Below the pieces are notes generated by a model, which was not told where the DNA came from, did no database searches, and was given only the letters and a program-made list of their open reading frames with translations. Below, piece after piece: positions 1 to 64,000 of a stretch of DNA of 64,000 bases (the first letter of the stretch is position 1; each line of letters starts with the position of its first letter). The DNA comes from Minisyncoccota bacterium (GTDB taxonomy: Bacteria > Patescibacteriota > Minisyncoccia > JAHISW01 > Tagabacteraceae). The stretch covers positions 11,936-75,935 of the forward strand of contig JAQTSC010000002.1 in the NCBI GenBank assembly GCA_028711505.1. The letters run 5' to 3'. The translations under genes were made by a program, and so were the position numbers.

Positions 1-455
1 TGTTCAAAGATTCGCTGGAAGGCGAAGAGCTTTTGGATTTTACGGAGAAAATCAGAAGCATCATAACTTCAAACAATTCCATTGTAATTTCCGAAGGAAA
101 ACCTAAAAAACAGCCTCTTGCCTACCCTATAAAAAACGAAAGCGACGGTGTTTTTAACTGGATAAAATTTCAGACCTCTCCGGATTCCATAAAAAAGATA
201 GAAAACGAACTGAAGAAAGAAAATATGGTTCTTCGTTTTATAACGACAAAAAGCATGAAAGAAGAACCGGTAAAAGCCTCTGTCACGGCTTTCAAAAAGA
301 AAATGCCGGAATTGGGTGAAAAGCCGGCGTCAGCCATTATCCATATTCCGGAATCGGAAGCCAAAAAAGAAGAACCCTCGGACAATAAAATCCAAGAAGA
401 AGAGCTTGATAAAAAAATAGAGGAACTTTTAGGAGAAAGCGAAGTTCAAAAATAA
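1..455 (+). CDS. rpsF: 30S ribosomal protein S6, 5'-truncated at window edge (in-frame ORF continues upstream of the listed start at 33)
   Basis: Translation has the S6-like 'QLAYPI' core and an acidic C-terminal extension. It sits first in an rpsF-ssb-rpsR gene order. Confidence 0.75.
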   Translation, partial: FKDSLEGEELLDFTEKIRSIITSNNSIVISEGKPKKQPLAYPIKNESDGVFNWIKFQTSPDSIKKIENELKKENMVLRFITTKSMKEEPVKASVTAFKKKMPELGEKPASAIIHIPESEAKKEEPSDNKIQEEELDKKIEELLGESEVQK

Positions 456-479
456 TATTGAAAAAGTTAGAATAAAAAT

Positions 480-935
480 ATGAATCTCAACAAAGTGTTT
501 ATTATCGGAAACATGACTCGCGACCCGGAATTGCGCACTCTTCCTTCCGGCAGCGCGGTAGCGTCTTTCGGAGTAGCCACAAACAGGGTGTGGATAAACA
601 AGACCGGAGAAAAACAGCAAGAAGTTCAATTCCACAACATCGTTGCCTTTGGAAAACAGGCGGAAATAGTAGCTCAATATCTTAAAAAAGGCGCCATGAT
701 ATTGGTTGAAGGCAGACTTAATACCAGAAACTGGGAAGCCCAAGACGGAACGAAAAAAACACGAACCGAAATAGTTATGGAAAAAATGCAGATGGGCCCG
801 AGAAGAGATGCCGAGTTTTCCGGAAACCGCAGCCAGGAAAATACAAGTAAAAATCCCGGCAAAACAGGAAACGACACCTTGGATACCATTGAATACCCGG
901 ATGAAAACGGAAATCCTGACGATATACCGTTTTAA
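480..935 (+). CDS. ssb: single-stranded DNA-binding protein
   Basis: OB-fold SSB N-terminus (MNLNKVFIIGNMTRDPELR...), a flexible Gly/Pro/Asn-rich tail, and the C-terminal acidic 'DDIPF' motif typical of SSB. Confidence 0.9.
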   Translation: MNLNKVFIIGNMTRDPELRTLPSGSAVASFGVATNRVWINKTGEKQQEVQFHNIVAFGKQAEIVAQYLKKGAMILVEGRLNTRNWEAQDGTKKTRTEIVMEKMQMGPRRDAEFSGNRSQENTSKNPGKTGNDTLDTIEYPDENGNPDDIPF

Positions 936-952
936 TTTAAATCATTAAAATT

Positions 953-1153
953 ATGAAAAACTGCCATTTTTGCACAAACAACGTGAAAAAAATCGACTAC
1001 AAAGACGCGGAGAACTTAAATAAGTTCTTAGACCACCAAGCGAAAATAATGCCCGCCAAAGAAACCGGGCTTTGCATCAAACATCAAAGGAGGCTGGCTC
1101 AAGCCATAAAACGCAGCCGCATGCTGGGACTGCTCCCCTTTGTAAGACATTAA
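953..1153 (+). CDS. rpsR: 30S ribosomal protein S18
   Basis: 66 aa with CxxC and a 'KIDYKDAENLNKFL...RRLAQAIKRSRMLGLLPF' S18 signature, directly after ssb. Confidence 0.9.
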   Translation: MKNCHFCTNNVKKIDYKDAENLNKFLDHQAKIMPAKETGLCIKHQRRLAQAIKRSRMLGLLPFVRH

Positions 1154-1166
1154 TTTTAGAAATTAC

Positions 1167-1202
1167 AGGCCGGATAGCAATTATATTCTACCGGCCTTTT
1201 TC
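1167..1202. terminator. intrinsic terminator hairpin (GGCCGG...CCGGCC + T-run) ending the rpsF-ssb-rpsR operon; overlaps the recA stop codon
   Basis: Inverted repeat aGGCCGG(17-nt loop)CCGGCCt followed by TTTTTC on the + strand, convergent with recA. Confidence 0.45.
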
Positions 1203-2216
1203 TATGCTATAGAATTCTTTTATTTTTTTCGTTATCTCGTCAGCTGTTTTATTGTCCTCGCGCAGAAAAATTCTCGCCTTGTCATAGCCTACTCCCAATT
1301 TCAGGCTTCCATACGAATACGTAGTTCCTGATTTTTTTATTATTCCGGCTTTCTCGCCCAAATTAAGAAGTTCAGCGCTCCTTGAAATTCCTTCATCGTA
1401 CAAAAGGTCAAACTCGGCTTCCCTGAAAGGAGGCGCCACTTTATTTTTTACGACTTTCGCTTTTACCCTTCCGCCGATTATTTCATCACCTCTTTTTATC
1501 TGGGCTATTCTTCTCACGTCTATCCTCACGGAAGAATAAAATTTCAGCGCTTTTCCTCCCGGCGTGGTTTCCGGATTTCCGAACATCACTCCTATTTTCA
1601 TTCTAATCTGATTTATAAAAATCACGATTGTTTTGGATTTTGCGGATATTGCCGTAAGTTTGCGAAGCGCCTGCGACATAAGTCTTGCCTGGAGACCCAC
1701 GTGCGCGTCTCCCATCTCTCCTTCTATCTCTGCCCGCGGCGTTAAAGCGGCGACGGAATCTATCACGATTACATCGATTTTTCCGGAACGAACCAGGCTT
1801 TCTGTTATTTCAAGAGCCTGTTCTCCCGTGTCGGGCTGGGAGATAAGAAGATCGTCAACTTTTACGCCAAGTTTTTCCGCGTACACGGGATCCATCGCGT
1901 GCTCAGCGTCTATAAAAGAGCAGAGGCCTCCTTTTTTTTGAGCTTGAGCAAGAACATGGAGAGCCAGCGTGGTTTTACCCGAAGATTCCGGACCAAAAAT
2001 TTCAATAACTCTGCCGCGCGGAAGCCCGCCAAGCCCCAAGGCAACGTCTAAAGAAAGAGAGCCCGTAGAGATAACGTCCACATCAACTCTTTTCGTGTCG
2101 CCAAGCTTCATTATCGCGCCTTCACCGTATTTGCTTTTAATCCCTTCTATCACGGAATTTATGTCCGCTCCCATTGTCTTGGGTTCTTTTTTCGCTTTTG
2201 CTGTAAATTTAGCCAT
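1188..2216 (-). CDS. recA: recombinase RecA
   Basis: Walker A '[12 protein letters not shown]', RecA loops L1/L2, full-length 342-aa colinear RecA architecture. Confidence 0.95.
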
Positions 2217-2249
2217 TTTATAAATTATATTAAGCCTTTTAAATTAAAA

Positions 2250-2609
2250 CTACTTCATTACCACTTCTATTTTTTGTTTATAAGTCCTTCCGAACCTGTC
2301 TTCGGCTTTAACTTCAATGATATTATATCCTTGCGCTAAAATCATGTCTTTTTCAAAATTTCCAAGGCTATCGGTCAAAACATGGCTTCCGTCTATATAC
2401 AGTGCAGAAACATTTACAGAAACGCCTTTTATTTTTATAACCGGATTATTTACAGTTTCTCCGTTTTTAGGATAATCAAGGCTTATGCCGGGACCCTGTA
2501 AAAAATTTTTGGAACGTCCGTAAAGATAAAAAACAAACGCGAAAAATATAACAAAAACGAAAATTATTTTCGCAAAAAACGCCGCGTTCATCTTTATCGC
2601 TTTAAGCAT
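2250..2609 (-). CDS. hypothetical membrane-anchored protein (N-terminal TM, beta-rich ectodomain)
   Basis: ORF with a hydrophobic N-terminal helix. No recognisable catalytic motif. Stop overlaps the ftsK start (operonic). Confidence 0.35.
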   Translation of the reverse strand: MLKAIKMNAAFFAKIIFVFVIFFAFVFYLYGRSKNFLQGPGISLDYPKNGETVNNPVIKIKGVSVNVSALYIDGSHVLTDSLGNFEKDMILAQGYNIIEVKAEDRFGRTYKQKIEVVMK

Positions 2610-4788
2610 CGTAATTTTCCGGAGGTAAGTCTAAAATCTCGCGCGGACGGGAACCGTCGGGAGGCCCGACAACTCCTCTCTCTTCCATCATATCAAGAAG
2701 GCGCGCGGCCCGGGAATAACCGACCCTTAATCTTCTTTGCAGCAGAGAGGTTGACGCTCTCTTTGACTGAATAATTATTTCTCTTGCCTGTTCGTAAAGT
2801 TCGTCTTCTTCGTCGTCGCCGGACCCTGGCGTCTCGTCAAAAATCGAGGATTGCTGCATTTCGCCGTTTCCCAAATTTATTTCCGACGAATCGAAATTTT
2901 CATATTCTCCCAAAAGATAATTGACTACTTTCTTTACCTCGCTTTCCGAAACAAAAGTTCCCTGTATGCGCCGCGGCTTTGCCGAATCGCCGGAAAGGTA
3001 GAGCATGTCTCCGTTTCCCAAAAGCTTCTCCGCTCCCGCCATATCCAAAATTGTTCTGGAATCAACTTGAGACGCAACTTGAAAAGCAACGCGGCTGGTG
3101 ATGTTCGCTTTTATAAGTCCGGTGATAACTTCAACCGAGGGCCTTTGGGTGGAAACAACAAGATGTATCCCCACGGCGCGAGACATTTGCGCCAGCCTCA
3201 CTATTGAAGATTCAAACTCGCGCGGATAACTCATCATAATATCGGCGAGCTCGTCAATTATAACGACAATATACGGCATTGATTCTGTTTTACCGTTTTT
3301 GTGATAAGAATTTATGTCTCTCGCTCCGGCCGCCAAAAGCACATCGTATCTTCTTTCCATTTCTTTGGTCGCCCATTTCAAAGCCACTATCGCCTTCTTC
3401 GCTTCTGTTATTACCGGCGAAAGAAGGTACGGTAAATTATTGTACATGGTAAGCTCCACGCGTTTCGGGTCTATCATGAGAAGCTGAAGGTCTGCCGGAG
3501 AATGTCTGTAAAGCAAGCTCATTATAAGCGAATGTATTGCCACTGATTTTCCGGAACCGGTAGCTCCGGCTATAAGCACATGGGGCATTTTCGCTATTGA
3601 AGCGTAGACCGGTCTGCCTGCCACGTTTCTGCCTAAGGCCAAAAGAAGAGGCAGTTCGGAATTCAGATATTCCGTTTGCTGAAGAAGCGACCGCAAACCG
3701 ACAAGAGAAGATGACCTGTTTGGAACTTCTATTCCCACAAGAGACTTGCCGGGTATTGGAGCTTCTATTCGTATGGGATGGCTTGCCAACGCCAAAGACA
3801 AATCATTATTAAGTCCCGTGATGCGCGATAATTTTACGCCTTCCGCCGGTTTTAAAGTATATTGCGTAACGGAAGGACCTATTCTTATTTCATCCATTTC
3901 CACGCTTATTCCGAAATTCTGAAAAGTCCGTTTTATGATATTGGAATTAGCTTTTATGTCCCCTGCCGAAGGCTTGCCCTTATCCGATTCCAAAAGCTCA
4001 AATGGAGGAGGATTGAATTTTTTGTCGGAAAATTTTTTAAAAACACCTGACAAAATTTTTGTTTTTATCCCGTTTTCATTTTCTTCTTCCACGTCGTATT
4101 TTTCACCTGGTTCTTTTTTCATCTCATTTCCGTTTTCTTCTGTTTTTTCTCCGACCGCTATTGCGTCCGCGGGAACGGAAGGAATACCGTAAACTTCGCC
4201 TTGAGACTGGGCATCCGATTCTTCGAGTTTGGATTTGGAAAAAAACATTCGTTCTCTTGCTCTTCTCGCGAGCGAAGCGAAAGAAATAGGAATATTAGAC
4301 ATTATCAGAAAGCCGACGATAAAAACCATGGAGAAAACAATTATGCTGGCCCAAAAATCAATCAGCTTCAAAAAAGGAAGAGCCGCCAAAAAACCCACGT
4401 ATCCGCCGGTTTTTTTCCCAAAAACGATATCTATAAGAGATAAGCTGCTTACAAAAATAAAAAGCCCGCCTATCAAGCTGGAGGCAAGAAGCCGCGGCCT
4501 GTATGAGGAAAAAAGAGAAATGGAAATAAAAAAAAGCACCGCGGGCACCAAAAAAATCGCCGTGCCAAAAAGCCAATCAAGCCCAACACGGACATATTCT
4601 CCGGCCACCCCAGCCTTATTGCAGACAACGAGGACAAAAAAGAGAGAAAATCCAAGGCAAACTATGCCCCAAATTGAATATTTTGTCTCGTCTTTAAGCC
4701 CGGAATGCCAACGCGTATCGGGCGCGTTTTTCGCGCTCTTTTCGGCAGATGAGGAAATGCTTTTTTTAACGCCGTTTTTTAACGCCAT
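2602..4788 (-). CDS. ftsK: DNA translocase FtsK/SpoIIIE
   Basis: N-terminal multi-TM region, an acidic linker, the Walker A 'GATGSGKSVAIHSLIMSLL' motor domain, and a C-terminal winged-helix gamma domain (LLQRRLRVGYSRAARLLDMMEERGVVGP). Confidence 0.9.
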   Translation of the reverse strand: MALKNGVKKSISSSAEKSAKNAPDTRWHSGLKDETKYSIWGIVCLGFSLFFVLVVCNKAGVAGEYVRVGLDWLFGTAIFLVPAVLFFISISLFSSYRPRLLASSLIGGLFIFVSSLSLIDIVFGKKTGGYVGFLAALPFLKLIDFWASIIVFSMVFIVGFLIMSNIPISFASLARRARERMFFSKSKLEESDAQSQGEVYGIPSVPADAIAVGEKTEENGNEMKKEPGEKYDVEEENENGIKTKILSGVFKKFSDKKFNPPPFELLESDKGKPSAGDIKANSNIIKRTFQNFGISVEMDEIRIGPSVTQYTLKPAEGVKLSRITGLNNDLSLALASHPIRIEAPIPGKSLVGIEVPNRSSSLVGLRSLLQQTEYLNSELPLLLALGRNVAGRPVYASIAKMPHVLIAGATGSGKSVAIHSLIMSLLYRHSPADLQLLMIDPKRVELTMYNNLPYLLSPVITEAKKAIVALKWATKEMERRYDVLLAAGARDINSYHKNGKTESMPYIVVIIDELADIMMSYPREFESSIVRLAQMSRAVGIHLVVSTQRPSVEVITGLIKANITSRVAFQVASQVDSRTILDMAGAEKLLGNGDMLYLSGDSAKPRRIQGTFVSESEVKKVVNYLLGEYENFDSSEINLGNGEMQQSSIFDETPGSGDDEEDELYEQAREIIIQSKRASTSLLQRRLRVGYSRAARLLDMMEERGVVGPPDGSRPREILDLPPENYDA

Positions 4789-4889
4789 TTCAACTTAGTT
4801 ATGCTACGTTTAATTGATTCTTCGGGTCAAAATAAAAAATTTTGTTTTTATTCACCCTCATTGTCAATTATAGTCCAAAACGGCGAAAA

Positions 4890-4930
4890 ATCAAAAAACC
4901 TGCGGGGAATATCTCCCCACAGGTTTTGAA
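4890..4930 (-). terminator. intrinsic terminator downstream of the S41 peptidase gene (minus strand), possibly bidirectional
   Basis: AAAAAACCTGCGGGGA-ATAT-CTCCCCACAGGTTTT: a 12-bp GC-rich stem flanked by an A-run and a T-run. Confidence 0.5.
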
Positions 4931-4937
4931 ACGCACG

Positions 4938-5582
4938 TTAAATTTTTGTTCCCGCCAAAAAACTTCTGGCAAGTTCAAAAATTTCTTTTCCGTTTGACAC
5001 ATCCGCCTTGATGTCAGGCTCAATACCGCCCAAAAGGCACCTTCTCGTAAGAGGAGAAAAATATTTCATCAAGGATTTATCTCCCGCGGTCTTTTCCCCT
5101 ATTATAACCGCCCTGTGATTGTCCTGAAGCGAAGCGGCAAAAAGTTCCCCCGCGCCGGATGTTTGACGGCTGACTAAAATGATAACCTGGCCGTCAATCT
5201 GAAAATCAATATCTTCTTCCTCAAACTGGAAACTGTCGGCATTTACCGCGCTAAATCCGGATTTATTTTTTATGCTCTCAAATACGACAGTGGCATCCTC
5301 CGGCAAAAACATCCAGGCTGTTCTTAAAGCTTCGCTGTCTTGGCCGCCCGTACAATTCCGCAAATCAAAAATCCACCTTTCGCACCCGACCAAAGAGGCC
5401 CCGATGGAAAAACGCAAAAATTTTTGAGCGAAACCCCTGTCAAAACTCGGAACGGTTATTTTCGCGCATAACGGATCTTCGCAGCGAGCCAGTCCGGCGC
5501 CTGCGCCAAGCAAGAAAAAAAGAAGTATTATAAAAAGGAAAACGGCTGCCAAAACTTTTCCCCGCTTCTTGTTCTGAAACAT
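4938..5582 (-). CDS. S41-family C-terminal processing peptidase, minimal form without PDZ domain
   Basis: Signal/TM N-terminus. S41 core motifs 'DLRNCTGG', 'TSGAGELFAASLQDNHRAVIIGEKTAGDK' (Ser-Lys dyad context). Confidence 0.6.
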   Translation of the reverse strand: MFQNKKRGKVLAAVFLFIILLFFLLGAGAGLARCEDPLCAKITVPSFDRGFAQKFLRFSIGASLVGCERWIFDLRNCTGGQDSEALRTAWMFLPEDATVVFESIKNKSGFSAVNADSFQFEEEDIDFQIDGQVIILVSRQTSGAGELFAASLQDNHRAVIIGEKTAGDKSLMKYFSPLTRRCLLGGIEPDIKADVSNGKEIFELARSFLAGTKI

Positions 5583-5712
5583 AAACCCCTCCTTTTAGTT
5601 TCAGGTTTTTGAGCTGTTTATATGTCAAAAAATGCCTATTATTCTCTGGGCATTTTGGAACAAATTTAACACCAAGTCAAGCAAGAAAAATAAGCCGCGA
5701 GCAGCAAAATTC

Positions 5713-6699
5713 TTAAAGCGGAATTTTTTTTACTTCCACTTTAGGCCAGATTCCCCACTCTCCTTTTTTCAAAAGACCGGTCGTCGCTCCGAAATCCTGC
5801 ATGTTAGACGTGGCATTCGCCGTACCAAGCTGTATGGCATATTCAATACTCCCATTTTCAATAAAACCGGAAACGAAAGCCGAGCCGAAAGAATCCCCTG
5901 CTCCTGTCCGGTCAACCATCTCCGATTCCGGAATCCCCGCGGAATAAAGATCTTTCCCGTCGGAAACAACGACCCCATCCGGACCTTTCGTCATCACGGC
6001 AATGCCCTTTACCATTTCATCAAGCTTTTTAAAAATTCCTTTTTCGTCTTTGTAATCAACGCCCGCGAGCTCCGCCGATTCTTCCTGGTTTAAAATCAAA
6101 ATATCGATTTTATCCAAAACGGTTTTTAAAATTTCAGTATCTTTTTCATTCTTTAAACTGCCCGCCGGATTTGACGCCACCTTTATTCCGCTTTTTTCGG
6201 CAAATTCCATGAGCGGAACGAGCATCTCGTGACTATTCGCCGATAGTGAAGAAACATAAAACCATTTTGCTCCGAGCTTTTCAAACGGAATATCTTCTTT
6301 GGTAAGCTCATGGCAAGCGCCATATTTTTCCAAAATACTCCTGTCAACATTCGGGAGAGAAAGGACTACGGAAAAAGCCGTGGGGTATTTATCCGTTTCT
6401 TCCAGCAATTCCAAAGAAACGCCGTGCCTTGAAAGTTCTTTTTTGACCGCTTCGGCAAAAACATCTTTTCCTACCGATCCGAAATAAGCGGTTTTTAATC
6501 CTTGTTCGGAAAAAGTGCAGGCCGCGTTCGTGCCGCAGCCTCCCATTGACGCAAAGACCGAATCAATATGAATTTTTGAACCAAGAGGAACGCACAGCCC
6601 TTTTTTTGTCGCGAACTTTTCATCGTCAATTGCCACCAGCTTGTCGCTGGCCATAAATAAATCATAAGTCGCCGAACCGAAAGTTATAACGTCAAACAT
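5713..6699 (-). CDS. PfkB-family carbohydrate/nucleoside kinase (ribokinase-like)
   Basis: N-terminal GG motif region and C-terminal 'DRTGAGDSFGSAFVSGF' anion-hole/ATP motif characteristic of the ribokinase/pfkB family. Confidence 0.8.
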   Translation of the reverse strand: MFDVITFGSATYDLFMASDKLVAIDDEKFATKKGLCVPLGSKIHIDSVFASMGGCGTNAACTFSEQGLKTAYFGSVGKDVFAEAVKKELSRHGVSLELLEETDKYPTAFSVVLSLPNVDRSILEKYGACHELTKEDIPFEKLGAKWFYVSSLSANSHEMLVPLMEFAEKSGIKVASNPAGSLKNEKDTEILKTVLDKIDILILNQEESAELAGVDYKDEKGIFKKLDEMVKGIAVMTKGPDGVVVSDGKDLYSAGIPESEMVDRTGAGDSFGSAFVSGFIENGSIEYAIQLGTANATSNMQDFGATTGLLKKGEWGIWPKVEVKKIPL

Positions 6700-6729
6700 A
6701 TTATTTTTTTATTGAATAATAAAAAGACT

Positions 6730-7317
6730 CTAATTACTCAGATATTGGCATATTGTTACCCCCACGCCATTACTGTTTGGAACAGGTATACCGATTCCGC
6801 AAGATACGTTTTCTCCTTCCAGATACCAAAGAAGGAAAAAGCTTTTGCAAAAATTGTTCGGACGAAAAGAACAAGAATAAACATATCCCTGGAAACAGAT
6901 ATCCGGTCCTCCCCCTGCCCCGGAAGGCCCGCAAATAATTCCTTGGTCTCCCGTATAATTTTTAAAATCAACATAGGGAGAAAGCGCACTGTTAAGCACC
7001 GATGATTCGCTATACGATACCCCGTTAAATCCGCATTTGTCATCGTCGTAATCTCCCAAGCAATGCGGTCCGGTATCTCCCGGGTCTGGATATTCTCCAT
7101 TTCCTGAAATTGCCAAATTTATGGCTTTTACATATTGATTTATGTCCGATATTCTTTCTGAATTTCTGGAATCTATTCTTACGCCATTATACAAAACAAG
7201 AGCGACAGAGCTCAACAATCCCACAATTCCGATGACAACAAGAAGCTCCAAAAGAGTAAAAGCCGCGTTTCTCTTTTTTATGACAAAACGCCGGGAAAAA
7301 ACCAGTTTCAAGTTCAT
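6730..7317 (-). CDS. type IV pilin-like protein (class III signal peptide, Cys-rich variable C-terminus), copy 1
   Basis: Prepilin-type N-terminus 'KKRNAAFTLLELLVVIGIVGLL' (FTLLE motif; A instead of G at -1). Four or more conserved Cys in the C-terminal region. Confidence 0.7.
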   Translation of the reverse strand: MNLKLVFSRRFVIKKRNAAFTLLELLVVIGIVGLLSSVALVLYNGVRIDSRNSERISDINQYVKAINLAISGNGEYPDPGDTGPHCLGDYDDDKCGFNGVSYSESSVLNSALSPYVDFKNYTGDQGIICGPSGAGGGPDICFQGYVYSCSFRPNNFCKSFFLLWYLEGENVSCGIGIPVPNSNGVGVTICQYLSN

Positions 7318-7324
7318 ATTTTAA
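7027..7324. repeat. direct repeat copy A (~300 bp, 5' third of the pilin gene; period 657 bp)
   Basis: Six-frame ORFs 7142..7324 and 7799..7981 translate identically and the two pilin N-termini are identical for 97 codons. Boundaries approximate. Confidence 0.75.
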
Positions 7325-7389
7325 TTTTCAACCTCTTAAGTACGCTTCTTCGCGCTTTTTCTTTCACGTATTATCGGATAAGAAAATTA

Positions 7390-7974
7390 TCAATGGCCTA
7401 CATATGAACATCCTGTTATGGTAGCGCCGCCCCTCATTTCATGTGAAATACCGATTCCGCAAGAAGCGTCTGCTCCTTCCATAAGCCATTGGATGACAAT
7501 TGTTTTGCAAAAATTATTCGGACGCTCAGAACAAAAATAGATATATCCTTCGGAGCACTCCTCCGGGGCTTCTCCGCCAGGAAGTCCGCAGACCATGGCT
7601 TTATTGCCGGCATAAGTTTTCAAATCCAAATAAGGAGAAAGGATATTATTCAGCGTCTCCGATTCGGAATAATATGTCCCATTAAGTCCGCATTTGTCAT
7701 CGTCGTAATCTCCCAAACAATGCGGTCCGGTATCTCCCGGGTCTGGATATTCTCCATTTCCTGAAATTGCCAAATTTATGGCTTTTACATATTGATTTAT
7801 GTCCGATATTCTTTCTGAATTTCTGGAATCTATTCTTACGCCATTATACAAAACAAGAGCGACAGAGCTCAACAATCCCACAATTCCGATGACAACAAGA
7901 AGCTCCAAAAGAGTAAAAGCCGCGTTTCTCTTTTTTATGACAAAACGCCGGGAAAAAACCAGTTTCAAGTTCAT
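7390..7974 (-). CDS. type IV pilin-like protein, copy 2 (N-terminal 97 aa identical to copy 1, C-terminus divergent)
   Basis: Same prepilin leader and FTLLE motif. Identical to 6730..7317 through '...DYDDDKCG', then diverges while conserving the Cys positions. Confidence 0.7.
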   Translation of the reverse strand: MNLKLVFSRRFVIKKRNAAFTLLELLVVIGIVGLLSSVALVLYNGVRIDSRNSERISDINQYVKAINLAISGNGEYPDPGDTGPHCLGDYDDDKCGLNGTYYSESETLNNILSPYLDLKTYAGNKAMVCGLPGGEAPEECSEGYIYFCSERPNNFCKTIVIQWLMEGADASCGIGISHEMRGGATITGCSYVGH

Positions 7975-7981
7975 ATTTTAA
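7684..7981. repeat. direct repeat copy B (~300 bp, 5' third of the pilin gene)
   Basis: See copy A. Nucleotide-identical block offset by 657 bp. Confidence 0.75.
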
Positions 7982-8010
7982 AGATAGAAACGTTTTGAAA
8001 ATTCAACAAA

Positions 8011-9006
8011 TTATTTTCTCGCCAACGCTTTTTTAACCGCTTCTTTTATGTTCTCAACTCCCATTCCGAATTTTTCCAAAAGTTCATCCGGCTCGCCGGA
8101 TTCCCCGTATCTGTCGCGGACTCCCACAAATTCAATCGGCGCTGGAAATTCTTCAGATAAAATTTCCGCCACAGCCGAACCCATACCGCCATTAACCTGG
8201 TGTTCTTCAACGGTAACTACGGCTCCGGTTCTTTTTACGCTTTCCAAAATCGTATTTTTATCCATCGGCTTAATTGTGTGATTATTTATTACCTCCGCTT
8301 TAACCCCCTCTTTTTCAAGTTCCGCCGCGGCCAAAATCGCATTATGAACGAGCGGACCGCAAGCGATTATTGAGACTTGGGAATTTCCGCCCTCCGGCGA
8401 CCAAAAAATTTCCGCTTTTCCTATTTCAAACGGAGTTTCTTCGGTTGTCATAACCGGAGTTTTTTCACGCGCGAATCTTAAATAAACAGGGCCTTTGTAT
8501 TTTGCTGCCGCAAGCGTCGCTTTTTTTGTTTCTATGGAATCGCACGGCGCGATTATGACCAAGCCAGGCAAACATCTCGTTATGGCGATATCTTCAAGCG
8601 CCTGATGACTCATTCCATCAGGACCTACTGAAATCCCGGCATGAGCGCCTGCAATCTTAACATTGGCTTCGTTCTGCACGGCCCCACGAACCTGGCACCA
8701 ATTCAATCCCGGACTAAACACGGCATATGTCGCCAAAAAAGGCACTTTTCCGTCAAGGGCAAGGCCAACCGCGACATTCATCATATTTTGCTCCGCAATG
8801 CCCATTTCAATAAATCTGTCCGGAAACGCGCGCATAAATTCGGCGGAACGCGTTGATTCCGAAATATCGGCGCAAAGCGCAACGACATTCGGATCGTCTT
8901 TCCCCGCCAAAACAAGCCCTTCTCCATATCCAAAACGGGTTGGGATACGCTCAATTTTTTCCTTATCCAATAAATTCTGGCTCAGTTTTAAATTTTGATT
9001 TTGCAT
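8011..9006 (-). CDS. transketolase, C-terminal (pyrimidine-binding/C-terminal domain) subunit
   Basis: Matches the transketolase Pyr and C-terminal domains (EQNMMNVAVGLALDGKVPF...). Split-gene arrangement with the upstream N-terminal subunit. Confidence 0.85.
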   Translation of the reverse strand: MQNQNLKLSQNLLDKEKIERIPTRFGYGEGLVLAGKDDPNVVALCADISESTRSAEFMRAFPDRFIEMGIAEQNMMNVAVGLALDGKVPFLATYAVFSPGLNWCQVRGAVQNEANVKIAGAHAGISVGPDGMSHQALEDIAITRCLPGLVIIAPCDSIETKKATLAAAKYKGPVYLRFAREKTPVMTTEETPFEIGKAEIFWSPEGGNSQVSIIACGPLVHNAILAAAELEKEGVKAEVINNHTIKPMDKNTILESVKRTGAVVTVEEHQVNGGMGSAVAEILSEEFPAPIEFVGVRDRYGESGEPDELLEKFGMGVENIKEAVKKALARK

Positions 9007-9029
9007 GATATTAGACGGTAATTTTATAT

Positions 9030-9887
9030 TTATTCATAATCACTTTTTATTTTGCCGCAAAGAGACCTTAATTGCGCCAGCGCTTTTTCCGCTTCCTCGG
9101 GTTTTGGCACTTTGCCGTGCCAAGAGCAATCGAATTCCATAAAATCAATTCCTTTCCCGGGAATCGTATGGGCCAAAATCATAACCGGTTTTTCAAAAAC
9201 AGCTTTCGCCTCGTTGCAAGCGTTAACAATCGCTTCTATATTATGCCCGTCAACTTCGATAACGTGCCAGCCGAACGATTCGTATCTTTCGCGAAGCGGT
9301 TCTTTCGGCATAACGCTTTCTGTGTATCCGTCTATCTGAATATTATTTCTGTCCATGATAAAAGTGAGGTTGTCCAAATGCCATTTTCCGGCAAGCATAG
9401 CCGCTTCCCAAGTCATACCCTCGTCCATTTCGCCGTCGCCAACAAGACAATAAATCTGATGTTTCTTTTTGTTCATTTTCGCGGAAATAGCCATGCCAAC
9501 CGCTATGCCCTGACCAAAAGCCAAAGGTCCGGAACTGTTTTCTATCCCCGGAAGCGCTTTTCTGTGAGGATGTCCCTGCAAACGGCTGCCCATCTTGCGC
9601 AATGTTTTTAATTCTTCGGTCGGAAAATATCCGGCGCGAGCCATGGCCGCGTATTGCACAGGACAAATATGACCATTGGATAAAATAACCCTGTCGCGTT
9701 CTTCCCATGCCGGATTTTTCGGATCATGTTTCAACACTTCAAAATAAAGCGCGGTAAAAACATCCGCCATGCCCATAGGACCGGCAGAATGTCCGGATTT
9801 CGCTTCAACGAGCATATTGATAATATCCTCGCGAATTTGCCTTGCGGTATCGTCTAAGGATTTTAATCGTTCATCGGATAAATACAT
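9030..9887 (-). CDS. transketolase, N-terminal (thiamine-diphosphate-binding) subunit
   Basis: TPP-binding motifs 'SGHSAGPMGMADV', 'GDGEMDEG...NL' (GDG-X-N ThDP motif). Confidence 0.85.
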   Translation of the reverse strand: MYLSDERLKSLDDTARQIREDIINMLVEAKSGHSAGPMGMADVFTALYFEVLKHDPKNPAWEERDRVILSNGHICPVQYAAMARAGYFPTEELKTLRKMGSRLQGHPHRKALPGIENSSGPLAFGQGIAVGMAISAKMNKKKHQIYCLVGDGEMDEGMTWEAAMLAGKWHLDNLTFIMDRNNIQIDGYTESVMPKEPLRERYESFGWHVIEVDGHNIEAIVNACNEAKAVFEKPVMILAHTIPGKGIDFMEFDCSWHGKVPKPEEAEKALAQLRSLCGKIKSDYE

Positions 9888-9924
9888 GATATATTTTTTA
9901 ATTTATTAATTTATTTCTTGTAAA

Positions 9925-10551
9925 TTATGCGTTCTTTAATTCTTCTACGGCCATTCCTATATCCTTTGCGGAAAAAATATACGATGCCGTAACCAAAATA
10001 TCGGCTCCGGCCTCAGCGGCTTTTTTAGCGGCTTCTTTATCTATTCCGCCGTCAACTTCTATTATAGCAGACGGACAATTTTCTTTTATGTGGATTATTT
10101 TATCAAGGCTTTCTTCTAAAAATGTTTGCCCGGCCAATCCGGCGCGGACTGACAAAATTTGAAAAATATCAACTTTTTCGTAAAAAGGCACGAGTCTGGT
10201 CCACGCAGTGTCCGGGGCTATGGCTATTCCGACTTCTTTTCCGGCTTTACGGCATTTATCCGCGACCAAAAAAGGGTCTTTCGCGGTTTCAAGCTGAAAA
10301 ATAATCCTGCTAATCGGCTCTATAAGCCAATCTTCAACTTTTTGGTCAATATCGTTTATCATCAAATGCGCCTCCAGTTTTAGAGGCGTTTTGATATCGG
10401 CTAAATCTTTCGGATTATGCCAAATAATATTTTGCGTAAAAGTGCCGTCGCAGACGTCTATCTGCGCCCATTCTGAATACGGCTCAATTAATTTTATCTG
10501 CCTTTTAACTTCCTCAAAAGATTCTGCGTTGATAGCGGGTATTATTTCCAT
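9925..10551 (-). CDS. rpe: ribulose-phosphate 3-epimerase-like TIM-barrel protein
   Basis: ~208 aa, 'IDVCDG' metal-binding segment, C-terminal 'VDGGI' phosphate-binding motif. Adjacent to the transketolase genes (non-oxidative pentose phosphate pathway). Confidence 0.65.
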   Translation of the reverse strand: MEIIPAINAESFEEVKRQIKLIEPYSEWAQIDVCDGTFTQNIIWHNPKDLADIKTPLKLEAHLMINDIDQKVEDWLIEPISRIIFQLETAKDPFLVADKCRKAGKEVGIAIAPDTAWTRLVPFYEKVDIFQILSVRAGLAGQTFLEESLDKIIHIKENCPSAIIEVDGGIDKEAAKKAAEAGADILVTASYIFSAKDIGMAVEELKNA

Positions 10552-10640
10552 ATTGAAAGATTATACCACCCCGCCAAAATCCGCGCGAGGCAAAAAAAGC
10601 CCCGTTCTGCGAAACGGGGGCTTGTTTGGCCAATGCCATG

Positions 10641-11165
10641 CTAAAAAAATCTTTTGATAAGAACTATGGTGCTGGCATTGTACAGCGGATTTTCAAAAGG
10701 GAAAATTTTCTGTTCAATTACTCCCGAAAAGCCGTTGCTATTCGTGGCATGTATAATGCTGTTCCCGCCAACAAAAAGAGCGACGTGCCCAATATACAAT
10801 TTCTTTTCCGGAAATAAATCATGTCTGTAATGGCCCCTTTCGCCTTCAAAAAAGACAAGGTCTCCCGCTTGAACATTTCGTCTTCCGCAAACCTCAAAAC
10901 CCTGCCGATCCGCCGCCTGAAGAATCGTTGAACGAGGAATCTTTATGTCAGCTTTGGCAAAGACGGACTGGATGAAAGAAGAACAATCAAATACTTTATT
11001 CTCAACGCCAAGCTCATCAAGATATGCCCCGTATTTGTAAGGACTGCCGATAAGACGTTTCGCCTCTTCTACTACTATTTCAATCTTTTTATTCTCCATA
11101 AAGCGTTCCTCCTTATTTAAAAAACCAATTTTATACAAGCTTACACTCTTATTGAAATTTGTCAA
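10641..11165 (-). CDS. NlpC/P60 (C40) family cell-wall peptidase; true start may be internal Met near 11099
   Basis: 'GSPYKYGA', catalytic Cys in 'FDCSSFIQ', and His in 'GHVALFVG...IHA', which is the canonical NlpC/P60 triad order. Confidence 0.8.
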   Translation of the reverse strand: MTNFNKSVSLYKIGFLNKEERFMENKKIEIVVEEAKRLIGSPYKYGAYLDELGVENKVFDCSSFIQSVFAKADIKIPRSTILQAADRQGFEVCGRRNVQAGDLVFFEGERGHYRHDLFPEKKLYIGHVALFVGGNSIIHATNSNGFSGVIEQKIFPFENPLYNASTIVLIKRFF

Positions 11166-11192
11166 AGTTTAATGTATCCTTGTATAATTAAA

Positions 11193-11266
11193 GCCGGCGT
11201 AGCTCAGTCGGTTAGAGCATGGGACTCATAAACCCAAGGTCAGTGGTTCGATTCCACTCGCCGGCA
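11193..11266 (+). tRNA. tRNA with CAU anticodon (elongator Met or lysidine-type Ile2)
   Basis: Cloverleaf: GCCGGCG acceptor, D arm GCTC/GAGC, anticodon loop CTCATAA, T loop TTCGATT. 74 nt, no encoded CCA. Confidence 0.8.
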
Positions 11267-11286
11267 TTGTACGATTGAAAATTTTT

Positions 11287-11360
11287 GCGGCTGTAGCTTA
11301 GCGGTTTAAAGCGCTTCCCTGTCACGGAAGAGACCGTGGGTTCAAATCCCATCAGCCGCG
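11287..11360 (+). tRNA. tRNA-Asp (GTC)
   Basis: Acceptor GCGGCTG/CAGCCGC, anticodon stem CTTCC/GGAAG with loop CTGTCAC, T loop TTCAAAT. Confidence 0.85.
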
Positions 11361-11422
11361 CTTAATTAAAATTCCCGACATAAAGTCGGGAATTTTCCGT
11401 TATTGCTGCAGCTTACTGCAGC

Positions 11423-11821
11423 TTAATATTTCTTGACCAAGACAGTAAAAGAAGGGGCCTCAAAATTAAAAAATGAAACTTTTTTTAATTCCTGGCTCAA
11501 CGCCTCAATCTCACAAGGGTCGGATGAATAAATTTTCACAAAAGGAAAACTCACATCGCAATGGTCGTCGCAAACAAAAGCGGCAGTATCAAAATCTTCT
11601 AAGATAACCTTGCTTTTTGCTCCGGCTTTTTGTATGGCGAGTTTTACGGCTCTTGTAAAATCCTGCCGTGTTTTTTGCGGCAAATTTTTTGCCCCATGAA
11701 TTTCAACAACCGAAACAACTTCGTTTTTCGTCATATTTCCGCTCTCCTTTCTCCCGTCTAAAATCTCAAAATAAACAAATTTATTATTATCAACGTCCTG
11801 TTCCCTTCTGTCTTTTATCAC
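11423..11821 (-). CDS. hypothetical protein (132 aa)
   Basis: ORF between tRNA genes. No confidently recognisable family. Confidence 0.35.
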   Translation of the reverse strand: MIKDRREQDVDNNKFVYFEILDGRKESGNMTKNEVVSVVEIHGAKNLPQKTRQDFTRAVKLAIQKAGAKSKVILEDFDTAAFVCDDHCDVSFPFVKIYSSDPCEIEALSQELKKVSFFNFEAPSFTVLVKKY

Positions 11822-11882
11822 AATGCCAAAAAGAAAACAAGAAAGGCAGGTTAATGTTTAACCTGCCTCAGAAAATCAAGCG

Positions 11883-12251
11883 TTAAGCTCTACGAAAAGC
11901 TTTCAACCGGACCTTTATCAAAAATTTAAGATTTTTATAGCCGGCAAAAAACATAATAAACGGCCAACCGTAGATTTCCTTGTATTGCCGGAACAAAAAT
12001 TTTATCTGACGCGGGTCCTTAAAGTCTGATAAAAAAATTCCGCTAGACTTTTGAATCAACCAGTAAAAACGGAATTTTGTGATTTTGTTGAATAAAAATA
12101 GAAAGAAATTAGGCGGAGGGATGAGGCAGACTTTCGGTATTGACCTGTTGTAATCTTCGGCTCTGGCATGTTTTATTTGATAATAAAGCACCCCTGTTTT
12201 TCGGTACCACCAAAGAAAAATAATAAAAGCAAAAATCATCAATATTTCCAT
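11883..12251 (-). CDS. hypothetical small membrane protein
   Basis: ORF with an N-terminal TM helix. Low-complexity, basic composition. Weak call. Confidence 0.25.
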   Translation of the reverse strand: MEILMIFAFIIFLWWYRKTGVLYYQIKHARAEDYNRSIPKVCLIPPPNFFLFLFNKITKFRFYWLIQKSSGIFLSDFKDPRQIKFLFRQYKEIYGWPFIMFFAGYKNLKFLIKVRLKAFRRA

Positions 12252-12380
12252 TTCTATTTCCCCCTTTTTTTAAGATTCAACATCAGATTTTATCTAAACT
12301 AATTTTTACCGCGCTGATAAAAAATAATCAAGTGCTTGTTTATTTGGGAAAAAACTGTTATATTTTAAAAATAAATTTAT

Positions 12381-12452
12381 CGCGGGGAAGTGTAACGGTT
12401 GCACACGAGGCTCATAACCTTGTAGTAGTAGGTTCAATTCCTACCCCCGCAA
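12381..12452 (+). tRNA. initiator tRNA-fMet (CAU)
   Basis: CGCGGGG 5' acceptor with a C1:A72 mismatch (the bacterial initiator hallmark), anticodon loop CTCATAA, T arm GTAGG-TTCAATT-CCTAC. Confidence 0.75.
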
Positions 12453-12610
12453 CACAACAACAAAAAACATCCGCTTGCCGGGTGTTTTTTGTTGTTGCTA
12501 TTGAGGAACTAAGCGCGAAGAAAATACCACTTCAGGCGGAGAAAATAAAATAGAAAAAATTTATTAACCTATTCATTATAGGAAGGGGAAATCATTGTTT
12601 TTATTTTGAT

Positions 12611-13213
12611 TTATATATACTCCACTTCCTTCAGCGCTTTTTCATAAAGCGACAAAACCTCCTTGGCTTCATCTTGAGTAAACTCATACGCTTCGCCTTC
12701 AAAATCTATATTCTTCCGCACCTCGTGAGCTCTCCACACATCATAAATTCCTTTGAATTTATGATGGTCTATTTTTGAAAGCCTTTCGCCGAAAGTTTCT
12801 CCCTGATACCCTATTTTGATTATTATCTCATCAATAATATTATCCGCCTCAACAACCGCCCATTTCCAATCCTCCGGGTTTTCCGAGTCCCGAAGTCTTT
12901 TTACTTTATTCCATCTTTCAATCCTTTCCTGCGGAGAAAAGTCCGCCGTCCTTTTTAAAAGTTCCGCTAATTTTGTTTTTCTCATTCTGAAAAGCATAAG
13001 CAGGACGCACAAAATTCCAAAGAAAAGGATAATGGAAAGAACCACCGAAAATATTTTTACCTGAGAAAAAGAGCCGAAACGCTTCCATTCTCCGGTCGTG
13101 AAGAAACGGTTTGATTCTTCAAAAAAAACCGAGATGCGATAAAAAATGTATTCCAAATTCAGATAAGGTTTCATAAAAACAAAAGATAAATACAAACAAG
13201 ACGGAAAGAACAA
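12611..13213 (-). CDS. hypothetical membrane protein (N-terminal TM segments, charged C-terminal domain)
   Basis: ORF directly downstream of gatA, same strand. No recognised motifs. Confidence 0.4.
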   Translation of the reverse strand: MFFPSCLYLSFVFMKPYLNLEYIFYRISVFFEESNRFFTTGEWKRFGSFSQVKIFSVVLSIILFFGILCVLLMLFRMRKTKLAELLKRTADFSPQERIERWNKVKRLRDSENPEDWKWAVVEADNIIDEIIIKIGYQGETFGERLSKIDHHKFKGIYDVWRAHEVRKNIDFEGEAYEFTQDEAKEVLSLYEKALKEVEYI

Positions 13214-13219
13214 AATAAT

Positions 13220-14707
13220 TTAAAAATTCTCTTCAAAAAATTTGCCTAAAGAAAATAATCTTTCTTCTTCAAACCACGGAGCCATAAATTGAACGCCTAT
13301 CGGCAATTTTTTCGCTCCAATTTCCGCGTACCCGCAAGGCAAAGAGATTGCCGGAACTCCGCTTAAATTTGCCGACACGGTAAAGATATCCGCAAGATAC
13401 ATCTGTACGGGGTCTTCTGTTCTTTCTCCAAGTTTAAAAGCCGGCGTAGGGGTTGTCGGACTCAACACGACATCAACATCGGTAAAAGCCCGGTTAAAAT
13501 CGGCTTTCATCAAATCTCTGGCTTTTTGCGCCAAACCGTAATATTCGTCATAATAACCGGACGAAAGAACGTATGTTCCAAGCAAAATCCTCCTGCGCGC
13601 TTCCCTGCCAAAACCTTTTCCTCTTGTTTCTTTATAGCCGGCCAAAAGATTTTCTCCGGATTTTGAAAATCCGTATTTTATACCGTCGTATCTCGCGAGA
13701 TTTGAAGAAACTTCGGCTGGCATAATTACATAATAAATTTCAAGCGCGTATTTCAAGCTCGGCAAACTGATTTCTTTTATTTCATATCCTGAATTTTTGA
13801 AAAACCCTATCGCTTTAAAAACATTTTCGGAAACGAAGTTATCAATGCCTTTGTTTTCACCGGATAAATTGAAAAATTCTTTTGGTATTCCTATTTTCAG
13901 CTTTTGACTATCGTCCGCCGGCCGACGAATCGATTTTCTGTTTTTGGTTTCTTCACTGGTAGAATCCATCGGGTCGCAATCTCGTATGGCGTTAAAAATT
14001 ATTTCCGCATCTTCCACGGTTTTCGTCATCGGGCCTATCTGGTCCAAAGAAGATGCCATGGCAATAAGTCCGTGTCTTGAGACCGCTCCGTAGGTCGGTT
14101 TAAACCCCACAATTCCGCAAAAACCGGCCGGCTGCCTTATTGAACCGCCGGTGTCGGAACCAAGCGCGGCAAGACACATCTGGCTGGCGACCGCGGCGGC
14201 GGAGCCGCCGGAAGACCCGCCGGAAACTCTTTCTCCGTCATAAGGATTTTTGGTCGCTCCAAAAGCGGAATTTTCGGTTGAACCGCCCATGGCAAATTCA
14301 TCAAGGTTGGTTTTTCCTAAAAATATGGCGCCTTCTTTTTCAAGCTTATCAATAACCGCGGCATTGTACGGCGCTTTGAAATTTTCAAGAATTTTCGACG
14401 CGGCAGTGCACTTTTTTCCTTTTATCAAAATGTTGTCTTTTATCGCCAAAGGAATCCCGGTCAATTCCGAAAATCGCCCTCCCTCTTTGATTTGCTCGTC
14501 AATTTTTTCCGCCTTCTCCATTACATCGTCAAAAACTTCCAAATAAGCGTTGATATCGCTGTTTCTTTTCTTGATGTTTTCAAGATAAAAAACGGAAAGT
14601 TCCCTGCTGGAAATTTCGCCGGTTTTTAGAAGTTCGTGCGCTTTTTTTATTGAAAGTTCGGATAAATCAATCTTCGTCATTATCAAAAACTTTTTTAACC
14701 TTAACAA
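13220..14707 (-). CDS. gatA: Asp-tRNA(Asn)/Glu-tRNA(Gln) amidotransferase subunit A
   Basis: Amidase signature 'GGSSGGSAAAVA' with the Ser-cisSer-Lys triad context. 495 aa. Overlaps gatC. Confidence 0.95.
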   Translation of the reverse strand: MLRLKKFLIMTKIDLSELSIKKAHELLKTGEISSRELSVFYLENIKKRNSDINAYLEVFDDVMEKAEKIDEQIKEGGRFSELTGIPLAIKDNILIKGKKCTAASKILENFKAPYNAAVIDKLEKEGAIFLGKTNLDEFAMGGSTENSAFGATKNPYDGERVSGGSSGGSAAAVASQMCLAALGSDTGGSIRQPAGFCGIVGFKPTYGAVSRHGLIAMASSLDQIGPMTKTVEDAEIIFNAIRDCDPMDSTSEETKNRKSIRRPADDSQKLKIGIPKEFFNLSGENKGIDNFVSENVFKAIGFFKNSGYEIKEISLPSLKYALEIYYVIMPAEVSSNLARYDGIKYGFSKSGENLLAGYKETRGKGFGREARRRILLGTYVLSSGYYDEYYGLAQKARDLMKADFNRAFTDVDVVLSPTTPTPAFKLGERTEDPVQMYLADIFTVSANLSGVPAISLPCGYAEIGAKKLPIGVQFMAPWFEEERLFSLGKFFEENF

Positions 14708-14987
14708 ACCCTCTCTCTTTCTGCGGCGCTTCTTTCAAAAACGTTTCGCTGTATTCGGCTTCCTTATGCGGATTCTCGTCTTCTCTTAAAACGTTCTTAA
14801 GTCCCGCGCTGTCCCCGTTTTCGTTTTCAGCCGAGATAATCTGCAGTTCACCCGGCGCTTGTTTTAATTTTGAGATGAACGTCACGATATCATCCAAATT
14901 TTTTTGGAGCACTTTCAACTCGCTGTCAGGAACATCCAAACGGCCAAGTTCGGCTAATTTTTCCAACTCTTTTTTCGTAAATGCCAT
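14667..14987 (-). CDS. gatC: Asp-tRNA(Asn)/Glu-tRNA(Gln) amidotransferase subunit C
   Basis: ~100-aa GatC-like sequence (MAFTKKELEKLAELGRLDV...) directly upstream of and overlapping gatA. Confidence 0.85.
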   Translation of the reverse strand: MAFTKKELEKLAELGRLDVPDSELKVLQKNLDDIVTFISKLKQAPGELQIISAENENGDSAGLKNVLREDENPHKEAEYSETFLKEAPQKERGFVKVKKVFDNDED

Positions 14988-15182
14988 GTTTTAATATTAC
15001 ACGCGCAAGGAGATTATTAAAAGCATCCGCTTCGAACCTCTGGAATATTCCTTTCGCGACACGCTCTCTTCGCTCCAGCGGCTCACTCGCTCGTCTACGG
15101 CGAAAAAAATTTTTTGTTTTATAAATTTTAACAAAAAATACCAATCTTTTTTCGTCTTCGAATGATCTTGAAAGAAATATTA

Positions 15183-15347
15183 CCGAGGTTCGCTAAAAAC
15201 CAGTAGGGAGCAGAATGTTTCCTCTGAGCGGATTGTGTAGGCGTTTTGGCATGGTCCCCGCCCTTGGCGGGGCAAAACGCCGGAACCCTCGGAGTCCCGC
15301 GCTGGCGGGACGAGAATGAGCGAAGGGAAAACATTCTACTCCCTACT
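15183..15347. ncRNA. candidate structured RNA element (GC-rich, nested hairpins closed by a ~20-bp long-range stem); identity and strand unknown
   Basis: AGTAGGGAGCAGAATGTTTCC (15202-15222) pairs with GGAAAACATTCTACTCCCTACT (15325-15347). Enclosed are CCGAGG...CCTCGG and GGCGTTTTGGC...GCCAAAACGCC with an inner CCCCGCC-CTT-GGCGGGG hairpin. Lies in the 3' UTR of ligA and upstream of gatC. Confidence 0.3.
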
Positions 15348-15348
15348 A

Positions 15349-17421
<2,073 letters not shown>

Positions 17422-17450
17422 TTACAAAAACGCCGGCAAAAAATTGAAAC

Positions 17451-18218
17451 TTATGTCCAAAAAAATGCCAAAAGAGAGCCGAAGACAAGAAACGGGCCGA
17501 AAGGAATTTTGCTCTTAAGCCCGTAGCCTTTTTTAAGCGAAATCAGCAAAAGCCCGATTATTGAGCCTACCCAAAACGCGAACAAAAATCCGAAAAATAC
17601 TTTTTCAAATCCCAAAAACCAGCCAAGACCTAAGGCGAGCTTGGCATCGCCAAAACCCATCCACTTTCCTTTTGACAAAAACCAAAGGACGGCAAAAAAA
17701 CCGCCAAAAAGAAATCCCGCTGACAAATCCAGAAGAAAATCGTAGAGGCTGAAACTTGAAAAATAAATCATGTAATTAAAAGCGAGCGCGTTGAAAAACC
17801 AAACATAACCGTTCGGAATTATAAAATGAAGAAAATCATAAACCGCGATAACGATTAGGATTGAAACAATAAGCCAAAGAAAAAACACGATCCCAAGCAA
17901 ATGGAAATTGGAAAATTGATTGAAAATTAAAAATTTAAAATTAAAAATCAGCAGGAACAACAGCCCCGTTATTGTTTCTAATATCGGATACTGCCAGGAA
18001 ATTTTGCTTTTGCACCCCCTGCATTTCCCTTTTTGCGCCAAAAAACTGAAAATCGGAAAAAGCTCCTTCCACTTTAATTTTTTTCCGCAGGAAAAACATT
18101 TTGAATTTCCCCAAAAAACGCCCTCGCCGGTGCCGCGCCTAAGTATAAGCACATTCAAAAAACTGCCTATGACAGACCCGAAGATAAAAACAATTATGCC
18201 AAGAACAACATTATTCAT
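17451..18218 (-). CDS. pilD: type IV prepilin leader peptidase (A24 family)
   Basis: N-terminal CxxC...CxxC zinc motif, conserved Asp-containing motifs (AVYDF; GFGDAKL), polytopic membrane protein. Confidence 0.85.
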   Translation of the reverse strand: MNNVVLGIIVFIFGSVIGSFLNVLILRRGTGEGVFWGNSKCFSCGKKLKWKELFPIFSFLAQKGKCRGCKSKISWQYPILETITGLLFLLIFNFKFLIFNQFSNFHLLGIVFFLWLIVSILIVIAVYDFLHFIIPNGYVWFFNALAFNYMIYFSSFSLYDFLLDLSAGFLFGGFFAVLWFLSKGKWMGFGDAKLALGLGWFLGFEKVFFGFLFAFWVGSIIGLLLISLKKGYGLKSKIPFGPFLVFGSLLAFFWT

Positions 18219-18326
18219 ATTCTAATTTTACCATATCTTTTTTATTTCTAAACACGGCGGCATAAACAGAAACCCAGCTCCTTATAAGGGGGCTGGGTTG
18301 CCTGTTTCAATGCAATCTGAAAGGAA

Positions 18327-18836
18327 TTACGGAGTTACGTCGTAGCAAGCATCAGTTCCTGCACCATCAGTCGCATCGCAGTCAGCGTCGTTTCCGTCAA
18401 AACCGAAGTCAGCTGAAGGAGACTTATCTGCATCATTATCAAGAGCAGCATTAGAAGTATCTTCTAGGACCGCTCCAAGATGGTAATAAAGACAGTTGCC
18501 CGCATCAGCCACGGCGCACGCGCCTCCAGCGCTGCTATCCAAATTATCATAAGCATAGCCTGCGAGAGAGCTAGGGTCAGTCGGAACTACAGCTATATAC
18601 GTAGGAGCAAGAGTAGACAATGCATCCGGATAACCAGTTTCAGTGGCGCACGCTGCGTCATAACAAAGCTCAAGCGCCAATTGAATTTGTTTTAAGTCCG
18701 CAATTCTTCTAGCATCTCTTGATTTCTGCCTCGCGCTGTTCAATGACGCCAAAACTACTGACGCCAAAATACCAATGATGGCGATAACCACGAGGAGTTC
18801 AATTAAAGTAAAGCCCTTATTTCTTTTGCTAAACAT
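18327..18836 (-). CDS. pilA: type IV major pilin (PilA-like)
   Basis: Canonical prepilin N-terminus 'KGFTLIELLVVIAIIGILASVVLASL' (G|FTLIE). C-terminal Cys pairs. Confidence 0.85.
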   Translation of the reverse strand: MFSKRNKGFTLIELLVVIAIIGILASVVLASLNSARQKSRDARRIADLKQIQLALELCYDAACATETGYPDALSTLAPTYIAVVPTDPSSLAGYAYDNLDSSAGGACAVADAGNCLYYHLGAVLEDTSNAALDNDADKSPSADFGFDGNDADCDATDGAGTDACYDVTP

Positions 18837-18962
18837 TTTTTAATTCGGTATTAAGTTAATCGACCTTTTGGTTAATTGCTTAATTACAAATTCATTATAA
18901 CGTTTCTGACTTTATTTTTCACGTTTTGTTGTGGATAAGTTTCTTTGCAAGACAACTCCGCA

Positions 18963-20171
18963 TTATACCGCCATCGCGATGTTGTAAATCGGCACCAAAA
19001 CAGAAGCCAGAAGAAGCCCGACACCGACGCCCAAAACAACGGTCATCGCCGGCTCAATAAGACCTATCATTGTTTCAAGAGCGTCGTCCATTTCTCTTTT
19101 ATAGAAACCCGCCAGCGTTTTAAATATAAAATCCAATTTCCCTGTTTCTTCCCCTATTTTTATCATCTGTCCCATAAGAGGCGAAATTTCATGATACCTG
19201 GAAAAACTTTCGGAAATAGTGGCGCCTCCTTTAACCGATTCTATCGTATCTTTTAAAATCGCCCTGTAAATCGGGCTCTCAACCACATCCGATGTTATTT
19301 CCAAAGACCTTATCATGCTCACGCCTCCGGTAATCAAAGTTTCCAGGTTGTCGGCAATACGGGCAAGATAAAGCTTTTGGTATAAAGTTCCAAGATAAGG
19401 AATAGAAAGCTGGAGAGAAGCGACTTTAAGACGGCCATCGGGTGTTTTTGAATATCTCCATAAAAGGAAAACTCCTACTGCCAAAAAAAGGAAGAAAAAA
19501 GCTCCGTAATTTCTCAAAATATCGCTTGTGTACATTACCGCTTTCGTGTAAAGAGGAGCCTCCTGCCCGCTTTCTTTAATAATATCGGTGAGTTTGGGAA
19601 TAACAACAACCATCATTACCACAATTACACCGATAAAAGCGGCAACAACGAAAGCTGGATAGATAAGCGCTTTTTTCGCTTTGCCTATAAGTTCGGCATT
19701 GCGTTCCAGATAATCAGCCAAATGTTTGAAAATTTCATCCAATTTTCCGGATTCTTCCCCTGTCTTCACCATGCTTACGTAAAAATTAGAGAAAACTTTC
19801 GGATATCGCGAAAGCGCTTCCGCGATCCTTGAGCCGCCGCTTATATCCACGACAATGCCATTTAGAACCTCGCGCATAGCAGGATTTTCAATTTCGGCAG
19901 AGAGAAGTTTAAAAGCGCTCAATACTGAAACTTTCGCCTCAAAAAGAGTCGCTATCTGTCTTGAAAGCATCACTATATCTTTTCTTTTCACTTTTTTAAA
20001 AGAAAAAATATCCTTGTCAAAAAAAGGAATCCTGCTTGATTTTGAAACAAGGGAGATTACTATCAGGCCTCTTCTTTGGAGAGAACTTAAGGCGATTTCC
20101 TGGCTTGACGCTTCCAGTTCGCCTTCTTTAATTTCTCCGTTAGGCGTTGTCGCTTTGTAATAAAAAAGCAT
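18963..20171 (-). CDS. pilC: type IV pilus assembly platform protein PilC (GspF family)
   Basis: Two T2SSF-domain repeats with 3 TM segments. 402 aa. Located between pilA and pilT. Confidence 0.9.
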   Translation of the reverse strand: MLFYYKATTPNGEIKEGELEASSQEIALSSLQRRGLIVISLVSKSSRIPFFDKDIFSFKKVKRKDIVMLSRQIATLFEAKVSVLSAFKLLSAEIENPAMREVLNGIVVDISGGSRIAEALSRYPKVFSNFYVSMVKTGEESGKLDEIFKHLADYLERNAELIGKAKKALIYPAFVVAAFIGVIVVMMVVVIPKLTDIIKESGQEAPLYTKAVMYTSDILRNYGAFFFLFLAVGVFLLWRYSKTPDGRLKVASLQLSIPYLGTLYQKLYLARIADNLETLITGGVSMIRSLEITSDVVESPIYRAILKDTIESVKGGATISESFSRYHEISPLMGQMIKIGEETGKLDFIFKTLAGFYKREMDDALETMIGLIEPAMTVVLGVGVGLLLASVLVPIYNIAMAV

Positions 20172-20177
20172 AGAAAA

Positions 20178-21254
20178 TCAAGAATTTAAATCAACGAGCG
20201 CTTTGGGATTTAAAGAAAAAGCAAGCGCGTTGTCCATGCTTATTTCACCGCTTCTCACAAGATTCAAAAGTGAACTATTCAAGCTTATCATCCCTTCTGA
20301 CGAACTCGTTTCTATAACTATATCTATCTCGTGCGTGCGACCTTCGCGTATCAAATTCCGAATCGCCGTGTTTGCTATAAGAAGTTCGTACGCGGGGATA
20401 AGCCCTCCGGAAATCCTCGGCACAAGCCTTTGGGAAAAAATGCCAAGCAAACTTCCCGCAAGCTGCAGGCGAATCTGGTTTTGCTGGTCCGCCTGGAAAG
20501 AATCTATAATTCTGTCCACGGTCTGGCTTGCGTTGTTGGTGTGAAGCGATGAAAAAACCATATGCCCGGTTTCCGCCGCGGTTACGGCAATTGCGATACT
20601 GTCCGGATCTCTCATCTCGCCTATCATTGCCACGTCCACGTCTTGACGGAACATGGCGCGAAGGGCGCGCGGAAAATCTTCCGCGTCAGTCCCCACTTCG
20701 CGCTGATCTATTGTTGATTTGTCTTGTATGAATAAATATTCTATAGGATCTTCAATCGTCACAATATGCTGATTCATTTCATGATTTATTATATCTATCA
20801 TCGCGGCAAGGGTGGTTGATTTACCGTGCCCGGTAGGACCGACTACAAGGAAAAAACCTTGTTGCTTTAAAGCAAATGTCCTTAAAAGATCCGGCACATT
20901 CAGGTCTTCAAGATTTTTTATTTCGGAAGGAATAAAACGCATCGCCAAACCCATGTAGCCTTTCTGCCTGAAAGCGTTACATCTGAAACGAGCTTTATTC
21001 GCGGCATTATACGCGAAATCCAAATCTCCTTTTGCCAAAAGTTCCGTTTTTTGACTTTCTTTTATCATGGAAAAAACGATTCCTTCTATCAATTCCGGCG
21101 TCATCATCGGCTTCTTTACCAAAGGAACCAGTGTTCCGGAAACCCTCACGGTCGGGTGCCTGCCAACGGAAAGATGCAAATCAGACCCGCCTGATTCAAC
21201 GACGGAAGTAACCAAATCATTAATTTCTTTTAAATAATCGATTGAAGGCATCAA
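20178..21254 (-). CDS. pilT: twitching-motility/retraction ATPase PilT
   Basis: PilT-type secretion ATPase: Walker A 'GPTGHGKSTTLAAMI', Asp box, His box. ~358 aa, lacking the PilB N-terminal domains. Confidence 0.9.
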   Translation of the reverse strand: MMPSIDYLKEINDLVTSVVESGGSDLHLSVGRHPTVRVSGTLVPLVKKPMMTPELIEGIVFSMIKESQKTELLAKGDLDFAYNAANKARFRCNAFRQKGYMGLAMRFIPSEIKNLEDLNVPDLLRTFALKQQGFFLVVGPTGHGKSTTLAAMIDIINHEMNQHIVTIEDPIEYLFIQDKSTIDQREVGTDAEDFPRALRAMFRQDVDVAMIGEMRDPDSIAIAVTAAETGHMVFSSLHTNNASQTVDRIIDSFQADQQNQIRLQLAGSLLGIFSQRLVPRISGGLIPAYELLIANTAIRNLIREGRTHEIDIVIETSSSEGMISLNSSLLNLVRSGEISMDNALAFSLNPKALVDLNS

Positions 21255-21323
21255 AATAATTTAAGAAGATAAAATACCGATTATAAAATTACAATTTTAT
21301 ATTTTTGTTCCAAAATTTCCGTT

Positions 21324-21767
21324 TTAAGCTCTCTTCCTCTCCAATACCGACTTGATTTTTTCGACAACTTCAGTGGGCGTAAAATTCGCTTTTACGATGT
21401 AATCCGAAGCGCCAAGCTTTATTCCTTTGTCTATATCGTCTTTTTGCCCAAGATTGCTTAAAATGATTATCGGAAATTTTCCGATAATACCTTCCGTCTT
21501 AAGCGCTTCTAAAAATTCCAGACCGGTCATTTTCGGCATGACAACATCCAAAAGCATGATATCCGGCCGAAATCCGCCTTTTAATTTATTCAGAGCGTCA
21601 TCCGTGCTTTTTGAAGATTCCACACTAAAGCCGGATGATTTGAACTTTACCGAATACATGTCCAAAAGAAAATCATCGTCGTCTAAAAGGAAAACCGTAA
21701 TTACCTTATCCATTGTTTTTTCGGACTCGGGCGAAAGATCGCTTGCGGTTGTGTTTCCTTGAGACAT
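21324..21767 (-). CDS. response regulator receiver-domain protein (CheY-like, stand-alone)
   Basis: REC domain motifs: acidic pocket 'LLDDDD', phospho-acceptor 'LLDVVMP', and 'LSNLG...K'. Confidence 0.8.
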   Translation of the reverse strand: MSQGNTTASDLSPESEKTMDKVITVFLLDDDDFLLDMYSVKFKSSGFSVESSKSTDDALNKLKGGFRPDIMLLDVVMPKMTGLEFLEALKTEGIIGKFPIIILSNLGQKDDIDKGIKLGASDYIVKANFTPTEVVEKIKSVLERKRA

Positions 21768-21801
21768 AATTTTATTTTTGATTAAGAGTGCCGCCGTATC
21801 A

Positions 21802-23511
21802 TCATATTATTTCCCTCAACTGTTCAAGCCCTATGGTGCCGTCTAAAACCTTTAAAATTCCGTCTTGCCTCATTGTTATCATCCCCTGGCTGAATGCTTC
21901 TTTCATTATAGCCGATTCTCCCGGATTTGTTAAAATTATTTTTTCAAGTTCTGGCGTCATCGACATAACTTCAAAAATTCCGATCCTCCCCCTGGTGCCT
22001 CTTGGACACTGCGCGGAAGGCAAGGCTTGATAAATAGTATCGGGGATTTCGACCTTTTCCCTTACTCCGGCAGGCATTTGCTTTATCTCTTCTTCAAGCA
22101 TAGCCCTTACTGTGCCGGAAACTTTTACTCCTTTTTTTGATTCGGGACAAAGAGTCCCGACAAGACGCTGAGAAATTGCCGAAATCAAAGTTGCCGGAAT
22201 AAGAAACGGGTCAACTCCCATATCTATAAGACGCGGAATAACGCCGGTGGCGGTATTCGTGTGAAGCGTTGAGAAAACAAGGTGACCGGTCAAAGCAGAC
22301 TGCACCGCCAGCCGCGCTGTTTCTTTGTCTCGTATCTCGCCAACCATGATTACATCCGGGTCTTGCCTTAAAATTGACCTTAACCCGCTCGCGAAATCAT
22401 AACCGATCTCCGGCCTTACCTGCGATTGGCTCATTCCTTCCAAATTATATTCAATAGGATCTTCCAAGCTCACAGCGTTGCTTTTTTCCTTATCCAAAAG
22501 ATTGAGCATCGCGTAGAGAGTGGTAGTTTTTCCGGAACCGGTGGGACCGGTTATCAAGATCATTCCATAGGGCTTTTCAAGCCCTTCTTTTACCATTTTT
22601 AAATTTCTTCCCAAAAGACCGACTTCTTCCAATTTTTTGAGCCCCTTAGTGGCGTCCAAAATTCTTATCACTATTTTTTCTCCGTAAAAAGTCGGAAAAG
22701 TGGAAACGCGAAAATCAATCCTTTTACCGCCGACGCCCGCCTCAAAACGACCGTCCTGCGGTTTTCTTTTTTCGTCCAATTTCATGTTAGTAAGAATTTT
22801 TATTCTCGCGACAACCGCCTCGTGCACTTTTTTCGGCAAAGTAAGACTGGTGTACAAAACGCCGTCAACCCTGAACCTGACTTTCAGCCGGTCGTAAAGC
22901 GGTTCTATGTGTATATCCGAAGCTCTTCCTTCTATGGCATGCCTTATGATAACGGCAACCATTTTTGTAATCGGCGCCTCTTCGGTGGAAGTGGCCATTT
23001 CTTCCGCCTGTTTTATGTCTTCCGGCAAAGTCTTCTGCGCGATAACCGATTCCAATTCATCAAGAATTTTTACTGTTTCGCCGCCAAGACTTTGATAGCT
23101 ATTCAGGGCGTTTTTCAAATCAGTCGAAGAAATCAGAAACAGCTTGAACGGCATATTCAATTTCGAAGATAAAAACTGAAGAGCTTCTCGGGCCTCCATA
23201 TCGTCCGGATTTACAATCCCCACTTCCATAACTCCCTCTTCAACGCCAAGCGGCGCGAATTTGTAAAAACGAACGGATTCTTCGGGGATATTTTTTATTA
23301 TTTCAAAAGGTAAAGTCAAAGAACCCTCCACTTTTTTTATCGGCAACCCGAAAACTTCGCTTTTTGCCTTAGTTATTTCATCTGCGGAGATATTTCGCTT
23401 AACAAGAATTTCTTCAAGGTCAGCCCCTGTTTCGTCGGCCTCTTTTTTGCTCTTAAAAAGAAGGTCATTGGAAATAATATTATTTTTTACTAAAACTTCT
23501 CCAAAAGTCAT
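21802..23511 (-). CDS. pilB: type IV pilus assembly (extension) ATPase PilB/GspE
   Basis: N-terminal T2SSE_N-like domain, Walker A 'GPTGSGKTTTLYAML', tetra-Cys motif (CPESKKG...C). Confidence 0.9.
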   Translation of the reverse strand: MTFGEVLVKNNIISNDLLFKSKKEADETGADLEEILVKRNISADEITKAKSEVFGLPIKKVEGSLTLPFEIIKNIPEESVRFYKFAPLGVEEGVMEVGIVNPDDMEAREALQFLSSKLNMPFKLFLISSTDLKNALNSYQSLGGETVKILDELESVIAQKTLPEDIKQAEEMATSTEEAPITKMVAVIIRHAIEGRASDIHIEPLYDRLKVRFRVDGVLYTSLTLPKKVHEAVVARIKILTNMKLDEKRKPQDGRFEAGVGGKRIDFRVSTFPTFYGEKIVIRILDATKGLKKLEEVGLLGRNLKMVKEGLEKPYGMILITGPTGSGKTTTLYAMLNLLDKEKSNAVSLEDPIEYNLEGMSQSQVRPEIGYDFASGLRSILRQDPDVIMVGEIRDKETARLAVQSALTGHLVFSTLHTNTATGVIPRLIDMGVDPFLIPATLISAISQRLVGTLCPESKKGVKVSGTVRAMLEEEIKQMPAGVREKVEIPDTIYQALPSAQCPRGTRGRIGIFEVMSMTPELEKIILTNPGESAIMKEAFSQGMITMRQDGILKVLDGTIGLEQLREII

Positions 23512-23571
23512 AAAATAAAAAATTCAAAATTACTGTCTTGCAGTTTGTAATAGGCGAATCGCGGAAATTTA

Positions 23572-23913
23572 TTATATCCCATTCGCGGGAGCGAAAGGAT
23601 TTTCTCTTCCTATTTTGTCAGGGTAAGGAATGACAGGCGTAAGATCTTTAAGCGCTTTAAAATCAGACCGGCCAAAAAATCCAGTATCAATCTCTATGTT
23701 TCTTATGCGCGTTACTATCTCGACAAAATCCTTGCCTACTATACTTTCGTCAGCAAGAATGGCCGGAGAACCAAGATTTATTGAATCGATTGAAGGCAAA
23801 GCCACGGAGCCCGAAGAACTGCCGCCTTTGAAAAAATTCGCATAAATATAGTAGCTAGCCACAGCCAAAATCGCCAAAGACAGAATAAAAATTAAATTGC
23901 GTTTATTAAACAT
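23572..23913 (-). CDS. hypothetical pilus-assembly-associated protein (PilP-like position)
   Basis: 113 aa with a single N-terminal TM. Position between pilB and pilO-like genes. Confidence 0.3.
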   Translation of the reverse strand: MFNKRNLIFILSLAILAVASYYIYANFFKGGSSSGSVALPSIDSINLGSPAILADESIVGKDFVEIVTRIRNIEIDTGFFGRSDFKALKDLTPVIPYPDKIGRENPFAPANGI

Positions 23914-23924
23914 TTTATCGGTTT

Positions 23925-24479
23925 TTATTTTTTGAAATAAGCGTTGGCGGTCATGGAAAATTTATGCACGTTGGTTTCGCCACTCTCGGAAGAAAATTCT
24001 ATTCCCGTAATATCCATGAAACGCAGACTGCGCTGTATCTCGTCAAAAAAAGATTTAGCCGCCGGATAAGAAGCCGAAAAAAACATATTTACCTGTAGCA
24101 CAGAGCGGCTTTCGCCGCCATTTTCTCCGGGCAAATTGCTAGCGGCCTGAGGTTTTGATTCGGCCTGGGTCTGAAGCTGTTCTATAATCACTCCCGACGC
24201 CGACGCGATATTTGAAAGTTCCACCATAAGTCTTAAGCTATCGGCGTTTTCAGGCACCATCTTGGAAAGACGCTCCAAATTTTTCGGGTCTATGGAATTA
24301 TATTTATCCAAAAGTTCATCTCTTATTTTTTTTGTTTCGCGCGATTCGCTAAGCGCCGAATCAAGCGCAGCCTTGTGCGTTTTTAAAGTTTTTATTTGGT
24401 CTAATGCCGGTTTCGTCCAAGAAAGGAAGACTCCGACGGCGGCCAACAGCATTATTATTATTGTAATTCCTCTGCCCAT
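23925..24479 (-). CDS. PilO-like pilus assembly protein
   Basis: Single N-terminal TM followed by a coiled-coil and a periplasmic domain. Gene order pilM-N-O. Confidence 0.45.
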   Translation of the reverse strand: MGRGITIIIMLLAAVGVFLSWTKPALDQIKTLKTHKAALDSALSESRETKKIRDELLDKYNSIDPKNLERLSKMVPENADSLRLMVELSNIASASGVIIEQLQTQAESKPQAASNLPGENGGESRSVLQVNMFFSASYPAAKSFFDEIQRSLRFMDITGIEFSSESGETNVHKFSMTANAYFKK

Positions 24480-24501
24480 GTGTTTAAGATTTAGATCATT
24501 A

Positions 24502-25119
24502 TCATTTATTTATCTCTTCGCTTATTACCAAACTCAAGGAAAAAGACACTTCACCTTTTTCCGTCAAATTAAAATTTGAAAAAGAAAAATCTTCTATGTT
24601 TTTATTTTTATTGAAAACATCCGATTGCTGAGCCAAAGCCTCATAATTTTTAGCCTTCCCCGAAAGCTGCACTTTTATGCTATTTTGCTCTCCTTCGCTT
24701 GAAACGACTTTTGTTTTTCCTTTTTCATTTCCTACCGCTTTGCCGTAAGAATAAGAAAAGTTTGAAAAATACACATCCTTGACCGTCGTCTCTTCAACCA
24801 GCTTAAAAACCCTCGTCGGATAAAGATGATTCCCCAAAAGAGCGCCTGCGTCGGGTATTGAAAAAGAAAGATTCTCCATCTGCGCTATAAGAGACAATTC
24901 AAACGCAGCCTTTGCCCTTTCCAAAGAAGCGGAAAGATCGGTTATCTGCTGGCTTATCATTCGCTTATATAAAAGAGATCCGCCGAAAGCCAAAAGAGAA
25001 ATAGTCAAAAGAAAAACCGAGATTTTCATTAAAAAACCGGAGCTAACCTTGCGGTAATAATCTTTCCCCGTTGAAAAGGAACTTTTTGGCATGAAAGATA
25101 TTTTTCCGGAAGTTTCCAT
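24502..25119 (-). CDS. PilN-like pilus assembly protein
   Basis: Short cytoplasmic N-terminus, single TM, coiled-coil. Immediately downstream of pilM. Confidence 0.45.
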   Translation of the reverse strand: METSGKISFMPKSSFSTGKDYYRKVSSGFLMKISVFLLTISLLAFGGSLLYKRMISQQITDLSASLERAKAAFELSLIAQMENLSFSIPDAGALLGNHLYPTRVFKLVEETTVKDVYFSNFSYSYGKAVGNEKGKTKVVSSEGEQNSIKVQLSGKAKNYEALAQQSDVFNKNKNIEDFSFSNFNLTEKGEVSFSLSLVISEEINK

Positions 25120-25127
25120 AAAAATTT

Positions 25128-26264
25128 TTACAAATCCCTCATCGCGAGACCTGTTGCCACCGCGAACACAGGGCTAATTTGTTTTATGCTTTCCTGAAGG
25201 AAAAGCGGGTATTCTGTTTTTGAAAAAGGGTCGGCAAGCGAAACTTCAACTCCCAAGTTTTTCACCGCCATATCGGTTATTCCCTTTAGAAGCGCGCCGC
25301 CGCCGATTAAAACAATTTTACTCACTGAATTCCCGTATTTTCTTCCGTAAGCAAGCGACATCTGTTTTGATTCGGCAAAAATAAAACTTAAAACAGTTTC
25401 CATTACATTCACGAATTCGCGATACTCCGGCCTCGGCGAAAGACCTATCTCCTGTTTCATCTCCTCCGCCCTTTCAAAACTTATTTTTAATGAATTGGCG
25501 ATGGCGGTTGTTATCGCCTGTCCTCCTTTGTCGACGGCATGTGTCATTCGCAACGCTCCCTTATCTATAACGCTTATCTTTGTAGACGAAGCGCCCAAAT
25601 CAATCAGCATAAACGGAGCTGTCTGTCTGAATATGGAAGAACGCCACTCGCTAAAAACTTCTATCTCAAACGCTTTAACTTTCATTCCGGCTTTTGAAAT
25701 TATATGCTGATATTTCATAATCACTTCCCTTTGAATCGCCGCAAGAAGCACTTCAACCATCTGTTTTTTTTCTGTTTTTCCTCCGGAAGAAAGAAGTTGT
25801 TGTTCTTCCTCTCCTGTTTCATCCGAACCCGCGTCAAGAACCCACCAATCAAGGTCAACTTCGTTCAAGGGGACCGGAATATATTTTCTGGCTTCAAAAC
25901 CTATCATCTCATTCATATTCTTTCCTCCTTCCACCAAAGGAATTTTTATCGTAGTCAAAAAACTGCTTTTCACCGGAATAGAAACAATCGCGTCTTTAGC
26001 GCCCGCTCCCGATTCTTTGGCCAAATCCATTATCATGGAAACCGCCGCTTCCTCTGAAAGTTGAGCGTTCTGCCCTATTGGACGATTCGCGTACGGCCCG
26101 GTGGCAAGTTCTCCGTATGTTTCAAGGATCGCTTTTTCTTTTTCTTTTTTTAGCTGAACTATTTTCACCGATGAACTGCCGATATCAATACCAATAACTC
26201 TTTGGTCTTTCTGCCAAAATTTTAAATCAGGGGAAAGTGTCTTACCGAATAATGTAAAAGCCAT
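25128..26264 (-). CDS. pilM: type IV pilus assembly ATPase-fold protein PilM (actin-like)
   Basis: Actin/FtsA-like fold: 'GIDIGSSSVKIV' phosphate-1 motif, 'LIDLGASSTK', 'LIGGGALLKGI'. Confidence 0.8.
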   Translation of the reverse strand: MAFTLFGKTLSPDLKFWQKDQRVIGIDIGSSSVKIVQLKKEKEKAILETYGELATGPYANRPIGQNAQLSEEAAVSMIMDLAKESGAGAKDAIVSIPVKSSFLTTIKIPLVEGGKNMNEMIGFEARKYIPVPLNEVDLDWWVLDAGSDETGEEEQQLLSSGGKTEKKQMVEVLLAAIQREVIMKYQHIISKAGMKVKAFEIEVFSEWRSSIFRQTAPFMLIDLGASSTKISVIDKGALRMTHAVDKGGQAITTAIANSLKISFERAEEMKQEIGLSPRPEYREFVNVMETVLSFIFAESKQMSLAYGRKYGNSVSKIVLIGGGALLKGITDMAVKNLGVEVSLADPFSKTEYPLFLQESIKQISPVFAVATGLAMRDL

Positions 26265-26313
26265 CGCATCTTTTTGAATTTAAGATTATTATACCATATA
26301 AAGAAAACGAAAT

Positions 26314-26964
26314 ATGGGCATTGTGAAGCAAGTTATCCACACATTTTTGAATATAATTTTCCCTGAAAGATGTTTTGGCTGCGGGACAATCGGTTTCTTG
26401 TTTTGTGAAAAATGCCGGCAAAAAATTAACGGCCCGAAGATATCAAAATTCGGCGAAATTGAAGTATTTAGCGCGGCTTCATATCAAAACGATGGGATAA
26501 AAAATGCCATCAAAAATTTAAAATACAGATATGCCAAAAATACCGCGGAAGCCTTGGCAAATATAATTATTGAAAAAATAATTTCACCGGAAATTTTAGA
26601 AATAGAAGACGATGATATCTTGGTGCCAATTCCCCTTTCCCCAAAAAGAACGAGAGAAAGAGGGTTCAACCAAGCAGAGCTTATCGCAAAAATTCTATCG
26701 GACAAAATATTTATAAAGATGCGCGGCGATATCCTCTATAAAACAAAAGAAACCGAATCGCAAGTGGAAATAAAAAATCGAGATGAACGGCTGAAAAATT
26801 TAGCCGGCGCGTTCGTCGTAAAAGATTTTTCAGCCGTTCATGAAAAAACAATCTTTCTAATTGACGATGTCTGCACAACCGGCGCGACTTTATACGAAGC
26901 CTCAAAGGTTTTAAGGCATGCCGGCGCGAAAAAAATTATCGGAATCACTGTGGCGCGAGGGTAA
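26314..26964 (+). CDS. comFC: competence protein ComFC (phosphoribosyltransferase-like)
   Basis: N-terminal CxxC...CxxC zinc ribbon and the C-terminal PRTase motif 'LIDDVCTTGATL'. Confidence 0.85.
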   Translation: MGIVKQVIHTFLNIIFPERCFGCGTIGFLFCEKCRQKINGPKISKFGEIEVFSAASYQNDGIKNAIKNLKYRYAKNTAEALANIIIEKIISPEILEIEDDDILVPIPLSPKRTRERGFNQAELIAKILSDKIFIKMRGDILYKTKETESQVEIKNRDERLKNLAGAFVVKDFSAVHEKTIFLIDDVCTTGATLYEASKVLRHAGAKKIIGITVARG

Positions 26965-26989
26965 AAAATGTGTTAGCGTAAAAAAACAT

Positions 26990-27076
26990 GGAGGCGTGGC
27001 TGAGCGGCCGAAAGCAGCACACTGCTAATGTGTTGAGGGGGAAACTCCTCCGCAGGTTCGAATCCTGCCGCCTCCG
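26990..27076 (+). tRNA. tRNA-Ser (GCT)
   Basis: GGAGGCG acceptor, anticodon loop CTGCTAA, long variable arm, T loop TTCGAAT. 87 nt. Confidence 0.85.
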
Positions 27077-27116
27077 TACTTCGACAGGCTCAAATCAGGA
27101 ATCTGAATTATTTGTA

Positions 27117-27731
27117 ATGATTAAAAAAAGACAAAAAGATGTCTGGAATAAGGTTTATAGCAAATATACTCCCGCTGAATTACCGTGGTTCAATCTAAAA
27201 TTTCCGAAAGAAGTAACAAAATGGATTTCCGCGCTGGATAAAAATACTACGATGATAATTCCCGGCTGCGGTTTCGGAGACACGGCTGGCGTTCTTTCCA
27301 AAATGGGTTTTAGAAAAATAATGGGTACGGATATTTCTAAAAAAGCGACAGCCGGAGCAAGAAAGAGATTTCCAAAATTGAAATTTAAAACAGTTGAAAC
27401 CGAAAAACTGAATCAAGAAAGATACGCCAACGCAAATATTTTTGATTGGCTTAATTTTCATCATATCAACAGAAAAAATATTCGTGCTTACTTATTTTCA
27501 TTACAAAAAATATGTAATACTTTGATTCTTGCTTATATTTTTGAACCAGAATTAGGCAAAAAAAGAAATTCTTACATAACAGGTGAAAAAGTCTATAATC
27601 ATAACCCGGCGGATGTTATAAAAATACTGGATAAACTTACTCAAAAGAAAAAACTCACGTTTGAATTTAAGATAAATCCAAAATTTGGGAATAAAAAGCA
27701 TAAAGCCGTAGCTTTTATGTTCATAAAATAG
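27117..27731 (+). CDS. class I SAM-dependent methyltransferase-like protein (TPMT-like)
   Basis: Motif I-like 'IPGCGFGDTAG'. The listed ORF start at 26988 overlaps tRNA-Ser, so the start is taken as the internal ATG at 27117. Confidence 0.5.
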   Translation: MIKKRQKDVWNKVYSKYTPAELPWFNLKFPKEVTKWISALDKNTTMIIPGCGFGDTAGVLSKMGFRKIMGTDISKKATAGARKRFPKLKFKTVETEKLNQERYANANIFDWLNFHHINRKNIRAYLFSLQKICNTLILAYIFEPELGKKRNSYITGEKVYNHNPADVIKILDKLTQKKKLTFEFKINPKFGNKKHKAVAFMFIK

Positions 27732-27799
27732 AGGCGCGAAGCCCTGCCCTATTTTTTCGTTTTATTCATTTTTTCCAAAAAATATTCTATAATCTAAAC

Positions 27800-28024
27800 A
27801 TGACGGATTTACCGTTTCTTGCTTCGCAAAGTTATTGGATTTTATTTCTAGTCGCCGCGTGGACCATCCCATGGAAAGGCGTCGCTTTGTGGAAAGCGGC
27901 CCGGTTCGGCCAAAAGTGGTGGTTCATCGCTCTGCTCGTTTTAAACACTCTGGCGATTTTGGAAATAATCTATATCTTTTTCGTAGCAAGGAAGCAAAAC
28001 CAGGAACTTATAAAAACTCTCTGA
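27800..28024 (+). CDS. hypothetical small membrane protein (2 TM)
   Basis: 74-aa ORF with two hydrophobic helices, between the two tRNA-Ser genes. Confidence 0.35.
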   Translation: MTDLPFLASQSYWILFLVAAWTIPWKGVALWKAARFGQKWWFIALLVLNTLAILEIIYIFFVARKQNQELIKTL

Positions 28025-28127
28025 TATTGCCCTAGTCAAGATTTTGATTTAGGATTGTTCTCGAATGTAATTCGGGCTTTTGCAGATATTTATAAAAACA
28101 CGTTAAATTTGAATTGGTGAGCTTGGC

Positions 28128-28217
28128 GGAGGCGTGGCTGAGCGGTTGAAGGCGGCGGTCTTGAAAACCGTTATGCCGGCAACGGCATCAGAGGTTCGAA
28201 TCCTCTCGCCTCCGCCA
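28128..28217 (+). tRNA. tRNA-Ser (TGA), with encoded CCA
   Basis: GGAGGCG acceptor, anticodon loop CTTGAAA, long variable arm, T loop TTCGAAT, 3'-GCCA. Confidence 0.85.
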
Positions 28218-28244
28218 AGCTTGTGAATTTCTCTCAAATAGCCA

Positions 28245-28862
28245 ATGTTTGAATTCCTCATAAATTTTTTCGTCAAAATAGTTGAAACTGGAGGCTACCC
28301 CGGAATAGTCTTTTTGATGGCGCTTGAAAGCACGGCAATGCCCTTGCCTAGTGAAGCCATAATGCCTTTTGCCGGATTTCTGTGGTTTCTGGGAAAAATG
28401 TCTTTCGGCTGGATAATTTTTTTCAGCACAATCGGCAGTATCATCGGTTCTCTTCTCTCTTACTTTATAGGCTTTTATGCCGGAGAACCGTTTATTAAAA
28501 AATTCGGAAAATATTTTTTAATAAACGAAGAGCACCTTGAAGCAACCGAAAAATTTTTCAAAAAATTCGGCAGTAAAACGATTTTATTCAGCCGCTTTAT
28601 TCCTGTAATAAGGCACCTGATTTCCCTGCCCGCGGGAATCGGCAAAATGAATCTGCTGAAATTTTCCTCTTATACGATTTTGGGGGCTGGAATATGGAAC
28701 GCGTTTCTTACTTATCTCGGCTACTATCTAGGAGAAAACTGGGCTGAAATAAGAAAATTCAGCGAAATTATCGATATTGCCATTATAATTTTAATACTAG
28801 GAACAGCGGTTTTTCTAATAATGAGAAGGGTAAAAGCGCGGGCTAAAATCAATACTTTATAA
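28245..28862 (+). CDS. DedA/SNARE-associated family membrane protein
   Basis: DedA signature region 'GYPGIVFLMALESTAMPLPSE' and 'FSRFIPVIRHLISLPAG'. Multi-TM. Confidence 0.85.
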   Translation: MFEFLINFFVKIVETGGYPGIVFLMALESTAMPLPSEAIMPFAGFLWFLGKMSFGWIIFFSTIGSIIGSLLSYFIGFYAGEPFIKKFGKYFLINEEHLEATEKFFKKFGSKTILFSRFIPVIRHLISLPAGIGKMNLLKFSSYTILGAGIWNAFLTYLGYYLGENWAEIRKFSEIIDIAIIILILGTAVFLIMRRVKARAKINTL

Positions 28863-28998
28863 AAGGGGTTGACTTTTGCCCCAGACCTGCTATTGTAGAA
28901 TTGTACTTATTCCACTCTCTTCCTTGCGCGAATAGTTATACGAGGCAGGAAAGAAGTCTAGGAAAAGTGGTCGTATTATATTCGTGTTAAGGAAATTT

Positions 28999-29322
28999 AT
29001 GGCAAAAAAACTATACGTAGGAAGCTTGTCGTACGGAACAACGGATGACACCCTGAGAGACGGATTCTCCCAGGCTGGAAACGTTGAATCGGCTGTTGTC
29101 ATCACTGATAAAATGACGGGCCGCTCAAAAGGTTTCGGATTCGTGGAAATGTCCACAGACGAAGAAGCCCAAAAAGCCATCGAACTTTTCAATGGAAAAG
29201 AATTTGATGGACGTACGATAAACGTCAGCGAAGCCAGACCAATGGAAGCTCGCCCACCGAGAAGAGATTTTGGTGGAAGCAGAGGCCGTGGCGGATTCGG
29301 CTCAAGAAACAATTCTTTCTAA
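28999..29322 (+). CDS. RRM-domain RNA-binding protein with Arg/Gly-rich tail
   Basis: RNP-2 'LYVGSL' and RNP-1 'KGFGFVEM' motifs. C-terminal 'RRDFGGSRGRGGFGSRN'. Confidence 0.85.
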   Translation: MAKKLYVGSLSYGTTDDTLRDGFSQAGNVESAVVITDKMTGRSKGFGFVEMSTDEEAQKAIELFNGKEFDGRTINVSEARPMEARPPRRDFGGSRGRGGFGSRNNSF

Positions 29323-29398
29323 ATTTTTGGAAAGATAGTTAAAACAAAAACAACCTCTGCTCAGAGGTTGTTTTTGTTTTAACGTTTTTCGAAACAAA

Positions 29399-29809
29399 TC
29401 ACCAATTCAATTCAAGCGCGCGGTCAGCGTTGCCATACCGGCCTGTGGAAATTATAGATCCTTCACCGTCATATTCCGCGCTGCAAGTCGCGCCATTATC
29501 AAGACTGCAGGAAATAGTGGCCGTCAGCCCGTCGTCGCACCCGATGGTTGTTTCCTGGTTTACCTGATAAAAACATTCTTCGGCGCCGGCATCGGCCGCG
29601 TAAAAAGCCACGACAGACTGTCCTGATTGTATCGTCATTTTTATCTGCTGGAACATCAAAACAGACACGCCAAGCCCGATACTCAAAAGCATGCTTAACA
29701 TAAGAAGAGAAAGAAGAATAGAAATAGCTCCTTCTTCTCCGCCTTTCCTGTTTAATTTAAAATTCAATGCCAACCTCCGAAAAAAAGTTTTTTTAACCAT
29801 ATCTGTCAT
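29399..29809 (-). CDS. minor pilin-like protein (hydrophobic N-terminal helix, Cys-rich C-terminus)
   Basis: Basic N-terminus then a hydrophobic helix 'ISILLSLLMLSMLLSIGLGVSVLMF'. Last gene of the minor-pilin operon. Confidence 0.45.
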   Translation of the reverse strand: MTDMVKKTFFRRLALNFKLNRKGGEEGAISILLSLLMLSMLLSIGLGVSVLMFQQIKMTIQSGQSVVAFYAADAGAEECFYQVNQETTIGCDDGLTATISCSLDNGATCSAEYDGEGSIISTGRYGNADRALELNW

Positions 29810-29813
29810 GTTT

Positions 29814-30332
29814 TTATCTTAAAGCCACGGAACTTTGAAGATTAATAACATCCGATCCGCCGCTGCTTCTAACACCGGGTTCAAGTTTAAGAATTATAGT
29901 GACAAACGTCCTGTCTGGAGACGTATAGTCTCTTACATAAAAAGCTCCCGAGACTTTCACTGCGCCTTCCGGGGTCACATCAAAAACAGGGACAGTAGAC
30001 GGCGGTTTATAAAAATAAAGCCCGACATCTCCAAATTTATAGACCAAATTTTCTCCGGCTGAATTCGTAATGTCCAAAGTAGACCCGTCTTCCGAAACAG
30101 AGTTTACGACGCTTGTCCTCAATTCCCTTGTTAAAAATTCCAGAGTATAACGTCCGGTTTCATAAAGGTTTTGGACTAAAAATACTTTGCGCTGAGTTTT
30201 GACCACGGAAATTGAAACAGCCGTGATACTCAAAACAAAAGCGCTGAAAATCGCCAAAGAAACGAGGGTTTCTATAATCGTAAATCCCGCCAAAAATTCA
30301 ATATCCTTCTTTTTTAATGTTTTAAGCTTCAT
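29814..30332 (-). CDS. type IV pilin-like minor pilin
   Basis: Prepilin motif 'LAGFTIIETLVSLAIFSAFVL' (G|FTIIE). Confidence 0.65.
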   Translation of the reverse strand: MKLKTLKKKDIEFLAGFTIIETLVSLAIFSAFVLSITAVSISVVKTQRKVFLVQNLYETGRYTLEFLTRELRTSVVNSVSEDGSTLDITNSAGENLVYKFGDVGLYFYKPPSTVPVFDVTPEGAVKVSGAFYVRDYTSPDRTFVTIILKLEPGVRSSGGSDVINLQSSVALR

Positions 30333-30350
30333 GCTTCAGTTTTAAAATTT

Positions 30351-30875
30351 TTATCTCCATCTCCACAAGCGGTCTTCCACGTTTAAAGTGTGCCACCCTG
30401 TCCGAGCCTGCCATCTTATTTCTGAGACAACCTTTATTTCATCGTTGCTTACCCGGGATAAAATTACCCTTCTGTAAAAAGGCGTGTCCTCTCCCTCCTC
30501 GTATTGATAAAGTCCGAAAGAATTTATTTTCAATGGCGCTTCCGGGTCCGCGCAAGAAGCGTCAATTAGCAAAATACTGTCATGAACAGGGCAATAAATT
30601 TGAGAGCTTCCTATCGGATGCGAATAAGGAGTGGTAGTACTGTACCATTCCCAGCTTCTCCAATCGCCGTTTGATTTTCTTATATCCCTTATTATTTCAA
30701 CCCCCTCCTGCGCCAATCCTGAAGCGATAAGCCGCGACTTGCTGTTTTCAACGGCTTTTAGCGAATAATTAGTCATGTTGAAAACTCCGAATATTCCGAC
30801 AATGGCGATGGACGTCGCCACAATAACTCCAACAAAACTCAATCCTTGATTTTTCGGATGACCGGAATTATTCAT
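30351..30875 (-). CDS. minor pilin-like protein (PilV/PilW-like position)
   Basis: N-terminal hydrophobic helix 'LSFVGVIVATSIAIVGIFGVF'. Within the pilin operon. Confidence 0.45.
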   Translation of the reverse strand: MNNSGHPKNQGLSFVGVIVATSIAIVGIFGVFNMTNYSLKAVENSKSRLIASGLAQEGVEIIRDIRKSNGDWRSWEWYSTTTPYSHPIGSSQIYCPVHDSILLIDASCADPEAPLKINSFGLYQYEEGEDTPFYRRVILSRVSNDEIKVVSEIRWQARTGWHTLNVEDRLWRWR

Positions 30876-30885
30876 AAATTTTATT

Positions 30886-31464
30886 TTATTCCGCCAGAGG
30901 AGTAAGAATATCGACTCCTCCTCCGCTCTTTGCCAATACTATATTATAAGTTATATCCGAACCGCTTCCCGCCCACAGTGTTATGGAGAAACTGGAACCA
31001 AAGGGGTCTTCCGAATTGCCGTCAAAAAAAGTAGTCGGACGCGGCGGCTTAAAAAAAATATCAAAAGAAGAGGGCGGGTACTGATAAGAAATCCCCGAAG
31101 GCAAATAAACAGTTTCTAAAATATAATCCCCCGCGTCATATATGTTATTGCTGGTCGCGCATTCGGGAGACACGTCGGCATAAACAGAATAATAATCTCC
31201 CGACGAAGGAAAGATTATTCCGTATCCGCAATATTGTTCTTTTACGTCAATCCCGCTTATGGCCAAATTTTGAGCCCTTCTTATATCCGAAGCCAAACGC
31301 TGCGCAGCTTGGCTTAAATTGTATTTTTTTTCTCCTTCTTTATAATTAGCCGCGATGATTGCCGTTATTATAGTTATGACAGAAACCACGACCATAAGCT
31401 CAATAAGAGTAAACCCGATCCTCAGAAATCCGGCTTTTTTGTTTTTTGGCAACAGACTCATCAT
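30886..31464 (-). CDS. type IV pilin-like minor pilin
   Basis: Prepilin motif 'KKAGFLRIGFTLIELMVVVSVITIITAIIAA' (G|FTLIE). Confidence 0.7.
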   Translation of the reverse strand: MMSLLPKNKKAGFLRIGFTLIELMVVVSVITIITAIIAANYKEGEKKYNLSQAAQRLASDIRRAQNLAISGIDVKEQYCGYGIIFPSSGDYYSVYADVSPECATSNNIYDAGDYILETVYLPSGISYQYPPSSFDIFFKPPRPTTFFDGNSEDPFGSSFSITLWAGSGSDITYNIVLAKSGGGVDILTPLAE

Positions 31465-31495
31465 TGATTTAATTATACATCATCATAACAAAGTG

Positions 31496-31534
31496 CAAAA
31501 AACATTCCGGCCGCCGATAAGCGCAGCCGGAATG
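31496..31534 (-). terminator. intrinsic terminator after large adhesin-like gene copy B (minus strand)
   Basis: Hairpin CATTCCGGCtgcgcttatcggcgGCCGGAATG followed by TTTTTTG on the minus strand. Part of the duplicated unit. Confidence 0.5.
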
Positions 31535-32155
31535 AAAGAATATCAAGCGTCGGTTGAATTGATTTAAAAAGGAAGTATTTCTTTCCAATTAGGAAGCGGC
31601 CATTTTACTTCCACTGTGCTTAAAAGCGTGCATGATTTTCCGTTTGAATCGGTGATTCTTAAGGAGACTTGTTTTGAGCCTTGGCTTAAAAATGTTGTCA
31701 TCGGGCTTTGTTCTACCGAAGTTCCGGGGGAACCGTCTTGGAATTCCCATACGCGTTCAGTGGTGGAAGCTCCTTCGGTGACCGTTGAACTGTCCGTGAA
31801 TTGAACGACATCGTCTTCGTTGGGCTTGAAAGGAAGCCATGTGTAGACAACGGTCGGGTATTCGACGTAATCCGTGGTAAAAGGAGTTCCGACAATCCAA
31901 TCAGAATGGCCGTTATCGTCATTGTAGACTTTGACGCGCCAATTATACGTTTCTCCGTAGACGAGTTTGTCTGATTCGGGGACATCAATGACGAGAACCT
32001 GCTGTGTATTTATCGTGGGGCTTGGATATGAAAGTCCCGATTGGTTTCTGTCCACTTCAGGCGATAGAAAATCGCTGTTGTTGTCTACCTGCATTTGGAA
32101 TCTTGATTCCGCTTTTTCAAGAGGGTCGGAATACGTCCACGAGAAGGTATGGCGG
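31499..32155. repeat. near-identical direct repeat, copy B (3' end of adhesin gene plus terminator; period 2040 bp)
   Basis: Six-frame ORFs 31616..31804 / 33656..33844 and 31713..31988 / 33753..34028 translate identically. Boundaries approximate. Confidence 0.8.
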
Positions 32156-33522
32156 GCTATATTGCAATATGTGTCAGGACCCGGTTCTGATACAGAGAGG
32201 TCAGTAGCTTCCGGATCTCCGCTTGGAGGCACAAAAGAAGTATTAACCTGATATCCCGAGCCGTTGAAATTCACCCATCCGACGACATCTCCTCCCCATG
32301 CCCAGCCTGACCAATTTCCCGAAGTGTCCATAGTGGCGCCGTAGGCGCCGGGATTCTCTCCTTCATCATATGCCGCAGCCGACGGAGTAAAATTTGAAGT
32401 CCAGCGGGCGATGTCTTTGGAAATTCTAAGTTCGTCAATATAACCATTCACTCCCATATCTCCATTCCAATGCGCTCCGACTCTTAAATCATAATTGCCC
32501 GCGTTTATATTAGTTATAGAAGCATCGGTATAATCAGCGCCCAGCTGAACGCCGTTTACATACATGCGAATCTTTGTTCCGTTTCTCACAAGCGCCAAAT
32601 GATACCAAGTGTGAAGCTGCGCGCTGGTCCAATCTCTCGACATTAAAATTACACTTCCGCTTTTATCGTAAGTGAAGTATAGCGTTCCGTCAGCGTGCCT
32701 CCATAAATTCCAGCCATCCGTGTCTGCCGTTCCCCTGCCTCCTCTTCCGACAAAATTTTGATGAGTATTTATTGAATTTAGATACACCCAAAAATCAACG
32801 GTAAAGTCTCCGCTAAAATCCCAATCGGAACTGTTGGGAGTAGAAAGATAATCTCCGCTGCCGTCAAAAGCGGCGCTGTATCCTCCGAATTTGCTCTGGC
32901 TGGAACTTCTCGCGACATTTCCGTTTGGCGTCATCACATGGGTGAAGGCCGAACTATTCGTCAACCCCATATCATCCATATGCAAAAGCAATTTCGCATA
33001 GCTGTCATTACCTCCAATGCCTCCGCCTCCTGCGGAAGGGTCTCTTAAACTAATCCATCCGTCCCAGCCTCCGCCGTAAGAAAGAGCTCTCGCCCAGCCT
33101 TCTATGGAAAGATTCTCATCTCCTATATCGGCCGGAGAATCAACTCTGGCATCGCAAACGCCCGATGGACAGCCTGAGAGATCAGCCGCGTTAAAAGTTA
33201 TCCATCCGATATTTTCGGACCAGGCAAAACCGGAAAAAATACCAGTGTCCAAATTAAGATTCACTCCGTAGCTGGAGGTTCCGCCTCCGGTCAAATTGTT
33301 AAAACTTATCCATCCGATATTTTCGGACCAGGCGAAACCGGTGGTATTTTGCGCGCTTCCGGCTTCTGCAGGCTCCCAATTCCGCAAAAACATCACGGCG
33401 GAAAAAATAAAAACAACGGAGATTAAAACATTTATTAAAAAACCTAATTTTTCGGATGCCGATTTTTTTATTATGGAAAGATTCATTGTCTTTATTTTAC
33501 GCCAGAAAACGATCAACGGCAA
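31564..33522 (-). CDS. large secreted/anchored adhesin-like protein with repeated 'AWSENIGWISFN' motifs, LamG/ConA-like lectin domain insertion, and C-terminal PKD-like domain (copy B)
   Basis: N-terminal signal-anchor. Tandem 'GFAWSENIGWI(S/T)FN' repeats. Central ~230 aa with a LamG-like pattern (DFTVDFWV...WYHLALVRNG...MYVNGV...GYIDELRI). C-terminal 'WEFQDGSPGT...' PKD-like beta-sandwich. Confidence 0.55.
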   Translation of the reverse strand: MPLIVFWRKIKTMNLSIIKKSASEKLGFLINVLISVVFIFSAVMFLRNWEPAEAGSAQNTTGFAWSENIGWISFNNLTGGGTSSYGVNLNLDTGIFSGFAWSENIGWITFNAADLSGCPSGVCDARVDSPADIGDENLSIEGWARALSYGGGWDGWISLRDPSAGGGGIGGNDSYAKLLLHMDDMGLTNSSAFTHVMTPNGNVARSSSQSKFGGYSAAFDGSGDYLSTPNSSDWDFSGDFTVDFWVYLNSINTHQNFVGRGGRGTADTDGWNLWRHADGTLYFTYDKSGSVILMSRDWTSAQLHTWYHLALVRNGTKIRMYVNGVQLGADYTDASITNINAGNYDLRVGAHWNGDMGVNGYIDELRISKDIARWTSNFTPSAAAYDEGENPGAYGATMDTSGNWSGWAWGGDVVGWVNFNGSGYQVNTSFVPPSGDPEATDLSVSEPGPDTYCNIARHTFSWTYSDPLEKAESRFQMQVDNNSDFLSPEVDRNQSGLSYPSPTINTQQVLVIDVPESDKLVYGETYNWRVKVYNDDNGHSDWIVGTPFTTDYVEYPTVVYTWLPFKPNEDDVVQFTDSSTVTEGASTTERVWEFQDGSPGTSVEQSPMTTFLSQGSKQVSLRITDSNGKSCTLLSTVEVKWPLPNWKEILPF

Positions 33523-33535
33523 ACCTGTTGTGGAT

Positions 33536-33574
33536 AATAAAACATTCCGACCGCCGATAAGCGCAGCCGGAATG
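33536..33574 (-). terminator. intrinsic terminator after adhesin-like gene copy A (duplicate of 31496..31534 with one stem mismatch)
   Basis: CATTCCGaCC...GGCCGGAATG hairpin plus a T-rich tract on the minus strand. Confidence 0.4.
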
Positions 33575-34195
33575 AAAGAATATCAAGCGTCGGTTGAATT
33601 GATTTAAAAAGGAAGTATTTCTTTCCAATTAGGAAGCGGCCATTTTACTTCCACTGTGCTTAAAAGCGTGCATGATTTTCCGTTTGAATCGGTGATTCTT
33701 AAGGAGACTTGTTTTGAGCCTTGGCTTAAAAATGTTGTCATCGGGCTTTGTTCTACCGAAGTTCCGGGGGAACCGTCTTGGAATTCCCATACGCGTTCAG
33801 TGGTGGAAGCTCCTTCGGTGACCGTTGAACTGTCCGTGAATTGAACGACATCGTCTTCGTTGGGCTTGAAAGGAAGCCATGTGTAGACAACGGTCGGGTA
33901 TTCGACGTAATCCGTGGTAAAAGGAGTTCCGACAATCCAATCAGAATGGCCGTTATCGTCATTGTAGACTTTGACGCGCCAATTATACGTTTCTCCGTAG
34001 ACGAGTTTGTCTGATTCGGGGACATCAATGACGAGAACCTGCTGTGTATTTATCGTGGGGCTTGGATATGAAAGTCCCGATTGGTTTCTGTCCACTTCAG
34101 GCGATAGAAAATCGCTGTTGTTGTCTACCTGCATTTGGAATCTTGATTCCGCTTTTTCAAGAGGGTCGGAATACGTCCACGAGAAGGTATGGCGG
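33539..34195. repeat. near-identical direct repeat, copy A
   Basis: See copy B. The 5' ends of the two genes (about 33060-33540 vs 34420-34900) are also similar but more diverged. Confidence 0.8.
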
Positions 34196-34878
34196 GCGGT
34201 ATTGCAGTACGTATCGGAGCTTGGCGAGGAAACCGTAAGATCGATAGCTTTCGGATTGATATCCACCGGCACAAAAGAAGTATTAACCTGATATCCCGAG
34301 CCGTTGAAATTCACCCACCCGACGACATCTCCTCCCCATGCCCAGCCTGACCAATTTCCCGAAGTGTCCATAGTGGTGCCGTAGGCCTCTCCGCTATCTT
34401 TCAAACTAATCCATCCGTCCCAGCCTCCGCCGTAAGAAAGAGCTTTCGCCCAGCCTTCTATGGCAACTGTTTCCTTTCCTATTTTATTTGGCAAAGCGAC
34501 TCTGGCATCGCAAACGCCCGATGGACAGCCTGCGAGATCAGCCGCGTTAAAACTTATCCATCCGATATTTTCGGACCAGGCAAAACCGGAAAAAATACCG
34601 GTGTCCAAATTAAGATTCACTCCGTAATCGGAAGTGCCGCCTCCGGTCAAATTATTAAAACTTATCCATCCGATATTTTCGGACCAAGCGAAACCGGTGG
34701 TATTTTGCATATTTCCAGCGTTTACGGATTTCGAATTTAGAAGAAACATCGCTCCCGAAAAAATAATCGCAACGGAGATTAAAACATTTATTGAAAAACT
34801 AAATTTTTCGGATGCCGATTTTTTTATTATGGAAAGATTCATTGTCTTTATTTTACGCCAGAAAACGGTCAACGGCAA
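33604..34878 (-). CDS. adhesin-like paralog lacking the LamG-like insertion (copy A)
   Basis: The first ~150 aa and the C-terminal ~230 aa are near-identical to 31564..33522. The lectin-like middle region is absent. Confidence 0.55.
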   Translation of the reverse strand: MPLTVFWRKIKTMNLSIIKKSASEKFSFSINVLISVAIIFSGAMFLLNSKSVNAGNMQNTTGFAWSENIGWISFNNLTGGGTSDYGVNLNLDTGIFSGFAWSENIGWISFNAADLAGCPSGVCDARVALPNKIGKETVAIEGWAKALSYGGGWDGWISLKDSGEAYGTTMDTSGNWSGWAWGGDVVGWVNFNGSGYQVNTSFVPVDINPKAIDLTVSSPSSDTYCNTARHTFSWTYSDPLEKAESRFQMQVDNNSDFLSPEVDRNQSGLSYPSPTINTQQVLVIDVPESDKLVYGETYNWRVKVYNDDNGHSDWIVGTPFTTDYVEYPTVVYTWLPFKPNEDDVVQFTDSSTVTEGASTTERVWEFQDGSPGTSVEQSPMTTFLSQGSKQVSLRITDSNGKSCTLLSTVEVKWPLPNWKEILPF

Positions 34879-34950
34879 ACCTGTTGTGGATAATAAAAAT
34901 ACCAGTTTTTATTATTGTTTCCCGGGAAGAATCGCTATAATATTAAATAC

Positions 34951-35460
34951 ATGCAAACCGCGACGGACAACGGGCAAAAAGAAGAAAAACAGCCACAAGT
35001 TAAACTACCAATAGCATGGTCTGCCCTTGAGTACAGATACGTACCCAAAGGACCAAACTGGTTTTGGTTTTTAGGAAGCGGAACTTTGGCTTTAGTGATT
35101 ACGGCAATTTTTCTTAAAAATTTTCTTTTAGCGGTATTCGCGGTTATCGCCGCGCTGGCAATAGCCCTTCAGGGGATCAGAAAGCCTAAAAAAATCAGCA
35201 TATCAGTGGAAGAAAAAGGAGTAAGAGTAGAAAGCAAATTCTACGAATACGAGAAAATAAAATCTTTTTGGCTGGAAACGGAAAGGCCGGAGAAAAAAGA
35301 ACTGGTATTTGAATTTAAAGGAAAAATGGTTAGATATATAAAAGTACCCTTGGGAAACGCCAACCCGGCAGACCTTAAATCCGCTTTAATAAAATTACTG
35401 CAGGAAAAAAAATACGAACAGCCTTTTTTGGAAACAATCACGGATATCTTAGGGTTGTAA
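34951..35460 (+). CDS. hypothetical membrane protein (two TM, C-terminal soluble domain); start uncertain (ORF opens at 34915 with TTG)
   Basis: ORF divergent from the adhesin operon. No recognised motif. Confidence 0.4.
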   Translation: MQTATDNGQKEEKQPQVKLPIAWSALEYRYVPKGPNWFWFLGSGTLALVITAIFLKNFLLAVFAVIAALAIALQGIRKPKKISISVEEKGVRVESKFYEYEKIKSFWLETERPEKKELVFEFKGKMVRYIKVPLGNANPADLKSALIKLLQEKKYEQPFLETITDILGL

Positions 35461-35500
35461 TATGCCTAATTAAAATTACGGACAGGGCATTTTATAAAAT

Positions 35501-35572
35501 GCGCCCATAGCTCAACGGATAGAGCGCAAGCTTGCGGAGCTTGAAATCGAGGTTCGATTCCTCGTGGGCGCA
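35501..35572 (+). tRNA. tRNA-Arg with unusual GCG anticodon (by manual fold)
   Basis: GCGCCCA acceptor, D arm GCTC/GAGC, anticodon stem CAAGC/GCTTG with loop TTGCGGA, T arm CGAGG-TTCGATT-CCTCG. Confidence 0.7.
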
Positions 35573-35574
35573 AA

Positions 35575-36693
35575 ATGAAACCGAAAATTCTTATTTTTTC
35601 TCTGGCCTATTCTCCTCTTTGGGGCGGAGCTGAAATTGCCGTCAAAGAAATTACTGACCGGATTGCGGATGCGGAATTTTTTATGATTACCAAAAAATTC
35701 AACACCGGAGACGAAAAAAAAGAGCGAATCGGAAACATAAATATTTTTAGAATAAATTCTTCAAAACTTCTCTTCCCTTTTAAAGCATATCTTGCCGCAA
35801 GAAAACTTCACAAAAAAGAAAATTTTTCCGCCGTATGGTCCATCATGGCAAACCGCGCCGGCTTTGCCGCGCTCTTTTTCAAATTCAATTTTCGCGAGAT
35901 AAAATTTCTTCTTACGTTGCAGGAAGGAGACCCCGCTGAATACATAAAAAAACGCGCGGGCTTTCTCTGGATTATCATAAAGCCGCTTTTTAAAAAGATT
36001 TTTACCGAAGCGGATTACATACAAGCCATAAGCCGATACCTGGCCGATTGGGCGGAAAAAATGAATGCAAAATGTCCGATTGAAATCGTCCCGAACGGAG
36101 TCGACCTTTCAAAGGCTAAACCGAAAGCAGAGAAGCGAAAAGCGGACGAAACAATAATTATCACCACTTCCCGGCTGGTGCCGAAAAATGGCATCGCCGA
36201 TTTAATTGATGCCGCAAAGATTTTAACTGAAGAAGAATGTAAGATTGAACTCCAGATTTTGGGCGACGGTCCCGAAAAAAAAGCTTGCGAATTGAGGATT
36301 GCGAATTACGGGTTGCGAGACAAGATAAATTTATTAGGGCATGTCCCGCAGGAACAGATACCTGAATATCTGGCAGCCGCCGATATTTTTTGCCGGCCTT
36401 CTCTTTCCGAAGGGCTTGGCAATTCTTTTCTTGAAGCAATGGCGGCGGGACTTCCGGTTGTAGGGACTCCGGTGGGCGGAATACCGGATTTCATCAGCGA
36501 CGGAGAAACGGGACTTTTTGCCGAACCAGGCAATCCAAAAAGCATCGCCGAAAAAATAAAGATACTAATCAATGACCCTGCCTTAACTCAAAAACTTTCA
36601 GAAAACGGAAAAAAGCTTGTTTTTGAAAAATACGGGTGGAACGGAATTTCTCAAAAAATGTCAAAAATTTTATGGAACTTAATTCACTCCTGA
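35575..36693 (+). CDS. glycosyltransferase family 1 (GT4-like)
   Basis: GT-B fold with the C-terminal 'E...GLGNSFLEAMAAGLPVVGT' EX7E-type motif. Confidence 0.8.
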   Translation: MKPKILIFSLAYSPLWGGAEIAVKEITDRIADAEFFMITKKFNTGDEKKERIGNINIFRINSSKLLFPFKAYLAARKLHKKENFSAVWSIMANRAGFAALFFKFNFREIKFLLTLQEGDPAEYIKKRAGFLWIIIKPLFKKIFTEADYIQAISRYLADWAEKMNAKCPIEIVPNGVDLSKAKPKAEKRKADETIIITTSRLVPKNGIADLIDAAKILTEEECKIELQILGDGPEKKACELRIANYGLRDKINLLGHVPQEQIPEYLAAADIFCRPSLSEGLGNSFLEAMAAGLPVVGTPVGGIPDFISDGETGLFAEPGNPKSIAEKIKILINDPALTQKLSENGKKLVFEKYGWNGISQKMSKILWNLIHS

Positions 36694-38861
36694 CAGAACA
36701 CTTTCGTCTCACCGAATACCAAAAAAAGGCGCTGAAAAAACTCGGGATAAAAACCGCGAAAGAACTGCTTTGGCACTTCCCTTCAAGATACGAAGAGATG
36801 GGGGAGAAAAAAACAATCGCGGATCTTGAAGAAGGAGTCCGCGCCACCATAATCGGCAGAATTTCCAAAATAGATTTTGAAAAAACGTGGAAAAAGAAGA
36901 TAAACATAGCCCACGCGTCTCTTGATGACGGCACGGGAATGGTAAAGCTTGTCTGGTTCCACCAACCGTTTGTGGCGAATCTCTTAAAAGAAGGCGACAG
37001 TGTGCAAATAAGCGGAAAGGTCCAAAAAAACGAGAAGGCCATGCCTGACGGCAGGCAGGGTTTTTATTTCGCCAATCCTGAATACGAAAAAGCGGAAAAC
37101 AACCAGACCTCTTTTGACGCCAAAAACGGCAAAGCCGGGCTTTTGGCGATTTATCCCGAAACAAGAGGTCTTTCTTCAAAATGGTTCCGGATAAAAATTC
37201 AAACCGCGTTAAAAAAAATAGACATAAAAAGTCTACCCGATCCTCTTGAGAAAGAAATCCTTAACAAATATCATCTTCCTTCCTTAAAAGACGCCCTTGT
37301 TTACATTCACACCCCGAAAGACAGAAAAAACGCCGAAGCCGCCAGAAAAAGATTTTCCTTTGAAGAAATTTTCTTTATACAAATATCCAGACAGCAAAAA
37401 AGGAAATTGTGCGAAAAACTCCCGTCATTTGAGGCAAAAGCCGGGAAAAACGAAACAGACTCTTTTGTAAAAAATTTTTCTTTTCCTCTCACAAAATCCC
37501 AGCAAAAAGCCGCGGAAAACATCATTAATGATTTCAAAAAAGGAACGCCCATGGCGCGTCTGCTCGAGGGAGACGTCGGCTCGGGAAAAACTGCCGTCGC
37601 AGCGATAGCAACCTACATAATATTTAAAAACAAACTTCAAACCGCCTACATGGCGCCGACGGAAATTCTGGCGCGCCAGATTTTTGAATCGTTTATAAAA
37701 TATTTCTCAAACACGGGAGCGAAAATAGGGCTCCTGACTTCGTCGGACTGCAGGAAGTTCCCTTCAAAAATACAAACGGAAACTTCGGCAAAAATACCGA
37801 AATCAAAAATGTTCAAATGGATTTCCGAAGGAGAACTGGACATTATCATAGGAACTCACTCGCTTATCCAGGACAAGGTGAAATTTTCGATTCTGGAGAA
37901 AGAAATCTACAAAGATAAAAAGCTTGCCCTGGTAATAATAGACGAGCAGCACCGCTTCGGCACAAACCAGCGCGCCGCTTTGATAAACAAAAAAAACGAA
38001 AGCGACAAAAACAGAATTCCTCATTTTCTCTCAATGACAGCCACCCCTATTCCCCGCACATTAGCGCTCACTGTTTATGGCGACCTTGATTTAACGCTCT
38101 TGGACGAAATGCCTCCCGGCAGAAAAAAAATAGAAACGGAAATAGTCGCGCCAAACGAAAGAGAAAACGCTTATGAAAAAATCCGGGAAGAAATTAAAAA
38201 GGGGCGGCAGGCGTATGTCATATGCCCGAGGATAGAACCTTCCGAAGAAAAAACGGCAAGCCTCATTTCGCTGAATATGAGGGCGGTAAAAGACGAATAC
38301 GAAAAACTTTCCGAAAAAATTTTCCCGGAATTCATAGTGGGCATGCTCCATGGAAAAATGCAGCCCAAAGAAAAAGAAGAGGTCATGGAAGCTTTTGAGA
38401 AAGGAGAAATAAATATTCTAGTGGCGACGTCGGTAATAGAAGTCGGAGTAAACGTGCCGAACGCCACGGTAATAATAATAGAAGGCGCGGAACGTTTTGG
38501 CTTAGCTCAGCTTCACCAATTGCGAGGGCGCGTCCTAAGAAGCACCTACCAACCCTACTGTTTTGTCTTCACGGAATCGGGAACGCAAAAAACTTTGGCG
38601 CGGCTTAAGGCGCTTAAAACCGCGAAAAACGGATTTGAACTGGCGGAATATGATTTGGAATTCCGAGGTCCGGGAGAATTATCGGGCAAAAAACAATGGG
38701 GTATTTCCGATGTCGGAATGGAAGCGCTCAAAAATATAAAAATGGTAGAGGCGGCGAGGGAGGAAGCAAAAAATTTATTATCCAGCGACTCCGACCTAAA
38801 AAAATGCCCGCTCATTAAAGAGCGGCTTGAACAAGAAAATCTCAATATACATTTTGAATAA
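36636..38861 (+). CDS. recG: ATP-dependent DNA helicase RecG (start possibly at Met 36672)
   Basis: N-terminal wedge domain, helicase motif I 'GDVGSGKTAVA', DEQH box 'IIDEQHRFG', motif VI 'QLHQLRGRVLR'. Confidence 0.9.
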   Translation: MERNFSKNVKNFMELNSLLTEHFRLTEYQKKALKKLGIKTAKELLWHFPSRYEEMGEKKTIADLEEGVRATIIGRISKIDFEKTWKKKINIAHASLDDGTGMVKLVWFHQPFVANLLKEGDSVQISGKVQKNEKAMPDGRQGFYFANPEYEKAENNQTSFDAKNGKAGLLAIYPETRGLSSKWFRIKIQTALKKIDIKSLPDPLEKEILNKYHLPSLKDALVYIHTPKDRKNAEAARKRFSFEEIFFIQISRQQKRKLCEKLPSFEAKAGKNETDSFVKNFSFPLTKSQQKAAENIINDFKKGTPMARLLEGDVGSGKTAVAAIATYIIFKNKLQTAYMAPTEILARQIFESFIKYFSNTGAKIGLLTSSDCRKFPSKIQTETSAKIPKSKMFKWISEGELDIIIGTHSLIQDKVKFSILEKEIYKDKKLALVIIDEQHRFGTNQRAALINKKNESDKNRIPHFLSMTATPIPRTLALTVYGDLDLTLLDEMPPGRKKIETEIVAPNERENAYEKIREEIKKGRQAYVICPRIEPSEEKTASLISLNMRAVKDEYEKLSEKIFPEFIVGMLHGKMQPKEKEEVMEAFEKGEINILVATSVIEVGVNVPNATVIIIEGAERFGLAQLHQLRGRVLRSTYQPYCFVFTESGTQKTLARLKALKTAKNGFELAEYDLEFRGPGELSGKKQWGISDVGMEALKNIKMVEAAREEAKNLLSSDSDLKKCPLIKERLEQENLNIHFE

Positions 38862-38877
38862 TCCGATAGAAAGGACC

Positions 38878-40422
38878 TTACTTCCTATATTTAGGTGTTA
38901 CCCAAAAACCCATATATTTCCCTAAAAGAAGACGTGTTTGGGAATCAACTCCGGGGATCGCTCCGAAAACTATTATCGTAAAAGGGATAAGCACCCACTG
39001 AAAAAACATATAAACAACATTGTAGAATTTTTTGCCATCGGGCCGCTTTGGTAAAAGCTTGAAAGAAAGAATCGCCGAACCGACAAGCCCGAGCATAGCT
39101 ATTGTCATAAGCAATCTTGTTATGCGCGGAAGATTGTAGGAAAGAAGCATATTATTGAATTCCTGTCCGCCCAAAGCCAGAGGAAGCCACCCAAGCATAA
39201 AGATAAGCAGGGGGTTCGTGGACAAAGACCAAAAGCCTTCAATCTGCACAAACGCAAGGCGTAATTTTTGCGCAAGAGGAATTGACTTGTTTTTCAAAAA
39301 ACCGAAAAGGATATACGGTACGTTTTCAACGCCCCAGGTCCAACGCCGCTGCTGTTTGTAGACATTCAAAGACGTACGCCAAAAACTTGGAGCCAAATTG
39401 GCGTCCATTGAAACCGGATAAGAAAGAGGAACCACGCGATAATCGCCGTCATAAAACAAAAGAAAATTCCAGAAGATCCGCGAGTCCTCGGAAACCATAT
39501 TTTTCTGCCAATACCCTATTTCGTAAAGCGCCTTGAAAGGAATCGAATGAGACGAAAAAGTGGCAAGCCTTTCCGGACGTTCCTGCTGTATCATCTGCCA
39601 AAAAGTTCCGGAAGTGGCGACGACACGGGAAAGAGCCGGCGATTGCCAGATATTATTATTATAAAGAGGCACCGGCTGGTAAGAACTTTTATACGGCTTT
39701 TCAGCGGTAAGAAAATGCCAGGTCAGACATAAAAAATATTTCGGGTAAACGCGCGTGTCTATGTCAAAAGCCGATACTAAAACATCTTCGTAAGGTATAT
39801 TATTTTTGTCCAAAATTTCTTTTCTTGCTTCTTCCGCGGCAAAGGCGATATTTGAACCCTTCCCCGCCATTTCTCCCGGAATATTTTTCGGATGTTTCGT
39901 TATCAAAAAATGAGCGAATTTATCTCCGTATTTTTCAAAAATTTTTTTCGCGTTTTCCGCGGCAGTCGCGCCCGCTCTTTCTTCGCTCGCCAGAATTATT
40001 ATCATTTTTTCCTTGGGCCAGTCGGAATTCAAAATTGAAACAACCGCGTCTTCTATTACTCCGAAATCTTCTTTGTAAAAAGGCAAAAGCACCATCTGAT
40101 AAAGATGCTGCCATTTCATATTCATAAGCCGCTTATGCCAATCCGTTTCAATATTGGATTTCATCCTTTGCCAGTTAGCGCGCAGATGCAATGAAAGATA
40201 CGCGGTTTTTATCAGCCAATAGACGTCAAAAACGATTATAAAAAGCGCGACCCACACCGGCTTAAACCACGAAAGAAAGACAACGCCGATTATGGTGAAC
40301 CACATCAAAAAACCAGGAAGCATTTCCAGAATTCTGTATATTATTCTGTCGTTTCCTGAAAGTTCCGAAGCGCGGCCGATTTTAAGATACGGCCTTTTAT
40401 CCAAAACACCGGCATTCATCAT
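38878..40422 (-). CDS. membrane glycosyltransferase, GT2-like with 'QQRRW' motif (cellulose-synthase-like processive GT)
   Basis: N-terminal TMs, a cytoplasmic GT-A-like domain, 'QQRRWTWG' (QxxRW), and C-terminal multi-TM. Confidence 0.55.
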   Translation of the reverse strand: MMNAGVLDKRPYLKIGRASELSGNDRIIYRILEMLPGFLMWFTIIGVVFLSWFKPVWVALFIIVFDVYWLIKTAYLSLHLRANWQRMKSNIETDWHKRLMNMKWQHLYQMVLLPFYKEDFGVIEDAVVSILNSDWPKEKMIIILASEERAGATAAENAKKIFEKYGDKFAHFLITKHPKNIPGEMAGKGSNIAFAAEEARKEILDKNNIPYEDVLVSAFDIDTRVYPKYFLCLTWHFLTAEKPYKSSYQPVPLYNNNIWQSPALSRVVATSGTFWQMIQQERPERLATFSSHSIPFKALYEIGYWQKNMVSEDSRIFWNFLLFYDGDYRVVPLSYPVSMDANLAPSFWRTSLNVYKQQRRWTWGVENVPYILFGFLKNKSIPLAQKLRLAFVQIEGFWSLSTNPLLIFMLGWLPLALGGQEFNNMLLSYNLPRITRLLMTIAMLGLVGSAILSFKLLPKRPDGKKFYNVVYMFFQWVLIPFTIIVFGAIPGVDSQTRLLLGKYMGFWVTPKYRK

Positions 40423-40520
40423 TTTAATGTATCAAAAAGCGCTGGCTTGAGGAAGATACCAGAGAACGAACGCCATAACCGCGGCTCCCAAAAGCGCGAC
40501 GAAAATAATCGATTTTTTCA

Positions 40521-40593
40521 TAATATTTTTGGATGTGCCAGGACTCGAACCTGGAACCATCGAGGTATAAGCTCGAAGCTCTGCCAATTGAGC
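40521..40593 (-). tRNA. tRNA-Ile with UAU anticodon (by manual fold)
   Basis: Reverse complement folds as GGATGTG-TA-GCTC-AATTGGCA-GAGC-T-TCGAG-CTTATAC-CTCGA-TGGTT-CCAGG-TTCGAGT-CCTGG-CACATCC-A. Confidence 0.7.
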
Positions 40594-40611
40594 TACACAT
40601 CCCCCCTTATT

Positions 40612-42471
40612 TTATTTCCTGACCCCCGATACTTTCATTAATTTTTCAAACTCGTCTTTTTCAATGCTTTCTTTTTCTATCAAAGTTTTGGCGACAAGGT
40701 CAAGGCTGGTTTTATGCTTCACCAAAATATCTTTGGCGCGTCTGAAAGCGTCTTTCATAAATTTACTCACCTCTTGGTCAATAAGAGAAGCCACTTCTTC
40801 GGAGTATTCTTTTTCCATTCCAATATCCTTTCCCAAAAACACCAAGTCTCCGTGCTCGCCCAAAGACACCGGGCCGATTTTATCGGACATGCCGTATCTT
40901 GTGGTCAGAGCGCGCGCGATGTCCGTAGCTCTTCTTAAATCATCGGACGCGCCTGTCGTGATTTCGTTAAAAACCAATTTTTCCGCGGCATACCCGCCAA
41001 GCGCCACCGCAAGCTCTTCAAGAAAATGGGATTTTGAATATAGATGCCTTTCATGCTCCGGAAGTTTTAAAGTATATCCGGCTGCCCTTCCGCGCGCCAC
41101 TATGGAAACTTTATGCACGGGGTCGGCATTCGGCAAAGCCGCCGCCACGAGAGCATGCCCGGCTTCGTGGTAAGAAGAAATTTTCTTTTCATCAATGCTC
41201 AAAATATGGCTCTTTCTTTCGGGACCAAGCATTACTTTTTCAATTGACCTCGTAAGGTCTAACTGTGTAATTTCTTTTCTGTCTTCACGTGCCGCCAGTA
41301 TCGCTCCCTCGTTCATGAGATTCTGCAAATCGGCTCCGGAAAATCCCGGAGTGCGTTCCGCAATTCTTTTCAAGTCAACTTCTCCGGCAAGAGGTTTTTT
41401 ACGCGCGTGTATTTTTAAAATTTCCTCGCGGTCTCCGATATCCGGCAAATCCAGAACAACCCTGCGGTCAAATCTTCCCGGACGAAGCAGCGCCGGGTCC
41501 AAAACATCCGGTCTGTTTGTCGCCGCCATGACAATAAGTTTTTCATTGGGTTCAAATCCGTCAAGCTCCACAAGAATCTGATTTAAAGTTTGTTCGCGTT
41601 CGTCATGTCCTCCTCCGAGACCGGCCCCTCGATGCCTTCCTACGGCGTCTATTTCATCAACAAAAACAATGGCAGGCGACGCTTTTTTCGCCATGCTGAA
41701 AAGATCTCGGACGCGTGAAGCGCCCACACCAACGAACATTTCCACAAACTCCGAACCGGACATATGAAAAAAAGGAACTCCCGCTTCGCCGGCAACCGCG
41801 CGGGCAAGCAAAGTCTTTCCTGTTCCCGGAGCGCCCATAAGCAAAACACCTTTGGGAATCCGCGCGCCGATGTTTAAAAATTTCTGCGGGTTTTTAAGAA
41901 AATCGACTATTTCGCGCAGCTCTTCTTTCGCTTCTTTGACTCCGGCAATATCCTTAAACGCGACTTTTTCTCCTTTGTCATTGGGACCGATTACGCGAGC
42001 GCGCGATTGACCGAAATTGAAAGCTTGAAGCGCGCTGCTTTTTGCCTGTCTCGCTATAAACCAGAAAAAGACCAGAATAAAAACCAAAGGCAGAATGAAA
42101 GGCAAAAGATTGCCGGCCCAAAACCAGAACCCGGTCGGATTCTGCACCTCTATGCTTACTCCAGCGAGCTTCTCCGGAGATACCCCGTAATTTTTAAGAG
42201 TTTCGGAAAGAGAAGTTTCCGCTTCCTTCTTGGAAACTTTTTCAACGCCGTCTTTCAAAATAATATTCAAATTGTCTCCTGCAACCGATATTTTTGAAAT
42301 ACCGTCCGAATTAATCTGGCTGGCGACTTCGGACAAAGTCATGCTTTCTTTTTTGGAAAAAGATTCAGCCAAAAAAGAATATCCGGCGGCCAAAAGCATC
42401 AGTGCCAAAAGCGCCGTGATAAAATGACGCCCGTAATTGCCCATGTTCGGTTTTAATTCTTTTTTGGCCAT
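40612..42471 (-). CDS. ftsH: ATP-dependent zinc metalloprotease FtsH
   Basis: Two N-terminal TMs, AAA+ Walker A '[18 protein letters not shown]', SRH, and the zinc motif 'HEAGHAL'. Confidence 0.95.
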
Positions 42472-42614
42472 AATAATTTTTTAAATTTGTTTTAAATATT
42501 ATACTCCGTCTGATTGGCCCGTTCGGCCGGAAGAAAACAGAAATTTTTATTTTTTCCTCACTGCCAATTATAACCCCCGAACGCGTCAAAAACAAGAGAA
42601 AAACGAAGTAAAGT

Positions 42615-42643
42615 TTGTCAAACGAAATAAAATATTGTATTAT
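42615..42643 (+). promoter_or_regulatory. candidate sigma70-type promoter upstream of infB
   Basis: TTGTCA -35, 17-nt spacer, TATTAT -10, ~16 nt before the infB ATG. Confidence 0.3.
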
Positions 42644-42658
42644 TGACAAGTTAAACCG

Positions 42659-44176
42659 ATGAATACTGAAAATAAAAATTTAATCCCCCGCTCGCCCATA
42701 GTTGTCATCATGGGGCATATTGACCACGGCAAAACCACGCTCTTGGATTTTATCAGAAAAACAAAAGTGGCGGAAAAAGAATCGGGTGGAATTACCCAGC
42801 ACATTGGCGCGTATGAAATAGAATTGGACAAAGGAAAGGTAAAAAGGAAAATAACTTTTCTCGACACGCCCGGGCACGAAGCATTTTCAAAAATCAGGGA
42901 ACGTGGAGCGAAAATAGCCGATGTCGCCGTTCTTGTTGTCGCCGCTGATGACGGGATGAAAGAACAAACATACGAAACCCTTGACGCGATAAAAAACGCC
43001 GATATCCCTTTCGTTGTGGCGATAAACAAAATAGACAAAGAAGGGGCCAACCCCGAACGAATTAAAAAACAGCTTTCCGAAAAAGAAGTGTATCTTGAAG
43101 AATGGGGCGGAAAAACTCCGGCAGTGGAAATTTCCGCCAAAACAGGGCAAGGCGTGGATAATCTTTTGGAAATGATTTTGCTTCTTTCCGACATGGAAGA
43201 ATTCAAGACCGACCCCAACGCTCCGGCTTCCGGCTATATCGCGGAAGCGCACGTTGATAAAAAAAGGGGCGTTTCTGCGACTCTTGTCATACAAAACGGC
43301 AAATTAAAGCAAGGAATGCACGTGGTCGCCTCCGACGCGTGCGCCCCGGTAAGGATTTTTGAAAATTTTCTTGGAAAATCCATAAAAGAAGCATCCGCGC
43401 CTTCTCCTGTTCAGATAACGGGATTCAATAAATTACCCGCGGCAGGAAGCGAATTCCAAACTTTTGAAAACAAAAAAGAAGCGGAGGTCGCGATTGAAAA
43501 GTTTATCTCCGCTTCCGCGGGGAAAATCAATAAAGATCTTGGGCCGAAAATCCAAGGAGAACATGATGTTTCTATTGTAGCTCTCGTGCTTAAATCGGAC
43601 GCAGGCGGCTCGGCTGAGGCGCTTGAAAAAATCGCGCAGAAACTAGGAAGCGATAAAACGACTATAAAAATTCTGCGTTCCGACGTGGGCGATATAAACG
43701 AAGACGACGTAAGGCTGGTATCAAGCGCCGGAGAAAACGCGCTGATAATCGGATTTAGAGTAAAACAAGAAACGGCCGCGGCGGCTCTTAGCGAACGCTT
43801 CACCGTTCCGGTTAAAATTTTTGACATAATATACGAAGCCGAAGACTGGCTGAAAGAAGAAATAAAAAAACGCGAGCCCCTTGAGATGAAAGAAGAAACG
43901 GTTGGCAAGGCAAAATTATTAAAAATTTTTAAAAACGACAAAACCAAAAAAATCGTCGGAGGAGAAGTGATTTCCGGAAAAATATTCCTGAACGCCAACA
44001 TAAAAATATACCGCCGCGATTTTTTCCTGGGAGAAGGAAAAATAACGGAGCTCCAGCAAAACAAAAACAAAGCTGACGAAGTCAAAGAAGGACTGCAATT
44101 CGGGGCGCTGATTCAAACCAAGGCGAATATCGCCGAAAAAGACATATTTGAGATTATAGAAAAAATTCAAATCTAA
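42659..44176 (+). CDS. infB: translation initiation factor IF-2 (short form lacking N-terminal domains)
   Basis: G domain 'GHIDHGKTTLLD', 'DTPGH', 'NKID'. Domain II/C-terminal beta-barrels. 505 aa. Confidence 0.9.
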   Translation: MNTENKNLIPRSPIVVIMGHIDHGKTTLLDFIRKTKVAEKESGGITQHIGAYEIELDKGKVKRKITFLDTPGHEAFSKIRERGAKIADVAVLVVAADDGMKEQTYETLDAIKNADIPFVVAINKIDKEGANPERIKKQLSEKEVYLEEWGGKTPAVEISAKTGQGVDNLLEMILLLSDMEEFKTDPNAPASGYIAEAHVDKKRGVSATLVIQNGKLKQGMHVVASDACAPVRIFENFLGKSIKEASAPSPVQITGFNKLPAAGSEFQTFENKKEAEVAIEKFISASAGKINKDLGPKIQGEHDVSIVALVLKSDAGGSAEALEKIAQKLGSDKTTIKILRSDVGDINEDDVRLVSSAGENALIIGFRVKQETAAAALSERFTVPVKIFDIIYEAEDWLKEEIKKREPLEMKEETVGKAKLLKIFKNDKTKKIVGGEVISGKIFLNANIKIYRRDFFLGEGKITELQQNKNKADEVKEGLQFGALIQTKANIAEKDIFEIIEKIQI

Positions 44177-44179
44177 AAA

Positions 44180-44512
44180 ATGGCATCCGAGAAAAGAGCG
44201 GGAAAATTCGTTTCCCTCTTCACAAAACTGGTTTCGGAATTTATCGCCAGGCGAAATGTTGGAAATGGATTCGCAACAATCACCGGGATGGAATTTTCAA
44301 ACGACTTAAAATCTGCTAAAGTATTTGTCAGTATTTATCCGGAAAAAGAAGAAAAAGAAATGCTGGTTTTTCTGGGAAAAAACCGTGGAAAAATCGGAAA
44401 ATACGCCTCCGAAAAAACCAAAATGAGATTTCTGCCCAAACTTGAATTCGTTTTGGACAAAGGAGAAAAAAACCGGCAAAAGATAGAAAAGATTTTGTCG
44501 GCAGGGGTTTAA
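44180..44512 (+). CDS. rbfA: ribosome-binding factor A
   Basis: ~110-aa KH-like protein immediately after infB (conserved infB-rbfA order). 'ITGMEFSNDLKSAKVFVS' core. Confidence 0.8.
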   Translation: MASEKRAGKFVSLFTKLVSEFIARRNVGNGFATITGMEFSNDLKSAKVFVSIYPEKEEKEMLVFLGKNRGKIGKYASEKTKMRFLPKLEFVLDKGEKNRQKIEKILSAGV

Positions 44513-44516
44513 AAAA

Positions 44517-44588
44517 GGCCAGGTAGCCAAGTGGTAAGGCAAGGGTCTGCAAAACCCTTACACGCGGGTTCAATTCCCGCCCTGGCCT
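44517..44588 (+). tRNA. tRNA-Cys (GCA)
   Basis: GGCCAGG acceptor, anticodon loop CTGCAAA, T loop TTCAATT. Confidence 0.85.
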
Positions 44589-44626
44589 CAAGCCATAGAG
44601 CATTTGAAAACAGAAATTTAGCCATT

Positions 44627-44708
44627 GCTCGGGTGGCGGAATTGGTATACGCGCACGACTTAAAATCGTGTCTCGCAAGAGATGCGGGTTCGACCCCCGC
44701 CCCGAGCA
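44627..44708 (+). tRNA. tRNA-Leu (TAA)
   Basis: GCTCGGG acceptor, anticodon stem CACGA/TCGTG with loop CTTAAAA, long variable arm, T loop TTCGACC. Confidence 0.85.
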
Positions 44709-44713
44709 TAAAC

Positions 44714-44797
44714 GGGCGAGTGGCGGAATTGGCAGACGCGTAAGGTTTAGGACCTTATGGGAGAAATCCTGTGGGAGTTCAACTCTCCCCTCGCCCA
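44714..44797 (+). tRNA. tRNA-Leu (TAG)
   Basis: GGGCGAG acceptor, anticodon loop TTTAGGA, long variable arm, T loop TTCAACT. Confidence 0.85.
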
Positions 44798-44818
44798 TTG
44801 GATATTGAAAAATTTTAA

Positions 44819-44889
44819 GCGGCCATGGTTTAGTGGCAGGACGGCTCCTTGCCAAGGAGCAGGTGGGAGTTCGATTCTCCCTGGCCGCA
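44819..44889 (+). tRNA. tRNA-Gly (GCC)
   Basis: GCGGCCA acceptor, anticodon loop TTGCCAA, T loop TTCGATT. Confidence 0.85.
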
Positions 44890-45155
44890 CCCTTCAATAA
44901 ACTCAGGGTAAACAAAATGAAACTTTTGGCGCTCCAACCACGCTGGAAATATTTAGGATTTCACATACTTCGAAAGTTCAAACATCGTTACACCCCCTGC
45001 ACAAGGAATGTATGGCCTTGATAATAGCGACAGCCGATTTTCGTTGAAAATAAATAATCTTTTGTTGGCCAAACAGAAGTCTTAACTAAATCTTGACTTT
45101 TTTGTTTGGCAATGTATAATGGTAGAGGAAAATCAAACCTTGAAAGGAGAAAAAA

Positions 45156-45383
45156 ATGTCAGAAGGAGCCATAATTTTTGCGTTGGCAATATGTCTTTTG
45201 ATAGGATTTCCTTTATGCCTCTTTTTTTGGCCGCGGCTTATGAATAAATGCCCGAGGTGCGGAAGCAGATTAACTTACACCAAAATTTCAACAGTTCCTG
45301 CTCCAGGCTTAGAAACACAGTTTTTGGGAATCCGCCAGAAACAAATTGAACATCTTTTTTGTATAAAAAGGCATGGACAGTAG
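45156..45383 (+). CDS. hypothetical small membrane protein with CxxC motif
   Basis: 75-aa ORF with a strong SD (AAAGGAGAAAAAAATG), an N-terminal TM, and 'CPRCG'. Confidence 0.35.
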   Translation: MSEGAIIFALAICLLIGFPLCLFFWPRLMNKCPRCGSRLTYTKISTVPAPGLETQFLGIRQKQIEHLFCIKRHGQ

Positions 45384-45750
45384 CAAAAACCAGAAAGACA
45401 AAAATTCATCAAGCCGTTGGGCATAGAGCCCAGCGGTTTTCTTTTTTGGTCACTTATGAAGATTGTTAATATTATGGATTTTTACAGAAATAGATTTATT
45501 AAAGAAGATAAAATTCTGCTTTCTATCAGTGTCTCACGCAATACTGGAAGCACAGTGAACAGTTCACGACCAAGCCCTGTGCAGAATCCAATTTTGCATA
45601 GGGCTTTTGCTAATCAATTTTTTAAATTGGACAGCTATTGATTTTTATAACGTAATTGTTATGCTACTTTGAAATCTTTTGAAATCTGAAGATAACAGCT
45701 TTTAACTGAAATTTCCGAAATTCTCGCACCTTAACAAAAAAGGAGGGGCT

Positions 45751-46068
45751 ATGCTAAACATGATAAGGAAACGGCTAGGAGCAAAGAAAGAAGAAAATTT
45801 GCCCGCGATGGAAACAAAAGAAAAAACATTTGAACAGATGAAAGTTGTGTGCAGAACGGCGAAAAATTTTATTGATGCCTTGGAAGAGCTTGAGGAATTG
45901 CATTTTTGCAAATGCGGAGAGCTGTTTCTCTGCCGCCACAAAAAGTGTCCGGAATGCGGAGAACCGAATCCGAAATACAGACCTTTCGCTGGCAAAGACC
46001 AGGAAAGGGCGGAAAACATGGCTGAAGCGGCGCTCGATAAACTTCGCGCCGCATGCAAAGCTTTATAG
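45751..46068 (+). CDS. hypothetical small zinc-ribbon-like protein
   Basis: Strong SD (AAAAAGGAGGGGCTATG). 'CKCGELFLCRHKKCPECGEP' has 4-6 Cys in a ribbon-like arrangement. Followed by a terminator. Confidence 0.45.
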   Translation: MLNMIRKRLGAKKEENLPAMETKEKTFEQMKVVCRTAKNFIDALEELEELHFCKCGELFLCRHKKCPECGEPNPKYRPFAGKDQERAENMAEAALDKLRAACKAL

Positions 46069-46097
46069 TCTTACCTCCACGGATACCACAAGCAGGA

Positions 46098-46137
46098 GCC
46101 CCGAAACGGAACTTATCCGAAGGGGCTTCTTTTTTTA
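46098..46137 (+). terminator. intrinsic terminator
   Basis: GCCCCgaaacggaacttatccgaaGGGGC followed by TTCTTTTTTT. Confidence 0.6.
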
Positions 46138-46258
46138 ATCTCAAAAAGACAAAAAATCTTTAAAATAAGCAGTTTTTTGCCCTATTTTTACTTAAACTCG
46201 CAAAAAGCAAGGAAATAAATTTTCTGCCAAAACTAAAGTTTCTGGTTTCCAAACGGGA

Positions 46259-46286
46259 TTGACTTTTTTAGCGGATATGATATAAT
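46259..46286 (+). promoter_or_regulatory. candidate strong sigma70-type promoter with extended -10
   Basis: TTGACT -35, 16-nt spacer, TGaTATAAT extended -10. ~65 nt upstream of the ATG at 46353, which has an AGGAGG SD. Confidence 0.45.
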
Positions 46287-46352
46287 TGGGTCAGGAAAAT
46301 AAAGGAGTTTTTTGAAAAAATATAAATCTCAAAAACGAGGAGGTATTGAATT

Positions 46353-47708
46353 ATGAAATCAAGGATATGGAATAAACTGATTTCTTTTCTTCTGCGGATG
46401 GGATCAATAACATGGAAATGGCCCTCCTTTTTTCGAAAAAGAAAAGAGGATGATAAAGAAAGGGAAAAAGAAAATGACAAAGAGAAAAAATTAAGTATTG
46501 GAATAATTTCTTTTCTTCTGCGGATGGGATCTTTCTACCTTATCTGGAGGGGATGCCAAATAATCCCCGTGGATTCGATTTTCAAAGGAACATCTTACAG
46601 CGGCGGGTATATTGAATTAATTTTTGTCGTAGCAATAACATGGTTTCTCCCTTGCGGAATTTTTTACGGAGCCTGGAGAAATCTGCCCGCTGAACCGCCA
46701 ACAGCAGGACTTATCACCATTTTTGGCATGAGAACTTGCTTATTTACGGTAAACGGCTGGACTTTTTTACCCTTATACCCTTTTCTCTTCGGCATAATCG
46801 CCTTTGACATGAGAGTCCGCGCCGAACAATTGCCTGAACAGGACGTAAGAACTCCGGATCAAGCCGAATCAAAAATTACTGGAGTAATTTCCTGGAAACC
46901 CGACCCGAAAAATCTTCGAAATTTTCAAAACGTGGGCGGAGCTAAAGGAGCGGTAGAAAATTTGTTTAACATATGGACAAGCACTATAAGACAATGGGCC
47001 GCTTCGCCCGAAGAAGGTCCTGCGGGTTATATGGAACTTCTGGCCGCCCAATGGGAAGCGGTAAACAGGCTTCTTAAAAAAATGGCTCCTATGTCTTTAT
47101 GCAAGATTGATTCAGAAATTCCCACGATAGCTCTTTTCAGATATTTTGCCGAGCCCCGAAAACCGCTTACGGAAAATCTGAAAAAACTCTACTCAAGTGA
47201 CGGAAAAAGCGAGGATTGGGCTAAGCTTGAAGAAAAGCTGAAAGAAAGCAAAAAAGAAGATCTGATAAAAAAACAGGTAGAAAACCGGGAAGAAGATATT
47301 GAGGCAGTCAGACAAGGCAAAGGAAATTTCCGGAAACCAGAGCTGGGAATAATTATTACACAGCTGGATATCGGAAAAGTCGTCCCGTTTGGAGAACTCG
47401 CAAAATCAATGGAAAAAGAGGCGATGGAACAGAGAGAAAGGGCTGCTGAAAAAGTCCAGGTATTGAATGTCAACGAGAGAAGCAGTGAGCTTATGGAAGC
47501 AGTGGTAAAAGACGAGAACGGAAAAACAAAAACAATACCCACCGGCAGAACAAGAAAACAAGCTGACGAGATTGTCATGATCCAGCAAAAAAAGATTCAA
47601 AAATCTGTCAAAGAAGTTCAAATCTCTTTAACGCCGGAAAGCCAAGACGCAATTTCTGCAATCGTTGGCGGAATCGTTAGAGCGGTAAAGGAGGTAAAAA
47701 ATGGCTGA
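46353..47708 (+). CDS. hypothetical membrane protein with duplicated N-terminal amphipathic segment and long C-terminal coiled-coil
   Basis: 'ISFLLRMGS' encoded twice (nt 46376-46401 and 46507-46532), hydrophobic segments at residues ~80-150, and a Lys/Glu-rich C-terminal half. Confidence 0.5.
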   Translation: MKSRIWNKLISFLLRMGSITWKWPSFFRKRKEDDKEREKENDKEKKLSIGIISFLLRMGSFYLIWRGCQIIPVDSIFKGTSYSGGYIELIFVVAITWFLPCGIFYGAWRNLPAEPPTAGLITIFGMRTCLFTVNGWTFLPLYPFLFGIIAFDMRVRAEQLPEQDVRTPDQAESKITGVISWKPDPKNLRNFQNVGGAKGAVENLFNIWTSTIRQWAASPEEGPAGYMELLAAQWEAVNRLLKKMAPMSLCKIDSEIPTIALFRYFAEPRKPLTENLKKLYSSDGKSEDWAKLEEKLKESKKEDLIKKQVENREEDIEAVRQGKGNFRKPELGIIITQLDIGKVVPFGELAKSMEKEAMEQRERAAEKVQVLNVNERSSELMEAVVKDENGKTKTIPTGRTRKQADEIVMIQQKKIQKSVKEVQISLTPESQDAISAIVGGIVRAVKEVKNG

Positions 47709-48189
47709 TAAAAAAGAAAAGCCGGAAGAGAAACCGGTAGTTATAGGAAAGCTTCCCTCTTCGCTTTGGTGGTTTATAGTTTTAATTTGCCTTGCTGTGT
47801 TCTTTCAAAGGGCATACTTAATCCATGCAGCAAGAACAGGAGAAGAAAAAAGGAAAGAGAAAACACAAGCTGTCATTCCTCATTTCGCCAGCACCGGTGT
47901 CTTGAAATGGAAACATTCCGGTAAAATAAATCCGGAGCAACGACGCGAGGCGAACATAACGGTTGCCGCAAATCGGACGCGAACCGACATGATTCTGGAA
48001 CGCAAAGGGGTGGGCAGATTTGAGGGAAAATCCCTTGACGGAATCGTGTATGAAGGAAGTTGGACGGGAGCGGACCGGCATGGCGGCAAGTTTAAACTGG
48101 TCTTTGATTCTCCAAACCATGCCATAGGCTGGCATGAAGACTCGGAGACAAAAGAAAAAATCCCCACTACCTTTTCACTTAATGGATAG
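47701..48189 (+). CDS. hypothetical membrane-anchored protein
   Basis: ATG overlaps the stop of the upstream gene (ATGGCTGA), indicating translational coupling. Single TM. Confidence 0.5.
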   Translation: MADKKEKPEEKPVVIGKLPSSLWWFIVLICLAVFFQRAYLIHAARTGEEKRKEKTQAVIPHFASTGVLKWKHSGKINPEQRREANITVAANRTRTDMILERKGVGRFEGKSLDGIVYEGSWTGADRHGGKFKLVFDSPNHAIGWHEDSETKEKIPTTFSLNG

Positions 48190-48204
48190 CGAGGAGAAAA
48201 ACCC

Positions 48205-48239
48205 AAAAGGGGTTCGTGTTAAACACGAACCCCTTTTTC
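48205..48239. terminator. bidirectional intrinsic terminator between convergent operons
   Basis: AAAAGGGGTTCGTG-ttaaa-CACGAACCCCTTTTT: a perfect 10-bp stem flanked by an A-run and a T-run. Confidence 0.65.
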
Positions 48240-48264
48240 TATTCCAAATAAATACCGCTCTTAA

Positions 48265-48717
48265 TCACCAATCGGAATAATCCATGTAAGTGTCTGAATT
48301 ATCCTCTTCGGGCGGATTCCAATAATAGTAATCGGCGGAATAATCTCCCGTTGCGTCATATCCGTAATCGTAATAAGTGTCTGAAGGGCTTTGCCCGAAA
48401 ACCGTGTCCTGTAAAATCCGGATAAGCCCCCAAAAAGAAAGCAAGACAAAAAATCCTATAAGCCCGTATATCAGAAAATTTTTAGCCGATTTTCTTTTTT
48501 CGGGATTATTCGCCGTGGTGATGTATCTGAGAACTCCGAAAATAAAAACCACAGACGCGACAAGCCATAAAAGCTGTATTATCTGAAGCACGATGTCCGT
48601 GCCTCTTTCAAAAACTTCCTTAACAGAAGCTGCTGCGGCAAAAAAAGGCAAAAGAAAACAAACAGCGCACAAAGGCAAAAATACGGAGTACGATTTTATG
48701 TTTTTCCCAAAGGACAT
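48265..48717 (-). CDS. small secreted two-TM protein, VirB2/TrbC-like paralog 5, with Tyr/Asp-rich C-terminal tail
   Basis: Signal peptide 'MSFGKNIKSYSVFLPLCAVCFLLPFFAAAAS', TM1, charged loop 'NNPEKRKSAKN', and TM2 'LIYGLIGFFVLLSFWGLI'. Tail 'DTYYDYGYDATGDYSADYYYW'. The longer listed ORF start overlaps the upstream gene. Confidence 0.5.
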   Translation of the reverse strand: MSFGKNIKSYSVFLPLCAVCFLLPFFAAAASVKEVFERGTDIVLQIIQLLWLVASVVFIFGVLRYITTANNPEKRKSAKNFLIYGLIGFFVLLSFWGLIRILQDTVFGQSPSDTYYDYGYDATGDYSADYYYWNPPEEDNSDTYMDYSDW

Positions 48718-48956
48718 CAAAATGAATCGACAAAATTTTGAATAATCATAAGCACGCCCTGACTGGAAATCATCAAAGCCATTCCAATTAAACCCCACGC
48801 CAGATGCTGTTTCCCTTTTTTTCTCTTCTCTTCGTTATCGGCCGAATAAATCATTTCAACCACGCCATAGATAAAAACCATAATAGCCACCGCGAAAATA
48901 AAAATCACGAATGGCTGTATGGCTTCTTCTATAATGGTGTTTATAACTTTATCCAT
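48717..48956 (-). CDS. small two-TM protein, VirB2/TrbC-like paralog 4 (no signal peptide)
   Basis: TM1 'FVIFIFAVAIMVFIYGVV', loop 'NEEKRKKGKQH', and TM2 'LAWGLIGMALMIS'. Confidence 0.45.
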   Translation of the reverse strand: MDKVINTIIEEAIQPFVIFIFAVAIMVFIYGVVEMIYSADNEEKRKKGKQHLAWGLIGMALMISSQGVLMIIQNFVDSF

Positions 48957-48974
48957 TATATGAGTTTTCGGTTA

Positions 48975-49328
48975 TTAGAGGCTAATGTCAGGAAAATTCG
49001 GACTGCCTCCTGTCTGGATACCGAAAGTATCGGCAAAAATCTGGATTATTCCCCAGAAAGCGACCATAACGAAAATTCCGATAAGTCCGTAGATGATAAG
49101 CCCTCTTGCTTTCTTCTCATTCGCTTCATCTCCTCCGGCAGTAACGTATTTCACTATGCCCCACAAAAACACCGCGACGGCGAGAAGCATGAAAAGCGGA
49201 ATAATCCCGTTCGCCAAACTTTTAAGCGTATCAAGAATAGATTCAAGGTCTGAGGCGGCGAAAGCGCAAAGCGGCGCAAATCCCACAATTGCCGGAATAA
49301 ACGGAGAAAATCTGGATAATTTTTTCAT
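48975..49328 (-). CDS. small secreted two-TM protein, VirB2/TrbC-like paralog 3
   Basis: Signal peptide ending AFAAS, TM1 'IIPLFMLLAVAVFLWGIV', loop 'GGDEANEKKARG', and TM2 'LIIYGLIGIFVMVAFWGII'. Confidence 0.5.
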   Translation of the reverse strand: MKKLSRFSPFIPAIVGFAPLCAFAASDLESILDTLKSLANGIIPLFMLLAVAVFLWGIVKYVTAGGDEANEKKARGLIIYGLIGIFVMVAFWGIIQIFADTFGIQTGGSPNFPDISL

Positions 49329-49398
49329 ATTATGATTTTTAATTGATAATTTTAATGATTCTTTTTTTCGACCTTATTTTAAAATTTGACTGCGATTA

Positions 49399-49782
49399 TT
49401 AAAGTTTTTGCGCGAAATCCGATACTGCCGCCGCTATAGCGTAAGCGCCCAAAAGCACCGCCGCGCCGATTACCGCGTAATAAAAAGTGCTTCTAGCCTT
49501 TTTAAGCTGCTCAGTATCGCCGCGCGCCGTGGTAAAAAGAAACCCGGACCAAATTACCATAAGGGCCGCGATTATACTTCCTATTTTAGCGACAAGCGCG
49601 GTAATTTTTTTGACAATGACTGAAAAATCAGAAGTGCCTATGGGGTTTTCAAGCCCGGTACCCCCGCTACTTTCGCCAAAACCGACAGCCTCGCAAACAG
49701 CAAATACCGGCAGAAAAATCAAAACCGCCAGCAAAAACGCCGGAAACAAGCAGTTCATATTTTTATACAAGAATACTTTCAT
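49399..49782 (-). CDS. small secreted two-TM protein, VirB2/TrbC-like paralog 2
   Basis: Long signal peptide, TM1 'IGSIIAALMVIWSGFLF', loop 'TARGDTEQLKKARS', and TM2 'TFYYAVIGAAVLLGAYAIA'. Confidence 0.5.
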   Translation of the reverse strand: MKVFLYKNMNCLFPAFLLAVLIFLPVFAVCEAVGFGESSGGTGLENPIGTSDFSVIVKKITALVAKIGSIIAALMVIWSGFLFTTARGDTEQLKKARSTFYYAVIGAAVLLGAYAIAAAVSDFAQKL

Positions 49783-49804
49783 CTTCTCTTAAAATAATTT
49801 TAAC

Positions 49805-50215
49805 CTAAAGCGAGCAGGAAGGAAACTGGTTCCACGATTTATACAGACTGAACCCGGGGTCAAGCAGAAAACCAAGTATCGTATTGATTACGGCGTAAGC
49901 CGCGAAAGCGATAACAATGCCGGTTGCCGTAAATTTAAAAATGTTTTTCCCTTTCTCAATTTGGCTTGAATTATCTCCTCCCGTCATAAAAATAATTCCC
50001 GCCGCGGCAAAAGACAAAACGGACAAAGGCAAAACTATATTAAAAGCAAGAAATTTTACAAGATTGCCCGCAAGCTCGGCAAACTTGCAAAAATCGCACG
50101 CAGGCTGTCCCGCGCCGCCGCAAGGCACTATCTTTGCCGCTCCAGCCAAAAGAGGAAACATCAAGAAAAAAACAGTCAAGATGTTTACTCCCAAAATTTT
50201 TATATTTCTCCCCAT
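49805..50215 (-). CDS. small secreted two-TM protein, VirB2/TrbC-like paralog 1 (Cys-rich N-terminal segment); start taken at internal Met
   Basis: Signal peptide, 'CGGAGQPACDFC', TM1 'LAFNIVLPLSVLSFAAAGIIF', loop 'GGDNSSQIEKGKN', and TM2 'TATGIVIAFAAYAVI'. Confidence 0.45.
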   Translation of the reverse strand: MGRNIKILGVNILTVFFLMFPLLAGAAKIVPCGGAGQPACDFCKFAELAGNLVKFLAFNIVLPLSVLSFAAAGIIFMTGGDNSSQIEKGKNIFKFTATGIVIAFAAYAVINTILGFLLDPGFSLYKSWNQFPSCSL

Positions 50216-50228
50216 TGCTCCTCTATGT

Positions 50229-51536
50229 TTATTCCAATTTATCCATCTCTTCCGCCAAAAGGATTTTGGCGTCGCGGATTGCCGAAGAAACATTTTTCTT
50301 TCCGCTCACCACCGAATCAACCATGTTTTTAAAAATCAAAGAAACTGCCGAAGGATCGGGTTCAAGCCACGACTTTGAACGTATGGCTGCTTTGTAAAAT
50401 GTTTCCATAAAAGGATTATCCTCAACTCCTTGTCCTGAACTTAAAAGGGCTCTTTTAACCGGAGGCAAATAAAGATTCTCTTCTATCATCTTTTGAACTT
50501 CGTCCGAGCTGAAAACCGAAGCCGCCAAAAAGGCCTTGGAAGCGTTTGCGGTCGATTTCGAAACCGCCATAACGTAAACACGGCCGAAAGTAGACTGGGT
50601 TGCCGAATCTTTGACCTGCGGGACTTGATAAACATCAAAATTCAGATGGGGGTTTTTACGGACAATTTCCCTCGCTTCGCTCGCGTATCCAAAATACACG
50701 GCAAGTTTTCCTGACACAAAAAAATCAATGTCCTCCGGCAGCGCCCTGTTCCATGAATAAGAAATCTTTGTCGGATTTGAAAAACTCGTGAAAAAATTCA
50801 AAGCGCTCGCCGCGGGGTCAACCGACGAGTCCCCTCTCTCTCCGAAAGAAAGCTTGTTTGTTTCCGGATCAATAATTTTATTCCCTGTCTGGAGAAGAAG
50901 GAGCGAAAAAACTTCTTTGGCGTTTTTTATGTTGGAAAATTCGCCCATTGCTCCGCCCGACTTCAAAATATTTCCCGACTCGTCTTTTTCCGTCATGGCT
51001 CGCGATTGATTTAAAAATCCGTCCCAGGTCGCCGACGGGTTCGCTATGGCGGCTTTTGAAAAAATATCTTTGTTCCAATACAAAACCAGGGGATCAACAC
51101 AAAAAGGCATTCCGGCAATGCCGTCTTTTTTCATAAAAAGAAATCCGCTGTCTACAAAAGTATCCCGAAACGTCCTTTCGCTTAAAGATTCATAGGGTAT
51201 AAAAAATGCCTTGCTTCCGTGCTTCAAAAGAAGGTCCTGAGGCAAAAACCATAAATCGGGGCCGGTGCCCGAAGCTATGGCATTAACAAGTTCGGTTTCG
51301 TAAGTGGCAGGGTCTTTTTCATAATATTTTATGGAAAAAGACTTTTGGTTCTCGGAATTGACCGCGTCAATTATCCTGCCCCACGAATCTTCGGAAAACA
51401 CTCCCCACATAGTAAGGTCTGCGGGGGGTTCCGAACTTTGGCCGGGAAGCCACGGTAAAATTCCCGACAAAACGAGAAAAGATAAAAGAACCAAAGCTCC
51501 TATTGCGCCGTAAAGCGCTATTTGAAATTTAGACAT
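50229..51536 (-). CDS. extracellular solute-binding protein (ABC transporter SBP family 1-like), orphan
   Basis: N-terminal signal-anchor and a ~400-aa periplasmic-binding-protein type II-like sequence. No adjacent permease or ATPase genes. Confidence 0.6.
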   Translation of the reverse strand: MSKFQIALYGAIGALVLLSFLVLSGILPWLPGQSSEPPADLTMWGVFSEDSWGRIIDAVNSENQKSFSIKYYEKDPATYETELVNAIASGTGPDLWFLPQDLLLKHGSKAFFIPYESLSERTFRDTFVDSGFLFMKKDGIAGMPFCVDPLVLYWNKDIFSKAAIANPSATWDGFLNQSRAMTEKDESGNILKSGGAMGEFSNIKNAKEVFSLLLLQTGNKIIDPETNKLSFGERGDSSVDPAASALNFFTSFSNPTKISYSWNRALPEDIDFFVSGKLAVYFGYASEAREIVRKNPHLNFDVYQVPQVKDSATQSTFGRVYVMAVSKSTANASKAFLAASVFSSDEVQKMIEENLYLPPVKRALLSSGQGVEDNPFMETFYKAAIRSKSWLEPDPSAVSLIFKNMVDSVVSGKKNVSSAIRDAKILLAEEMDKLE

Positions 51537-51541
51537 ATTTT

Positions 51542-52096
51542 TTAAAAAACTTTTTTGTAAACGCCGGTGTCGGGCTTTATAAACGCCATTCCGTAATGGC
51601 TGTCTCCGGCGTCAAAACTTTTTAGAAATTCAAAACCCGCTCCGGAAAAAAGCGCCCGCAAATCTTCTTCGCCGGTTCTCAGGCTTGGAGGAGGGCCAAT
51701 GCCGACAACAGACAATTTCCATTCCACTGCCGCTATTTTTCCTCCGGGACGCAAAATTCTAAACGCTTCTCTTATCGCCGCTCCCTTATCTTCCATCTGA
51801 AAAAGCGAATTGGAAATCAGCACAAAATCAACAAGAGAATCCGCGAGCCCTGTGCCTTTTTCTTTTTCCAAATCAACGCGGCTGAATTGCGCATTGGTAA
51901 TGCCTTCAACCAAAAGTTTGCTCTTTAACGCTTCAAGCACTTCTTTCTGTATGTCAAAAGTATAAACAATCCCGCTTCTTCCCACTCTTCTCGCCATCTC
52001 GCCCGTAAAATGGCCCGAGCCGCAACCAAAATCAGCAACCTTCATGCCGGGTCTCAAATCCAAATCAGCTATTATTTTCGCGGGATTCAAAAACAT
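51542..52096 (-). CDS. class I SAM-dependent methyltransferase
   Basis: Motif I 'VADFGCGSGHFT', post-I acidic 'TFD', and motif 'RILRPGG'. Confidence 0.8.
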   Translation of the reverse strand: MFLNPAKIIADLDLRPGMKVADFGCGSGHFTGEMARRVGRSGIVYTFDIQKEVLEALKSKLLVEGITNAQFSRVDLEKEKGTGLADSLVDFVLISNSLFQMEDKGAAIREAFRILRPGGKIAAVEWKLSVVGIGPPPSLRTGEEDLRALFSGAGFEFLKSFDAGDSHYGMAFIKPDTGVYKKVF

Positions 52097-52174
52097 TTGT
52101 TTTCCTTTTTCTTAAATTCTAACACAAAAAAAGGGCGGAAAAACCGCCCGGGTGTGCATAAGAATTTAATTTTT

Positions 52175-54649
52175 CTAAAGGCAAGTTATTGATGCCAGCT
52201 TGTCCCCCTCTTTAAGGGTCATCACTTTCACCCCCTGAGTCTGCCTGCCGGAAACATGAATTTCCGAAAGATGAGTTTTGATTATCTGTCCTTTTTTGGA
52301 AATCGCGATAATTTCTTCAAGCTCCGGTTCAAGAACTTTCGCGGCTGAAAGCACTCCTGTTTTTGAAGTCACCTTCGCGGTTTTAATTCCGGAACCTCCC
52401 CTCTTCTGCAAACGGTATTCGCTCACTTTTGTTTTTTTGCCAAATCCTTTTTCGCTTAAGGTAAGAACATATGTGTCTTTTTCTTTGGAAGCTATCACGT
52501 CAGAACCCACAAGCTCGTCTCCCGCTTTAAGCCTGATGGCGCGCACTCCCGCCGCCTGCCTGCCCATCTGCCTGACATCGGATTCCTTAAATCTTATTGC
52601 CTGGCCTTTGGCGCTCACAAGAATCAAATGGTCTGATGAAGAAACAATCCGCGCCCATCCGAGCTCGTCTCCTTTTTGAAGCTTAATCGCGATAATTCCG
52701 CTCCTTCTTACGTCTTTAAACTGCGAAATCGGAACTTTTTTAACGACTCCTCTTCTCGTGACCATTGCCAGAAAAGTTTTATCCTCATTTCCGGTTTTCG
52801 GCATTACCAAAATGGAGGTTATTCGCTCTTCCGAACTCATTGAAATAAAGTTCATCGCCGATTTGCCTTTCGTGGCGCGCTTACCCTCCGGGAGCTCGTA
52901 CATTTTTATTTTATACGCCTTCCCTTTGTCGGTAAAAAACATTAAATCGTCGTGAGTATTCGCCTGAAGAAGAATGCGCACCGAATCTTCTTCCCTCGTT
53001 GTCAGATCAATAACTCCCTTGCCTCCTCTTTTTTGAACCTTGTACGATTCCGGTTTTGACCTTTTTATGTACCCCCCTTCCGTCAAAACGAGAGTCACGG
53101 TTTCTTCCGGAATTATGTCTTCCTCGGAAATATTTCCGACGGCGCGCTTCATTACCTTTGTCCGTCTTTCGTCTCCGTATTTTTCTTTTATATCAAGAAG
53201 TTCTTTTTTGACTGCGGCCATTATTTTCTTCGGGTCTTTTAAAAACGCTTCCAATTCTTTTATCAGTTTCTTTTTTTCCGCAAGCTCGTCTTCCACTTTC
53301 CGCCTTTCAAGAGCGGCAAGCGCCTGTAAGCGCATTTCCAAAATTGCCACCGCCTGCCTTTCGGACAGTTTGAAATTTTTCATTAATCTTACGCGAGCTT
53401 CGTCTTTATCCGAAGAACTTCTTATGGTTTTGATAATTTCATTTATATGATCAAGCGCTATTTTAAGCCCCTCCAAAATATGCGCGCGGTTTTTGGCGAC
53501 GTTCAAGTCAAATTTCGCGCGGCGTTCAATAACGACAAACCGATGCTCCAAAAATTTTTCCAGAATGGCCTTCAGCGAAAGCACCTGCGGCTGTATGCCG
53601 TCAACCAAAGCCAGCATATTGAAATGATACACTTTCTCCAGCTCGGTATGTTTATACAAAGCGTTAAGAATTTTTTGCGGGTTTGCCCCGTTTTTAAGGT
53701 CTATAACAATAGAAAGGCCCTCTTTGTCGGACTCGTCGCGCAGATCACGGATTCCTTCTATCTTTTTCTCCTGCACAAGGTCGGCAATTTTAGTGATGAG
53801 GTCCGCCTTGTTCACGGAATAAGGAATGGACGAAACCAATATCTGATACTGCCCTTCTTTCACTTCCGCTATTTCCGTTTCTCCCCTTGTCACCACTCCG
53901 CCGCGTCCGGTGGCATACGCCGCTTCAATATCTTTTTCATTAAAAATGATGCCGCCGGTGGGAAAATCCGGACCTTTTACGAATTGCATCAAATCTTCAA
54001 CTCCGGATTTAGGATTGTCTATGAGATGGGCCGCGGCCGAAATGAGTTCCGCGAGATTATGAGGAGGAATATTGGTGGCCATACCCACGGCGATTCCGAT
54101 AGTGCCGTTCATCAAAAGGTTCGGTATGGCCGCAGGAAGAACTTTAGGCTCTTTAAGCCTTCCGTCATAATTGGGAATAAAATCAATCGTTTCCTTTTCA
54201 ATATCTTTAAGCATTTCTCCGGCAATTTTAGTCATGCGGGCTTCGGTATAGCGATGAGCCGCCGGCGCGTCTCCGTCTATGGAACCCCAGTTGCCTTGGC
54301 CGTCAACAAGCGGATAACGCAAAGAAAAGTCCTGCGCCATTCTTGCCATGGTGTCGTAAATAGCCATATCGCCGTGAGGATGATATTTGCTCATGGTATC
54401 GCCCACAACCGTTGCCGATTTTTTGAAGCGGGCGGAACTTGAAAGCCCGTCTTCGTGCATTACAGTCAAAATTCTTCTCTGCACGGGCTTAAGCCCGTCA
54501 CGAACATCGGGAAGCGCGCGGCTCACGATAACGGACATCGCGTAGTCCAGATACGATTTTCTCATTTCCGCGCTGATATCCTGCTCAATGATTTTGGAAA
54601 TCGGTTTTTCTTCCTCCGCGTTCTTATTTTTTTCTTCTTTCGGTTTCAT
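52175..54649 (-). CDS. gyrA: DNA gyrase subunit A
   Basis: Active-site region '[26 protein letters not shown]', catalytic Tyr context, C-terminal beta-pinwheel repeats. 824 aa. Confidence 0.95.
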
Positions 54650-54703
54650 TTATTTATTTTTGGATGTCCGGCGAAACGAATTCTTGCCGGAACAATTTTA
54701 AAA

Positions 54704-54964
54704 TCACTCATCAAAAATATTCAGCTCTTTTATTCTTACCACGGTCTCTCCAATCATGTCTCCGACAACCGATATCGGACCTTTTTCCGAAAGAGCGCGG
54801 ACGTTGTCCGAATTTTCATCGGCAAACCTGCCCGGAATAAGTTCAACAAAAAGCCATAAAAAAATCACTATCGCCATGCATCCCAGCGTCAAAAAGAACG
54901 CCGTTATCTTTCTCTGACCTTCCGGCTTTTCTCTTGTTTTTTCAATCCAATCCAGAATCCTCAT
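54704..54964 (-). CDS. hypothetical small membrane protein
   Basis: 86-aa ORF with a central TM helix, upstream of gyrA on the same strand. Confidence 0.35.
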   Translation of the reverse strand: MRILDWIEKTREKPEGQRKITAFFLTLGCMAIVIFLWLFVELIPGRFADENSDNVRALSEKGPISVVGDMIGETVVRIKELNIFDE

Positions 54965-54972
54965 GCTTTCTT

Positions 54973-55632
54973 CTATAATATAGGCGATAAAACCACAACA
55001 TCGCTTTTATTCGCTTCTATGTCCTTTTTCTTGAAACTGAACTTTTCAACCGGCTTTGTATCGTCCTGCCCGATTTCTTTTAAAAATTCTTTAAGCTTTT
55101 TTTCGTCGGGCTTGAAATCTTTCGTTATATAATGCATCGGAATTATTATTTTAGGCTCTATCTGATTGATTATTTTTGAAGCGTTCTCCGCATCCAAAAC
55201 TTCGTCTCCGCCCACCGGAATAAAAAGAATATCCACATCTCCCAAAATCTCGGCAACCTCCGGCCTTAATTCTTTTTCATTGAAATCGCCGAGGTGGCAG
55301 ATATTAAGGTTCTCAAAAAGAACCGAAAAAATCGTGTTAAGCCCGTCTTTTTGCCCGTTTTCTTTATCATGAAAACTTTTTATTCCTCGGGCATAAATTC
55401 CCGCGATTTCGTATTCTCCGGGACCGGCGGCGACAAACGGTTTTTCTTTGCCTTCTTTTGCCGAGATATTTTCGGCGCCATTGTGATTGTCGTGGCCATG
55501 GCTGGCGAAAACTACATCCGCCTGGAAACGAGGCGACTTAAATCCCGACTTCTTTGAAGGCGGGTCAAAAACTAAAATCGTATCCCCTGATTGAACCTTA
55601 AAACAGGAGGCTCCGTAGTATGTGATAACCAT
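54973..55632 (-). CDS. MBL-fold metallo-hydrolase
   Basis: 'SHGHDNHNG' (HxHxDH-like) and a downstream His/Asp metal ligand pattern. ~220 aa. Confidence 0.7.
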   Translation of the reverse strand: MVITYYGASCFKVQSGDTILVFDPPSKKSGFKSPRFQADVVFASHGHDNHNGAENISAKEGKEKPFVAAGPGEYEIAGIYARGIKSFHDKENGQKDGLNTIFSVLFENLNICHLGDFNEKELRPEVAEILGDVDILFIPVGGDEVLDAENASKIINQIEPKIIIPMHYITKDFKPDEKKLKEFLKEIGQDDTKPVEKFSFKKKDIEANKSDVVVLSPIL

Positions 55633-55696
55633 GTTTTATTAATTAAATTATAGAGGATTATCGCAAAAAATAAAAGGGCTAAAAAATGGAAAACTC

Positions 55697-55725
55697 TTGC
55701 AAAAAACCGGCGCAATTACTATACT
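55697..55725 (+). promoter_or_regulatory. candidate sigma70-type promoter upstream of the S1-domain gene
   Basis: TTGCAA -35, 17-nt spacer, TATACT -10. ~50 nt upstream of the ATG at 55778, which has a GGGAGG SD. Confidence 0.35.
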
Positions 55726-55777
55726 ATTCCTCATGCTTACAGCAGAGAAAAACGTAATAAAAAAACAGGGAGGCTCA

Positions 55778-56824
55778 ATGGATTTCCTTTCAAAAATCTT
55801 CCCTATGACCCCGCCGAAGAAAGGCGACCTCATTGAAGGAGAAGTTCTGAAAAAAAAGAAAGGGACGCTTTTTGTGGGTGTAAAGCCTTTCGGAACGGGG
55901 ATAATTTACGGCAGAGAATACAACAACGCGCGTGAAATTATAAAAGCGCTCAAGACAGGAGACAAAATAACGGCAAAAATTGTTGACGCCGAAAACGAAG
56001 ACGGCTATTTTGAACTTTCCTTAAAAGAAGCAGGACAGGAACTGGTATGGGTTGAAGCCGAAGAAGCAAGAGCCGGCCAGACGGTTTTTTCGTTGGCGCC
56101 GATAGAAGCCAACAAAGGGGGCCTTATTTTTGAATGGAAGGGTCTTCAGGGATTTCTCCCCGCTTCCCAGCTCAAAACCAGCCACTATCCTAGAGTCGAA
56201 GGCGGAGATAAAGATATGATTTTAGGAGAACTCAAAAAACTTATGGCCGAAAAACTCTCGGTCATAGTCATAGACGTAGACAAAAAAGAAAACAAACTCA
56301 TTTTTTCCGAAAAAGAAACCGAAGCGGGAAAAATGAAAGACGCCATAGCCAAATACAAAATCGGCGACGTGGTGGACGGAGAAATAACCGGCGTGGTTAA
56401 TTTCGGGATTTTTATAAAAATAGAAGACGGGCTTGAAGGGCTCGCTCATATTTCCGAACTTGACTGGGGTTTGGTTGAAGACCCGAACAAACTTTTTACA
56501 GTCGGACAAAAAATCAACGCGCAAATAATCTCCATAAAAGACGGCAAAATTTCACTTTCCGTAAAGGCGCTCAAATTCAACCCGTGGCAAGGCGCTAAAA
56601 ACAAATACAAAAAAGGTGACACCGTAAAGGGCGTCGTCATCAAATACAATAAATACGGAACTCTCGCGAGCATAGAAGAAGGAGTTGCCGGACTTATCCA
56701 TATTTCCGAATTCCCCTCGGAAGAAGAGATGAAAAACAAATTGGAGCTCGGAAAATCCTACGATTTCAAAATAAACCTTTTTGAACCGGACGAAGAACGG
56801 CTGATATTGTCATATCTGCAATAA
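55778..56824 (+). CDS. rpsA: S1 RNA-binding domain protein (short 30S ribosomal protein S1-like, ~4 S1 repeats)
   Basis: Repeated S1-domain patterns (G..V.G.V....FG.FV). The listed ORF start at 55697 is ignored in favour of the ATG with an SD at 55778. Confidence 0.7.
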   Translation: MDFLSKIFPMTPPKKGDLIEGEVLKKKKGTLFVGVKPFGTGIIYGREYNNAREIIKALKTGDKITAKIVDAENEDGYFELSLKEAGQELVWVEAEEARAGQTVFSLAPIEANKGGLIFEWKGLQGFLPASQLKTSHYPRVEGGDKDMILGELKKLMAEKLSVIVIDVDKKENKLIFSEKETEAGKMKDAIAKYKIGDVVDGEITGVVNFGIFIKIEDGLEGLAHISELDWGLVEDPNKLFTVGQKINAQIISIKDGKISLSVKALKFNPWQGAKNKYKKGDTVKGVVIKYNKYGTLASIEEGVAGLIHISEFPSEEEMKNKLELGKSYDFKINLFEPDEERLILSYLQ

Positions 56825-56880
56825 TCAAAGGAGGAAGATGTAATGTTCTTTATACATCGTATGCTTTTTGCGGATGACTA

Positions 56881-56912
56881 AGCCCCGCCACTTTTTGTGG
56901 CGGGGCGTTCTT
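56881..56912 (+). terminator. intrinsic terminator after the S1-domain gene
   Basis: GCCCCGCCAC-tttttgt-GGCGGGGC followed by gTTCTTT. Confidence 0.5.
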
Positions 56913-56921
56913 TCAATGAAA

Positions 56922-57488
56922 TCAGACTTTTCTTTCTCCTGAAATAATCTTCTCTATTTCGCTTCCAGCCGCCTTAAAGACTTTTTTCAAAGCGGTTTTT
57001 TCGTCCGGCTTGAATTTAGCCATCAAAAAATTCAAAAGTTTTTCACCATCGGGCTTTTTTAGTTTTCCTTTGGAGCCGGCGGGAATTATGCCGATGCGAA
57101 CCCTCCAAAAATCTTTTGTTTTTACCTGACGCATTATTGATTCAACGCCCTTGTGCCCGCCGGAACCTTTCCCAAAAGAAATTTTGAATTTGCCAAAAGC
57201 AAGGTCAATGTCATCGTGAACAACAATCATCTGCTCCGCTTTCTTCTTCGAAGTAATGATTTTTTTTAGCGCCGAACCGGATTTATTCATAAAAGTTTCA
57301 GGAAGAAAAGCGGCGATTTTTTCCTTACCCGCTTTCCCTTCCGCGGAAAGCGAAAGATTTTTTTTATCTTCTTCAAAATCGGAAAAATCATTTACACGGC
57401 AAAATTCCATAACCGCCATCCTGCCGGTATTATGCCTTGTGCCTTCGTATTCCTCATCCGGGTTTCCCAAACCGACTAAATAAAACAT
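56922..57488 (-). CDS. pth: peptidyl-tRNA hydrolase
   Basis: 'LVGLGNPDEEYEGTRHNTG' N-terminal signature with catalytic His. 188 aa. Confidence 0.9.
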   Translation of the reverse strand: MFYLVGLGNPDEEYEGTRHNTGRMAVMEFCRVNDFSDFEEDKKNLSLSAEGKAGKEKIAAFLPETFMNKSGSALKKIITSKKKAEQMIVVHDDIDLAFGKFKISFGKGSGGHKGVESIMRQVKTKDFWRVRIGIIPAGSKGKLKKPDGEKLLNFLMAKFKPDEKTALKKVFKAAGSEIEKIISGERKV

Positions 57489-57681
57489 ATGAATTATTTT
57501 AACTCGATTTTTCTAAAAATCAAAAAGGCTCCGCGGTTCTTCACGCGCGGCGCCTTTATTCCAAAAACGGCAGGCAAACAATCAAATAACGAACCCCTCA
57601 TCTTAAACCTCAAATTTTAAATCAAAATTTAGGATGAAGGGCGAGTCGCGCGTTTTTAAGGCGCGACTCGCCGTGAAAGAA

Positions 57682-58614
57682 CTATTTCCTTACTATTTGG
57701 AATTGACCGTCATAACCTTTGTGCGATACTACATCGCCGCCCAAAGGAGAAACAACGGCCAGAATTTTTCCAACCATCTCCACATCAGCAGGATTATCCT
57801 TCTGGCACGAACCGCCAACAAAGAGATAATCCCCGTAGACGCCCAGTTGCAACTTACGGTCGCTTCCACTTGCGCGAACATCCGCTACGGCGACCGCAAC
57901 CGCTTTTGACCACTCCAACCACTCTTTCGGCAAATCAATGACATAAATTCTACCACCAAAATAAAGGTTGGGGTGCGTTACCTTTACGGCGGCTTTAAGC
58001 GTTTCGCTCTCCTGATATTTTCGCTCTTGACGAAGGCGAGCAGATTCGTCAATCGCCTTTGCCAATTTTCGCAACCTTTCAACCTCCGGCAAAGGCATGT
58101 CTAATCCCCAGACATCCCCAAGATAATTATGGGAATTGTCTTGAGAAGTGACTCCTTCGTGACCAACAACCTTATCGGCCACTTTGCCAAAGAAAACATC
58201 TTCCCATCCTTCCGCAAAACGAAACCTGAAAGGCGAAGAAGATGTCCCTGTGGCTGAGGGGATGGATTGGATATTTACCCGACCGCTGTTTTTTAGACAA
58301 GCAGTCATGCCCTTTGCCCAGCGACCGCCGGACCCAATCCACGCGCCCGGAGCGACCGTTTTGATAATCAGGTCGCGGCCCCGTGTTTCAAGCCGGAACA
58401 CGCTTCCGGCAAAAAGACGGGGATTAGCCAAGATAAAATCAGCTAACTCCGCCGGGGTACAAGAATTTCTCTCACCCCACCCGAAAGCCCAAGACTTTCG
58501 GGTGGACGTACGGTCCATCCCGATTTTGACGTATTGCGCCTCATCGGGCTCATTGTCGCTACCCCAATGGCCGTGGGATGTAATCATAAACTTGCCATCC
58601 AATATCTTTTTCAT
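57682..58614 (-). CDS. hypothetical protein in GC-rich island (310 aa)
   Basis: Long ORF in a locally GC-rich (~55%) segment with no family recognised by eye. The strand choice is supported only by the longest ORF. Confidence 0.4.
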   Translation of the reverse strand: MKKILDGKFMITSHGHWGSDNEPDEAQYVKIGMDRTSTRKSWAFGWGERNSCTPAELADFILANPRLFAGSVFRLETRGRDLIIKTVAPGAWIGSGGRWAKGMTACLKNSGRVNIQSIPSATGTSSSPFRFRFAEGWEDVFFGKVADKVVGHEGVTSQDNSHNYLGDVWGLDMPLPEVERLRKLAKAIDESARLRQERKYQESETLKAAVKVTHPNLYFGGRIYVIDLPKEWLEWSKAVAVAVADVRASGSDRKLQLGVYGDYLFVGGSCQKDNPADVEMVGKILAVVSPLGGDVVSHKGYDGQFQIVRK

Positions 58615-58782
58615 CTCCGTTCTCCCTTCATATCATATTCTATTTTTTTCCGCTTTTACGGTTTAACTCTCATTTAACGCTCTCAAAGAACTTTCCTCTT
58701 CTGAAGCCACCAAAACTTTGACGACTTCGGAAAAAGAGGAGAGATGTCGCTTACAAACGCGACAGAGCTCTCCTTGTCCAAT

Positions 58783-59079
58783 TTAGTGCTGTGCCACCAA
58801 AACCCGACCGCCGCGACCGTCATCGTACACCACGCGACGGAATTTATGGACCACTTGATGAAAAACAATCAGGTAAGCCCATACGGCCATGGGACCGGTG
58901 AGCACCACCTCGTCCCGCTGGTCAGCCGGAGTCGCTTCTACAATAGCGTTGGCATTGCGGCCAACGATATTGGAAGCTTCAAAAGGCTCTGTAATCAACG
59001 TCTGCCGACCGCCAACCTCCCCAATTTCGCAACCATTATACAGTTGCAGATTTTTTAAACTCAAATCAACGGTAATCAT
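58783..59079 (-). CDS. hypothetical protein in GC-rich island (98 aa)
   Basis: ORF co-oriented with 57682..58614 in the same compositional island. No recognised motif. Confidence 0.35.
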   Translation of the reverse strand: MITVDLSLKNLQLYNGCEIGEVGGRQTLITEPFEASNIVGRNANAIVEATPADQRDEVVLTGPMAVWAYLIVFHQVVHKFRRVVYDDGRGGRVLVAQH

Positions 59080-59278
59080 TTCCTTCTCCTCCCTTTCTTT
59101 TTTTCCTTAAAAAAAGACTTAAGGTCTTGGTAGCTTTTCAAATTTTATTTTAATTATACACCCAAAAGGATTATTTGTCAAGGTCAAAAAGCGGCAAAAA
59201 GCGGTGAAAAATGGCTTAAAATAAGGTTGATTCTCTACCCCTTGATTTCCCTATTTTTTTGCTATATAATTTGCCTTA

Positions 59279-59869
59279 ATGGAGAACGAAAATAAAGAAA
59301 ACATAGAAAAAACACCGGAAAAACAGCCCGAAAGCACGGCCGGCTTTAGACGGTCTTTATGGGAATTTGTTAAGTTTTTCATCATTGCAGGCATAATTGT
59401 CGTGCCCTTAAGGCTTTGGATAGCCCAGCCGTTTATAGTAAGCGGTTCTTCAATGTACCCCAATTTTGAAAACGGAGAGTACCTTATAATAGACGAATTT
59501 TCATACAAATTTAAAGCGCCGCAAAGAGGAGAAGTTATCGTATTCCGCTACCCCGACGATCCGTCTAAATTTTTCATAAAAAGAATAGTCGGGCTCCCGG
59601 GGGAACGCGTTGAGATAAAAAACAATAGCATCTACGCGTACAACAATGAGTTCCCGGAAGGCATTATGCTTCAAGAATCATATCTTCCCGAAGAAATGCG
59701 GACCACGAATCTCACGATGCTTCTTTCAAACGACCAGTATTTCGTCATGGGCGACAATCGCGGGATGAGTTCCGATTCGCGCTCGTGGGGTCCTCTGAAA
59801 AAAGATTTGATAATCGGCCGCGCGTGGATACGTCTTTGGCCTTTTAACAAGGCAAGCATCTCTTTTTAA
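59279..59869 (+). CDS. lepB: signal peptidase I (S26 family)
   Basis: TM anchor, catalytic Ser in 'VSGSSMYPNF' and Lys in 'KRIVGLPGE', and 'GDNRGMSSDSR' box E. Confidence 0.9.
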   Translation: MENENKENIEKTPEKQPESTAGFRRSLWEFVKFFIIAGIIVVPLRLWIAQPFIVSGSSMYPNFENGEYLIIDEFSYKFKAPQRGEVIVFRYPDDPSKFFIKRIVGLPGERVEIKNNSIYAYNNEFPEGIMLQESYLPEEMRTTNLTMLLSNDQYFVMGDNRGMSSDSRSWGPLKKDLIIGRAWIRLWPFNKASISF

Positions 59870-59890
59870 ATTTCTTTACTAAAATAAAAA

Positions 59891-61171
59891 ATGCCAATAA
59901 AACCGACAAAAAAAGAACCGGTGCAAAAAGCCAAGGGCATGCACGATATTCTGCCCAAAGAATATCTTTTAAGAAAAAAATTTGTTGAAAAAGCGGCGGC
60001 AATCGCCTTTTTTTACGGATTTAAACCCGTACGCACGCCCATACTCGAAAAAGAGGAGCTTTTTACGACAACACTCGGAGAGACAACCGATATCGTTGAA
60101 AAAGAAATGTATAATCTCAAAACCAAAGGCGGCGACAAACTTGTTCTAAGGCCCGAAGGTACGGCTCCCATGACGCGCCTTTACATTGAACACGGACTCC
60201 ACACCAAACCTCAGCCGGTAATGCTTTACTACGAAGGTTCTTTCTTTAGGCACGAAAATCCTCAAAAAGGAAGACGCAGAGAATTTGAACAGCTGGGGCT
60301 TGAGATACTCGGAGAAACAGACCCGATCACGGACGCGACAATTATAAAAACATTTCTCGTGATACTTGAAGAAGCGGCGGGGTTAAAACCGATAACTCTC
60401 CGCATCAATTCCGTAGGATGCAAAAACTGCAGAAAAGCTTATCTAAAAGAACTTACAACCTATTTACGCAAAAAATCTTCGTATTTATGCAAAAATTGCA
60501 ACCGCCGCATCAAAACAAACCCTCTCCGAATTTTAGACTGCAAAGAAGAAAGCTGCGCGAAAATAAAAGAAGAAGCTCCTCAGATCATAAATTACCTGTG
60601 CGATCCGTGTAAAAATCATTTTAAAGAAACGCTTGAGGTGCTTGATTCGTCCGAAATCCCCTACTACATCGACCACTATCTTGTTCGCGGGCTTGATTAC
60701 TATTCCAGAACCGCTTTTGAACTTACGATTGAAGACGACTCCCTGGTGCTTGTCGGAGGCGGACGCTATGATTCACTGGCAAAGATGCTTGGCGGCAAGG
60801 ATATTCCCGCAGTCGGCGCCGCTTTGGGCGTTGACCGCGTAATCGAAAAAATGAAAGAAAAAGGAAAAGACGACCTGGAAAAGAAAAAACCGAAAGTATT
60901 TTTCATCCAGCTTGGAAACGAAGCGAAATTCAAAAGCTTAAAGATCCTGGAAATCCTAAGAAAAGCAAAAATACCGGTAAGGCATTCTTTAACCAAAAAC
61001 AGCATGAGAGGACAGTTGAACCTGGCGGGAAAAACAAAAGCTCCCTACGCGCTGATATTCGGGCAAAAAGAATCTTTAGACAATTCCATAATCGTCAAAA
61101 ATGTGGAAACAGCGTCTCAGGAAACGGTGCCGCTTTCCAATCTCGCCGAATACTTAAAAAAGAAGCTATGA
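59891..61171 (+). CDS. hisS: histidine--tRNA ligase (with Cys-rich zinc-ribbon-like insertion)
   Basis: Class II motifs 1-3 (…LRPEGTAP…; …FRHENPQKGRRREF…; …GGGRYD…), a C-terminal anticodon-binding domain, and an inserted 'CKNCRK…CKNCNRR…CKEESC…CDPCKNH' segment. Confidence 0.9.
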   Translation: MPIKPTKKEPVQKAKGMHDILPKEYLLRKKFVEKAAAIAFFYGFKPVRTPILEKEELFTTTLGETTDIVEKEMYNLKTKGGDKLVLRPEGTAPMTRLYIEHGLHTKPQPVMLYYEGSFFRHENPQKGRRREFEQLGLEILGETDPITDATIIKTFLVILEEAAGLKPITLRINSVGCKNCRKAYLKELTTYLRKKSSYLCKNCNRRIKTNPLRILDCKEESCAKIKEEAPQIINYLCDPCKNHFKETLEVLDSSEIPYYIDHYLVRGLDYYSRTAFELTIEDDSLVLVGGGRYDSLAKMLGGKDIPAVGAALGVDRVIEKMKEKGKDDLEKKKPKVFFIQLGNEAKFKSLKILEILRKAKIPVRHSLTKNSMRGQLNLAGKTKAPYALIFGQKESLDNSIIVKNVETASQETVPLSNLAEYLKKKL

Positions 61172-61536
61172 CAGACTGCGTTTTCTGCAAAATCTTAAAC
61201 GGAGAGATAAAAACGGAATTCCTTTACAAAGACGACATGGTTTCGGCGTTTAAAGACGCGAAACCAATGGCGCCCGCTCACGTTTTGATAATTCCAAACC
61301 GGCATATTGAAACAATCGACGACCTAGAAAAAACGGACGAGCCCGTCGCCGGACGGATGATAATGGCCGCGCAAAAAATCGCCAGGGATTTGAACATTTC
61401 AGAAAAAGGATATAAACTTCTTTTCAGGGTTAAAAAACACGGAGGGCAGGAAGTAAACCATATTCATCTTCATCTTGTGGGAGGCGCTCCCCTCTCCGAA
61501 AATATACACCCGATAGGCGTTAATTTTAAAAATTAA
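61168..61536 (+). CDS. HIT-family (histidine triad) nucleotide hydrolase
   Basis: 'CVFCKI', 'APAHVLIIP', and the histidine triad 'HIHLHLVGG'. Confidence 0.85.
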   Translation: MTDCVFCKILNGEIKTEFLYKDDMVSAFKDAKPMAPAHVLIIPNRHIETIDDLEKTDEPVAGRMIMAAQKIARDLNISEKGYKLLFRVKKHGGQEVNHIHLHLVGGAPLSENIHPIGVNFKN

Positions 61537-61554
61537 AACAATAACCAATCAATA

Positions 61555-61794
61555 ATGGTCCAAGTCACAAAAAAGAAAAAAGAAACCACGGTGAGTTTGC
61601 TAAAAAGATTCAGCCGGAAGATGAAACAGTCGGGAGTTATTTCGAAATTCAAAAATCGCCAATTTAAGACAAGGGCGAAATCGGCGCTGAAGAAAAAAGA
61701 AGAAGCGCTGAAAAGAATGGCGCGCGCGAAAAAAATGGAAAAACTTTTCAAACTCGGGAAAATAAAACCGACGGCATATTCTCATAAATCATGA
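61555..61794 (+). CDS. rpsU: 30S ribosomal protein S21
   Basis: 79-aa, highly basic, 'LKRFSRKMKQSGV...FKTRAKSALKKKEEAL'. Conserved neighbourhood with yqeY and ybeY. Confidence 0.7.
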   Translation: MVQVTKKKKETTVSLLKRFSRKMKQSGVISKFKNRQFKTRAKSALKKKEEALKRMARAKKMEKLFKLGKIKPTAYSHKS

Positions 61795-62264
61795 ATCTCA
61801 AAGAAAAAATAAAGGAAGAACTCAAAAACGGGATGAGAGAGAAAAACGAAGTAAAAGTCTCCGTAATGAAGATGCTTCTTTCGTCCATAAACAATAAAGA
61901 AATAGAACTCAAACAGAAAGAAACCGGAATAAGCGAAGAAAAAATGATAGAAGCAGTAAGGGCGGAAGCGAAAAAGCGGCGCGACGCGGCCGCGGCTTAC
62001 ACTGAAGCGAAACGCGACGATTTGGCCCGGAAAGAAAAAGAAGAAAATTTAATCATAGAAGCTCTTCTTCCCGAAGAACTTCCTCTTGAAGAAATTGAAA
62101 AAATAGCGAAAGAAGCCGTGGCGGAATCAAAAGCCGAATCTATTAAAGATTTCGGTCAAGCGATGAAAGTCGCCATGCAAAAAATCAAAGGCCGCGCGTC
62201 CGGCGACAAAGTGGGAGCCGCGATAAAAAAAGCTCTTGAAAATTCCGGCTGCGTCCAATGTTAA
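61791..62264 (+). CDS. yqeY: GatB/YqeY-domain protein
   Basis: YqeY/GatB C-terminal-like helical domain. Start overlaps the rpsU stop. Confidence 0.75.
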   Translation: MNLKEKIKEELKNGMREKNEVKVSVMKMLLSSINNKEIELKQKETGISEEKMIEAVRAEAKKRRDAAAAYTEAKRDDLARKEKEENLIIEALLPEELPLEEIEKIAKEAVAESKAESIKDFGQAMKVAMQKIKGRASGDKVGAAIKKALENSGCVQC

Positions 62265-62608
62265 ACTTAGTCAATTTGACAAAAAAAAGAAGGCCGGCTT
62301 TGCCCTGGGAAAAAATCAAAGACATGGTCCTCGGCAAAAAATATTCGCTCAGTGTAATTTTGGCGGAAAATAAGCTCATGTCCAAATTCAACCGGGTTTA
62401 TCGGAACAAAAAAACCCCGGCAGACACACTATCGTTTATAATAAACAAAGGATACGGGGAGATTTTTCTAAACTCAAAAAATACTCACAAAAAAGCTCTT
62501 TCCCTCTTTGTCCACTCCCTTCTCCACCTGAAAGGGATGGAACACGGAGAAAAAATGGAAAAAACAGAACAAAAATATTTCAAAAAAATCTGCGAAGAGT
62601 TAAAATAA
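62258..62608 (+). CDS. ybeY: rRNA maturation endoribonuclease YbeY
   Basis: Zinc-binding 'HSLLHLKGMEH' (HxxxHxxGxxH) motif. ~116 aa. Confidence 0.7.
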   Translation: MLNLVNLTKKRRPALPWEKIKDMVLGKKYSLSVILAENKLMSKFNRVYRNKKTPADTLSFIINKGYGEIFLNSKNTHKKALSLFVHSLLHLKGMEHGEKMEKTEQKYFKKICEELK

Positions 62609-62631
62609 AGTCATAAGCAAAACAGTATTTT

Positions 62632-63810
62632 ATGGCGCGGGATATCATAATGGGAATAGATATCGGCACATCGTCGATTAAGACGGCGATAGCCGAAAAA
62701 AGAAAAAACGAAACTCTTCCTTACATACTTGGGACGGGCTCAAGCCCAAGCTTGGGGCTCAGAAAAGGCTACATAATAGACAGCCGCGAAGTAGGAGCGG
62801 CAATAAAAGATTCTCTAAAAAAAGCCAGAGAAAACACGGGCATAAGCATCAAGCAGGCATATGTTTCGGTCGGAGGAGCGGGAATTGACGCCGTAAGGTC
62901 AAAAGGCTCAATCGCCGTTTCCAGAGCCGACCACGAAATCAGCGATGCGGACGTAAAAAGATCTTTAAGCCAGTGCGAAACTCAGCTGCGCAGAACTTCT
63001 TCTTCCTACCTTCTAAACAGAGACATAATCCATGTCTTCCCTATCGCCTATAAAATAGACGACGAACCGGTTATGGGAAATCCCGTTGGAATGAGAGGAG
63101 AAAAACTTGAAGTTGATGCTCTTTTTATAACGATTTTATCCCAGCATTTAAGCGGTCTTGAAAAAAGCCTTGAAATTGCCGGAATCTCCATTGAAGACGT
63201 AGTTGTTGATTCTTGGGCAACAAGCCACGCTCTTTTGGGCAAAAAGGATAAAGAAGTCGGATGCATTCTCGTAAACATAGGGGGCGATACCTCTTCCTTA
63301 ATGGTCTTTGAAGAAGGCGGCCCTATTTCCCACGAAATTCTACCCATTGGTTCAAATCACATAACATACGACATCGCGCAGGCATTCCAGGTGGGCTTAA
63401 ACGAAGCGGAAGAATTTAAACTTTCTTACGGAAAAGACATAGCCATCAAAAAAAAGCTGGCAAGCGTAATAGAACCGCGTCTTAAAGATATTTTTGAATT
63501 TGTTGAAAATCATCTTGATAAAATAAAAAGAGCTAAACTTCTTCCGGGGGGAATAATTCTGACCGGCGGCGGTTCAAAGCTTGAAGGAATAGACGAGATT
63601 GCAAAAAAATCACTGCAGCTTCCGGTAAAAATATGCAGAGGAGAATTTCCGGGCGCGCCGAAGGGTTCGCACGCCGACCCGTCATGGTCGGTTGCTCTCG
63701 GCCTCTGCCTTATCGGAGCAAACGAAAGTAATATCCCATCTTTCGGACAAGACATCATGTCCAAACCGAAAGGAAAAATCGCTCAATTTTTCAAAAATTT
63801 TATACCTTAA
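62632..63810 (+). CDS. ftsA: cell division protein FtsA
   Basis: Actin-like fold: 'GIDIGTSSIKTAI', 'LVNIGGDTSSL', 'ILTGGGSKLEGI'. Immediately upstream of ftsZ. Confidence 0.85.
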   Translation: MARDIIMGIDIGTSSIKTAIAEKRKNETLPYILGTGSSPSLGLRKGYIIDSREVGAAIKDSLKKARENTGISIKQAYVSVGGAGIDAVRSKGSIAVSRADHEISDADVKRSLSQCETQLRRTSSSYLLNRDIIHVFPIAYKIDDEPVMGNPVGMRGEKLEVDALFITILSQHLSGLEKSLEIAGISIEDVVVDSWATSHALLGKKDKEVGCILVNIGGDTSSLMVFEEGGPISHEILPIGSNHITYDIAQAFQVGLNEAEEFKLSYGKDIAIKKKLASVIEPRLKDIFEFVENHLDKIKRAKLLPGGIILTGGGSKLEGIDEIAKKSLQLPVKICRGEFPGAPKGSHADPSWSVALGLCLIGANESNIPSFGQDIMSKPKGKIAQFFKNFIP

Positions 63811-63914
63811 AAAACAGCGTTTTTTGCAAGAAAAAAGTTGACCACTTCAAGCAATTCTATTCTGATAAAACTCCCGTTGACAATAACGGGAGTTTTATCT
63901 AATTTTTATATATC

Positions 63915-64000
63915 ATGACTCGAGTTCAACCAGACGTAGAAGCATTCGCCAGAATAAAGGTTTTAGGCATTGGCGGTTCGGGCGCGAATACCGTTGACCA
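63915..64000 (+). CDS. ftsZ: cell division protein FtsZ, 3'-truncated at window edge
   Basis: N-terminus '...IKVLGIGGSGANTVD' (tubulin GTP-binding loop T1). Confidence 0.7.
   Translation, partial: MTRVQPDVEAFARIKVLGIGGSGANTVD

Follow-up and report, generated by a model that had tools for sequence, protein, structure and literature searches.

Gene A of the two-gene operon described here encodes a divergent SPFH/Band-7 membrane scaffold of the stomatin/HflK/prohibitin type. Together with its downstream partner, gene B, it lies convergent to an array of VirB2-like T4SS pilin genes in a 64-kb stretch of Patescibacterial DNA, in the following called the window. Because the A family almost exclusively adjoins T4SS genes, its most likely role is that of a T4SS-dedicated membrane-microdomain scaffold, and the gene context makes the A-B pair a plausible, hitherto unrecognised accessory of the T4SS in ultrasmall Patescibacteria.

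The product of gene A matched the Pfam family PF01145 over residues 119-216 with 27.1 bits (gathering cut-off 23.6; E 5e-6), and the same family was matched by 59 of the 71 aligned members of the A family, the best with an E value of 3e-15. Compared with PDB sequences, the A-family profile matched stomatin (E 2.5e-10) and prohibitin (1e-3) as well as QmcA and HflK/C. An AlphaFold model based on the 71-sequence alignment reached a pLDDT of 88.2 and a pTM of 0.71; it was used instead of a model from the single sequence, which was unusable (pLDDT 38). In the alignment-based model an SPFH alpha/beta fold is followed by a long CC1 coiled-coil helix, and both features, together with the N-terminal membrane anchor of A, are hallmarks of the SPFH superfamily. 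The domain match, the profile comparison and the model thus supersede the description of gene A as a gene of unknown function given in a sequence-only reading of the same DNA. The A family was recovered by an exhaustive HMMER scan. Word-indexed searches were probably swamped by K/E-rich low-complexity words, and such a search with the 71-sequence alignment returned only the protein P0074. The C-terminus of A shares 69% identity with a partial homologue on L001; P0154, the 50-aa 'representative' of the 90% cluster of A, is unrelated to A and a clustering artefact. A role of A in anti-phage defence and a phage or plasmid origin were rejected: A had no PADLOC match and occurred on no viral contigs, and tblastn of A gave zero matches in 72,556 plasmids and 50,697 phages.

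The membrane anchor of A comprises a weak first hydrophobic helix (residues ~47-70, with two Arg) and a strong second one (~86-107), followed by the sequence RNLPAEPP. The homologues carry one to five hydrophobic helices ahead of the conserved PP motif. Topology signals were found in the multi-TM homologues P0014, with a basic N-terminal head, and P0016 and P0017, with a K/R-rich loop before the last TM-helix pair; a basic GL(R/K)(R/K) motif follows the last TM helix. This charge distribution suggests that the SPFH domain of A probably faces the cytoplasm. Within the SPFH domain, a helical insertion of ~125 residues replaces a segment of ~37 residues in stomatin, and the profile-to-stomatin alignment splits in two. 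The insertion includes the conserved residues G195, R213, W215, G222-P223, P257-T258 and W289, and AlphaFold modelled helices between residues 185 and 320 with a pLDDT of at least 90. The C-terminal region consists of a long CC1-like helix (348-381), a beta hairpin (382-396) and the helices 401-411 and 428-450. Extrapolation from the CC1 length of ~34 residues by a published regression (PMC12624060) suggests that A may form a ring or cage of ~16 subunits.

Features of the A-B operon and of the adjacent genes, with positions counted from the first nucleotide of the 64-kb window
Feature	Position	Strand	Remarks
Probable terminator of upstream small zinc-ribbon gene	46097-46136	+	imperfect hairpin AGCCCC...GGGGCT, then T7
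Promoter, sigma-70-type	46259-46286	+	TTGACT-16-TGATATAAT; TTGACT-16 nt-(TG)ATATAAT; 11/12 consensus match, extended -10 TG
Shine-Dalgarno of gene A	46338-46343	+	AGGAGG; 9 nt to ATG at 46353
Gene A (ORF A)	46353-47708	+	451 aa; NCBI MDD5032778.1, labelled 'hypothetical protein'
26-nt direct repeat, copy 1	46380-46405	+	ISFLLRMGS, residues 10-18
Inter-repeat segment	46406-46505	+	100 nt, AT-rich (29% G+C), encodes ITWKWPSFFRKRKEDDKEREKENDKEKKLSIGI
Membrane anchor	46491-46673	+	residues 47-107; hydropathy, family N-termini, AlphaFold helices 33-70 and 85-107
26-nt direct repeat, copy 2	46506-46531	+	ISFLLRMGS, residues 52-60; opens the weak first hydrophobic helix
SPFH domain	46674-47387	+	residues 108-345; beta strands 108-183 and 326-345, helices in between
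Helical insertion in SPFH domain	46908-47282	+	residues ~186-310, family-specific; conserved columns, profile alignment, AlphaFold
C-terminal oligomerisation region	47394-47705	+	AlphaFold; aligns with coiled-coil walls of HflK/C, prohibitin, stomatin and QmcA cages
Shine-Dalgarno of gene B	47688-47694	+	AAGGAGG within the 3' end of gene A; 6 nt to ATG of B
Gene B (ORF B)	47701-48189	+	162 aa
Terminator, bidirectional intrinsic	48205-48237	both	perfect hairpin, common to the convergent pilin operon
Five VirB2-like T4SS pilin paralogues	48265-50293	-	PF18895; convergent on A-B
Solute-binding-type protein SBP_bac_1/8	50229-51536	-	435 aa, N-terminal hydrophobic anchor; directly upstream of pilins

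The sequence signals mark A-B as an operon with strong expression and translational coupling of its two genes. Their reading frames overlap by 8 nt (ATGGCTGA), and the distance from A to the next gene is -23 to +15 nt in each lineage that yielded a B-like gene. Promoter-grade sites (at least 11/12 matches, both strands) numbered 5 in the 64-kb window, compared with 1.9 expected from shuffles. The promoter upstream of A is kept in ~8 further lineages, with sites of this grade 50-135 nt 5' of the A homologues in L003, L005, L010, L012, L016, L019/L020/L026, L021 and L024, and a Shine-Dalgarno sequence (AGGAGG or GGAG) stands at the equivalent position in most homologous loci. The terminator hairpin has a 12-bp G+C-rich core (GGGGTTCGTGTT/AACACGAACCCC), which A4/T4 arms lengthen to a stem of 16 bp, a folding energy of -24.5 kcal/mol and T-runs on both strands (A-run left, T-run right). 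An equivalent hairpin was present between the stop codons of B and the pilin gene in eight of the nine lineages examined. These results bear out the sequence-only reading in its near-consensus promoter, in the AGGAGG ahead of the 451-aa gene, in the overlap of the stop of this gene with the start of the 162-aa gene and in the terminator common to five convergent small genes, and uphold its view of a tightly coupled two-gene operon with a strong promoter of its own. It had also described the terminator as perfect and bidirectional, which was correct, and as 10 bp long, which fell short of both core and stem. The hairpin behind the upstream zinc-ribbon gene, read off the sequence, may separate the A-B unit from upstream transcription; this assignment is tentative, as the consensus scan did not flag the hairpin because of its loop of more than 8 nt. 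Both proteins were independently called on a Logan contig of run SRR22315508, and in NCBI they appear as PHC85_01525 and PHC85_01530, hypothetical proteins from a Candidatus Pacebacteria MAG.

The five genes convergent on A-B had been read as a putative filament-subunit array and in fact belong to the VirB2-like T4SS pilin family PF18895, arrays of which have already been described in Patescibacteria (PMC12102498, PMC10633639). Their products are small, carry two TM helices and match pilin profiles, as expected of VirB2-like pilins. Four of the five ORFs scored above the PF18895 cut-off (31.8-39.6 bits vs 26.6), and the fifth reached 24.9 bits with PF18895 and 24.0 bits with TrbC, under the TrbC cut-off of 27.9. 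TrbC (PF04956) was matched, below its cut-off, by two of the five array pilins. The gene for the solute-binding-type protein (SBP) is on the same strand as the pilin genes and probably in one operon with them; it is kept at the equivalent position in L004, L007, L010, L018, L019/L020, L029, L030, L032 and L033. Of the ten large ORFs of the 64-kb window that were scanned, none encodes VirB4. The T2SSE/T2SSF genes at 18-23.5 kb belong to a type IV pilus and not to a T4SS.

The order A -> B-like gene -> terminator <- three to six PF18895 pilin genes <- SBP gene recurs in 14 lineages. Conservation of the neighbourhood, set as a test in the earlier reading, was thus confirmed. The GyrA identity to the protein of the window is 51-58% in the six loci measured. 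In a second A subclade, gene A stands divergent from PrgI in four lineages (L012, L024, L031 and L025), with a TraC-like gene in three of these and VirB4 in the two whose retrieved DNA reaches that far, suggesting that the linked system is the T4SS and not the pilins alone. Of the 19 informative lineages, 18 link the A family to T4SS genes, 14 through the pilin array and 4 through PrgI. L021 is the sole informative lineage with neither, and only there a second, weak SPFH-like gene was found nearby. On the basis of this gene neighbourhood we lean towards a reading of A-B as an SPFH cage with an adaptor that serves the T4SS or its pilin pool.

A and B may also be a general SPFH-plus-partner module that serves membrane-protein quality control or stress tolerance, of the QmcA-YbbJ, FloA-NfeD or HflK/C-FtsH type. 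The module would then not be specifically tied to the T4SS, and its adjacency to the pilins would be inherited synteny around gyrA; we consider this explanation possible but rather unlikely. The conserved block at the array-type loci also holds a methyltransferase gene, gyrA and a lactamase_B-type gene, and extends to infB-rbfA in the window, L029 and L030; with such housekeeping genes in the block, inherited synteny, and not selection for linkage, may account for some of the adjacency. The gene ftsH, whose product is a classical SPFH partner (PMC2636767, PMC8656257), lies 4 kb (window) and 1 kb (L029) upstream of A. Furthermore, A-B and the pilin genes converge and are therefore not co-transcribed, and the pair is equipped with a promoter and a terminator of its own. 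Inherited synteny around gyrA fails, however, to explain the second subclade, which in a different genomic setting again adjoins PrgI, TraC-like and VirB4 genes (four lineages). Moreover, the flank 5' of A differs among lineages, whereas the side of B and the pilins is constant, and the proximity of ftsH is confined to two to three loci. Two further observations speak against the T4SS role. No SPFH gene is present in the T4SS cluster that has been studied by experiment in S. epibionticum (SEML1_0006-0019), so the A family is not a universal T4SS part, and the SPFH proteins of Agrobacterium were not required for T4SS function (PMC8656257).

Gene B encodes a short charged N-terminus with an LPSSLWW motif, a single TM helix (residues ~22-35) and a C-terminal part of ~100 aa that is beta-rich as judged by eye and carries a MORN-like YEGSW motif. 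It had no match in Pfam, NCBIfam, PHROG and PADLOC, and one homologue only among 5.8 billion proteins (P0002, 42% identity). Compared with PDB sequences, the B profile retrieved only MORN-repeat proteins at E ~1 and zero NfeD chains at E <=10, and an assignment of B to NfeD, MORN or another known family was rejected on these grounds. Positional counterparts of B were found at every array-type locus bar L022, where there is only a doubtful Arg-rich ORF. Homology among these counterparts was not demonstrable; weak links of 14-16 bits came from the N-terminal motif and the TM helix. A jackhmmer match at L024 (17380-18000) was a spurious TM match. The [AV]PKWxW-like motif and the TM helix at the juxtamembrane N-terminus are the sole part that recurs across several lineages, and the C-terminal part evolves very fast.

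It seems improbable that B belongs to the NfeD proteins as a short, strongly diverged member whose C-terminal domain has an OB fold, which would make the pair a canonical SPFH-NfeD operon. SPFH genes do pair with small membrane partners such as NfeD (PMC8656257, PMC2636767), such pairs occur widely, and the divergence among NfeD proteins is at times extreme, with 21% identity between YuaF and PH0471 (PMC2636767); B is likewise small, membrane-anchored, seemingly rich in beta structure and translationally coupled in an operon to an SPFH gene. The NfeD OB-fold domain (PF01957), however, was not matched by B even at E <=1, and the profile comparison above points in the same direction. NfeD proteins usually carry several TM helices, whereas B has one, and nfeD more often precedes its SPFH gene, whereas B follows it. 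The gene order of A-B is, however, also that of Agrobacterium Atu3772/3773.

The exact 26-nt direct repeat in the N-terminus of A, with ISFLLRMGS encoded twice, had been recognised in the earlier reading; its copies, placed there at 46376 and 46507, were relocated (table). Their spacing is 126 nt (42 codons), in frame. No copy occurred in 100 shuffles, and ~5e-7 chance pairs are expected. Tandem duplication as the source of the repeat was rejected because the two 126-nt units outside the 26-mer are only 33% identical, which is the random level. Residues 1-23 of A were aligned by no homologue, and most alignments begin at residue 85 or later. The inter-repeat segment and one repeat copy together make up a lineage-specific in-frame insertion of 42 codons (126 nt). 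The repeat is consequently not upheld as a conserved feature, as it sits in an N-terminal stretch common to no homologue and brackets this insertion; it probably marks a recent lineage-specific event in the unconserved N-terminus and is probably incidental and outside the mechanism. Although the repeat is exact, in frame and well beyond chance, although a purine-rich segment (46434-46447) pairs with either copy (14 nt, 86%) and although removal of one unit would give a family-typical N-terminus, a function such as a recombination switch that removes 42 codons in frame or a translation-regulating RNA structure is very unlikely, given that the N-terminal ~85 residues are unconserved in the great majority of the 150 homologues listed, that the pairing segments are low-complexity purine/pyrimidine runs and that AlphaFold confidence is low across the region (block means 43-60).

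In the proposed T4SS-dedicated scaffold, the N-terminal hydrophobic hairpin anchors A in the membrane, and the SPFH domain most likely lies on the cytoplasmic side together with the helical insertion and the C-terminal coiled-coil region. The latter would let A assemble into a ring or cage oligomer around a patch of membrane, and B would be a small single-pass membrane partner, produced in step with A and possibly in contact with it. The scaffold may corral or stabilise a membrane pool of pilin subunits, or it may organise the assembly platform of the T4SS. A more specific scheme is offered tentatively and is, as a whole, doubtful: the A family would be a lineage-specific structural accessory of the T4SS, a cytoplasmic cage whose conserved insertion binds either the short, basic loops that the pilins expose to the cytoplasm or VirB4/PrgI and which serves as a protected pilin reservoir feeding the machine, while B would act as the adaptor, with its N-terminus docked on the cage and its hypervariable C-terminal part outside the cell, co-evolving with the pilins and the host surface.

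The function of bacterial SPFH proteins and the content that they enclose have long been a puzzle: for most of them no client is evident, and their knock-outs show little phenotype. The gene order described here connects a distinct SPFH subfamily, from Patescibacteria with reduced genomes, to a single machine, the T4SS with its VirB2-like pilins, which the one Patescibacterium tested needs for epibiotic growth (PMC10633639). A functional link would provide a defined client for an SPFH cage and would add a new conserved component to the CPR T4SS, a poorly understood system; surveys using known T4SS profiles would miss this component. If the link reflects synteny only, two 'hypothetical proteins' nevertheless gain an annotation, one as an SPFH scaffold bearing a helical insertion, the other as its fast-evolving single-pass partner.

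Among known systems, A resembles stomatin (PDB 9oh9) and QmcA (YbbK; QmcA-YbbJ cage, PDB 8z5g) in its N-terminal hydrophobic anchor, its SPFH alpha/beta domain, its long CC1 helix with C-terminal cap elements behind it and its probably cytoplasmic orientation; the extrapolated number of ~16 subunits equals that of stomatin, and as with QmcA-YbbJ the gene shares its operon with one other, which encodes a small membrane protein. Unlike these proteins, to which it is only 12-17% identical, A has ~90 extra residues in the SPFH domain as added helices that are conserved family-wide, a beta hairpin after CC1 and a gene context of T4SS genes rather than none, and its partner, unlike YbbJ, lacks an NfeD signature and has one TM helix. 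The SPFH cage architecture and the nearby ftsH in the window and L029 recall HflK/HflC-FtsH. In contrast to that system, there is one SPFH gene and no K/C pair, gene B having no SPFH match; the predicted orientation of A is cytoplasmic and not periplasmic, and the adjacency of ftsH is not conserved. SPFH scaffolds tied to a secretion machine are also known among flotillin-type proteins, namely S. aureus FloA with the T7SS, H. pylori HP0248 with the Cag T4SS and the Agrobacterium T4SS and T6SS in detergent-resistant membranes (PMC8656257). The association there is a physiological one, with genes that lie apart, whereas A-B is known from tight, recurrent gene linkage only. Compared with the published Patescibacterial T4SS (Microb Genom 2025, PMC12102498; Cell 2023, PMC10633639), A-B is placed on the strand opposite to the pilins with its own signals, and the array of the window has no VirB4 within 64 kb. 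The texts of both papers make no mention of an SPFH protein among the T4SS-associated genes, and the lone SPFH entry in the tables of PMC10633639 concerns a canonical slipin encoded at another place in the genome. The five neighbouring genes nevertheless form a PF18895 pilin array as in the published systems, whose arrays comprise 2-11 genes with highly divergent paralogues (PMC12102498), and the second A subclade adjoins PrgI, TraC-like and VirB4 genes, the published core of the Patescibacterial T4SS.

Genes A and B are translationally coupled and make up one operon with strong expression signals. The sequence-only reading had claimed its promoter, the Shine-Dalgarno sequence of A, overlapping reading frames, repeat, terminator and convergent five-ORF array, and all of these are present in the sequence; the 26-nt repeat exists and is exact, whereas its copies had been placed 4 and 1 nt off. 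The promoter, the repeat and the other described elements are not products of chance: only five promoter matches of at least 11 of 12 positions occur in the window against 1.9 expected, and about 5e-7 exact 26-mer repeats would be expected. In about eight other lineages, A is likewise preceded by a near-consensus promoter at a distance of 50-135 nt. The terminator hairpin has a folding energy of -24.5 kcal/mol with T-runs in both directions, and in eight of nine lineages the stops of B and the pilin gene are separated by a GC hairpin with an A-run on one flank and a T-run on the other. Both proteins originate from a Candidatus Pacebacteria MAG, and each is annotated as 'hypothetical'.

Features of the A-B operon and predicted segments of protein A
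Feature	Position	Strand	Remarks
Promoter TTGACT-16-TGATATAAT	46259-46286	+	11/12 positions match; extended -10 TG
Shine-Dalgarno of A, AGGAGG	9 nt 5' of ATG at 46353	+	
Gene A	46353-47708	+	451 aa
Exact 26-nt direct repeat	46380-46405 and 46506-46531	+	126 nt apart, in frame
Shine-Dalgarno of B, AAGGAGG	6 nt 5' of B ATG	+	
Gene B	47701-48189	+	162 aa; 8-nt overlap with A (ATGGCTGA)
Bidirectional terminator, perfect hairpin	48205-48237		12-bp GC-rich core; 16 bp counting A/T arms
Five small ORFs, convergent on A-B	48265-50293	-	
A, TM helix	residues 85-107		AlphaFold
A, beta sheet	residues 108-183		AlphaFold
A, helices	residues 185-320		AlphaFold
A, strands	residues 326-345		AlphaFold
A, long helix	residues 348-381		AlphaFold
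A, beta hairpin	residues 382-396		AlphaFold; C-terminal helices after

The 5' leader of gene A holds a possible upstream ORF of 14 codons (MKKYKSQKRGGIEL; 46312-46356, +) with AGGAG at 4-nt spacing before a TTG start and a TGA stop overlapping the gene A ATG (ATGA); with so short a spacing and a TTG start, it is doubtful. Just 5' of the operon lies a Cys-rich 105-aa ORF with CxxC…CxxC (45751-46068, +), and another near-consensus promoter (TTGACT-16-TATAAT, 11/12; 45093-45120, +) precedes a 75-aa ORF (45156-45383, +) with a weak zinc-ribbon match (PF12760) under the model cut-off; neither ORF was assigned to a family. Elsewhere, the window encodes type IV pilus proteins (18963-23511, -), namely a T2SSF (PilC-like), a 358-aa T2SSE (PilT-like) and a 569-aa T2SSE with MshEN domain (PilB-like), as well as two large Laminin_G_3/PKD-domain surface proteins (31564-34878). 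ARAGORN located a tRNA-Ile with anticodon TAT (UAU) at 40530-40602 (-). Such tRNAs are uncommon in bacteria, in which AUA decoding usually falls to a lysidine-modified CAU tRNA.

Gene A encodes an SPFH (stomatin/HflK-type Band-7) scaffold that belongs to a distinct Patescibacterial subfamily characterised by an insertion. It matches Pfam Band_7/SPFH (PF01145) with a score over the gathering threshold, and 59 of the 71 aligned family members match Band_7 individually. The family profile matches human stomatin (E 2.5e-10) as well as prohibitin, QmcA and HflK/C. The AlphaFold model built on the 71-sequence alignment is confident (pLDDT 88.2, pTM 0.71), and its best 50 Foldseek PDB matches are all SPFH cage proteins; prohibitin, HflK/C, stomatin, QmcA-YbbJ, erlin, flotillin and major vault protein were matched. 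Searching 1.84 billion cluster representatives exhaustively with HMMER yielded 347 relatives at E<=1e-3 that align to A residues ~90-445; 62 of them score E 1e-30 or better. Members with a source name are Patescibacteria, one already being called 'SPFH domain-containing protein'; a search of plasmids, phages and viral contigs found no relatives. The stomatin alignment is split in two, with ~125 residues of A (~186-310) against ~37 in stomatin. The inserted segment consists of helices, has high model confidence and holds several of the most conserved family residues, which makes it a defining feature of the subfamily. At one locus (L021), an ORF of 297 aa (73-966, +) just 5' of the A homologue weakly matches Band_7 (E 0.008); it would give that lineage a second SPFH-like paralogue, which recalls an HflK/C-type pair.

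Homologues of A carry one to five hydrophobic helices followed by the conserved motif G-L-(R/K)-(R/K)-I-P-A-x-P-P. The last helix pair is preceded by a very basic N-terminal head (homologue P0014) or a K/R-rich loop (P0016, P0017), and single-helix members have their helix at the very start of the protein, which suggests a cytoplasmic SPFH domain. The window protein has a weak first helix (residues 47-70) with two Arg inside. In its N-terminus both repeat copies encode ISFLLRMGS (residues 10-18 and 52-60). Beyond the 26-mer the two 126-nt units share 33% identity, the random level, and the 100 nt between the copies are AT-rich (29% G+C vs 42% for gene A) with a K/E-rich product. Almost no homologue among the 150 listed aligns to residues 1-~85, where AlphaFold confidence is low. 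Most simply, this would be explained by a recent in-frame insertion of 42 codons, specific to the lineage and with the duplicated 26-mer on both sides; deletion of one unit would give an N-terminus typical of the family. A functional role of the repeat is unlikely, and nothing supports one.

For B, no family match was found in Pfam, NCBIfam, PHROGs, PADLOC or PDB sequences, and its profile matched only MORN-repeat proteins (E about 1) through a single YEGxW motif. Its sole homologue among 5.8 billion proteins, P0002 (42% identity), lies on a 1-kb contig, where it too overlaps the 3' end of an A homologue by 8 nt. In every sufficiently long locus except L022, gene A is followed at -23 to +15 nt by a small ORF of 121-196 aa; L022 has just one doubtful, Arg-rich ORF, located 39 nt downstream. 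The small ORFs have a common layout: a short polar N-terminus, in many cases bearing an [AV]PKWxW-type motif, then a single TM helix, a linker and a part of ~90-100 residues that looks beta-rich by eye. Homology among them is not demonstrable past close relatives, which makes B a fast-evolving partner defined by its position. At the sequence level, B shows no match to NfeD, the classical SPFH operon partner.

The five convergent ORFs encode VirB2-like type IV secretion system (T4SS) pilins (PF18895), two of which also match TrbC under its cut-off; 5' of them on the same strand are genes for an SBP_bac_1/8 protein, a methyltransferase and gyrA. Patescibacterial arrays of 2-11 pilin genes have been published and are essential in S. 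epibionticum (PMC12102498, PMC10633639). The terminator-proximal pilin ORF (48265-48798, -) has a Tyr/Asp-rich tail at 48265-48400 (…SPSDTYYDYGYDATGDYSADYYYWNPPEEDNSDTYMDYSDW), absent from its four paralogues, with two copies of a 21-nt unit (at 48278 and 48365; 81% identity). The SBP_bac_1/SBP_bac_8 solute-binding-type gene (50229-51536, -) encodes an N-terminal hydrophobic anchor, and its stop overlaps the first pilin's start (longest-ORF start). No ABC permease or ATPase gene adjoins it, and its position directly 5' of the pilin array is kept in L004, L007, L010, L018, L019/L020, L029, L030, L032 and L033. Co-transcription of such a gene with T4SS pilins is unusual.

Comparison of one GTDB locus, 25 metagenome loci and eight contigs encoding family members revealed that A is recurrently linked with T4SS genes in two different arrangements. 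The order A, B-like ORF, hairpin, three to six convergent pilins and SBP gene recurs in 14 distinct lineages, often with methyltransferase and gyrA next. Identity to the window's A is 24-39% in those array-type loci that were compared pairwise, GyrA identity is 51-58% (six loci measured), and the upstream flank of A varies between lineages. A separate subclade (L012, L024, L031, L025) has no array; there, all four lineages have A and PrgI (PF12666) in head-to-head arrangement, with a TraC-like gene next in L012, L024 and L031 and a VirB4-type ATPase (P-loop_TraG/AAA_10/DUF87) in L012 and L024. A conserved large convergent protein (~510-610 aa) occupies A's other side in L024 and L031. Among informative lineages only L021 shows neither context; no VirB4 was found in the window. 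The PrgI/TraC-like/VirB4 string of L024 closes with a 1218-aa protein (2585-6241, -) without Pfam match, whose N-terminal region matches the pilin HMM and which may be a pilin-domain fusion. In L031 (581-2151, -), a PF05635 gene (23S rRNA intervening-sequence protein) separates prgI from the TraC-like gene and a PDDEXK_3 gene comes after the latter, which suggests inserted selfish or defence-type genes. The 1288-aa GyrA homologue of L010 (5748-9614, -; usually about 825 aa) suggests an intein or other large insertion.

Rather than serving the T4SS, A-B could be a general SPFH quality-control module located there by inherited synteny, as the housekeeping genes of the conserved block and ftsH close by in two to three loci would fit; the second, independent T4SS context at PrgI/VirB4-type loci speaks against synteny, and we regard this main alternative as rather unlikely. 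On the favoured reading, A would form a ring or cage facing the cytoplasm, for which the CC1 helix of ~34 residues would predict about 16 subunits by a published regression (PMC12624060). B would be its membrane partner, contacting A via the recurring juxtamembrane N-terminus, and the assembly would organise or protect the membrane pilin pool or the T4SS platform. The significance would be clearly higher if the T4SS link is functional.

A full-text literature search on SPFH-type proteins and Patescibacteria/CPR found no paper on the A subfamily or its T4SS linkage. The main text of two key T4SS papers (PMC12102498, PMC10633639) does not mention SPFH, and the sole SPFH entry in the tables of the latter, the Cell paper, is an unlinked slipin. 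No A-family gene occurs in the T4SS cluster that has been studied in S. epibionticum, and the family is therefore not a universal core T4SS part. None of SPFH proteins, SPFH-plus-partner operons or CPR pilin arrays is new in itself. With its SPFH domain in the cytoplasm, A would resemble stomatin, flotillin and QmcA, unlike HflK/C, where the domain lies outside.

Follow-up and report, generated by a model that had tools for sequence, protein, structure and literature searches.

Tandem arrays of 2–11 divergent VirB2-like pilins have been published from Patescibacteria (Quinonero-Coronel et al. 2025, Microb Genom, PMC12102498) and are most abundant in Microgenomatia and Saccharimonadia. In one Saccharibacterium grown in culture, such an array has proved essential (Wang et al. 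2023, Cell, PMC10633639), and the essential pilin arrays of S. epibionticum lie inside a T4SS cluster (PMC10633639; PMC12857230). In cultured Paceibacteria, genes for T4SS pilins rank near the top of the signal-peptide genes by expression (PMC10936435). VirB4, assigned in Patescibacteria to the MPF-FATA lineage, was detected in 2,407 of 3,035 assemblies of this group, and the pilin genes are often distant from virB4 (PMC12102498). The same study recognized an array by at least two PF18895/PF04956 genes which are in tandem or one gene apart and show low identity. Five such genes stand side by side at the locus described here, which is a further example of the published Patescibacteria arrays and no new kind of system.

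Organization of the Array

The window analyzed is a 64-kb stretch of the chromosome of a 'Candidatus Pacebacteria' MAG (Patescibacteria/CPR, ultra-small). ORFs on the window sequence revealed five adjacent pilin genes on the minus strand (48265–50215), where the original prediction had placed five consecutive small minus-strand genes. They are listed here from first (g5) to last (g1), with the neighboring features:

52133..52149, minus strand: G+C hairpin followed by T7, directly after the gyrA stop codon (terminator scan)
51542..52096, minus strand: class I SAM-dependent methyltransferase, 184 aa (Pfam Methyltransf_31, _11, _25)
50229..51536, minus strand: membrane-anchored MalE-type (family 1) SBP, 435 aa (Pfam SBP_bac_8, SBP_bac_1)
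49805..50215, minus strand: g5, first pilin, 136 aa (ATG at 50215, preceded by AGAGGAG)
49399..49782, minus strand: g4, second pilin, 127 aa (PF18895 above cutoff)
48975..49328, minus strand: g3, third pilin, 117 aa (PF18895; AF2 hairpin)
48717..48956, minus strand: g2, leaderless pilin, 79 aa (PF18895; AF2 hairpin)
48265..48717, minus strand: g1, last pilin, 150 aa (PF18895; an independent gene caller also gave 150 aa)
48205..48237, no strand assigned: strong hairpin with a 15-bp stem, 7 G-C pairs and a T-run (terminator scan and sequence)

These are corrected protein lengths. Of the range first proposed (79–162 aa), the lower end stands with g2, whereas the 162-aa model of g5, which reached 50293 and ran into the 3' end of the SBP gene upstream, was rejected in favor of 136 aa.

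The methyltransferase gene ends 5 nt before the SBP gene, which in turn ends 13 nt before g5. The remaining gaps down to g1 are 22, 70, 18 and −1 nt, the last being a 1-nt overlap of the g1 ATG with the g2 stop codon. The hairpin at 48205..48237, located between g1 and a convergent 162-aa gene, is the probable terminator of the array transcript; that at 52133..52149 probably divides gyrA from the methyltransferase-SBP-pilin unit. Such tight gaps, together with hairpin terminators at both ends, point to an operon structure. Judging from the sequence, the pilins are probably transcribed together with the upstream methyltransferase and SBP, the methyltransferase being the probable first gene of the unit.

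Family Assignment and Shared Architecture

Each of the five proteins matches the same Pfam family (E-values 5e-10 to 2e-5). Scores for PF18895 (T4SS_pilin, gathering threshold 26.6 bits) were above threshold for g1 (39.6 bits), g2 (37.7), g3 (38.5) and g4 (31.8) and slightly under it for g5 (24.9–25.5 bits); all 36 g5 orthologs match this family at E ≤ 1e-3 (best 1.8e-12). A HMMER comparison with PF04956 (TrbC/VirB2, threshold 27.9 bits), which the original prediction had proposed as a check, gave near full-length but sub-threshold matches for g4 (22.5 bits, E = 1.4e-4) and g5 (24.0–24.6 bits). None of the five reached the PF04956 gathering score, and g1, g2 and g3 had no match to it, while 18 of the 36 g5 orthologs did match TrbC (best E = 1.5e-8). 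The call of VirB2/TrbC-like pilins is thus upheld by PF18895 for g1–g4 and by the TrbC matches among g5 orthologs. The option of an uncharacterized family falls away, as PF18895 is catalogued and arrays of this type are published and essential in one species.

Another relationship was suggested by NCBIfam NF045849, a Mycoplasma ICE pilin-like protein with a curated cutoff of 40 bits. Scores were 37.5 (g2), 31.1 (g1), 23.9 (g3) and 17.8 bits (g4), all under the cutoff. As all 32 g2 orthologs match the model (best E = 6e-12), the relationship of g2 to NF045849 is, on these profile scores, real and below equivalog level. Sequence and profile searches of the PDB reached no solved VirB2, TraA or TrbC chain. 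Fold searches were non-specific for a helical hairpin, their matches including hairpin rings such as ATP-synthase subunit c.

Using Kyte-Doolittle windows and the sequence itself, we found in all five proteins two hydrophobic helices flanking a K/R/E-rich loop, in agreement with the two-TM architecture and the charged loops described originally. The four signal peptides also claimed were recognized in the same way as Sec-type N-terminal segments ending in AGAA|K (g5), VCEA|V (g4), AFAA|S (g3) and AAAA|S (g1); g2 consists of the two helices alone. The array thus has the PF04956-type architecture of a signal peptide and two helices with a short charged loop, except that g2 has no signal peptide. 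A proposed (L/I)xYG(L/V)IG-like start of helix 2 is clear in three genes (IIYGLIG in g3, LIYGLIG in g1 and LAWGLIG in g2) but degenerate in g4 (FYYAVIG) and g5 (FKFTATG). Pairwise identity among the five is 15–38%, as low as had been stated.

The AF2 model of g3 is a helical hairpin with core pLDDT > 90, and that of g2 is a hairpin of helices 2–37 and 42–78 (pLDDT 89). The proteins differ in what surrounds the hairpin. In g5, the Sec signal peptide is followed by the motif VPCGGAGQPACDFC, the two-helix pilin domain and, at the C-terminus, a tail containing Cys. The signal peptide of g4 precedes a Gly/Ser-rich mature N-terminus, and g1 carries, besides its signal peptide, a 45-aa C-terminal tail rich in Asp/Tyr.

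Paralog Types in Related Genomes

We compared about 160 related loci, of which 82 were pilin-ascertained (flanks up to 10 kb) and 80 SBP-ascertained. Orthologs of each of the five pilins recur in the same order at over 150 loci of other genomes; since all five also belong to the same Pfam family, the array does not reflect chance. Paralog types stand in the conserved order in 68 of 78 loci, and 93% of 413 pilin ORFs have a closer match in another genome than in any paralog of their own array. On these comparisons the five types are ancient and in fixed order, which argues against the recent diversification that had been read from their low identity.

The most conserved type is g3, with 1–4 copies per array, and it is a candidate for the major subunit. 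The protein is identical to NCBI protein PHC85_01545 from a 'Candidatus Pacebacteria' MAG and has 85 homologs that are at most 70% identical. Orthologs of g4 occupy the second position in most loci, those of g2 are mostly 77–82 aa long, and those of g1 were found in the closest relatives and have variable tails. Two Cys residues just past the g5 signal peptide are invariant in 36 orthologs. In 16 related loci this first-position type is fused at its C-terminus to an SLT, SLT-like or LAS-peptidase-like domain; as SLT is the domain type of VirB1, the SLT fusion counts in favor of a link to T4SS. Relatives also have Big_5 fused N-terminally to the pilin domain, as well as single polypeptides with 2–8 tandem pilin domains, one of them inside an array.

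The K/R-rich loops and the extracytoplasmic domains fused to either terminus suggest that both ends of the pilins face outside. On the other question raised by the array, the ancient, fixed-order types and the tandem pilin-domain polypeptides suggest that the paralogs co-assemble rather than alternate.

A Conserved Neighborhood

The order gyrA, methyltransferase, MalE-type SBP and pilins forms a conserved block, and the genes near the array comprise gyrA, the methyltransferase, the SBP, an SPFH protein, IF-2 and FtsH. At 69 pilin-ascertained loci, the SBP gene directly precedes the array. In the reverse direction, a pilin ORF starts within 400 nt downstream in 62 of 67 SBP-ascertained loci, and the methyltransferase is kept upstream of the SBP in 65 loci. 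A profile of 27 SBP orthologs matches PDB 4r9f 'MBP1' over its full length (E = 1e-25); no ABC permease or ATPase partner for the SBP was found in the 64-kb window. The published survey of arrays (PMC12102498) mentions neither the gyrA/SBP neighborhood nor a fixed paralog order or hydrolase fusions, and the tight pairing of array and SBP is apparently unreported.

Search for the Secretion Machinery

Neither the window nor the 3.5 kb past its left end yielded a gene for VirB4, VirB6 or VirD4. The Pfam scan covered 40 window ORFs, including all of at least 250 aa except RecA, and ORFs overlapping annotated genes on the opposite strand. A hydrophobicity scan showed no unassigned polytopic protein besides one ORF of 205 aa (28245–28862), itself unscanned, which shows three TM-like peaks. 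The original statement that the window lacks these genes holds across both scans. None of the mating-pair-formation genes that accompany PF04956 pilins (VirB3/B4/B5/B6) is adjacent, the neighbors being housekeeping genes instead. In the 82 pilin-ascertained loci, to which this screen was confined, the flanking ORFs that recur or are largest likewise include no VirB4. Nine relatives with this array, all of them draft assemblies, are listed in Table S1 of PMC12102498; five are scored there as having VirB4 and four, including a 1.17-Mb assembly, as lacking it. The suggestion that the machinery is encoded elsewhere fits published counts: just 1135 of 1948 Patescibacteria assemblies have the pilin gene close to virB4 (PMC12102498).

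The further claim that no secretion ATPase is nearby needs qualification, as PilB and a PilT-like gene are present in the window; they belong to a type IV pilus (T4P) cluster, about 25 kb from the array, and not to a T4SS:

20178-21254, strand not given: PilT-like gene (T4P cluster)
21802-23511, strand not given: PilB (T4P cluster)
29814-31464, strand not given: true T4P pilins with the G-F-T-L-I-E motif (e.g., 'GFTLIELMVV' at 30886-31464)

T4P pilins have a class III leader (G|F/M-xxx-E) that is cut by the prepilin peptidase PilD. Such an identity was rejected for the array proteins, which begin with a type I Sec-like segment (K/R n-region, AxA site) and have no G-F-T-L-I-E motif.

Possible Function of the Array

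The best explanation, to which we give about an even chance, is that the five proteins are VirB2-like subunits of the Patescibacteria type, which assemble together into a surface filament or conduit that is related to T4SS and used in host contact. Four of them would be exported by Sec and cleaved after the AxA site, and g2 would be inserted without a leader. Each protein would form a helical hairpin in the cytoplasmic membrane, its two termini facing outward and its K/R-rich loop on the inner side, and the different paralogs would then co-assemble into one surface structure, either a short filament or a conduit. In the version we favor, the subunits would be extracted and polymerized by a VirB4-type T4SS whose genes lie elsewhere in the genome, and the structure would work at the contact with the host cell. 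The g3 type may be the bulk subunit, and the g5 type a specialized one in first or tip position, whose N-terminus would be capped by a disulfide and which carries a peptidoglycan hydrolase in relatives. The leaderless g2 type might serve as a base or adaptor. Against a five-subunit structure, a classical conjugative pilus consists of just one VirB2-type pilin, and we know of no reason for five pilin types. In addition, the literature on these pilins reports no filament of them in any Patescibacterium, which counts against a filament.

A different reading, unlikely in our view but worth serious attention, is an envelope complex independent of T4SS. Here the hairpins would never leave the cytoplasmic membrane but would form a hetero-oligomeric ring or raft there, which anchors extracellular modules (the tails, and the hydrolase domains in relatives) beside the tethered SBP; such a surface station would attack or sense host cell-wall glycan and capture the products. 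The association of SBP and array in both directions fits this reading, as do the MalE-type oligosaccharide binder without ABC partner in the window and the hydrolase domains on the first pilin. The polytopic proteins with fused hairpins, the subunit c fold matches and the VirB4 results (none beside the array, absent in four of nine relatives) point the same way. On the other hand, the homology is to T4SS pilins (PF18895, TrbC and the Mycoplasma ICE pilin-like protein), and the pilin array lies inside a T4SS cluster in the sole genetically studied Patescibacterium. The draft MAGs lacking VirB4 may be incomplete, and the neighborhood, in which gyrA is kept too, could reflect vertical inheritance without functional coupling. 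Moreover, pilin termini are on the outside of conjugative pili, so that tethered subunits could still polymerize. It is considerably more doubtful that the methyltransferase/SBP/ordered-pilin operon is not a store of spare parts for a VirB4 T4SS but a self-contained, Paceibacteria-wide envelope apparatus, which breaches the host wall and captures the products. It may in that case comprise a five-type VirB2-derived hairpin hetero-oligomer, sometimes concatenated and sometimes hydrolase-tipped, with a tethered oligosaccharide-binding protein, and conjugative pilins would have been exapted for nutrient acquisition without the VirB4 motor.

The paralogs could instead take turns as the major pilin, with a single one in use at any time, to alter surface properties or host range. 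Such variation, already suggested in the literature by analogy with the VirB2 paralogs of Bartonella and Anaplasma (PMC12102498), would agree with the low identity within the array and the varying g3 copy number between genomes. We regard it as improbable, since orthologs across Paceibacteria are closer than paralogs of the same array, the order of types is fixed, and the types differ in architecture (Cys cap, missing leader, added tails). Covalently fused multi-pilin proteins exist as well, and the tight spacing with its 1-nt overlap implies co-expression. Holins, bacteriocins or immunity proteins, that is, small two-TM membrane permeabilizers or protectants, resemble the array proteins in size and two-helix pattern and nothing further, apart from weak PHROG matches that all fall in families of unknown function (E = 0.014–0.08). 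No holin or bacteriocin family was matched in Pfam, NCBIfam or PHROGs, and so the strong match to another family that was to overturn the pilin call is absent. The array also has no endolysin, prophage context, double-glycine leader or C39-peptidase ABC exporter; it is flanked by housekeeping genes and keeps its chromosomal position across a whole bacterial class. This reading is close to refuted, and we give it hardly any probability.

Patescibacteria account for a large part of all bacterial diversity and live in attachment to other microorganisms. Their host attachment and feeding are poorly understood, and VirB2-like pilin arrays are one of only a handful of envelope features whose essentiality has been demonstrated in a cultured member. 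Three testable leads emerge: the paralogs are ancient, ordered and probably co-assembled rather than variants; the array is tied class-wide to an orphan oligosaccharide-binding protein; and the first subunit can bear a wall-lytic enzyme. If functional, these associations would hint at the task of the structure at the host interface.

Comparison With Known Systems

As in the published Patescibacteria arrays, PF18895/PF04956-type two-helix pilins are encoded here in tandem on one strand of a CPR genome, with a number of genes within the published range, low identity (literature average 25%, compared with 15–38% here) and a context without relaxase. Unlike the S. epibionticum array, which is essential and inside a T4SS cluster, the present array lies between housekeeping genes in a unit with a methyltransferase and an SBP, and there is no VirB4 gene in the 64-kb window.

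PF04956 pilins are polymerized, with phospholipid, into an extracellular pilus by the action of VirB4. The TrbC/VirB2/TraA pilins of diderm T4SS have the same signal peptide, two helices, short basic loop and helical-hairpin fold. The array differs from them in its scores below the gathering threshold, the absence of adjacent VirB3/B4/B5/B6, its five types instead of one and a host thought to be monoderm. Mbov_0395 and MMCAP2_0565 of Mycoplasma ICEs (NF045849) resemble g2 in being about 80 aa long, leaderless and two-helical. Mycoplasma and the array host are also both wall-poor or monoderm, with T4SS of the MPF-FATA lineage; g2, however, falls short of the NF045849 cutoff, is chromosomal rather than ICE-borne and is a member of a five-gene array.

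The archaeal conjugation/DNA-import pilins (Aeropyrum pernix pilus, PDB 8dfu) are also among the closest known systems. With the minor pilins of T4P and of type II secretion pseudopili the array shares only a logic, namely ancient, non-interchangeable, fixed-order paralogs in one filament with a specialized tip. The family and machinery are unrelated, the array proteins have no G|FxxxE class III leader, and the T4P pilins of the window itself form a cluster separate from the array.

Organization of the Pilin Array

The original prediction of an array of five small pilin-like genes at 48265-50293 was confirmed: five ORFs follow one another on the minus strand, with small corrections to their lengths after the gene models had been refined by start-codon context, overlap with neighboring genes, and an independent gene call.

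Refined pilin genes (g5 most upstream, g1 last) and nearby hairpins
52133-52149, after gyrA: G+C hairpin with T-run (terminator scan)
49805-50215, minus strand: g5, 136 aa
49399-49782, minus strand: g4, 127 aa
48975-49328, minus strand: g3, 117 aa
48717-48956, minus strand: g2, 79 aa
48265-48717, minus strand: g1, 150 aa
48205-48237, after g1: 15-bp hairpin (terminator scan and sequence)

Directly upstream of g5 lie a solute-binding protein gene (SBP, 50229-51536, minus strand) and a methyltransferase gene. The gaps are 5 nt between methyltransferase and SBP, 13 nt between SBP and g5, 22 nt between g5 and g4, 70 nt between g4 and g3, and 18 nt between g3 and g2; the last two genes, g2 and g1, share 1 nt. 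This spacing, from the methyltransferase to g1, is operon-like, and the methyltransferase gene appears to start the transcription unit.

All five proteins have two hydrophobic helices around a 10-14-residue loop rich in K/R/E, and their pairwise identity is 15-38%. By eye, g5, g4, g3, and g1 start with a basic n-region and then a hydrophobic segment that leads to an AxA-type site; g2 has no leader. The helix-2 motif proposed for the whole array is clear in g1-g3 but degenerate in g4 and g5. The C-terminus of g1 is a 45-residue Asp/Tyr-rich tail (…DTYYDYGYDATGDYSADYYYWNPPEEDNSDTYMDYSDW; 48265-48400, minus strand), which was found in none of the five g1 orthologs examined, whose tails are Pro-rich or otherwise different.

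Family Assignment and Predicted Structure

The family had been correctly recognized as VirB2-like. In Pfam, g1-g4 score 31.8-39.6 bits against PF18895 (T4SS_pilin), above the gathering score of 26.6, and g5 lies slightly under it (24.9). Both g4 and g5 match PF04956 (TrbC/VirB2) over almost their full length at sub-threshold scores. All 36 g5 orthologs match PF18895, and 18 of the 36 match TrbC (best E-value 1.5e-8). The NCBIfam model NF045849 (Mycoplasma ICE pilin-like conjugal transfer protein) links to g1-g4, most strongly to g2 (37.5 bits vs a cutoff of 40), and is matched by 32 of 32 g2 orthologs. The pilin family is very large, its profile matching 58,803 representative clusters at E-value ≤1e-3 in a library of 1.84 billion proteins.

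Modeled with AlphaFold2, g3 and g2 each form a two-helix hairpin (core pLDDT ~90); the second alignment used for modeling consisted of the window paralogs and g3 homologs. No VirB2, TraA, or TrbC chain was reached when PDB was searched by sequence and profile using the g3-family profile, g5, and g4; the top-scoring hits reflected chance hydrophobic similarity.

A Conserved gyrA/Methyltransferase/SBP/Pilin Block

The comparison set comprised 82 loci ascertained by a g3-type pilin (paralog types are named after the window genes) and 80 ascertained independently by SBP. The g3 homolog almost always lies within a same-strand array, and 3-9 pilin ORFs are present in 81 of 88 clusters (mode 4-5). 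Upstream of the array in the pilin-ascertained loci, SBP was found immediately adjacent in 69; 65 have the methyltransferase and 62 gyrA. Conversely, a pilin ORF starts ≤400 nt downstream of SBP in 62 of the 67 evaluable SBP-ascertained loci. Across loci with the conserved block, GyrA identity falls to 48%. Even the nearest available relatives are just 60-75% identical in GyrA, and synonymous sites are therefore saturated.

SBP belongs to the MalE-type family-1 sugar binders, matching PDB 4r9f ("MBP1") along its full length (E-value 1e-25), and is anchored in the membrane at its N-terminus. No ABC permease was found in the window, and none is recurrent in the flanks of related loci. SBP is an orphan, with neither an ABC permease nor an ATPase nearby, and its pairing with the array extends across Paceibacteria (the window and related loci L003-L166). 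The methyltransferase (51542-52096, minus strand) is a small class I SAM enzyme, kept between gyrA and SBP in the 65 related loci; we know of no role for such a methyltransferase with VirB2-type pilins.

In a Lloydbacteria MAG and a Parcubacteria MAG (loci L019:5678-7516 and L065:1805-3692), a g4-g3-g3-g2 array is located at another chromosomal site without a g5-type gene or SBP. Thus, the block can be split or duplicated.

Paralog Types, Fusions, and Concatenated Forms

Best-hit typing revealed the order g5, g4, g3 (1-4 copies), g2, and sometimes g1, and 68 of 78 loci follow it monotonically. For 93% of 413 pilin ORFs, the match in another genome exceeded that to any paralog of the same array. 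On this sequence comparison, the paralogs are judged to be ancient and ordered. The g5 type contains two invariant Cys residues directly past the leader, the g2 type is leaderless and 77-82 aa long in most genomes, and the g1 type has variable tails.

The first (g5-type) pilin is extended at its C-terminus in 16 loci, and the extensions are of three kinds: an SLT lytic transglycosylase domain (PF01464, E-values 5e-18 to 7e-22), an SLT-like domain containing GLFQIN, or a domain with the motif H...SxH..G..D...H, which in PDB best matches the LAS-fold Sonic hedgehog N-domain (marginal E-value of 0.008). The extended genes include the following, among others:

L013:6328-7455, g5-type fusion
L051:8726-9892, g5-type fusion
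L023:4092-5219, g5-type fusion
L017:8596-9513, g5-type fusion
L021:8681-9553, g5-type fusion
L029:6474-7490, g5-type fusion
L022:5330-6325, g5-type fusion

Such fusions to SLT, SLT-like, or LAS/hedgehog-type zinc-peptidase-like domains amount to a VirB2-VirB1-like fusion. In addition, one pilin protein has an N-terminal Big_5 Ig-like domain. For domains to be fused at both ends, the two termini must lie outside the cell, in agreement with a basic loop inside.

Proteins in which 2-8 pilin domains follow one another on one chain, with Gly/Thr/Pro linkers between them (e.g., P0088, P0094, and P0105), also rank among the top family matches. One concatenated pilin with six matched pilin domains (L167:1777-3435) is located within an ordinary pilin array.

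VirB4 and Genomic Surroundings

Neither VirB4, VirB6, nor VirD4 was found by Pfam among 40 window ORFs, which included all those ≥250 aa long other than RecA and ORFs overlapping annotated genes on the opposite strand. VirB4 was likewise absent among the recurrent or largest ORFs in the flanks, up to 10 kb long, of the 82 loci ascertained by pilin. In this screen, which covered the pilin-ascertained loci only, ORFs of at least 400 aa and at least 110 aa were clustered and their representatives scanned with Pfam; these were ClpB, PolA, P-type ATPases, PheT, IleS, PrkA, and similar proteins. Among nine relatives, all of them draft assemblies, VirB4 has been scored as present in five and absent in four (Table S1 of PMC12102498).

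The window is chromosomal sequence in which housekeeping genes abound, and g3 has the same sequence as PHC85_01545 from a "Candidatus Pacebacteria bacterium" MAG. On the upstream side of the array are gyrA, the methyltransferase, and SBP, and on the downstream side an SPFH-domain gene, IF-2, FtsH, and RecG; FtsK, RecA, ligase, and HisRS are encoded in other parts of the window, and S6, YchF, and phosphoglucomutase lie in the 3.5 kb past its left end.

A complete type IV pilus cluster (PilD, PilC, PilT-like ATPase, PilB, PilO, a 205-aa PilN-like ORF, and PilM) is present at about 17.4-31.5 kb and is a separate system from the array. Its minor pilins have the GFTLIE motif, and the class III leader is absent from the five array proteins. 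The cluster segments are 17451-26264 and 29399-34878 (both minus strand). Prepilin-type ORFs lie at 29399-31464, and the leader motif is evident in two of them (GFTLIELMVV in one, GFTIIETLVS in the other); two Laminin_G/PKD surface proteins (652 and 424 aa) are also encoded here. A hydrophobicity scan of the window revealed one small polytopic ORF without assignment (28245-28862, 205 aa).

Convergent with the array are two overlapping genes at 46353-48189 (plus strand): one for a 451-aa protein that matches SPFH/Band-7 weakly and has the segment "ISFLLRMGS" duplicated in its N-terminal part, and one for a 162-aa single-TM protein without a family match. The SPFH gene was considered as part of the system and rejected: only ~7 related loci have such a gene downstream of the array, whether a homolog (L009 and L011) or a different SPFH-domain gene (five loci clustered under representative L066), and the similarity is weak. 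Two small ORFs with CxxC...CxxC zinc-ribbon-like motifs (45157-45382 and 45752-46069, plus strand) sit in a 1.5-kb stretch between a tRNA cluster (44517-44891) and the SPFH gene, and this stretch is missing in the closest syntenic relatives. A tRNA-Ile with anticodon TAT was predicted at 40530-40602 (minus strand); such a tRNA is uncommon in bacteria, in which AUA is usually read by a lysidine-modified CAU tRNA. A 310-aa ORF at 57682-58614 (minus strand) has neither a Pfam match nor hydrophobic segments.

Possible Function of the Array

Family membership, the hairpin model, operon-like organization, conserved synteny and order, and the fusions are directly supported; topology, polymerization, VirB4 dependence, and the roles of individual subunits we infer. 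The reading we lean toward, at roughly even odds, is that the genes encode co-expressed, co-assembling VirB2-like subunits of a T4SS-related filament or conduit for host contact, with the VirB4 machine elsewhere. This machine would build a surface filament or conduit from the five pilins for use when the host is contacted. The bulk subunit would be g3; g5 may be a specialized tip or initiator that is wall-lytic in some relatives; and g2 might serve as a leaderless base or adaptor.

The main rival, which we regard as possible but distinctly less probable, is that the hairpins stay in the membrane as a VirB4-independent hetero-oligomeric platform with a tethered sugar-binding protein. The two-way linkage of SBP and array, the concatenated pilins, and the absence of VirB4 near the array and in four relatives scored negative support such a platform; homology to T4SS and the incompleteness of draft MAGs count against it. 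That the array is a variation cassette, an idea raised in the literature, seems improbable given that the paralogs look old, ordered, and architecturally different and that fused multi-pilin forms exist. That the five proteins are holins or bacteriocins is nearly refuted: they match no such family in Pfam, NCBIfam, or PHROGs, and the PHROGs scan for holins gave no match with an assigned function.

Comparison with Published Pilin Arrays

When PF04956 and PF18895 were used to search 3,035 Patescibacteria assemblies, 441 arrays of 2-11 pilin genes each were identified in 383 assemblies, with a mean identity of 25%, and virB4 lay near the pilin gene in just 1135 of 1948 assemblies (Quinonero-Coronel et al. 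2025, PMC12102498). By Tn-seq, a predicted pilin series in the T4SS cluster of Southlakia epibionticum was found to be essential for epibiotic growth (Wang et al. 2023, PMC10633639), and T4SS pilins are within the top five most expressed signal-peptide genes in cultured Paceibacteria (PMC10936435). Pilin arrays have been described as a distinctive feature of Patescibacteria T4SS (2025 review, PMC12857230). The window array therefore belongs to an already described class (PMC12102498, PMC10633639, PMC12857230). What merits further attention is the methyltransferase/SBP/ordered-pilin operon and the hydrolase fusions, which are not mentioned in PMC12102498 or the related Patescibacteria T4SS literature examined.
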